Shown here: positions 1 to 64,000 of the stretch, piece after piece
Layout of the letters: each line of letters begins with the position of its first letter
How positions within the stretch are numbered: the first letter of the stretch is position 1
Assembly (NCBI GenBank): GCA_040954595.2
Contig: CM082576.2
Coordinates: forward strand, 6,823,129 to 6,887,128
Reading direction: 5' to 3'
DNA length: 64,000 nt
From: Balanoglossus misakiensis
Lineage: Eukaryota; Animalia; Hemichordata
Notes under the pieces: generated by a model
Database searches by the model: none
What the model was told of the DNA's origin: nothing
The model's input: only the letters and a program-made list of their open reading frames with translations
Translations under genes and position numbers: made by a program

Positions 1-3000
1 TGATGTAAGTGTTCTTCAGATATTCTGCCTGTCACATGATTCTCGCTTCCTTAATTCAATAGGTTTTGTTTTATGCAGGGAGGAGGGAGGGGGGGGGGGG
101 TCAAAGGATAAGTGCATTAGCTGTATTTTATAAAAAGTTGACAACTTATTAGTAAGTTTCGACAGTCTTCATGACCCTTGTGACTTATGTTCTGTCATCA
201 CAGTAAGCATACAGAACTTTTTTTCAGATGATAAAGTTAATTGTGAACTTCCATTTGTTGATCAACATGGCAGACGTCTACCATATTGATCTGCCAAATG
301 AGTCGATCTTGCCTACATCAAGATGTGGTGTCTGAGAGTGTTTTAATATTCAGCCTTCAACCCTTGTGAAATTCTGTATTGTCCACACTGATATGTACAT
401 ATGGGAGTTCGGTCAACATGACCTCCACACCACAATGGTGATGTTATCAAGTGCCCACATGGTCACTTGACAATGGTGTTCCGCCCATCTGGATTTCTCT
501 GCAGTATAACTACAACTCATAAAAGATTGTTTTTATTGACATCCCTATCAGCTAAGAAGCGAGTTATTTGCATCATTGCATGTACTTTTTTTTATTTCAG
601 ATGAGAGTGGAAAATTGTCACCGTAAAAGTTAGTATGGAAGGTTGTGTTCAGTACCGGTGCAATGCAATAACATTGATAAACGGTTGTAAAAAAAAACAT
701 GGATATGGTCGGTGTGTTAGTTGAGGAAAGTACCTGGTATGGAAGTAGTATTTAAATTTAGCATAACACACATCTGTGCCTAGATGTACTGGTATAAATT
801 ATATTGTCTACATAATTAAAATAATTGTATATGATCTTATGTGAAAAATTAAAAGGTAAATTTAATATATTCCTTTGAGTTCTAAATTCCAAAACACAAA
901 AAATTCTGAAGTAGTCTATACATACTGTATGCATTATTTCATTGTGTGAGTATTTCAATATTAACTCGCCTGACTGTGCTGTGTTATAATGGTGGTTTAC
1001 CCTGGGAATACTTCTGTTACCGTACTGTGTAATATTACATTTTGCTGAAAAGTTGAGCTAAACACACCCACAAAATTAATAGGCTCAGTCGGCATCTTGA
1101 TCTATATTAATGACAAACCCCTACATGGAGATCATTAAACCAGAAATGAAAAGAAATTTAATTGTGATTAATTTTATGAGGGAGAGATTAATATCTGAAT
1201 GAATGGCCGTCAGCCTGATGATGGAGATAGAACAGGTTATATAACACAGAAGATTCAGTGTTATCTAAAGAGCTGGTTGATAGCTTTCAAGGTGAGAATG
1301 AAAAAAACCAAACAGAGGTAGTTGAACATATGAGAGGAATGTCTATCTAAAAAGTGTGATGACCAAATTGTGCATGATGGTGTGTGCATGTGATGGAATG
1401 TATTCTTAGTATTATCAAGTCTTGTTACTGCAGAGTGCTGTAGACACCCCATGAAGGGTAATCATTGCCCAGTGTCTGTCATTGCTGTATGAGGTATTTG
1501 TACAGGCTACGTGTGGATTGATGTGGCTGTGTGTAGTGGTAATAACCATGGAGAGTTGAGATCAAGCCAATCACAGATTTTCAGTGGAGGGCATGCAAAA
1601 GAGAGTGTGTCATCTCTTGGTCATGTGACTCACCCTATTGACCACATATGGGCATTTGTAAATGTGTATTCCTTTAATTCATTTATTTATTTATTTAAAA
1701 GAGAAAATGAAAAGTTATAAACCAGTATAGGTTTTACTTCCAACTGCAATTCACGCGACAGATGACATCATATTCTATTTCTGAGTTCAATACCTGCGTG
1801 GAATCATCCCAATTATGCACATCGTCTGAATCACTCACGGACCTTTGACCTTTGCCTGGCAAGGTCAGATATCCAAGTGGCTATCTCCTACAAAGTGTGA
1901 TTCAGCGTTGCCAAATTAAACTCCCCCTTCCCCCAACGATAACAAATGCACAAATAATTAATGCATGATGATGCATGCGTTGGAATTTGATGTAATTTTA
2001 TCAGAATGTGGGCAATTGGCATGGTGCATTACAGCGGGTTCATCACTCTTGTCACTCATCATATAGTAACTGTTTATCGTTGTCTGTCTGCTCTCATCAC
2101 AGTATTTAATGCTCTTCCACGCTTGGCTTGTCTCCTGCAAATAAAACATAAACTATACACCCACCATATGCCATCTGCTTCACTTTCATGTTGTATAAAA
2201 ATGGAATGTAAAAAAGTATACACCTTAAAATTCATGATGTGATCCGTGTATGTATTCACAATTATAACAAAAGAAGCTCCTGATTTTGTTTACCAAATTT
2301 AGTGGATGTGATTTGCATTTGAGAGAATTTTTATTTAGGTTTTTGAAACAAGAAATTTACACATCGTTGAAATTTGCTCACAATATTGTCACAACTGAAC
2401 CAGCTTGTATAAACCCAATGAGAGAGGTTTAATACACAACAAACTCTTGAATGCACTAACAGATGTTCAATATTCAGCCGGGAAAATATGTTTTTCTGTT
2501 GAAGGAAATAATTGAAATTATGAAATTGTTTGGGCTGGTACCCGGTAATTTGTGTAAAGATGTATGTTTATGATTTTTTGAGCCCTGGATCATTGTGTTA
2601 TTAAAGGCTATGAAGGGAACGCCGTAATATCTATTATTAGCCCACTGAAGACAGCTATAAAATTAAATTCATATGGTCTTGTCAAAGGTCTTGCCCCAGT
2701 CTTGGCATTTGTAAATTCTGCTAATGACAGGCCCCAGGTGGATATTACCAGTGGCTGTTGAGTGCCACTGTGAGAGCGTAGTTAGTTTAGTTAGGGCAGA
2801 ATTCGGTAAGTACAATAAATTACTTTACCATCATCGGTTTACAGTAAATCAGGACATAGACTCTTCATGCTGTCATTGTCACTGGATACATGCTGTGTGA
2901 CCTCAAAATTCTGCGAAGACAAAATCATCAGACTTCCTTGAACTTCTGGCGTTATCTGCAACACACACAAAGATATCGTCCTCTATTGTTATAATCATTG

Positions 3001-3442
3001 TCATCCGCACGTGATAATGATTATCACTTTATTGTACAATGGAGGAAAATAATGAATAATGTGGAGGTATGAATTGAATGTGAGAGATGGCCCTTGTGTA
3101 TCAAGCACCAGACACAACTGGGTCTATCATAATCCAGTGTCTTGACATTTGAAATCCTTGTATGTAGAGAAGTTTTTCTGTGTTTTCAAAAAAATCTCTG
3201 GCATCTAAACAGACGGATCATGCGCGATTCTCGAAGTTCCAGTTTTTGTGTTGACAGTTTGCAACTTCTGTCTGTACTAGTCATGTTTCCGTGCATCCAG
3301 ATCAGAAGATACAGATGATGTCTTCCAATCAAAAAATGTCAGTTTATTTATTAGCTCAAATGGTGACAGACCAAACAGTGTCATCATCTGTGGCATCCAG
3401 TCGACTGATAAATTTTCACTCTTTTTTTTCCATGTTTTTCAG

Positions 3443-6400
3443 GGACAGGATGGCCAAGACTGGCTGGGAAGAGATGACGAAGCCTTATTGGGGTTTCCCT
3501 GGCAAGGAGGTTCGGAAAGGCACACAACGGGCATATTGATGTGGGATATGCCGTTCCTATGCCGTACTCTCGACGGTGAAGAGGTAAATTAGGAACAAGG
3601 GTCACAAATTGCAACCTTCTCTGACAGAGGAAAAGAATGAGGAGAGTGGGGGAAATTGCGGTGGAAATTGGCAGAAATGTACTTTGTGATGTGAATGAGA
3701 TAAGCCCTCTGCTTTTAATAAGTTTGCACTTTGATTTATTGATTCGCATTCTGTTAGTCAGCTTTAAAATTATTATCCCCTGAAGTGCAGTGTGAACCCG
3801 TACAAGGGGAAGGGCTCATTAAATATCGCATCACACCAAAACTACATCAACAGTTGCACATAATTGGAATTTTTAATTCGTGGTGAGAAATATTTGGCTT
3901 CATCAAAAATGATGAGGACTTGTCCACGGTAATTGATATGTGACACCATTCTGGTTTGAATCGTTTTCGACCTTGGCCCATATTTAAAGTTCAGGTTATT
4001 TTTGCGTAAACCATTTCTACAGCTGCAGCTCCTTCCTGCCTCGCCATAAATTGACAAGTCAGTTGTTCTAAAGAAGGTTTGCACACTCTCAGAAAGTCCT
4101 CAGCAAGTCCTGGGTGCTGACACAATTCTTGGCAAATGAAAAACGAAATTTAGCCACCAAATGTAATGCAGTTGTCAATTATCATGAAAAATTGTGAAAT
4201 TTATGAAGATGCAAACTGCCTCTTCCAAGATTATTGCACAGTTGCTCTTGGAAAAATCAAATGGCATTTAGTAGCTCAAATATCACTGGAAATTCCTGAA
4301 GCTCCTGGAATTCAAATTTCCTGGCTTCACCTTTCACCTGGAAATTTGAGAGGATCATAGCATGTGAACTCTGCAGGAAATAAATGTGACTTGTGGTGAC
4401 CCGTTACTTCCTACAGGCCAAGACCAAAATGTTATCTTCGGATATTGGTATGAAAATAACCTGATAGAGCAATGATCATATTCACGGTTTATGTAGTCTT
4501 AATGACATTCAGATTCTTGTGTTATCATACATCTAACCATTGCTGGAATTATCTCCAGACTCTAAGAATCATCACTGTTTGTATCTATGGCAGGTTGCAG
4601 TTCTTCTAATGGACACTCAGGGTGCTTTTGATAGCCAATCTACCGTCAAAGACTGCGCCACCGTTTTTGCGCTAAGTACAATGATCAGTTCAGTTCAGGT
4701 AAGCAGCCTGACAGCTTGGAGATCATTTCATCACTGACAGAGACAGTTTCGCAGAACACTGTGAAGTCAATTATTGCTGCAAGTGCACTTTTTGGTACAT
4801 CTTCGTCACATTGTTTAATTCCATGTATAGCTTTTGTATTGGACATATGTGACATAACTGTTTGGCGTTTTCGAGAATGCTACCATGTAAGATTTTCAAC
4901 CAGCTAGAATCATGTTCATTTGTTTGTCTTTACTGCAGAATTAAGCCGTTATCTGGTCCACTGTGTTCTATATTTTTGTTGAAATGGTTTCTCCATTTGA
5001 CTGACCACAAGCAGCGTTTTATCAACATACTCTGTGACCTTGAAAAAGCAAATCTGATAATTTTCTGTTTCCTTATTTCTTGATCATCAGGTATACAACT
5101 TGAGTCAAAACATACAGGAAGACGACTTACAACACTTGCAGCTGTTTACAGAGTACGGCAGACTAGCGTTAGAAGACAGTAATGCCAAACCATTCCAGGT
5201 AAGATGTCTCATTAATGTTGTGCCGATTTGAAATTCCCGTATCTTAGCCAGAGCTTGTTTTGTGCAGTGGAAAGGTTCCCTGACGTATAGGGTCAGTGTG
5301 TGGGATTAAAATACCTCATTTGTCATTTGCTCTTTTTTGCAGTCACTTATGTTTTTAGTACGTGATTGGAGTTTTCCGTACGAAGCAGACTATGGCTTTG
5401 AAGGTGGTAGTGCAACACTGGAGAAAAGACTTCAGGTAACAAACACACAAACTTGTTCCCCTTTTCTTTTGGATTGGGGTAGGATGAGTGAAAACGGTTG
5501 AAAATCAGTGTGAAGACTGCATAGCATAATCTCGTCTGGAAAATAACATTTTGGGCGTATAAAATCACTGGAAAAACTGAAAAGTGGTGAATTACTTGGA
5601 GCATATGGATTTTGCTGTGGCCATTGACCCCCAAATAATGGAACTAAATGAATTCCAATGCTGGTTGTAAATGACAATATTTGAATAATGTCATGCTTTT
5701 GTGATATTTCAAAGCAAGTATGGGATAAAAGTTCAAAGACCAGACTGTGTTTGTTTCTTTTGTGTCCAAGGATTAAAGAACAAGCCATGTTGCTGAATGA
5801 GTGTAGAAGTATGTGTTTGTATTATGCTGTGTTTGTGTATGGCAGTGTTGTCAGCTGTTACATGTGATTGAATGTGATTTTACAGTCATATGGTACAATC
5901 CAATCAAGTGAATTTTTTTCTGTGTTATATTGAAGCGTATTTGCCAATCTCATAATCAAATGTTATCCTCATAGTATGTCTGAGACAATAGGCTACATTG
6001 AACAGCAGGTCTTATGCAAGCGTATTGTTATCACTCAGTCATTGTATGTGTACACTTTAATTGTGGTGGACACAGTTATGTATGTGCACTCTTGACAACA
6101 GCTAATTTTTGGTTTTCCTATGGACAGTCTCCCACCATTCATCTTGTACTTCTACAGAATCTCACATGTGTAATCTTGCCAAAACTCACAAGATACACTC
6201 TCTTTTTTCAGCTTTCAGACAGGCAGCACGTAGAGTTGCAACAAGTCCGCAAACATATCCGATCCTGCTTCCAAAAAATAAACTGTTTCCTGCTCCCCCA
6301 TCCAGGATTAAAAGTTGCCACCAATCCGAAGTTTGATGGCCGTCTATCAGGTTCCATTTCATTACTCTCACTACTTTGCAATTTTGGAGTCTGTTGATAA

Positions 6401-8453
6401 AAGGGCATTGCTTACTTCAGTCTGACTATAGAGGGAGCTGTTTGACCGGTACATGATTGGTCACAATATTGATTTCCTTTATGGAACTGTAGATAAGCAT
6501 GGTAGTCAGACTATTAGAAATGAAGAGAAACAATTCTGGACACACTCTTTCTGTGAAACAAAGTTGTGTGTGTGATATTCTAAGTGGAGTTTTCATCTGA
6601 GCGATGAAACCGGTCACCTTTCTGTTCACTAGAAATATTTTTTATCCTAATTGCATTATTGTTTTTACCCTATTAGACATTGATGATGATTTCAAAACGC
6701 AGCTGAGGTCTCTCATACCCAACGTGCTCTCGACGGCCAGTCTTGTGGTGAAGGAAATCAACGGAACAAAAGTTACTGCCAGGGCCCTTGTTGAATACTT
6801 CAAGGTAATGTGTCCAGCGCTGATGTCAACTTTAAACAGTTCAGGCGTAATAGATCGAAAATCGTGACCATTGGACCTTTAAAAATCAGGAGAGCCATTT
6901 TCTTACCTGTGGGTAGAGATGATTATACACACAAGTGTGAATACATGTCTGTTTTATTTTTTATAAAATCCAGGCATACATAAAGATATATCAAGGAGAT
7001 GAGCTGCCAGAACCGAAGTCTATGCTGCAGGTAACTTCATATAAATATTGTCAAAACTGCTGTGTGTTAAAAAACACTTATCATTAATATTAGTGGTATT
7101 TGGTGTGTGTATGCAAAAATTAGCAAAAACGAGAGGTTGCATAATATGCTTTAATAGATGGCGCTGTTGTAGCCTGATATACACTGCCTATGAAATGCAT
7201 GTACATGACATGTACGTGGGTATAAACCTGATATTTCCAGGAGGGGGAGGGATTCACACAGTGATGAGTATAAAAATTGTTGCTTGGAGATCATTTTTCT
7301 AGAGGGAAGTATTCTTTGTTTTTAACATAGAAACTTTCATTTCCACATAGGCAACAGCAGAAGCCAATAATTTGGCAGCAGTAGCAAATGCAAAAGATAC
7401 CTACCACAAAGAAATGGAACAGGTCAGTTTTTATTTTTTTATTTTTGAATTCCCTTCCTCATGAGTGATGCTGTGAATGATTTATAAAAACATGTATCAT
7501 AAGAGGGAAGAAACAAAGATTTTAAACCTGTGTACTACAATGTACCAAAGCCTCATCTTAATCATTGGCAGCTAAATGCTATTGTTGGATTCGAACACAT
7601 CCCTCTAATGCAATCTTAACTGATCTGCCTCACCGACTCCGTCTGTGAATTTTCCAGATCTGTGGCGGTGACAAGCCTTACCTGAACCCGCACGACATGG
7701 ACACGGCCCACGACCGGTGCCGGGAGATCGCCCTCTCCCTCTTCACCAGCATCAAAAAGATGGGCGGCGAGGAGTTCAGCTCCCAGTACCTGCACAAGCT
7801 GGAGGCAGAAATGGAGGAGGTGTACGAGAGCTACTGCAAGAGCAACGACAGCAAGAACATCTTCAACGCGGCCCGCACGCCCGCCACGCTCTTCTCCCTG
7901 ATGGTCATCATGTACGTGCTCTCCGGGTTCTTCGGAATCCTGGGCCTCTACTCGCTGGCCAACCTGGCCAACACTATACTGGGGATGGCCCTGGTTGCCC
8001 TGGTTACCTGGGCCTACATCAGATACAGCGGTCTGTACAGAGGAGTGGGAATGCACATTGACACAGCGGCAGACGTCATATGGAATTCAGTGAGTGTGAC
8101 TCCATTCTGGTGTTCAGGGTTATGGTGTTTGATTCAACGTTCCTCCGTGTTCACAGAAAACACTGCATGAACTTTAGGAACATCTTTATTTTTCTATTGT
8201 ATCGGTATAAAAGTAAAATGACACATTTAGACAAAGTTGTCATGCCATCATGATCAAGCTCTCAACTGTCCTTTTGGTTCATAGTGTGTTTTGATGTGCG
8301 TTCATCCAACTGGTGTGAATGTCCACAAATTTTAACTCAGCTTTTCTGTTTCTCTGTTTTTTTCAACAGTTTTTGAAGAATTTTGTGGAAAGACTGATTT
8401 ACCAGAGTTCAAAACAAGCCTTAAAAAGGAGTCTCGAGAAGAAGGACAAGTGA
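3443..8453 (+). CDS. ATL: Atlastin GTPase (ER membrane fusion), 5'-partial; earlier exons lie upstream of the window
   Basis: GT-AG exons in frame: 3443-3583 ([29 protein letters not shown]), 4594-4698 ([31 protein letters not shown]3 motif), 5091-5198, 5343-5435 (FLVRDW, G4 motif), 6212-6350 ([15 protein letters not shown]), 6677-6804, 6974-7030 ([10 protein letters not shown]), 7351-7422 ([11 protein letters not shown]), 7658-8089 ([14 protein letters not shown], two TM segments), 8370-8453 (ends LEKKDK*, a KKXX ER-retrieval motif). Confidence 0.97.
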
Positions 8454-11400
8454 TGTATTTGCTTTTGGAGAATGACGATGACAGTGGCGATGATAGTCAT
8501 GACGATGATGATGGATATGATGATTGCTGACACAAGTGAATTGAATCAAGAGATGCTTGGGCTGTGTCTCGCACATAATCAGAATAATATTGACGTTGTT
8601 CTTTGCCAAAAACTAACTTTCAAAACAGACGGACAGATCGCTTGCTCTGCGGTTTCCTCTGAATTCTGCTGAACATATTTTCTACATGAAAAACTTTTCT
8701 GTCTCTTTTTCGTAACCTGACAAAGGCCAGTCCTGACTTTTGTGCGTTCAATGCATATGATGTGATATAGACATGCTTTTTGGGAATTAGGACCACAGGG
8801 TGCCTGGTAATGCTACTTTGCACTTTTCTTCACTATATGTAACAAAGCCACCTCTGGCCGGAAACTGATGACTTCTTACACTCTTTGTGGGGACATGATG
8901 CAAGGTCAGATTAACTAAAACAGAAATGTTACACGACAAGGTCTTGTAACAAACTAGATATTCACGGTCGCTTCGGACATGCATGATTGCTTCTATGCAT
9001 CATTGTGTAACTACAGGGTTTGCAGTAATTGTTTTCACACACAAATAGAAATTACAAAAAAAACTCTAACTTGCTTTTAAATGCAAGCATACATTATTTA
9101 CATTATTTTTCTGTCAGAGGGCACTAGATATTCCCCCTTATACTTGTATATGTAGCTTGTCGTGTAGGCGTCTATTCTATAAAAGTGGCTCAAACCCACT
9201 CACTAAAATGGTGTTCTCTTTTTAATAATATAGTGCTGAATGTGCATAATTAGTCTCTGACCTTATATAATGTCCTCATGAATGTGTTTTTGTGTCAATG
9301 TTAGTATTGTGGTATGGCTTTTTTTTCTTCTTCTTTTGCATTTTACAACATGTTTTCAGATGAGCTATATGTATTCCAGTATTAGTGTGATGATGATTTA
9401 TTATTATTATGGTGTCCATAGTGCCTACAGTTCAAGATTTTAAGAGATCTTGGGTGTGTAATAAGCTCCATTCCAATTTCACCTATTCTAGAAATAAAAA
9501 AAAAATTACAATTTTTCTTGGCTGCCACATCGGGAAAATGTTGAAGTACATCTTAGCAACACCAACACATGACAGTGAGGTCATAAAGAGTCATTAACCC
9601 TCCATTGGTTAAGGTTAGGTCAAAGGTTACATCAACAACCTGAAAGTTGCAGATAATATGTGATGTAGAAAAAAATCAATGAACGCAGTCATTTGAAAAT
9701 GCTCTTGATCACTTTACATCACACAAAATAAGGGGACATAATTCATTCAGAAATGGAGATGGAGATTGTTTGAGCTGAAGTACAAAATGTGCGTGTTGTG
9801 TCTTGGCAATTCAGCAATAAGTATTAGACAATCTGATTGGTTTATCCATAGGTTGTCATGGAAACCTTACCCGGTGTGAGAGAAAAAAAAAACTCATGAC
9901 CCAAGCCTACATAAAAAAATGTCTCGGTGGCCTCCGGTACACACAGTGAGCATATCATTTTAAAATTTGGAGACTAGTACATTACTGAAATAGTGGGACT
10001 TTGAATTGTGGTTGCTTTCTCTCTGTCCGGGAACATGGCCTGCAGTTGCATGCATTTTAGCATTGACTAAATTTGACTCTGGGGAAGCATAGTTGAAAAG
10101 CACCCATGGTTTTTGCCTGTAGCAAAGCCACGGTTTCATCTAAAATACATGTACATGTATGTAGAATTTTCATATCACTTGTGTTTCAATTCATCATTGA
10201 TGTCGGGTCATTTTGGAATTATTAGATCAAAAAATGTGGTAGATGTATTTATATTGATATTAATGCAATGTATAAAGTTTTTTGAATACTACGATTTTCA
10301 CAATTTTACTACTGTGAATGTAAAAAAAAGGGAAGAAAAATGGTAGAAAAAATAAGTAAGGTGTGTACTTCACAACTTTTGTAAAAAATGACAAAAATTT
10401 AGCGTGTGATTGAGTTCACACGCACATCGTCTGGTGTTCAGAAATGTCTGGTGAATGTCAATTGTGAATGTCGTTTCTGTCTTTCATTATATCCCCTATT
10501 TCCGGCATATAAGACAAATTTTCTAGATTCAAAATTATGGATCACATTAATGTTCTTTTTTGTTAAATTATTATTGATTTTTGCTGTTCGACTGTACAAA
10601 TTTACTGCAGAGTCTAAATTTTGCATTTGTCATTTTTCTTGTAATGTGTGCGACAGACAAACAAATGAATCTAGGGATAGCGAGAATTCTTTAGAAATCG
10701 AGGTCATGTAAAAAAAAGTGTACATTCTGCACCAAAGTGTGGAATTTGCAAAGAGTCACTGAGGCGCACTTCATTCTCATCGGATGAATTCATTGCACAT
10801 GGATTGTCAGATAGGTAATGGTGTGTAATATATTTGCAGTGTGAAAATTCAATTTTTTTTTTCAAAAGCTCCTTGAAGGACTTGTTTGTGTTCTCTCTTA
10901 CAGCAAAATATACGGCATCTTGGGTTTAATCCAAAATTTCATTATTGTATGTACAGGGCATTTTAAACTGGTATTTAGAGATGGGTATGGGTTGTTATTG
11001 ATTAACAAGACTTGAATATCTGGCAGAACAAACAGAGCCTCGCATTTTGGCTTTCTGTAATTACATTACATTCGCCCGGGTCTGTTCCTTTTTTTTGTCG
11101 GCATGTTTCAAATGCCGGCCAATATTACAGCTAGATTAACGCTGATATTTAATTAACTGATCCAGTTATGGTTAATTACTTGGCATTTGTTTGGTTTTCA
11201 CTGGGTATGTTTACATTACTTTCACCGCATGTCATCAACATTACTGTAAGTGGTTGGAGTTGGAAATATTAAAAAAAAGACAATATGAAGAGTTACACAG
11301 CATGGTTGTTACTTCTGCGTCATTTCTTTCCCCGGGGGCAATGTCAGGGAAGAATATGTTCCACTGAAAAGAGTCAGTCCGAATGGACTCTGTGTGGATA

Positions 11401-12290
11401 TATTATTCCTATCAATCAAGTAATCCATGCATCCCGAGTTTCCATTAATTATTCCGCAGGTCGTAAACAAAGAAGCACACACTGACAGTTCAACACTTCC
11501 TCGTTTGTTATTTTCCCCGCATTTCCTCGTTTATTTCGTCTTGTGTACTAGCTTTTCTCAAGAGAATCGCAATCCCTTGTCAGGCCGTTCCAATTTGTCA
11601 CCGTGCTCTGTGCCCTTTCGCTCATTCTTTACTTTGTATCTTCTGCCCTTTGTACATTCTTTACCTATCTGTGTGCCTAATATTTTGACAGTTTGCAGAA
11701 TGACTATTGTCATGTTTAGTTTAAAGATCCCCACACCAACAATATTGTCACCTCTGCTCATCTTTTGTTTGCCCTCCCCACACACACACACAGACACACC
11801 CCATCCCCACCCCCCTGTATCTCTATCACCCTTTTACTTGCAAAATGTCTGTGGGAATACAATTTGGCTCTATTACACTAATATGCAGTCATATTTGATA
11901 GGCTGAAGAGCAGCAGCCTAGCACACAAAGGGGCCGTTCACAAAAAATATAGATGACTTTGACCTTCTGGTCAACTACAGAAATTGATGGTGTTGAACTG
12001 CATTACAAGTGGTGACAGTTTTAAGTTTTTCAGTCGGTGTATATTGTCCAAAAATCATTTAGAATTGACCAGTTAAACAAGAATTCAGTATTTTATCTGG
12101 TCCCACTATAAGATATAGTAAACGTGCGATTCCTGGCACGATTCTGAATCCAAATCAAATTGTGCGGGCGCTCCTTCCGTCGTGTTGATCACATGATCAT
12201 CGGAGGCCAATCAAAGCTGTTCATATCGTTGGCCTAGTGTCACATTACAGGGGTAAGAAACGAAAACGACACCAGGAAAGGTAGTAAAAT

Positions 12291-32271
<19,981 letters not shown>

Positions 32272-35200
32272 AGATGATGAACGGAATGGGTTTAATTTAG
32301 AATGGTTCCTAAAAAAAGAAAAACGTCAAGCCCGTCGATCCACCCTCTCGTTCAGAGCTGACCAAGTTTTAGGCAACTACAGGGTACCAACTCCATGGTG
32401 ATGGATGGACCACCCCTTCTCCCCCTCCCCACCCTCTCTCAAACCTCTATTCTTGTTGTGATCCCCCCCCCCCCCAAAGTAAATCAACCACCATCCCACC
32501 CTTCCAAAGTACGTACTTAAATTCAGGACCAATGGACAGGCACCTTTGCTTATCCAGTCATTTTCAGTGTCATTTACTTCTAGTATATGTCCGTATTTAC
32601 GTTGTTTCTTAACATATTGGATTTTCTTTTTGTTAGGACTAATTTTTTCCCTCCACAATTTGACCTTTGCCCCTTAGTGTGACCAGTGCGTGTGTCCAGG
32701 GTTGGCATATTGGCTATGAGTCTTCTGTGTTTCTGACATGATGTGAAAGACACTATATAAGCAACAGAAAAAATATCAAGCGTCTGCAACACCCTTTTAT
32801 TTTCATGAACTAATCAGTTTAATCTGCCCTTTAGAATGAAGTTAGGCTGAATCCTGTCAACACAGGGCCAGTGTACCTAGCCTGATTAAAATATTGCAGT
32901 GGAACATGTTCGGGTTTTTGTTCAGCAAGCAAGCACCAACTCCTGGTCCCGATGATGATATGTACACTATTATCAAAGTATCCGGCCTGTATGCAAATCA
33001 GTGGTCTCGCTGAAATGTACATGACCTCAGCATCTTGCTCTCTGCAGATTTTGTGCCACTGAGATGAGGGAAGGTATATTCTCTCACTTGTATTTTGGGT
33101 TGGCTTTGCTTCAGAGAAAGGACTTAAATCAGTGCGGTTCAGCTGACTCGAGCATTCTTCATCACACGGCAGCCTAGCTGCTATTCCTGCAGAAAGACAC
33201 CAACACAACATGAATGAAACTAGTGTGCATAGCTTAACCCCAGAACAGGAAGGCATAGATCAGATCATATTGACAGACAACTTGTTGCAGGTGGCATGGC
33301 GTCAGACCATGTCATCTGTTTGCAGTCTGCAATGTATCTGTCGATGTAAACATATGACAGAAAAGGAGATAAAGAACAATATAAGTGGGGGAACGAGCTG
33401 GTGATGTTTCGCCGTACAATCACAGAAGCAGTCTCTTAACTATTCTTAATTAAATAATTGTGCAATAAAGTCCCAGCTTTCTGTGCTAGAAAGCTTAGGA
33501 ATGGCTAATTCTAAAAAATAGTGTTTTCATCATGTCGTACCCTCTTATGCAGAATATGCTTGGTCGTGTTAAGGTCACTTGGTATCTCCAATCAAAATTG
33601 CTTCAGCAACCAAAAAAAACGACACTTTGAAGGAAAAGTTATGTATTAAAGCGGTAGATTTTTTTCATAGATATTTTGATCGTATTTAGAAGGAAAAAAA
33701 ACTTGTCTTTTTCGTTTGGTGTTTGACACACACCCCTCTTTATGACGGACATTGCATAGAGTTAACATATTGCCAAAATACACATTTTACCTTTCATCTT
33801 GAGTTGGGCGTGCCCTTTAAGACTGAAGAGGTGAAGTCCAGTACCCATCACCTGGTTCCCATTCCCTGTAGTGTCTGTCACATGCACTCAACATATATAT
33901 ATATATATATTTTAGACCACGTTAAGAAAAAAGAGGTTTTAAAGTAACTTCCAGATCTTGTGAAGTGAACATTACCCAGCCTGCACTTGTAACGAAGTCG
34001 ACTAACCCTCAGTTCATTTGCTCCTGAAATTTTTTCATCACTGTGCAAAAAATTCTTACAATTTCTTGAAAACAAGTAAAAAGCCGGTGGTGATGTTGGT
34101 TTCCATATTTCTGTTTCAGTATTAATTTTGAAACACAGTGAACAATATTTAGCAGGATAATTTGTGTCTTCGGTTTCAAACTAGTTCAGTGGTGTTCATT
34201 GTCGAGAAATATATCCACTTGTTTTCTGATTTTTTTTTTTTACCTTTTCTATTTTTTTCTGAATGATGTCAATATAACCGTATACAAAAGAAAAAAAACA
34301 TTCACAGAATGTTATTTGTATTGTAAAAAATTAATACAAAACAGAGAGACCCTGTTTTTTTTTTCACTTGTATGATGTGGCCTCAGAGCCATAAAACAGT
34401 GTCTAGTGGTGAGTGGTTAATTTTCTCCCGTAGATAATGAAACAAGTAGCGTATCTACTTATCAACACAAAAAAAAACTTGTCATATGCAATGTTTTTGG
34501 ACCGCTGAACTATATTCGTGTACCGTTTTTTTTCTGTATGATCAGTTCAATCATGGGAGAAACATTTCTTAAAGTTTTCTAGTGTAGAACTGTCGCTGTT
34601 GACATGCTAAAAGAAAGTGTCTGTGATTTTCGAAATGTGGATGTCGGCAGTTTTAATCACCAAAAAATGTGAATTTGTAGTAGTGCCAGTTTTATTGATA
34701 ACCTTGTAATTATTATTGTAATATTGACCCCCCGCGTCCCCCGAGAATTGTATGTATTACAAATGGCTTTTTTTCTGTTTCATGTAATATACAGAAGTAC
34801 TACATAGAAAGGAGAAAAAAAATATTATTATAAAGTCAGCTGGCATTCAATTGTATTCAGTATATAGAACACACAGACGCCTGAAAATTTTCCCTTGTGT
34901 ACATTATTATTATATTGACAATAAACTGTTGGCCTCTTGTGCCCATTGTGGTATTTTGTAGCGTAAGTTTGTGAATATGGTCTTTTCAGTTGCTTGTTGG
35001 TTTGGCTGGCCTGTGTTTGAACTTGAGCACAGTGCATGGTCCTTATAAGTTTCTGCTTCACTCGAAGCACTGGTTTGAGGGTTGGTAGGCAAGATTGCAA
35101 AAGCAGGTGCCAAGCTGTACTCGTTGATTCCTGCTCGGTAAAGCACAGCGTGCAAACTGCACAAAACGTATCATGGCAAAAATGGACAAAAACTGGCAGT

Positions 35201-36435
35201 TCTATTCGCCATTTCTGCGCTGGCTATTGTGAATAGCGCCCCCACTGCCTGTAGTACGAACGCTTTCTTTTGCTAATAACCTTGTTATCGATCGTGCAAG
35301 CTACGTACACTCCCTCTGGAGGTCCAATTTCAACATACAAAACAACGGATTTGGACCAAACCTTGGTGAGGGTGGGTGGGTGGTGGTGGTGGTGGTGAAA
35401 GGGCTAAACAAATCAAGGAAGGTAGCCAAGAGATGTGGAACCGCAGCATCAGTCTTTTGTTATTAATAGAGGTGTTGGATGTGCGGTCGCAATTAACGGG
35501 ACACACACGGGTACAAAGCGGAATCATGAATGTTGGTATTTTCTTGACATTTTAGTGAAAGTTTAAAGCTGTCAAACCCACTATTGTACTAAAAAAACAA
35601 AAGCAGGGAGAGTACCAGAGGAATCCATTCTGGGGTCGAAGAAACGGGCCAGTTCCCAACATACAATTCTGTGAATCCTGTTGTATTAGTGACAAGAGGT
35701 AAAAAGTTGAAAAGGCTTCATTCATACCTGTCAATACCTCAACATAAAGAGCGCAGTTTATTCTATAGCTGAATGACAGGCGTGTTGGTCTAATAACCAG
35801 GGACCACTTACAACGAAACAGACGGGGTAAAGCTTGTCTGTTTACAATATTACGGAGAGTTATATATAAGAGACCGCCCCTCCCCTATTTCATCTACTCC
35901 CAGACAACAATCACACGGAATTTACAACAGGGGCGGGAGTGATAGCGTTTCTTGGGTGCATTCGCAACTGAATAACAACGGAAGACATGTCTTGTCTTGT
36001 CGCTTCCGCGTAGTCGTGATGTGAGTCGGAGCGGGCAACCACAAAAAGGTATTCTGTACAGTCTGTGTTCAGATGTTCACTCATACAAGATTAGTAGTGG
36101 CATCCTTTTTGGACAAACACTCTCCACCATAAACACGAACCCACTTCTGCAGAAATGCCACTTATCTGAACAGATGATTGACCAAAACTTTTTCAAACAC
36201 TTATCAACTCTATTTCTAATACAAAAAAACCCAGATGTATTATAATATTCTGTTCACGTTGGTGGTGTTAATAAATCACTTCAGGGACAAAGTCTCTCTG
36301 TCGCTGCCCTTTTCCCATTAATTATGTTTGATACAAGACACCGTTTCTGTTCTTCTGCGTGTGGATATATAGTGAATCAACGTACGACCACTCACCGTGA
36401 ACTTCCATACCGCTTGTATAACATGAGAGTTAAAA

Positions 36436-36484
36436 CTCGCCCAAAATGAATAATAGTTGTTTAACGTTTATTCATTTTGGCGAG
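36436..36484. repeat. Hairpin / inverted repeat downstream of ninjurin-like copy 1
   Basis: ctcgcccaaaatgaataa (36436-36453) pairs with ttattcattttggcgag (36468-36484) with one bulged C. Confidence 0.6.
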
Positions 36485-36711
36485 ATTTTTTTCTCATATC
36501 CTACAAACGGGACAATTTTAATCATTGGGTTACAAAATGTAAAACAGAGGTGATATAGGTTCGTTGTCAACGTCATCATGACTTTCAACATGTGACGTTG
36601 GTAAAATAAACCTCATCGAGCACTGGGGTTCACAGTCAGCCTCTGGACATCATGTTCATGGTCGGATAGAAACTAGTTCACGTCATTTTTGGCCCTCGCT
36701 TAAATACGACA

Positions 36712-37997
36712 TTAGACCTGTTGAATATCACTCTGAACGATGAAAACCACGTAAGCAATGGTCGACACCAGCGACACCAGACTGAGGCAGCAGGCGGCAA
36801 ACGTGGTCGCGTTGTTCCAGTAACGGAGTGTTTTCTTGTAAAGTCCGCGGTTGACGCAGTGGCACATGGCGACAGACGCTTCTTGGCCGTCGTTCCTGTC
36901 CACGTCGACCGATCCCACAAGGAACAGGAGGAGCCCGAGGACCAATTCCAGCACGACACACACGCACGTGATGGCTATGGTGAACTGCCAGAGACCTGTG
37001 GGCACGCTGTCTTGCTTGTTGGTCACCAGCATTGATAACAGTAACCCGACGTGAATGATGAAGAGCGAGAAACCTAAAACACCAGCAGTGGCTGTCTTCA
37101 CCGTGGAGTACGTGTTCAATAGGATGCCAAACTTTTTGGGGGGTGACAAGAAAAACAGAAATTATCACGAGTTATAAAAAAATAAGCCATTCCAAGTTTT
37201 CACGATTCCAAAGAGTGTAGATGAAGTCTCAGTGTTACACACGTGCTGAAATGCGATGTGCTTATGTCGGAATTGTACATATTGCTTATAGTGTACAACT
37301 GTATTGTGGTGTAGTGAATTTTGGTGTGGTGTAAGGACTTTTTGTTTTTTGTTTATTCCATGCTAATAACGGATGACAATATGGGTCTACGCATGGACAG
37401 TTCATTTTTAAAACGGTGTTAAAAGTTAGAAGATAGGATCTGGTCCAAAATTGAATATTTCACTAGAAGAGAAAAGATTTGGACCATGGACGTGGTTGGA
37501 CGAAAAATGAAGAACAAAACCGCACCTGTTCTATGTATGTACAAAAACCTACATTACGATTTCAATACATGTCATCCAAAATGCCAACACCACGAATTTT
37601 TTTAGACTCGTGAAAGCACTAAGGTGCAGTTGTTCACGGTGGCAATCTATAAATGATTGTCTGGCAACGTTTGGTATCAGAATTTTGCAGGTGAAGTTTT
37701 CCTAGATCCTCTTACCCTTCGTTTGGGTTCACCGTCGCACTCCCATTCGATCTTCGGATCCAACTGTTCGATCGGAAACTCGTCTCCGTGTTCGGGCGCA
37801 ACGACGACGCCAGTCTCCCTGCCTTTGAGCAGCACCGTCTCGGAGTCCAGGTAGAAGAGGTCGCCCAGGGCTCTGCGCGTCAGCTTCTGCTTGGGGAGCC
37901 AAATCTTGCTCCTCATGACGTACGGCCCCTGGGCCAGGACTCCGGTCACCGTCAGACCTGCAACTGTTTGCGGGTCGACTTGGCTAAACTCAGCCAT
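36712..37997 (-). CDS. Ninjurin-like membrane protein with extra N-terminal globular domain, copy 1 (~233 aa)
   Basis: Exon 1 is 37997-37716 (MAEFSQVDP...EWECDGEPKRR|gtaaga). Exon 2 is 37131-36712 (aag|FGILLNTYSTVKTATAGVLGFSLF...LELVLGLLLFL...LRYWNNATT...QQV*). Motifs align without gaps to ninjurin NHYASKKSAAESMLDIALL and LDFLNNLAT. Confidence 0.8.
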
Positions 37998-39680
37998 GAT
38001 TTCCACCGAGAAGAAATGGATACTACGTCGGAAAAACGATACCCTGTCACACGGCATACATAACAAAAGGACGCGGCCAGATTTTCACCAGTCGCAGGTC
38101 ACTCCGGTGGGTCCCTAGAAGGAAGTACCTTGGGGCATTTGCCTTCCGCTGCCATAGCAACTCAACAACATGCGCAAGCAATGGATTCGTTCCGGTCGAA
38201 GAAAGGGGAACCTGCGTGTAAGATTTATTATGCTGTTTGGAGCTGTCTTTCTGCCTTTCAGGCGTCCCAAACACTCCCTGTACCTGTATAAAACACAATA
38301 AGGCGCAAACAGATCCTGACAGCCATTTTGAATCTCACATAGGACATTATTCAAATGATGGTGGCGCAACGAAGACGTCAGGTAGACCGCCCGTTTGTTT
38401 AGAGATGCTTGCAAGGGCAGTCGCCAATGACAACAGAAAAACACACATGAATTGAGGTCGACAGTTACACAATGATTGTGTTTTGTAATCTTATGGACTC
38501 CCCCACCCACCACCCCACTGCACATAGAGGCGTACAGTGCACTATGATCGATTGTTATGAATCAAGAGAAGATATCGCCAATTCACGAACTTACATCAAC
38601 AGCAGTCGCATTGTCAGTTTGATGCGGGAGTCGATATTGTGCCACCGGACCAGAGAAGAACATTATGTGAAGGAACTTTTCAAATTGAAGGTCAGAAGAA
38701 AAGAGTGAAAGATTCATTTCCAACACGATACACATCACAGAGTTTGAAAACGCATTTAATTTATTTTTTCTTAGAAGAGTAACTCCTTCTTGCTAACCTC
38801 GTAAAAGTATATCATGTACATTACCCATCGCATGCAGAGAAATTCCTGCGATGCCATTAGTTCAGTTTTTCGATATTACATGAACGACTTCGGTCTAATA
38901 ATGTTTTTTTTAATTCAAAGAAAGAAACGAAGTAAGTGTCGAAGAACAAATTGATACATGGTTTAAGAAGCACATATACGAACTCAGAGGAGTCGCCTAT
39001 TCCCGTTAAGGAAGTAAAATTACCTATAAAGGGTGAAAAAATTGGTTTTTGTCTGTGATTCAAAGGGGGTTGAAACCCTACCTATAAGTTCTGCTTACCC
39101 CCTCCCCACCCCCACCATATAGGCCTAAGTGTCTCCTAGTCAGTTCGTCGAACCATACCCTCTTTCCGAGGTATGTCTCTACACTGGGGAAAGAAATCAA
39201 GGCAGAGCTAGAGTCTGACTTCTTAGCGGTTTTGTCTCTTCTCCTGGGCTAATACAAAATACACAGGCCATACCACAAGTTTTACTGTGTGTGGCTACGC
39301 TACCACCGCAACTTTATTACAACAATAGTGATACAACAATTGAACTCTTACATGGCAGCTCAGAAAATACGCCTAGACCCCGCCCTAAAAAACAGAGCTT
39401 ATAAAACCCTTTTATAGGGAAAATTCCTCTGAAAAAGCGTTGGGTCCCTGAACCAAAACAGAAAAGAAAAGAAACTAAAAAATTTAACGGATCACAAGGC
39501 GACTTGACTGGCCGGTGGTAGCGCGTAGACTGACCTGATTACCCCACCTACTTGATATTCATACTCCCATAAACAGCGCCCTCACGAAACAACAAAACAT
39601 TTATTTCTCTCTATACGTTGTACCTTGAGAAATAACATTTGATAAGTGTTGAAAGACAGTGTCTTTTTGCAATATCCTGG

Positions 39681-40725
39681 TTATCCACCAGTAGTACTGG
39701 TGTCGCTCGAGTTCTGAATTAGAATGACCACATAGGAGATGGTTGCCACCAGCGACATGGCGCCCAACATGCAGGCAGCGAACATCACCGTATTGTTCCA
39801 GTAGCGGAGCGTTTTCTTGTACACGCCAAGGCCACAGCAGTCGCACATGGCGACTTCCGTCTCGGGTCCGTCGCCGTCGTCAATGTCGACGACGCCGGTG
39901 AGGTACAGCAAGAGCGCGAGGACAAGTTCCAGGAGGAGGCATGCGGACACAGCCACGTAGGTGAACGGCGTCAGCCCATCGGTCACCGTAGTCTTCTTTT
40001 CAATGACCAATAAGCTGACGAGTAGACCGATGTGGGTGATGAACAGACCGAAATCCAGCACGCCGATGCCAGCGGTCTTCACCGTAGTGTAGCTGTTGAA
40101 CATGCCGTACTATAAAACAATGAAAATGAAAACTGTAAACTTAAAATCGATAAAGAAATTAAGATGTACTAATAGAAAAAAAAAACATCTGATAAGTTCA
40201 GATGGCCATCATGTTAGGTGAATGTTTCATTCACCCCATTCTTTCAAGGCGACGAACAGAAATCAACTGTCCATTTCTCTCAAATCACATTTGTGTCATT
40301 AAAAATGTCTACATGTATTTTCATTTCATGTCCGTGACATCAGAAAAAATACGTACATACATACAGCGCACTTGCTGCATACATGTATACATAAAATTTA
40401 CCTTTCTTGCTGGTTCGCCTTCACACAACCATTCTAACTGAGGGTTTAACTTTTCAATTGGAAAAGCACCTGTGGAATCTGGTGCCACCATGTCATTTCC
40501 CTGGCTAGACTTGAGGAGTATCGTGCCAGGATCGAGGCAGAACAGTTTGCCCATCACACTTCGCGTCAGGCGTTCCTTGGACAGCCATATTTTCCCCTTC
40601 ATCGCGTACGGTCCGGACGCCATGGTGCCGTTGACGAACACGCCATTCTGCTGCTGGGCGCCTCCGGCTGCATCGCTGAAGGCTTTCCTACTTGTGCCAG
40701 GTTTGGGGTCCTGTTCATCTGCCAT
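39681..40725 (-). CDS. Ninjurin-like membrane protein with extra N-terminal globular domain, copy 2 (~250 aa)
   Basis: Exon 1 is 40725-40402 (MADEQDP...EWLCEGEPARK|gtaaat). Exon 2 is 40109-39681 (tag|YGMFNSYTTVKTAGIGVLDFGLF...LRYWNNTV...TGG*). Same phase-0 intron position as copy 1; clear paralogy in both exons. Confidence 0.82.
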
Positions 40726-41243
40726 TCCAACTTCTCTTGCTTGAGTGTGATGTCAGTCCCCGTGTGTCGGTCGGTCAGTCAGTCAGTGAAACCGCAGTGG
40801 AGGTCACGTGACGCGCAAAAAGTTATCTGTTCCCCAGGCAGTACTGGCTGTGGCGGTCGAAAGAACCCACTCTCACCGAGAACACCTCAGGCACTACTTT
40901 CTTGCCATCGCTTCATGATACCCGGAAGACATGACCTGTGGCGGCGTTGCTATAGATACGTAACTCAAATTACAATCGCACCAATAGCTATATATACATG
41001 CACACAAAAGGTACTGACCCCTTTTGCCCTTGCCATGTACTTATTCTTCTTGACACGGTGTATGAACACTGTGTGTACAGTCTCTTGGTTTTCAGTTGAG
41101 GCATTCGTGAACAAAATCAATTTGCTGTAGTCGCAGTTGATAAACAACCACTGTGGTTTGGCCTAAACGACCACTTTAAATGCAATTTTGTCCTCTTTAG
41201 GCGCAGAGAGCTATCGATGCCTACCCGAGTCATTTGCTCACAG

Positions 41244-41312
41244 CATGGAGGTACTAGAGAGAAGGAGCGAGGACGGGTTTTAAGCGGATTAACTCTCTCT
41301 AGTACCTCCATG
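41244..41312. mobile_element. 69-bp palindromic mini-element with perfect 19-bp inverted repeats (CAT...ATG termini)
   Basis: catggaggtactagagaga (41244-41262) and tctctctagtacctccatg (41294-41312) with a 31-nt spacer; no TSD recognised. Confidence 0.55.
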
Positions 41313-41930
41313 GTTGTAACACCAACTCTAATAGGAGTTTTTCCAATAATATTTATCGAATGAAACAGCTTAGACAGGTGATTGAGGGCGCTAATTCATG
41401 AACCGACATGTGTGATGTGCTTGGACAGAGGCGTGGAGATGTCCTAATAATATACAAATGTAGAAGGTTATTCTGAACTGGACGGTAACATTAATTTGGA
41501 AGTGGGACGAGCCTCCTGTGTGGTGACATTTTCGCTACCATTATAGAGTGGGACCGTCTCAGTTTCGTAGTTCACAAAGTTCAACCACAAACTTACTCAG
41601 AAATAAATTGTGGCAATGTAATCACTGGCAGTTATCAGAAAAGTTTCCGAAACAAAAAAGTGGCCCGACAGGAAACTAAACGTGACCATATATCTAGTTA
41701 ACCAGTTATCAGGACAGTTTGGAACATAAGGAAAATAAGTGGTTGGTTTGAAAAATCGGCACGAGGCGAAGAATGGTTATCATTTACGTTAAACTCGGTG
41801 TAATGTCGCCTGGTGATACTTGTACCTTTAATCATGTCAAGAATAAAACAACTCGAGTTTTAGTTACAACACGTAAATCGGTATTTATTTCAAAAGCCGG
41901 CAATGAAGGCGAACACTTCCCCCCATTGAC

Positions 41931-44900
41931 TTATTCTAAGGCGATCTTGCTCACTTCCTTGATGGCTTCAAAGGTCTCGGTGGCCGTTGGCTCGATTTGG
42001 TCCTCAGGTAACAGGAAGCCAAATTCACCAGTGTCGCGCAGTTCGACGGCATGGGTAAGAACAATACCTTCAGTATCATAACCCCAGTCAATACTGCTAC
42101 CAGTGGCAACGTCTACAGATGTGACATTTTGAGAAAGAGAGGGGAGAGAGACAGACATACAGAGAGACAGAGAGAGGGAGAGAGAGAGATAGTATGTTTG
42201 TTAACGATTGATAGATAAAAATAATGCCTATAATTTCGATTTACATGTTAAAACTTTATACAATGAACGGATCATGAATTCCAGATGATAGCAGGCACAA
42301 ACTTCCAATCAATATCCAAGTCATCCAATTTTGGGTTATTTCCTGTCTGTTCCCCTGAAATAAAAACAACACCTGGAATGATACACTTACAGATGGTGTT
42401 TGCGATGGTTCCTGTTTCATAGACAGTTCCGTAGACTGCATTCAGAGCCGCAGCACATCTGTTGTTAGAGTCAATCTGTCATTGTCAAAGATAAATATGC
42501 ATGGTTATTTTCGTCGACAATGGTATACGGTCACCTCCAATTTGAATACGCCGCGCCCACATATGGCTGAAAAGGCGTATTTGAGTATTATAAAGAACAT
42601 GTGGTATGTTTGTATCCCGCGTTCCATAACAGATTCGAGTTCAATGTCTACGAACCTGTTTGCTGTAATCGGGATCGAGTGGAAGGGATTTGGTGTAACC
42701 GTAGGGGCTCATCCACATTTGTGAGTAGGCGTGGAAGTCGATGAAGACGGCCACATTGGGAGCCAGGCTTGTTATAAATTTGGATGTAGCGTCTGTCTCC
42801 GCCTCGGAGAAAGCGGATGTACCGTGATAAGAATCGGAGCAAGGCATGTCACTGGAACCGGGCACTGGAAAGAAGACGATACAATCACAGTTGCGAGGAC
42901 AATATGATTCGACTCCCATTTATAAGCTTATATCTTTCAGGACCCAGGAGTACCTAATAGGCACTGATATGAAAATAGTTATAATGAGTCTGTGTCCCAA
43001 GGCCTAATGACGACGAAAACAGACCACTTTGAACTTCGCTATAACACCATGTAACGTAGTCAGAACCGTTACCCGATCACCTGACATTGTGACAGTTTAA
43101 AATGTTAATCGATCGGTGGGGCAATAATGACGTTCGCCACCGTCTTATACGATTGGTCAAATCAATATTGATTTGGCCAATAACAGCGCAGGAAACGGAT
43201 CATGAGGCGTGTTTCAAAACTGGTAAGCTTCGAGTGGTTTACTCACTAACACCCCAGGATGCGTCCCAGTTTCTGTTGGGGTCAGTGCCCATGCATGGCG
43301 AGCCGGCGTTAGGAGATCTCGTCTTACGCCACATGCGGTCCTGAAAGAGAAAACATAGGTTTTTGTCAGCGATCTTCGACGATTTGTCACAACGACCTTC
43401 TATGTTTCTGTCTCTTTTGATTTGATACCGATAAACGGTAAGAAATACAATAGTATAAATGTGAAATTTGCCTGGCTACTTTTGACTTGTTACTAGAAGA
43501 TATTGCGGAATTAGTATTTCTGTTTATAGGCTATCAAGTGGCGCAAGCACGGTGCTGACGCATCCCCCTTGCCTATAAAAAGAACCGAGACAGAACATGC
43601 ATGATTTTCAACCCTTTTACTTTTTTTTGTCGCTTTCGCGGTAATGATGGATTGGCTATCCGAAAAATGTCTTACATCAGTCCATGTGAACTCGTATCCG
43701 TCTGGGTTGGACGTTGGGGCGATGTAGTAATCGAAGGTGTCCACATAGTTTGTGATTTCAGGGTCGACGCCATATCCTTCCAGAAGCTGAAATGATCAAC
43801 GAATGATATAATACAATGTAATATACCGTGCATATGCACGACCCAGCATGAAGAATGGGCGTATATTGTCCGGTGGCAAGGGCGCAGTAAAGCCATCCGC
43901 CAAATTTTGTGTTACATGTACTTGCCCGACGATGTTGTGTGATGACTATTATCGTCTACTGATAGTAAAATTTGTAATTTGTCTAGCTATTGTATCTGAC
44001 CGGGGCGCTTGTTTTATTTTTATACAGCACACAATCGGAGGATACTTACAAATTTCGTTGCGTAGAGCATTGTGGCAGGCGATACCCATTCACGGGAATG
44101 GATGCCACCGATGTAGTACTGTGCCGGTTTGCTAGTTCCGGCTTTGCCAACCTATGAAGTGAACGTGGAAACACGAATTAATGACCGAGTTAAAGACAGT
44201 CCCGAAGAGAGATGTCGTCCAAGTCATACGACAGCGTTAATGTGTGTATCTTGATGCCTCCCTTCTCATTCTGAAAACAAACCAACTTGCCTTTACTCCA
44301 CGGATTTTGCGCCCCTCGTATGAGGTGCCCACGGTAAATGGTACGGCGATAGAGGGATATTCGAGGCAGATGTCATCAATCCACTGATCGATCTGAGAAA
44401 CAAAAATGAAAGATGGGGGTAAAGCCCGTAACATTGATTTGGAGTCCGCGTTTTTTGTGTGTCTGGTGGCAAAGAGTTACCAGGATAGTTTACCACGCGA
44501 GTTGAACAGATAAGTTTGGCTAGTGACAGCACAAATGTGCTTTTTATTTCAATCTTTCCAACAAATGTGCAGAAAGAAACCTCGACTGGTCACCTGTGCA
44601 CGTGGTGGTGGAGGTGGTGATGATGATTGGTAGACGAAAACTCTATCATGACAAGATGTTCGGAGGGCTGTTAAGCTCTAAGTTCTGGCCAACTGGACAC
44701 ATAAAATGCAATACCTCGGCATAGGTGTGGTATATGTTGTAATCAAAAACCAAATCGGGATTTGCCACGCTTCGCTTCCTGGCATTCTCGGCCATCTGCT
44801 CATCAATGACACTCTGGACGTCTTCCATCATGGTCCTGACGTTGAATCCCAACAATCTCAACTGGGAATTGATTTCGCCGAACCTGCTCGGCGAGACCAT

Positions 44901-45666
44901 GATATCAACAGGCACCCCAGTAAAGCTGGCTTCCTTCCAGAACTTCAGCTACGTATAAGGAAAACAATCACACAATTAAAAAGAACACACACCCAATCAC
45001 AAACCGTATTTATTCCAAACAGCTATAGTTTGTTTGCGAAGAAACTAGGTTTTTTTTTGTCTTCTTTTTCGATCGCAGCTGGGTTTCAAATTGTCTGTAA
45101 ACTCGGACAAGTTTGGTTCGTTTATTTTCAAATTCGGGAAAGGTATCCACACACCAGGAAATTATTAAGATTTATAGGTTGCATAATCCCTCAAACTATT
45201 TAATCAGTTTCCGGACCAAGTGCGCCTGTCTGTCTGTCTACCTGACAACCTGTCTGTCTGTCTGTCTCTCTGTTTCTCTGTCTTTTCCAGCTGTCTGTCA
45301 AACTGTCTCTCCATGCATATGGTTTTCTTCTCTTACCTCCAGGTCATTCTCCAGATCACGCAGGTACTCTACTTGAGCATTGCTGGTAGGAGTTATACGC
45401 AACACATTGTATCTGAAACATGTATTGAAGACCGTTAGGCCCAAAACAACACTTAACACCCATTGCACCTGCACGATTTACGTATATTTTTACTATCAAA
45501 TACGCCGACTCCGATTTCACACAATCGATAAAAGATGTTCTATCGAAAGTATCCAGATGTCCTCTGCATGCGATGACACTTGTAAATAAAACAAATCTTA
45601 CCCTTCGTAACGAGTGACGGCCTCCACCAAGGCGAGACTCAGTGCGACAGTGAGAATCTTCCACAT
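41931..45666 (-). CDS. Secreted zinc metallocarboxypeptidase, M14A family (CPA-type), copy 1
   Basis: Exons 45666-45602 (signal peptide [16 protein letters not shown]), 45412-45337, 44948-44715 (propeptide, YHTY), 44392-44291 (GC donor), 44151-44050 (GIHSREW), 43786-43676 (NPDGYEFTW), 43340-43247 (WRKTR, DPNRNW), 42864-42656 (DFHAYSQ), 42475-42391, 42112-41931 ([22 protein letters not shown]). Zinc ligands and catalytic Glu are intact. Confidence 0.95.
42131..42190. repeat. (AG)n/(ACAG)n microsatellite in carboxypeptidase intron
   Basis: gagaaagagaggggagagagacagacatacagagagacagagagagggagagagagagat; it forms the polypyrimidine tract of the last intron on the minus strand. Confidence 0.8.
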
Positions 45667-48034
45667 CTTGGCTGTACTGTATCCGAACCAAACTATCTGA
45701 GGAAAATTTGGTCTGACCCAGCGCGACCTTTGCGATCCCCTTAAATAAGTTTGTCTAATTCACGGGGGGTGCGTATATTCTCTACGTCTGACGTGTTTTG
45801 TTTCGCGGTAAATGCTGGACTGCTGGACTACTAATCATCAGCTGTCGCGAAAAGGAATAAAATTGACATGGCTTGATTTATGACCAAAATTCTGTGAGTT
45901 CTTTCCACAAATTTCCTGCAAAGTCTGGGTTACGACCCCCTGTTATGAAAAGTGCCTCGCGGTTTCATGTATATGGGATTTTTAGCATCCCGAGATTAAT
46001 CATTTTCCAATATCTTATCGTTGTCTCTGACAACCGGATTGTCCCCGTCTCAAAAAGCCCTTGTTTGAGTTGTCAAAAGATAAGAGACACGAATATGTCA
46101 CTTAAAGCTGTATTCATTCTGTTGATCTGAAAATATCGAATAATTTCCTCCGTCATTCCTTTAATTATACTCGCCGAACGTACTTTGGGCGATGGATAAT
46201 GATGGATATGGTATAGGTAAATTCTACGTATTTACCTAAGTTTACATGTGTCGCCATTTTTTGGAGAAGAAGCATTATATCATAAGAAAAATAGCTTAGA
46301 GAACGCAAGGTCACAGAGGATTGCCACAGCAACGGCACTTTTTCTTGATAACTATTTTGGCGCCAAAAATGAGGAAGTGTGGCACAGCTGTTTTGGACAT
46401 ACAGCTATGAAAAAAATATTCACGGTTTTCATGGCAATTCAGTGCGGGCATGAAATGAAATGACAATCATGTACTGATGACGTGTGGTTTCTGTTTTTTC
46501 CACAAAATACTGTATTATCCGCGTATTTCAATAATTATCTTTCATTATGAGTTTATATTTTCTACCAACTTTGTCTCCTACACACGAACTCAAAATCTGG
46601 GGTTTTAGTCGTCTTTCTGTGTGGTCGGTTACATTTTAATGATTTCTTCACCTGGCCAAGTGTTTGCTTTGCAGAAATCAGGTCAGGGCACGCAAAGGTT
46701 TTCAGCAGTGCGTGTGTCAGGCGCAAGAGGACTGTCAGGGACACGATAAACCGTGAAATCTTGTTACTGAGTGATACAGCGTTCGTGTTAAAAAAACAGA
46801 TGATAAAGTAATCGCGGCCAAAGAACTCCGTAACGGCTGCCATGTGTTGCCTTTCTCAACAAAGATAGGATCATGCCACCCTTCCACTGTACAGGTTGCG
46901 GTGACCGGTATTCGACCGAGATCCACACAGAGTTGAGAGTGCAGAGAATTAGTCCTACATCGCGACTTTTATCAATTTCAGACTCGCGAGCCATCAAATA
47001 TTATCGTCGTCCACAAACACATCTGAAATATTTAAAAGTCCTCATGCGGGATATCTAAACAAACAGAACACCACAATAGATAGTGGACTATTATTAGACT
47101 CCTAAATGGTGACCTTACAATAAACAAAATTAATTCGTTTGCGTGGACGCTTAGGGACACAGAAAACAAGACATTTTATCATATCTCCGCACAACGAAAA
47201 GTGATTAGCGAGATAAAGAGGCTTGTTTTTGGAACAAGCAGGTGTCAGTTTCCCACCTGTCTCACTGATGGTTGTCTAAAATTGTCCGTTTATCCCTCCA
47301 TTCAAATTTTAACATTTGAGATGATGCATGCTGATTTGGGGGGAAGTTCATGTACTCTGTCAATTAGAGAGCACGCGTTTAGTGAGTGTACATTCTTTTA
47401 ATTTGGATTTTGGACGCCAGGTGTCTTGAGATAAATTCCACTTTGTATGATGCAACAAAAAATGGTTGGTATTTTGGTTGTGTGATGTGGCGTGTATTTG
47501 CTGTGAGAAAGTGCAAAGGTTTACACGAAAATCAGTAACTGTTTCAATTACTGTGGTACAGAATCAATGTTCATGGACTTCTCTTGACAGTTTGTTCCAT
47601 CTATAAGCACAATACCGTGCCGGTGGACACAAATTGAACAGTTTTAGTTACCCGCCTCTGCTGTAATACGGGATAGAATATGCATTTAGCGCCCCCAAGC
47701 GTTGATTGGCGTACATGCATTTGCATACGCGTGAGGGCGACCCGCACGAGTGTCCCAGAGACTCCCATGTGCCGTAGTACGGTATACACGATTCCAAAAC
47801 CCATTTTTTGAATAATTCCAGTTTTAATTATTACAATGATAGAAGATCAATATATAAACATTCAAAGTAAGAAACCTGGATATTCAATTTCATAAGAAAA
47901 TATATTTAACATCGCTTTGAGCGATGTTTTTCCGTTTACAATACTGGAACAAACTCTGTTGTAGTAATATCGTCGGTCAAAAGTGAATGTGCGAAGTTTC
48001 ACTTTCCGTCACGTGACTCGGCATTGATTTCTGT

Positions 48035-52181
<4,147 letters not shown>

Positions 52182-53341
52182 TTCACCTGCCATACCATAC
52201 AACTGCGCACTTCTCGGTAAACAAAAACACGTCTTTCAACGTTTGGGTTTGATTTCGTTTGCTCTGCCCGGGGGCGCACAACTGTAATGGTATGGAAAGT
52301 AACCGGTTAATCTTACAGTTTCATTCAACCATTTATGGGCAAGCCGTTACCTCCAGTTAACGACTGCGCTCTGTTTTCCACACACCCTTTTCACCAACAC
52401 TTACCTGAGCTTACGATGACTGAGATAATTACGAACGTGCGTGAAATTGTGACTCATGTGACACAGAAATTGTGACCCATTCCGACTAAATATCTTCAGG
52501 GTGAGCGGCGAACATCATTCCCGGCGCTGGAATACGTAAACGATTCTTCCGCATCACTTATAAAATGGATGCGCTGGGATTCACGTGTTTGCTTGTCAAG
52601 CTGTTCCCTCGACGACGCGCACGCACCCGAGTCATCAGATATCACAACGCACACATCGTATAAAGCTTTACTGATGAAAATTTAAATCCGACTGACAACT
52701 GTCGCAGTTTATCATATATCATGCAAACGATCGCACGATAATCGTTCGAGCTGAATTGTGTTTCTTTCGCGAATGGTTAAACAGCATCCATTGATCAAAT
52801 TTACACATAAAAGTGTTGTTTCTTTGCAAAGGAAGGAGACAGAGGATCGTTGGCTACGGTGTAGGTACATTCGCTCTCTTTATGCCAAAAGGAGTTGATC
52901 CTTGACCCGTGATAAACGTAATCCACTAGAGTGTTTGTGTCTCCGGCTGTTGCTATTATTCGTCGAAAATACTACGTCACCAATTCTGCCGCGACGATGT
53001 TAATAGCCGTTTGCGAGTGGTGCGGAAAATTCAAATCACTGACGCGAATCGTAATGGTCCCATAGCATTACATTACATTACATTTGAATTGCAAAAACTG
53101 GGAAATGATAACTAAAGCACAGGAATTCGTTTAAAAATTTTATTGATACAGCAACAGAGGTTAAATACACCGAAGTGTAACAGAACAATTTGGCAACAGT
53201 TGATTACAACTCTGAAAGACAACCGGAACTTGGCAACTCGGGTACATGTGACGTCATTCGCATTCTTCTTCATCTCCACCGACTGGTGGCGGTGTTTCAT
53301 CTTTACCAACAGGTGGCAGTGTTCGCAAAGAACCATCACGC

Positions 53342-55787
53342 CTATATCATTTGCGTGACTAATGCGAAGTAGGTAACAAGTACGCTAATCATCTAGAAAA
53401 CAAATCAATATATAAGATATCGAGATTACGGAATAGTACATCTGAAAGGACAAATATGGTATGAGTCTCATGTTTAATATGTGTAGTATAATTCAGTGTT
53501 CAGCTTTGTTCGTTCAATGCAAAAGCAAAGCACTTCGGGCTGGTGGTCTGAAGGCACTCCGCTAGAGGGCGATCTTCAACATTCTGGAAAAACTATCCAA
53601 AAGTTTATGCTAGTCTCGCACAGAAATCGAAAAATAAGTCTTACCGTCAGAAGCAATTTTTTTGTCACGGGAATAAGGTTCCATATTGTTAGAGCAATGG
53701 GCTCGCCGTTCAACTTTGCAAGAAAAAGGCCGATCTGTAAGACATAACATAACAGGCAGAAAAATTAATATTTTGATGAAACAAAAATATAATTATAACG
53801 CTTCACCGACATCATTAACGATATAGATTTCACTGACAATAATTGCAGTCATACAAGGCTTGCAGGCAAGACCTGTTATTGTACAAATCGCAGTGTATAC
53901 AATAATGAATCAGTTAGGGCCTAGAATCTAGTAGGACAAACCTGTAACATTCTGTGGTTGTCTACGCTGTGTCGAAGAGAAATATCATGTAGGCAGTGTA
54001 CGGCAGAATGTGCCTATGAACGAGAGAAGAGATGGTAAAATGTGATTCCATGCTATGATGGCTGCAACGGGTACTTGTAAGCGGGCACATTGACGTCATC
54101 TACATATATCTATTGTTGTTTGAGGCAGTCAAGGATAAAATTAGAAGTTTTGTTAATCTAGGATACATTTGAAAATATTTCTTTGAAAATCTTTCTATGT
54201 CATCAATCAGGGTTGGTATTTTGCCTCCTGCACCGATTGGCTTGCTCGCCTTAGAGGGCGTAAAAACCACGGTCACTCCACGTTTTGGACTTACGTGGAC
54301 GGCCACCGAATAACCAGATAAATTTTTGCAACACAATGATGACATAAGTTCCAAATAAAGACATCGAGTTAATTTTGGCGGTATCCTCATTATATATACG
54401 ACTCATGAGATTCAAATACATGTATGGTCGCCAATCTCTGTGTTAACTCTTTGGAGAAAAGTTTAAGTGTTCATTTTTGTGAAAACAAGGATTGTTAAAA
54501 CTCTGTAATTCTGTTTTAAAAGGATACCTCATAGACCTCAATCTTTGCAGCAAAAGACTGACAAGTATGGAGGACTTTCATATTTTATTATTATCTGCAT
54601 ACTACGAATATGAATAGCCCCTTTACCTTTTCATTCAAGCAAGCAGCAAACCATGTTATCATAGCGACGTTTACGAAATTGATGAAGAGCCAAAAGACAA
54701 CCAGTGTGGACATGAACGGACTGAAAGGGTATTTGATGATGAGCAGGTGGTACAGCAAGAAACACGCCAACGGTAAATTGGACGCCAAAGCGATCATGTT
54801 GAGGAACGATAAGATGTCGTCTGCGTGCCTGACCGAGCGACTGAGATGTTGGTGCTCTGTGCGGAATGTTTCCAGGTTCGCCAGGTTCCCGTCCCTTATG
54901 TGGCGGGAGAGATTTTTCTCCAACTTTGTGAACTGCCTGCGCAGTTGCAGGGAGATGACGCATGAGAAGGCGATGGGAAACACCCAAGACGCAGAGGCCA
55001 CTATGTATCCGGCGATAACCGGCGCATGTATCGCCGGGTGGTTGCGCAGGTCAAAAGGCGCCAGGAAAATGCTGGTCTCATTGCGGGTCGCCTCCAAAGG
55101 TCCGTACAGAAAAAACGTAATAGCGGACACGTTTAACGAGGCGAAGCCGAGGCAGACGACAAGAAACACCAGGACCCTCTTCCTCAGCCACCGGTAGTCG
55201 ACGCTGAGCCCAAGACAAAGACTGAAGGGGCTTTGGCAGTGTTCCTGAAAATGACGAAAGAAGACGGCAAATTTGGGCGACGCGCTCAGGTAGAAACACA
55301 CGGATGCGTTGATGGCGCACTGCCACAGCCAAACGCTGGACGCGATTTTAGCAATGTAGAACTGCTCGCCCGTCCTTTCCCCAGACCAAAAACTCGACAG
55401 CGACCTGGAGAAGTTAGCCCATCCGAGGAGGATGACGAGCGAAGAGTACAGTGCACACAGACGCTGTTTTGCTTTCCCGCTCTCGTTCCTCTTTTCTGCT
55501 GGCGGGAAATGGTAAAGTCCGAAGATGGCCATACCGACAAGGAGTGGCTTCAGAGCTCTGTACAGCGTCGAAGTCTCTAGACGGTTATTGCCGGCGCGAG
55601 CACCCGTCCCGTTTTGAAAACCATTTTCAATATCCACGTTTGTATCCGACTGCTGGGTAACACCGTTCCTCGCCGTATCGAGATGTGCAACGTAGTTGTT
55701 AACGGCCATGGCGTTCGCGATCACTCGGTCAGACCGAATGTAGCTCGCGTAGTTCGGTTCGTACGGTTTGTCGAAGCCCCCATTCAT
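53342..55787 (-). CDS. Gustatory-receptor-like (Grl / 7TM chemoreceptor ion-channel family) protein A (~457 aa)
   Basis: Exons 55787-54627 (MNGGFDKP...LYRALKPLLVGMAIFGL...FRTEHQHLSRSVRHADD...LNEK), 54013-53942 (AHSAVHCLHDI), 53734-53645 (IGLFLAKLNGEPIALTIWNLIPVTKKLLLT), 53392-53342 (MISVLVTYFALVTQMI*). Multiple hydrophobic helices and three phase-0 introns near the C-terminus. Confidence 0.9.
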
Positions 55788-56518
55788 CTTCAAGATGAAT
55801 GTTGTCCCCGTCGTATACCGCTGAGATTTTAACCGCTGGAAAAACAGACCGGGGTTGAAGATCGAATGCAAGGACCAAACGAAGGTATATAACAGTCAAG
55901 CGGCGTATTGGCGCAGTCGATTAGAGAAGCTTTATTCGTCAAATGGAAAATGATTTGCTGGTCACTACGTGTACATGGCAAATACTACGACCTTTCATTA
56001 CATAACATATTGTGTGGGAGGGATGTGGTTTCAACCAATATCGTTTATGATGCGATAGAAATGAAACAAGTTAATTGGCTGCACCCTCATTCTTGTGAAT
56101 AAATGGTTCCAAGTGCTCAAACACGACAGCGTCTGTTTAGAATATGATTGTAAATAATCACATCTTGCGTCAAATTTTGGATCGTATCCCTTTAAGCATA
56201 TTTCCATCACTGGCCATTAGCATGAATTCTTGGTTCATACGCAATTTGCAAGAAATAACGGTATCGCCACAGAAAATTACAACCCGCGAAAATATAAAAT
56301 CTGCCTACATTTGCATGAACAACTATATAGGAGTGACGAATTAAATTATGAATATCGATTAAGACCATTCAACTCAATGACTATCCTAATTTGTCAATAA
56401 ACTTATACGTGTCTGTGAGCTATGAAATCATTAAACCTTAATTTATCTCATTCGAATACAAAGCAAAATTGACCTCTATGCTCTTACTTCTACAGTGTGA
56501 GAAAAGATGCCCTGCCAA

Positions 56519-57200
56519 TTATTGAAATTGCATCAACAATGTGAAGTATGTAGCGAATAGGCCAGCCACCTGGAATTTAAAAAAAATCAGAAATCATAAG
56601 AATATGCACACGATATTCATATTGGATGTTCAAGGCACCATTTGTTATTGAAAAAAACATGGCGTGTTGGGTATTAATACGTTTCCGTTACGAAATAAAT
56701 AAAGATTGTCCACATTTTGCACGTGGCGGTGAATCATGATAGATGGAGTTCATTCTCTACAGCTAGGTTTCCATGGCTACTTACTGTCAAGATGACCCCC
56801 TTAGTTACAATGACCAGTCCCATTGCGCTTATTCCCACTGCAGGACCTGTCAGCTTACTCAGTAACATGCTCATCTGCAGGAGCAAGAGATTCTGCTGTT
56901 AAAAGTCTTATCTGGGATAGACTTTTCCTTGACTTTCAAGGTGACGTGTTTATGGCAGGGGGGATGAACAGAACACGTTTTGTTTTGCAATGTTTTTGTC
57001 TTAAATTTCATGTCACATGCAGATTCGTCTCTCTAAAGCTTACCTGAAAATGCGAAGCAGTGATTGGTTCTTGTATTCGAACGGAGTGTACAATTCCTAG
57101 TAGTGAGTGGGCCTGTTGGGATAACACAATAAAGTGTTACAAGTGGTCTGATTACAAATGATGATGATGGTGGTGGTGGTGGTGGTAGTGGTGGTGGTGG

Positions 57201-57244
<44 letters not shown>

Positions 57245-58372
57245 GTGATGGTGATGTACCTTATCGTTGACTTCTGCGGAAAACCATGAAATCATGGCCA
57301 CGTTGGCTGCGTGAAACATCGTCCAACAGCAGGTCATGGTCACGGTGCTGGGGCTCCCGACTCTCACGAAGAGAAGTTGATACAAGAGAAACATGGCCAA
57401 GGGGATGTTGGTCAGGTATGCCATAAACGTGAACGCCGAGAACACGGAGTCGGCGATTTCGACGGCTTCGCAGAGGTGGAGGTGACGAATGCGAAAGTGC
57501 TCCAGTTCTTGGACAAACCCGCCGTGGCGCATTACGTCGTCTGAAAAGTTCTTGGCCAACAACTCGAAGTGTTTGATGAGTACCAGGCACATGATGATGA
57601 AGAAGAGGAAGGGGAACAGCCAGGCAGCGGTGCTGTAAGCGTGCACGACCAAAAGAGCGCTGGCCGCCCCGCGGGAATTCCACGGCGCCGTGAACAAACC
57701 CTCGAAGCCAGGGATTTCTGTGCTTATGGTGATGTAAGCGGTGAATGCTACGTTGAAAAGGATGAGCACCCAGCAGGCAATAGTGATGAACACAGCTCTC
57801 TTCGATAGCCATTTGTAAATTGGCGCGTGGGACAACTCACTTGCCTCGAAACCGTCGCAGAACGCGTGCCAGTGGAGAAGAAACCTCGGTAGCTTGGGTG
57901 CATGCATGCAGGCGATGAACATGACGGTAGCGTTAAAGGCACACTGAAATAGCCACGTGCCTACTATAGCCATCAAGTAGATCTGCCCGTCCACTTCGCC
58001 GACAAAGAATCCAGGTATGTACCGCAGGAAATACAACCACAGACAACCCGTGGTGAAAAGATTGTACAGCCAGGCAAAACTACAGCCGAATTTCCACGAA
58101 GGACCCCGGTCGACGCCGGCCATGAGGTGGCCCTGTACGACAAAGTCGGACTGGAGAGTGGGTTCGTGAAATAAACCCAAGATCTTCATGCTTACGATGA
58201 GGGGCCGGAGAGCGCGATACAGGCTAACGTCGCATGCTTTGCGGCGACTTACAGAAGCCCCGCCATCCCTGCTTGCGTCTGCGCTATCTCGGTGCGGACT
58301 CGATGTTTCGCCCGGTCCAACCCACCTTCGCGCCCGTGACTGCACCGCCTGTTCAGTGTCGCCCATCTCCAT
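56519..58372 (-). CDS. Gustatory-receptor-like (Grl) protein B (~440 aa)
   Basis: Exons 58372-57260 (...LYRALRPLIVSMKILGL...FRIRHLHLCEAVEIADS...VNDK), 57112-57044 (AHSLLGIVHS), 56874-56785 (MSMLLSKLTGPAVGISAMGLVIVTKGVILT), 56569-56519 (VAGLFATYFTLLMQFQ*). Canonical TYhhhhhQF TM7 motif. Confidence 0.92.
57158..57256. repeat. Compound (TGA)n/(TGG)n microsatellite in Grl-B intron 1
   Basis: Trinucleotide run begins 3 nt after the donor site (gtacatcaccat... on the minus strand). Confidence 0.95.
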
Positions 58373-59879
58373 TTTGATATCCGTCCTCTTTTAAAATGCT
58401 CTGCTGCGTGTAAAATCTTCTGTAGTGCATAAAACACTTAGTAGTTTTAATAATCTGGAACCAACATCCAATTCTATGACACCATTTCTCCCACAGTCTC
58501 ACGCACAACTGCTGGCAGAATACTGCGCTATATTGTTGCTTTGGTTACGTGTGTCAACCGTACCACAGTCCACACTTGTACCACACCCATTACTTTTCCG
58601 ATCGATGTACTCCAGCCATTTCGATACACAACTCTAATTAAAATCAAACAACATTCGCTAATTAATCACTCTCAGCCGGAGTGTTTGAAAAAAGAGGAAC
58701 CATGTCTACACCATCGATCAGAGCCATTTGTCCATATGACGTTGTTTGCCTACTCGTTTCTTCGTGAAGTGTTTGTCACGTGTATAGACACATGTAAATC
58801 CGACTTTTCGAAAACTGAGTGGTCCGAAACATCAATGTACATGTAATTGACAGAGCTGAATAAAAAACCCGCGAAAAAATGCTTTAATTTTTTATCGGAG
58901 ATAACAATGCGGTTAGTGAAATACGAGAACGCGAAACTTAATCGTCGCGTGTCAGTTGCCTCTTTTGATATCTCGAAAATTTCCTCTCGCGAAAATTTCC
59001 TGGTTTACAGTATTTAGTATAAAAATACGCTGCTGCAAATACAATCCCCAAGCATGGAGATGTTTGCCCAAAGTAACACTTGCATTCAAGACCATTGTGC
59101 TCCTTTCTGTGCCATCTCTCATTCACCATAGTATATAGGCCTACCATTCCGCCATCCTTCAGTCTCCACTCTGTCTTCACAAAATCGTATTGTATACTTT
59201 GGAGCGTCCTTTTTCTCTCCTTTTCTGTTCAAGCTAGTAACTCTTATTTTTAAGTTCTGATTTCAGAAATTTCTTAAATTTGAAAAACGTACAAGTATTC
59301 TGCCAAAGACTGAACAAGTCCCAGATAGCTTGTAGTTATCCGTTCAACATTTTCTTGCATTTATTTGTGAAAAAGAGATTTTTGATGACGATTGTGATGA
59401 GGATTATCCCCAACTCCAATGCTTCATAATGGTTAATTGTTTCGGATATTTCATCAGCTTTATCACAGAACTTCCGGTGTTGGGCTTCACTGGAAAAGCG
59501 TCAGAGCAAATGAGCAATGTTTTTTTTTTTCGAAAAAGAAGACTCGCTTCTGATTTGCTCAAGCCACCTGAATCGCGCGGACTTGCAAATTTCTGTCTCG
59601 TCTTCATCCGGGCATTTTCGTAAAGGATGAGGCCACGCTGTTGCACGCTGCCTGCCTTCAGATGCGGATGCGGAACGCTCAGGTCAACATCAGAGTTTCT
59701 GCGCTGCTCATTTTGCTGTAAAGGCCGCGGTAAGTTGACAAAATTACTCAATTCTTGACCAGGCTCATAGTTAATTGAGGGGAGTTTCGGAAAACCACGT
59801 CACATCATACCATCCAAGTTCTTGGTCCGTGTCGTAAACTACCGGTACTAATGCTGAGGTGAAAGGTCACCTGTAGACA

Positions 59880-59914
59880 TAGCCCGGAGACACAGGCGCT
59901 GTGTCTCCGGGCTA
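59880..59914. mobile_element. 35-bp palindromic mini-transposon with 9-bp target-site duplication (Academ/AcademH-like TAG...CTA termini)
   Basis: TAGCCCGGAGACACAG-gcg-CTGTGTCTCCGGGCTA, flanked by ctgtagaca at 59871-59879 and 59915-59923. Confidence 0.75.
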
Positions 59915-60906
59915 CTGTAGACATGGAAACCAATTCTGGTCCCTTATTGACCTATATCATGAACCTGGTCTGTTTTCTAAAATTTGCTGTAAATCAATGA
60001 GGCACCAATTTTGTGATTGGTTGATTACCGGGTACTCTGCGGTTGCCACAACCAAATATATAAATTGTCCACCAAAGTTTATAGGTGTGTCAGACTGCCA
60101 TAATACGCAAGAGGTAAACTGCAAAGATTTGACTGTTTAGAAATGGCCTATTTACCCGAGTAAATAGATACCTCTAAAAAAACAAGTTAATTTCAAAATC
60201 GAAACGCAAACGGGTAATAGCTCTGTCAAAAGGGAGAATGAATAGAGGGGGTCAATTAATTGTTTCAATTTTTAAAAAAGATACTGTTTGATAACCTAAC
60301 ATGCCTAATGGGAAAACAAACACTCAACAGCTGATGATACATGTAAACTGATGTCCTTAATGATTCAACAATTACATATAATGGAGATCATATAAAGTCA
60401 GGGACGACACAATAAATTATGTAGTCATTCAAAGTCCAACCTGCAAACTGCCATCATTTGACAGCTTGAAAGCTTTTAAAAAATCTTTATTGTAAACATG
60501 CATCACAAAAACGATATTGAACCGTTACAAACTCGGTTTTTAAAAAAAAGCTGTGGTAGTCTTGATATTATCAATGCACGTTCTTTTCACCACACAAAAA
60601 CAGTAAACATGTGATTATCCACTGTGGTTCTGTGGAGGACGGAATGACAATCTTGGAACAAAACGGCTCTGAATTGTCTGTGGTCATTGGCTGTGGTTTA
60701 TGCAATACTGTGTTCACTCAACAAACGTCACATCAAACGTTTTTTTTTTTTTTCAAAAGTAACTCCGCAACAAACGGCAAATTCAGCTGCAAGCCTCTTC
60801 AGTCACTTTTAATGGCCCATCCACACAAGTCTGTTTATTTTACGTTTGTGACGTGTGTCGTTCTCTCCTGACTTTCTTCTCAGTCTTGTGTCGCTGAATC
60901 AAACAC

Positions 60907-62574
60907 CTACTCCACTGGCGGCAGAGATGAGGCTGACTCTCCCGTATTGACTACGTTGCTGGTCGTCTCTGCGCCACCATGCATTTGTGGAGCTGCCTGG
61001 AACCCCTTCTGTTGCAGTTGTGAGTTCGTATTGTCCCAATTATGAGATGATGTTTTTCTTGAAGAGGCCGCTGAGGAGGCGGCTGAGGACGGAGTTGATC
61101 CATACGAGGAGGGAGGGTCAACAGGATGGAAAATGTCCCAAACAAAACTCCCATGACGCTGAAATCAAAGGTAAGACATTAGGAATTTGTTTTTACTGTG
61201 AAACATAAACTTTATGACAACCAATCAACTATTAAACCAGCCAACCAGTCAAGTAATCTGCCTGTCTCTCATGCCTGCTTTGCACTCAATTTCTACGTCA
61301 CATGAACTTTACTCACCTTCCCCCTGGTTGGGTTATTTGTGCCGTGTCTGCTATCATACTGGTGTTCATAGGAAATCTTCTCCACCAATAGTCGAGGCCC
61401 TCTCTTCGATTGCAGGTGGTTGATTGGAACTGTCAAAGTACAAAATGATAAATGTGACACATGACTTAAGATGGAAAAAAATTGTTTGAGCACACCCCTG
61501 TAACATGGACGTGCGAGCGTTCACAACAGCGATCTAATGTTAGTTGTTGTGTCATTAATAAAAGCAAGCAATAAAACTACACAAGTACAGACACAACTCG
61601 CAACCTCTTGCTGAAGACTTGTAGACAAAACTTGGAAAGTTCAGTCAGAGGAGGCACATGCACTCACCTATGCCATTGGCGGCATGGATGTTTGGATTAC
61701 ATCCGTGCCTTGTCAAGCCACTTGGTGTAGACTCGTGATCATAGCCGTAGTCTTTCCTCATGGTTGAGTCCTTGGCATAAGGTGGTTTCTGCAACGGCTC
61801 TTTGGATGTTCTCGATGGCCACCAGTCATTCTGTTCTTGCCTGGTTATTTTAGTGTCCACAAAACAGATTGGGTCGTTCAACAATGCGACATCTTGTCTG
61901 AGAAATCCCACGTCGCCCGGATGAGGGTTGTTCTTTCGAGATGGTGATAGTGGTCTTTGAGGTACGGTCCTTCTTTGTCGACCCTGGTGCGTTGCGTTGT
62001 AATGTGTTTGTCCCGTGGAGATGGAGTTATCGCTGTCTGCGTTGAATACTCGACGAGAGTCTGGGCTAAAAGAGTTAATTGACAATAAACCAGAGAGTGG
62101 TTAAAAAATGTCATATGTAATTGCTAAAATTGCAATAAATAAATAAAAAGTAAGAATTCGTCAAATTGAACTTCCTTAATCTGATATAGATATCTCTTTA
62201 GTGCATATCCTCAATTTTATGTTCTGCACAACGAAACTTCAAAGTGATGGGCGGGGTCAAAGTTCACTCGTACTTCATTAGCAATTTACTGTCTTGTGCA
62301 GACTGAGTCACGGACAGTTATGTTATGACATGGGCGTACTAGAGATGGTTATACCAGCAGTCCATAGAGGGATTGTGGTTATAGCAAATGAAGAAAAGAA
62401 CTCTTTGTTTACACAATACACATGGTTTTGTAAATTCGAGCATCCCTGCCTGTCCGTCGATCAGAACGTAAAAACACCTGTTAAAATTGAGGTTCTGTAA
62501 CGTATACCCAGACTTTTGTAATAGGATTACCTGTAATGTTCATCAACTCTCTTCTTCCTTGTTATTGGTGGCAT
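60907..62574 (-). CDS. CIMIP6: C2orf73 / CIMIP6-like ciliary microtubule inner protein
   Basis: Exons 62574-62531 (MPPITRKKRVDEHY), 62065-61668 (NNPHP..FL...LLNDPI...QNDWWP...PPYAKDSTMRKDY...GI), 61429-61317 (VP...EKISYEHQYDSR..NNPTRGK), 61158-60907 (RHGSFVW...VE*). Motifs match my recollection of C2orf73 (NNPQP, PPYD..STQR.DF, ISF.HQYD.R...EP..GKRHGAFV). Confidence 0.82.
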
Positions 62575-62801
62575 GTATAAAGTCATCTTAACAAAATAAA
62601 CAACCTCCTCACACGAGGAGACAACAACAGCAGCAAGAACCTGTCTGTCTCTATGTCAGATTTCCACACGCACTTCCGCCATATTTTGTTGACGCGTGTT
62701 GCCATAGCTTCCTCTCTAATGTTTAACTTGGGCGGGCGTGCTATTTTTCTTTCGTTTTCCTTCTTGGGCACACGAGGGCGCTTCCATCATTTCATTCCAA
62801 G
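62575..62801. promoter_or_regulatory. Compact bidirectional promoter / 5' UTR region between the CIMIP6-like gene and eIF3K
   Basis: Divergent start codons are separated by 227 bp. The region contains CACTTCCGCCATATT (ETS/YY1-like), X-box-like GTTGCCATAGCTTC (62698-62711) and CAAGATGGCGG (YY1-like, overlapping the eIF3K ATG). Confidence 0.6.
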
Positions 62802-64000
62802 ATGGCGGATCACTTGTCCATGCGGCGAAATGTGGCTTCTCTTTTGAAAGGGATAGACAGGTATATAAGTCCCCTTGTGTCTATATGTTATCCGGCACTA
62901 CCTAACTTGTGCACGACTTCGATAAATACATATTGACGGCGTTGAATGTGTGTCGTGAAACTCTGGTCACCGTCGATATGGTAGCCTTGCTTGGAAGCTG
63001 ACAGCAGGCATGGGCAGGCAGCTGCAGATTGCTTGCTGTGGTTCTCCATGCATTAGCCCTATGGAACCACAGCAACCCCATTGATTCATTGACTAGCAGC
63101 ACTCGAACTATTATCATAGTCGATTAGAGCTGCAGTTCAGTAGCTCTAGGAATTTACTCCCTCTGTGATCAACTCAGCAGCAGTTCAGTAGCTGGAGGTT
63201 TTGCCTGATGGATTGTGTCAACTAGTCAAATTTTCAATACATGAACATGTCCAACTGCTGGTATTTTTCTTTGCAGATACAACCCAGAAAATCTTGGAAA
63301 TCTAGAGCGGTATGTAGAAATGCAATCAAAGGAAAATATCTATGACTTGGAAGCCAATTTAGCTGTCTTAAAGCTGTGAGTATACAAAAACTTACCTGAG
63401 GAGTGACGGGTAGGGAGAACAACGATTATCTGCTGAACTGCAATAGGATCAATCATGATGGTCACTCCACAAAATGTGTGCAAGATGACTTGAAAACGTG
63501 TGAATTTGGGTTTTATTTCATCTCAGAAACTGTATTTACATATTGCTTTACATGTTCGTGCTGAGATATCGAAATTCATCTGTAGCAATTGAAGGGGGTT
63601 AACCATTGATTTTGTTCATCTGTTCTGATTTCAGGTACCAGTTCAACCCTGGGTTCTTCCAGTTAAACATATCAACGCAGATTCTACTGAAAGCCCTCAC
63701 AAATCTACCGCACACAGACTTTGTTCTCTGCAAGTGTCTAATTGATGATCTGCATGTATCCTTTGCAATATACTTCACTATCATATCCGTTTAAGCTTGA
63801 TTTTTGCGCAAAGGGCCTGGTAAACTGAACTTGGCATCAGGAAATAAAGAAAGGTAGTGTGACCAAAACACGGAGAGAAAATAAAATGAAATCAATCAGG
63901 GAGAAACCACTGCTGCCAGTACCACTAGTGGCAACACCACCACTCCAAGAATTGATTCTATGTTCATGCTTAAATTTTTCTTGACAAGATAACAGCAACA
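62802..64000 (+). CDS. EIF3K: Eukaryotic translation initiation factor 3 subunit K, 3'-partial
   Basis: Exons 62802-62860 ([20 protein letters not shown]), 63277-63375 ([33 protein letters not shown]), 63635-63755 (YQFNP...[23 protein letters not shown]). Exon 4 probably starts at 63996 and runs off the window. Confidence 0.97.
63756..63995 (+). other. U12-type (minor spliceosome) GT-AG intron in eIF3K
   Basis: 5' splice site GTATCCTTT (63756-63764); branch-like TTTCTTGAC (63977-63985) about 10 nt before CAG (63993-63995), with no polypyrimidine tract in between. Confidence 0.88.

What the first reader, a model, noticed from the sequence alone, without database searches (positions are those of the whole stretch)
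36712..40725. Tandem ninjurin-like genes fused to an unannotated N-terminal domain of probable ubiquitin-like fold
Seen: two paralogous two-exon genes. Exon 2 encodes a ninjurin-like membrane domain: NSYTTVKTAGIGVLDFGLFITHIGLL aligns without gaps to human NINJ1 N39-L64, keeping Y41, K45, A47, L52, D53, L56 and L64, and LRYWNN matches LDFLNN. Exon 1 encodes an ~90-aa domain conserved between the copies (21/35 identities in the GPY...LLK block, plus AP..G..FPIE.L.P..EW.C.GEP), with no signal peptide. Established: NINJ1 oligomerises to rupture the plasma membrane in lytic cell death, and canonical ninjurins have only a short unstructured N-terminus. Inference: the beta-beta-alpha-beta-beta-beta pattern suggests a beta-grasp (ubiquitin/PB1/DIX-like) fold. 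Such a module could polymerise, sense a signal or be cleaved to gate membrane rupture, making this a possible sensor-effector pair in invertebrate immunity or cell death.
Basis: partly seen in the sequence, partly recalled or inferred. Interest (0 to 1): 0.88.

Follow-up and report, generated by a model that had tools for sequence, protein, structure and literature searches.

The report
Ninjurin relatives with ubiquitin-fold head
Two neighbouring animal genes, matched by four unnamed acorn-worm genes, encode distant relatives of the cell-bursting protein NINJ1 with an extra conserved front domain predicted to have a ubiquitin-like fold; they lack most of the water-loving helix face that NINJ1 needs to tear membranes, so they likely cluster and signal in the membrane rather than burst cells.

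Summary
Two intact two-exon genes (minus strand, phase-0 GT-AG introns, dN/dS 0.25-0.33) each encode an ~85-aa conserved head plus a divergent ninjurin domain. Ninjurin is the best Pfam hit (E 1e-4, under cut-off); the family profile hits NINJ2 at E 2.9e-4; NINJ2 is the top Foldseek row. The same fusion is in four Saccoglossus kowalevskii RefSeq loci, all 'uncharacterized'; in one the exon break is shown to be at the same place. The head is likely beta-grasp: the best language-model match is the TDP-43 N-terminal domain (0.92), and PB1, CIDE-N and Par3 also appear among the matches; structural Z-scores are weak. Helix 1 has 2-4 polar residues of 27 against 9 in NINJ1. D53, needed for killing in human, fish and fly, survives in 1 of 6 loci. 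Best model (0.45): an N-in three-pass membrane protein, likely non-lytic, clustered by its cytosolic head. Head-gated permeabilisation stays possible (0.25). Splicing, expression and self-association were not tested. A new variant of a known family; I found no description in print.

The parts
40402..40725 (-). Gene A coding exon 1 (108 aa): low-conservation residues 1-27, then the predicted beta-grasp head (about residues 28-104)
   Evidence: 39/81 identical to Saccoglossus XP_077865728.1
40110..40401 (-). Gene A intron, 292 nt, GTAAAT donor, pyrimidine-rich TAG acceptor, phase 0, GC 0.31
   Evidence: splicing inferred, not seen in reads
39681..40109 (-). Gene A coding exon 2 (142 aa + stop): ninjurin-like three-helix membrane domain; hydrophobic segments 12-38, 45-77, 106-133; Cys-rich loop 89-92; N-S-S sequon in the C-tail
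   Evidence: (PF04923 E 0.0024)
39600..39605 (-). Candidate polyadenylation signal AATAAA, 75 nt after the gene A stop
   Evidence: motif only
37716..37997 (-). Gene B coding exon 1 (94 aa): predicted beta-grasp head (about residues 14-91)
   Evidence: (pLDDT about 80 over residues 41-90)
37132..37715 (-). Gene B intron, 584 nt, GTAAGA donor, AAG acceptor (the only AG in the last 95 nt), phase 0
   Evidence: splicing inferred
36712..37131 (-). Gene B coding exon 2 (139 aa + stop): ninjurin-like three-helix membrane domain, Gly at the D53 position
   Evidence: (PF04923 E 1e-4, profile 2-98 of 102)
36467..36522 (-). Candidate polyadenylation signals of gene B (ATTAAA and AATAAA, 189 and 239 nt after the stop)
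   Evidence: motif only
40803..40812 (.). Perfect palindromic E-box GTCACGTGAC 78 nt upstream of the gene A ATG (CLEAR/TFEB-USF type by recall)
   Evidence: 2 perfect and 4 one-mismatch sites in 64 kb against 1.7 expected by chance; function untested

Best explanation
These two genes, like four unnamed Saccoglossus genes, join an ~85-residue head predicted to be beta-grasp (TDP-43-NTD/DIX/PB1-like) to a divergent ninjurin domain whose first helix has lost most of NINJ1's polar face, so the protein is likely a non-lytic three-pass membrane protein that would be clustered, or linked to partners, by head-to-tail binding of its likely cytosolic head. Steps: (1) gene structure and fusion - shown by sequence and by independent RefSeq models; (2) ninjurin ancestry - shown by profile hits; (3) N-in, three-helix topology with the head in the cytosol, 16-17 residues from the Y41 position - inferred from the lack of a signal peptide, hydropathy, basic residues at both cytosolic helix ends and the solved resting state of NINJ1; (4) resting-type packing round the invariant Y41/K45/T46/N119 pocket, without conversion into a lipid-repelling filament - inferred from residue mapping; (5) head-driven clustering that gives a signalling or scaffold output in stress or immunity - inferred by analogy only.
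For: Fusion: exon-1 profile search of 1.84 billion representatives gave 4 hits at E<=1e-3. Three are Saccoglossus: XP_077865728.1 and XP_077868054.1 are head plus ninjurin-like domain, XP_006817044.1 is the head on an LRR-Roc-COR; the fourth is a chance MBG-repeat protein. add LOC100379051 and LOC100378903. XP_006817044.1 and XP_077865728.1 share 99/99 residues and part exactly where the window's exon 1 ends, so the intron position is shared. W-to-Y41 spacing is 16 in 5 of 6 loci and 17 in gene B. The head is better conserved (window vs Saccoglossus 23/67-39/81) than the membrane part (25/128-44/132). Fold: Atlas features give TDP-43_N at 0.92 with 173/256 shared; the named families below it are GRHL1_C, Ubiquitin_GT-1, CIDE-N, PB1, Par3_N and KHA. 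All 4 trimmed VIA rows and all 9 are ubiquitin-like or TDP-43 NTD. TDP-43 NTD, DIX and PB1 polymerise head to tail (PMC5491494). Non-lytic: TM1 (NINJ1 44-70 equivalent) has 2-4 charged/amide/His residues of 27 and mean hydropathy 1.4-2.0, against 9 of 27 and 0.28 in NINJ1 (by hand). Over 6 loci, K44, E49, Q63 and K65 are kept in 0, D53 in 1, G95 in 1, A47 in 2 (V in 3, as in non-lytic NINJ2), A138 in 0. D53A, G95L and A138L reduce or abolish lysis (PMC10307626); the D53 equivalent is also needed in turbot and, by spacing, in fly NijA (D140). Rupture-independent ninjurin signalling exists (WNT/LRP6, PMC13503662).
Against: Nothing here shows self-association, expression or localisation. The head has no Pfam or PDB sequence hit. 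VIA Z is only 2.7-3.5 and beta-sandwich rows outrank it when the low-confidence N-terminus is included; the best Foldseek E is 0.8. The Atlas score was obtained on the Saccoglossus homologue, and 4-10% of shuffled proteins reach 0.9. Many beta-grasp domains are monomeric docking sites. Y41, K45, L52, L56 and N119 are invariant in 6 of 6 and gene A keeps A47 and D53, which fits a retained activation switch. Compensating changes could rescue substitutions that are lethal in NINJ1. The TM3 register rests on a non-significant stretch (-0.4 bits), so the T123/I134/A138 mapping is soft. Two of the 6 loci are 96% identical, so the counts are not independent. The membrane-domain model has pLDDT 51.
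Confidence: 0.45

Rival explanations
1. Head-gated membrane permeabiliser: the ninjurin domain still ruptures or transiently perforates membranes, and the head holds it off sterically or switches it on by polymerising or being cut off.
For: Invariant Y41, K45, L52, L56 and N119; gene A has the K45-D53 pair and A47. The head sits a fixed 16-17 residues before Y41, on the side where the resting dimer pocket lies. The NINJ1 filament repeat is 20.95 A, smaller than a ubiquitin-fold domain (about 25-30 A, recalled), so a tethered head could act as a brake. The NINJ1/NINJ2 N-terminus can decide lytic activity (PMC12547243). Fly NijA makes transient non-lytic pores (bioRxiv 2026.07.06.736761). Duplications in both species fit immune genes. 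Gene B and XP_077865728.1 have a W-x-C-D-G motif at the end of the head that resembles an inflammatory-caspase site (recalled preference).
[quoted passage not shown] D53 is kept in 1 of 6. The Asp of the candidate cleavage motif is in 2 of 6 loci and directly follows invariant W and C at the end of predicted strand 5.
Confidence: 0.25
2. The head is a monomeric ubiquitin-like docking or sorting domain that controls trafficking, turnover or partner binding of a non-lytic ninjurin-like membrane protein, possibly on endolysosomal membranes.
For: Trimmed structural matches include monomeric Ubl domains (Ufm1, ISG15, BAG1, parkin). The Atlas model of XP_002733241.1 aligns weakly to ubiquilin and other Ubl-containing clusters (TM 0.28-0.38, all under the naming bar). 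A CLEAR-type E-box lies before gene A. His at N60 in 5 of 6 loci and Glu/Asp at Q91 in 4 of 6 could form a pH-sensitive intramembrane pair (contact not checked).
Against: The feature search ranks polymerising families first (TDP-43_N, then CIDE-N, PB1, Par3_N) and lists no ubiquitin cluster among the rows shown. There is no C-terminal di-Gly. Gene B has no such E-box within one mismatch.
Confidence: 0.2
3. The fusion is a gene-prediction artefact: head exon and ninjurin exon are separate genes or relics.
For: The junctions were not seen in reads. One older Saccoglossus model (XP_006817044.1) joins the same head exon to an LRR-Roc-COR gene instead, and another (XP_002733242.2) ends in a different tail, so annotation has been unstable.
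Against: Both copies have in-frame phase-0 GT-AG junctions. Exon 1 has no stop before the donor. Read-through frames stop after 26 and 12 codons. Both exons are under purifying selection. Four Saccoglossus loci are modelled as the same fusion with the same linker length.
Confidence: 0.04

Closest known systems
Ninjurins NINJ1/NINJ2 (Pfam PF04923; PDB 8CQR, 8SZA, 8UIP filaments, 8SZB NINJ2, 9BIA resting dimer)
   Same: Three-helix layout; N-x-Y41-x-x-x-K45, L52, L56, Q91-like (E/Q/D), N119; best Pfam, PDB-profile and Foldseek hit.
   Different: Folded ~85-aa head in place of the ~38-44-aa disordered N-terminus; hydrophobic rather than amphipathic TM1; K44>V, E49, Q63, K65 lost, D53 mostly lost; TM2-TM3 loop 29-31 aa with 1-5 Cys against 14 aa; Pfam score 18-23 bits, under the 26-bit cut-off.
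Saccoglossus kowalevskii LOC102802228, LOC100379051, LOC100378903, LOC144357888 (RefSeq 'uncharacterized protein')
   Same: Same head-plus-ninjurin architecture and linker length; same exon break shown for LOC102802228; two of them lie on one 15.8-kb contig.
   Different: Only 34-48% identical in the head and 20-33% in the membrane part; unnamed; Pfam sees ninjurin in one (E 0.011) and nothing in the others.
TDP-43 N-terminal domain (PF18694) and the DIX/PB1/CIDE-N/Par3-NTD class of beta-grasp domains
   Same: Predicted strand-strand-helix-strand-strand-strand order; Atlas feature score 0.92; VIA match to 6b1g Z 3.5, rmsd 3.0 over 61 residues.
   Different: No HMM match; 8% identity in the structural alignment; an extra conserved N-terminal G-x-x-x-x-G-x-x-x-x-G-P segment; attached to a membrane domain; polymerisation unknown.
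Mitochondrial calcium uniporter MCU (N-terminal beta-grasp-like domain plus membrane helices)
   Same: Top Foldseek rows for the head (E 0.8-2.5, TMq about 0.36). An architectural analogue: a small regulatory beta-grasp-like domain on an oligomeric membrane protein (role recalled).
   Different: Not significant; the membrane part is ninjurin-like with three helices and lacks the DIME selectivity motif (motif recalled).

Membership tests
Ninjurin (PF04923) | Pfam score at or above the curated cut-off (26 bits) | tested here: not met
   18.2 and 22.6 bits, E 0.0024 and 1e-4, nearly whole profile covered; Saccoglossus 16.1 bits in 1 protein, none in 5 others. Filed as a divergent homologue, not a curated member.
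Ninjurin (PF04923) | Detectable sequence homology to solved ninjurins | tested here: met
   Family profiles against 177,635 PDB sequences: NINJ2 is top at E 0.003, 0.013 (110), 2.9e-4 (112); NINJ1 at E 0.32-8.8. Single sequence and 2-sequence profile found nothing.
Ninjurin (PF04923) | Three long helices (TM1 plus hairpin) | tested here: met
   AF2 helices 4-38, 46-73, 96-139 at pLDDT 51; three hydrophobic segments; Foldseek rank 1 NINJ2 (E 0.64), NINJ1 at ranks 7, 8, 22 of 72. Low confidence.
Lytic NINJ1 class | Amphipathic TM1 with a hydrophilic face | tested here: not met
   2-4 polar of 27, mean hydropathy 1.4-2.0 in 6 of 6 loci against 9 of 27 and 0.28 for NINJ1 (by hand).
Lytic NINJ1 class | K45-D53 inter-protomer salt bridge | tested here: inconclusive
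   K45 6 of 6; D53 only in gene A, 1 of 6 (G, N, N, N, A elsewhere).
Lytic NINJ1 class | Resting-dimer polar pocket (Y41, K44, K45, S46, E49, D116, N119, N120) | tested here: inconclusive
   Y41, K45, N119 6 of 6, S46>T 6 of 6, N120 2 of 6; K44, E49, D116 0 of 6.
Lytic NINJ1 class | Short disordered N-terminus | tested here: not met
   Head has 13 invariant columns over 6 sequences and folds at pLDDT about 80 over residues 41-90.
Lytic NINJ1 class | Filament formation and plasma-membrane rupture | not testable with these tools
   Needs expression and leakage assays.
TDP-43_N (PF18694) / DIX / PB1 beta-grasp domains | Pfam HMM match | tested here: not met
   No family for either exon 1 or the Saccoglossus heads.
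TDP-43_N (PF18694) / DIX / PB1 beta-grasp domains | Beta-grasp fold | tested here: inconclusive
   Atlas features 0.92, 173/256 shared, on the homologue; all 13 trimmed VIA rows are ubiquitin-like or TDP-43 NTD but Z is only 2.7-3.5. Likely, not proven.
TDP-43_N (PF18694) / DIX / PB1 beta-grasp domains | Head-to-tail self-association | not tested
Charge positions vary between loci, so no conserved acidic/basic pair was identified.
Conjugatable ubiquitin-like modifiers | C-terminal di-glycine after the last strand | tested here: not met
   The head ends W-x-C-x-G-E-P in 6 of 6 sequences.
MCU | Two-helix pore with DIME motif | tested here: not met
   Motif (recalled) absent from both exon-2 products; three hydrophobic segments.

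The most novel reading that the evidence does not exclude
The head is a homotypic polymerising adaptor that wires a ninjurin effector directly to an innate-immune sensor. In Saccoglossus the identical head exon is modelled both on the ninjurin and on an LRR-Roc-COR (MFHAS1-like) protein. If both splice forms are real, one locus makes a sensor and a membrane effector that co-assemble through a DIX/TDP-43-like polymer: an inflammasome-like circuit built without death domains, and the first ninjurin with a built-in, ligand-coupled trigger.
Probability: 0.1. Interest if true: 0.9.

Novelty: new variant of a known kind. Interest (0 to 1): 0.6.

Why it matters
What triggers ninjurin activation, and what the N-terminus does, are open questions (PMC12547243, passages). 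This subfamily is a natural experiment: a folded domain fixed 16-17 residues before the resting-dimer pocket, together with loss of the lytic face. Swapping heads and TM1 segments with NINJ1 would test directly whether clustering from the cytosolic end drives or blocks the kink, and would separate lytic from signalling roles of the ninjurin fold. It also shows that standard annotation misses a branch of the family: all relatives found are 'uncharacterized' and fall below the Pfam cut-off.

Tried and rejected
No genome is held for the window, so copy number outside the window and the organism were not determined. No RNA holder was listed, which says nothing on expression. Word-based homologue searches with exon 1 ('longer', 212 candidates) and the two exon-2 sequences (1,763 candidates) found nothing; the later six-row profile found 3 of 7,217, all Saccoglossus. 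These searches need shared exact words, and the exhaustive search used only a two-sequence profile, so the taxonomic range is not established. Metagenome scan: 76 pattern matches, none confirmed. PHROGs and NCBIfam gave only weak chance-level rows; the viral fold library gave nothing at E<=0.001. VIA-wide on the membrane domain returned generic helical bundles, with no ninjurin in the 50 rows shown: uninformative. VIA's top rows for the head (glycosidase C-terminal beta-sandwiches and cupins, Z up to 5.4) were set aside because they need residues 1-30 at pLDDT under 50. The whole-protein Atlas feature search gave no usable hit. The fourth hit (604 aa, MBG repeats, E 7.7e-4) was dropped as chance. 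Complex prediction of two head domains was not available, so there is no verdict on self-association. No kappaB consensus lies near the genes, and the two upstream regions do not align. MCU homology and a cleavable ubiquitin fusion were rejected (see membership). Literature: listings showed no paper describing this fusion; I saw titles and abstract starts only, and subscription papers and supplements were not searched. PMC11055670 was not held.
Full report
Observation. The minus strand carries two genes of identical design between the 3' end of a PP2A B56 gene and a cluster of M14 carboxypeptidases. Gene A is 40725-40402 plus 40109-39681 (250 aa if spliced); gene B is 37997-37716 plus 37131-36712 (233 aa). 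Both introns are GT-AG and phase 0, and are GC-poor (0.31, 0.37) against exons of 0.53-0.60. Reading on into the introns meets a stop after 26 and 12 codons. In-frame stops lie 9 and 29 codons upstream of the ATGs with no earlier in-frame Met, so an upstream coding exon is not needed, though not excluded. The copies are 42/85 and 74/131 identical. Nei-Gojobori dN/dS is 0.39/1.56 for exon 1 and 0.40/1.22 for exon 2, with the third codon position least conserved. Both exons are therefore old, selected coding sequence. No further copy lies in the window.

Exon 2 is a divergent ninjurin. Ninjurin is the best Pfam family for both exon-2 products, over nearly the whole profile, but under the cut-off (18.2 and 22.6 bits against 26). 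Profiles that include the Saccoglossus relatives pick NINJ2 first among 177,635 PDB sequences (E 0.003, 0.013, 2.9e-4), with NINJ1 next in two of the three. A low-confidence AF2 model (pLDDT 51) is a three-helix bundle with a continuous first helix, as in resting NINJ1 (PMC11711097, passages and section 9). Its top Foldseek row is NINJ2 (E 0.64), with NINJ1 at ranks 7, 8 and 22 of 72. None of these alone is decisive; together they agree.

The fusion is conserved. An exhaustive search with the two exon-1 products returned 4 proteins at E<=1e-3 among 1.84 billion. Two are Saccoglossus kowalevskii proteins with the same head followed by a ninjurin-like domain (XP_077865728.1, XP_077868054.1), one is an older Saccoglossus model discussed below, and one is a chance repeat protein. 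A further search added LOC100379051 and its neighbour LOC100378903. All are named 'uncharacterized'. The distance from the head's last Trp to the Y41 position is 16 residues in 5 of 6 loci and 17 in gene B. These are predicted models, and I did not see their transcript support, but they were made independently of this window. The head is more conserved than the membrane part. Separate domain trees are small; in the ninjurin tree genes A and B are sisters (83/97, unstarred), and the head tree does not resolve them. The organism of the window is unknown: an animal, not identical to any protein found, whose only detected relatives are hemichordate.

The head. It has no Pfam, NCBIfam or PDB sequence match. 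AF2 folds residues 41-90 of the gene B head at pLDDT about 80 (3 of 5 models above 60 overall), with strands at 28-33, 56-59 and 85-88 round a helix at 41-48; residues 1-30 are unreliable. With that part trimmed, every VIA row is ubiquitin-like or the TDP-43 N-terminal domain (4 of 4, 9 of 9), but Z is only 2.7-3.5. Untrimmed beta-sandwich rows score higher. Foldseek's best row is the MCU N-terminal domain at E 0.8. The ESM Atlas, queried with the Saccoglossus head, gives TDP-43_N clusters first (0.92, 173 of 256 features), then GRHL1_C, Ubiquitin_GT-1, CIDE-N, PB1, Par3_N and KHA; that these are all beta-grasp is my recall. I put the fold at about 0.85. TDP-43 NTD, DIX and PB1 domains form head-to-tail polymers (PMC5491494, passages). 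Whether this head does is untested. There is no di-Gly, so it is not a cleavable ubiquitin-like modifier.

Topology (inferred). There is no N-terminal hydrophobic signal, and there are three hydrophobic segments. Basic clusters precede TM1 and TM3, Cys clusters lie in the TM2-TM3 loop, and sequons occur in the TM1-TM2 loop or C-tail of 3 of 6 loci. This fits N-in, C-out, the topology shown for resting NINJ1, and puts the head and the Cys-rich loop in the cytosol next to the Y41/K45/N119 pocket.

Does it lyse? NINJ1 ruptures membranes through a hydrophilic face. In the register printed, NINJ1 44-70 holds 9 charged or amide residues of 27 (mean hydropathy 0.28, by hand); the six loci hold 2-4, His included (mean 1.4-2.0). 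K44, E49, Q63 and K65 are hydrophobic or small in all six. D53 is kept only in gene A, G95 only in gene B, A47 in the two window genes (Val, as in NINJ2, in three Saccoglossus loci), and A138 is I, L or V throughout (the TM3 register is soft). D53A, G95L and A138L reduce or abolish lysis by NINJ1 (PMC10307626, passages). Turbot D50 and G92 are needed too (PMC12799870, passages), and fly NijA needs D140, eight residues after K132, although that mutant also fails to reach the surface (PMC3460944, passages). Against this, Y41, K45, L52, L56 and N119 are invariant and S46 is always Thr, so the cytosolic-side core of the resting dimer seems to be what selection kept. I therefore favour a non-lytic, resting-type membrane oligomer organised by its head (0.45) over head-gated permeabilisation (0.25) and a monomeric docking head (0.2). 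Ninjurins do have rupture-independent roles, such as LRP6-dependent WNT activation (PMC13503662, passages), and NijA makes transient pores (bioRxiv 2026.07.06.736761, abstract and outline), so neither output is excluded.

The LRR-Roc-COR lead. XP_006817044.1 begins with the same 99 residues as XP_077865728.1 from its residue 17 and parts at the exon boundary, continuing into LRR, Roc and COR domains. Five residues later comes an M-G-S-I-L-S start that looks like a myristoylation signal (recalled rule), so the older model is most likely a mis-join of neighbouring genes. It still implies that a Saccoglossus copy lies next to an MFHAS1-like LRR-Roco gene. Real alternative splicing is the novel case (0.1). 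No LRR-Roco sequence was noticed in this window among ORFs of 110 aa or more (13 ORFs were scanned with Pfam).

Novelty. Six literature searches aimed at the fusion (listings only) showed no description of it. [quoted passage not shown] Earlier unchecked notes of this scan report other invertebrate ninjurins with enlarged Cys-rich cytosolic loops but none with this head. Verdict: real, conserved, unnamed; a new variant of the ninjurin kind, probably not a NINJ1-type executioner. Interest 0.6.

Noticed in passing
Saccoglossus XP_006817044.1 (P0006) vs XP_077865728.1 (P0005): The same head exon is modelled on an LRR-Roc-COR (MFHAS1-like) protein in an older annotation and on the ninjurin exon in a newer one: mis-join or alternative splicing.
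   Followed up: partly
window 54591-55895 and 57152-58390, minus strand: Two long single-exon ORFs for multi-pass membrane proteins; the first matches Pfam 7tm_7 (E 1.6e-8) and Trehalose_recp, i.e. gustatory-receptor-like; the second looks alike but had no Pfam hit.
   Followed up: partly
window about 41900-51100, minus strand: At least two M14 zinc carboxypeptidase genes in tandem (two propeptide exons at 44646-44948 and 50710-51072).
   Followed up: partly
window 7649-8170 and about 19600-32270, plus strand: An atlastin-like exon (name by recall; Pfam gave only DUF2207_C) upstream of a PP2A B56 gene (Pfam E 2.8e-21) that points toward gene B.
   Followed up: no
window 40803-40812 and 48008-48017: Two perfect GTCACGTGAC palindromes (CLEAR-type E-box by recall), one 78 nt before the gene A ATG, one within the carboxypeptidase cluster.
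   Followed up: partly
window 36410-36510: A 101-nt imperfect palindrome (75% self-complementary, E 2e-9) about 200 nt downstream of gene B, overlapping its candidate poly(A) signal; possibly a small transposon remnant.
   Followed up: no
exon 2 of both genes, N60 and Q91 positions: His/Glu in the window genes and LOC102802228, Arg/Asp in LOC144357888, His/Gln in the other two: possible co-varying intramembrane polar pair.
   Followed up: no
window 39834-39845 (gene A) and 36856-36864 (gene B), TM2-TM3 loop: Loop is about twice as long as in NINJ1 (29-31 vs 14 aa) and carries 1-5 cysteines in all six loci; candidate palmitoylation or metal site.
   Followed up: partly
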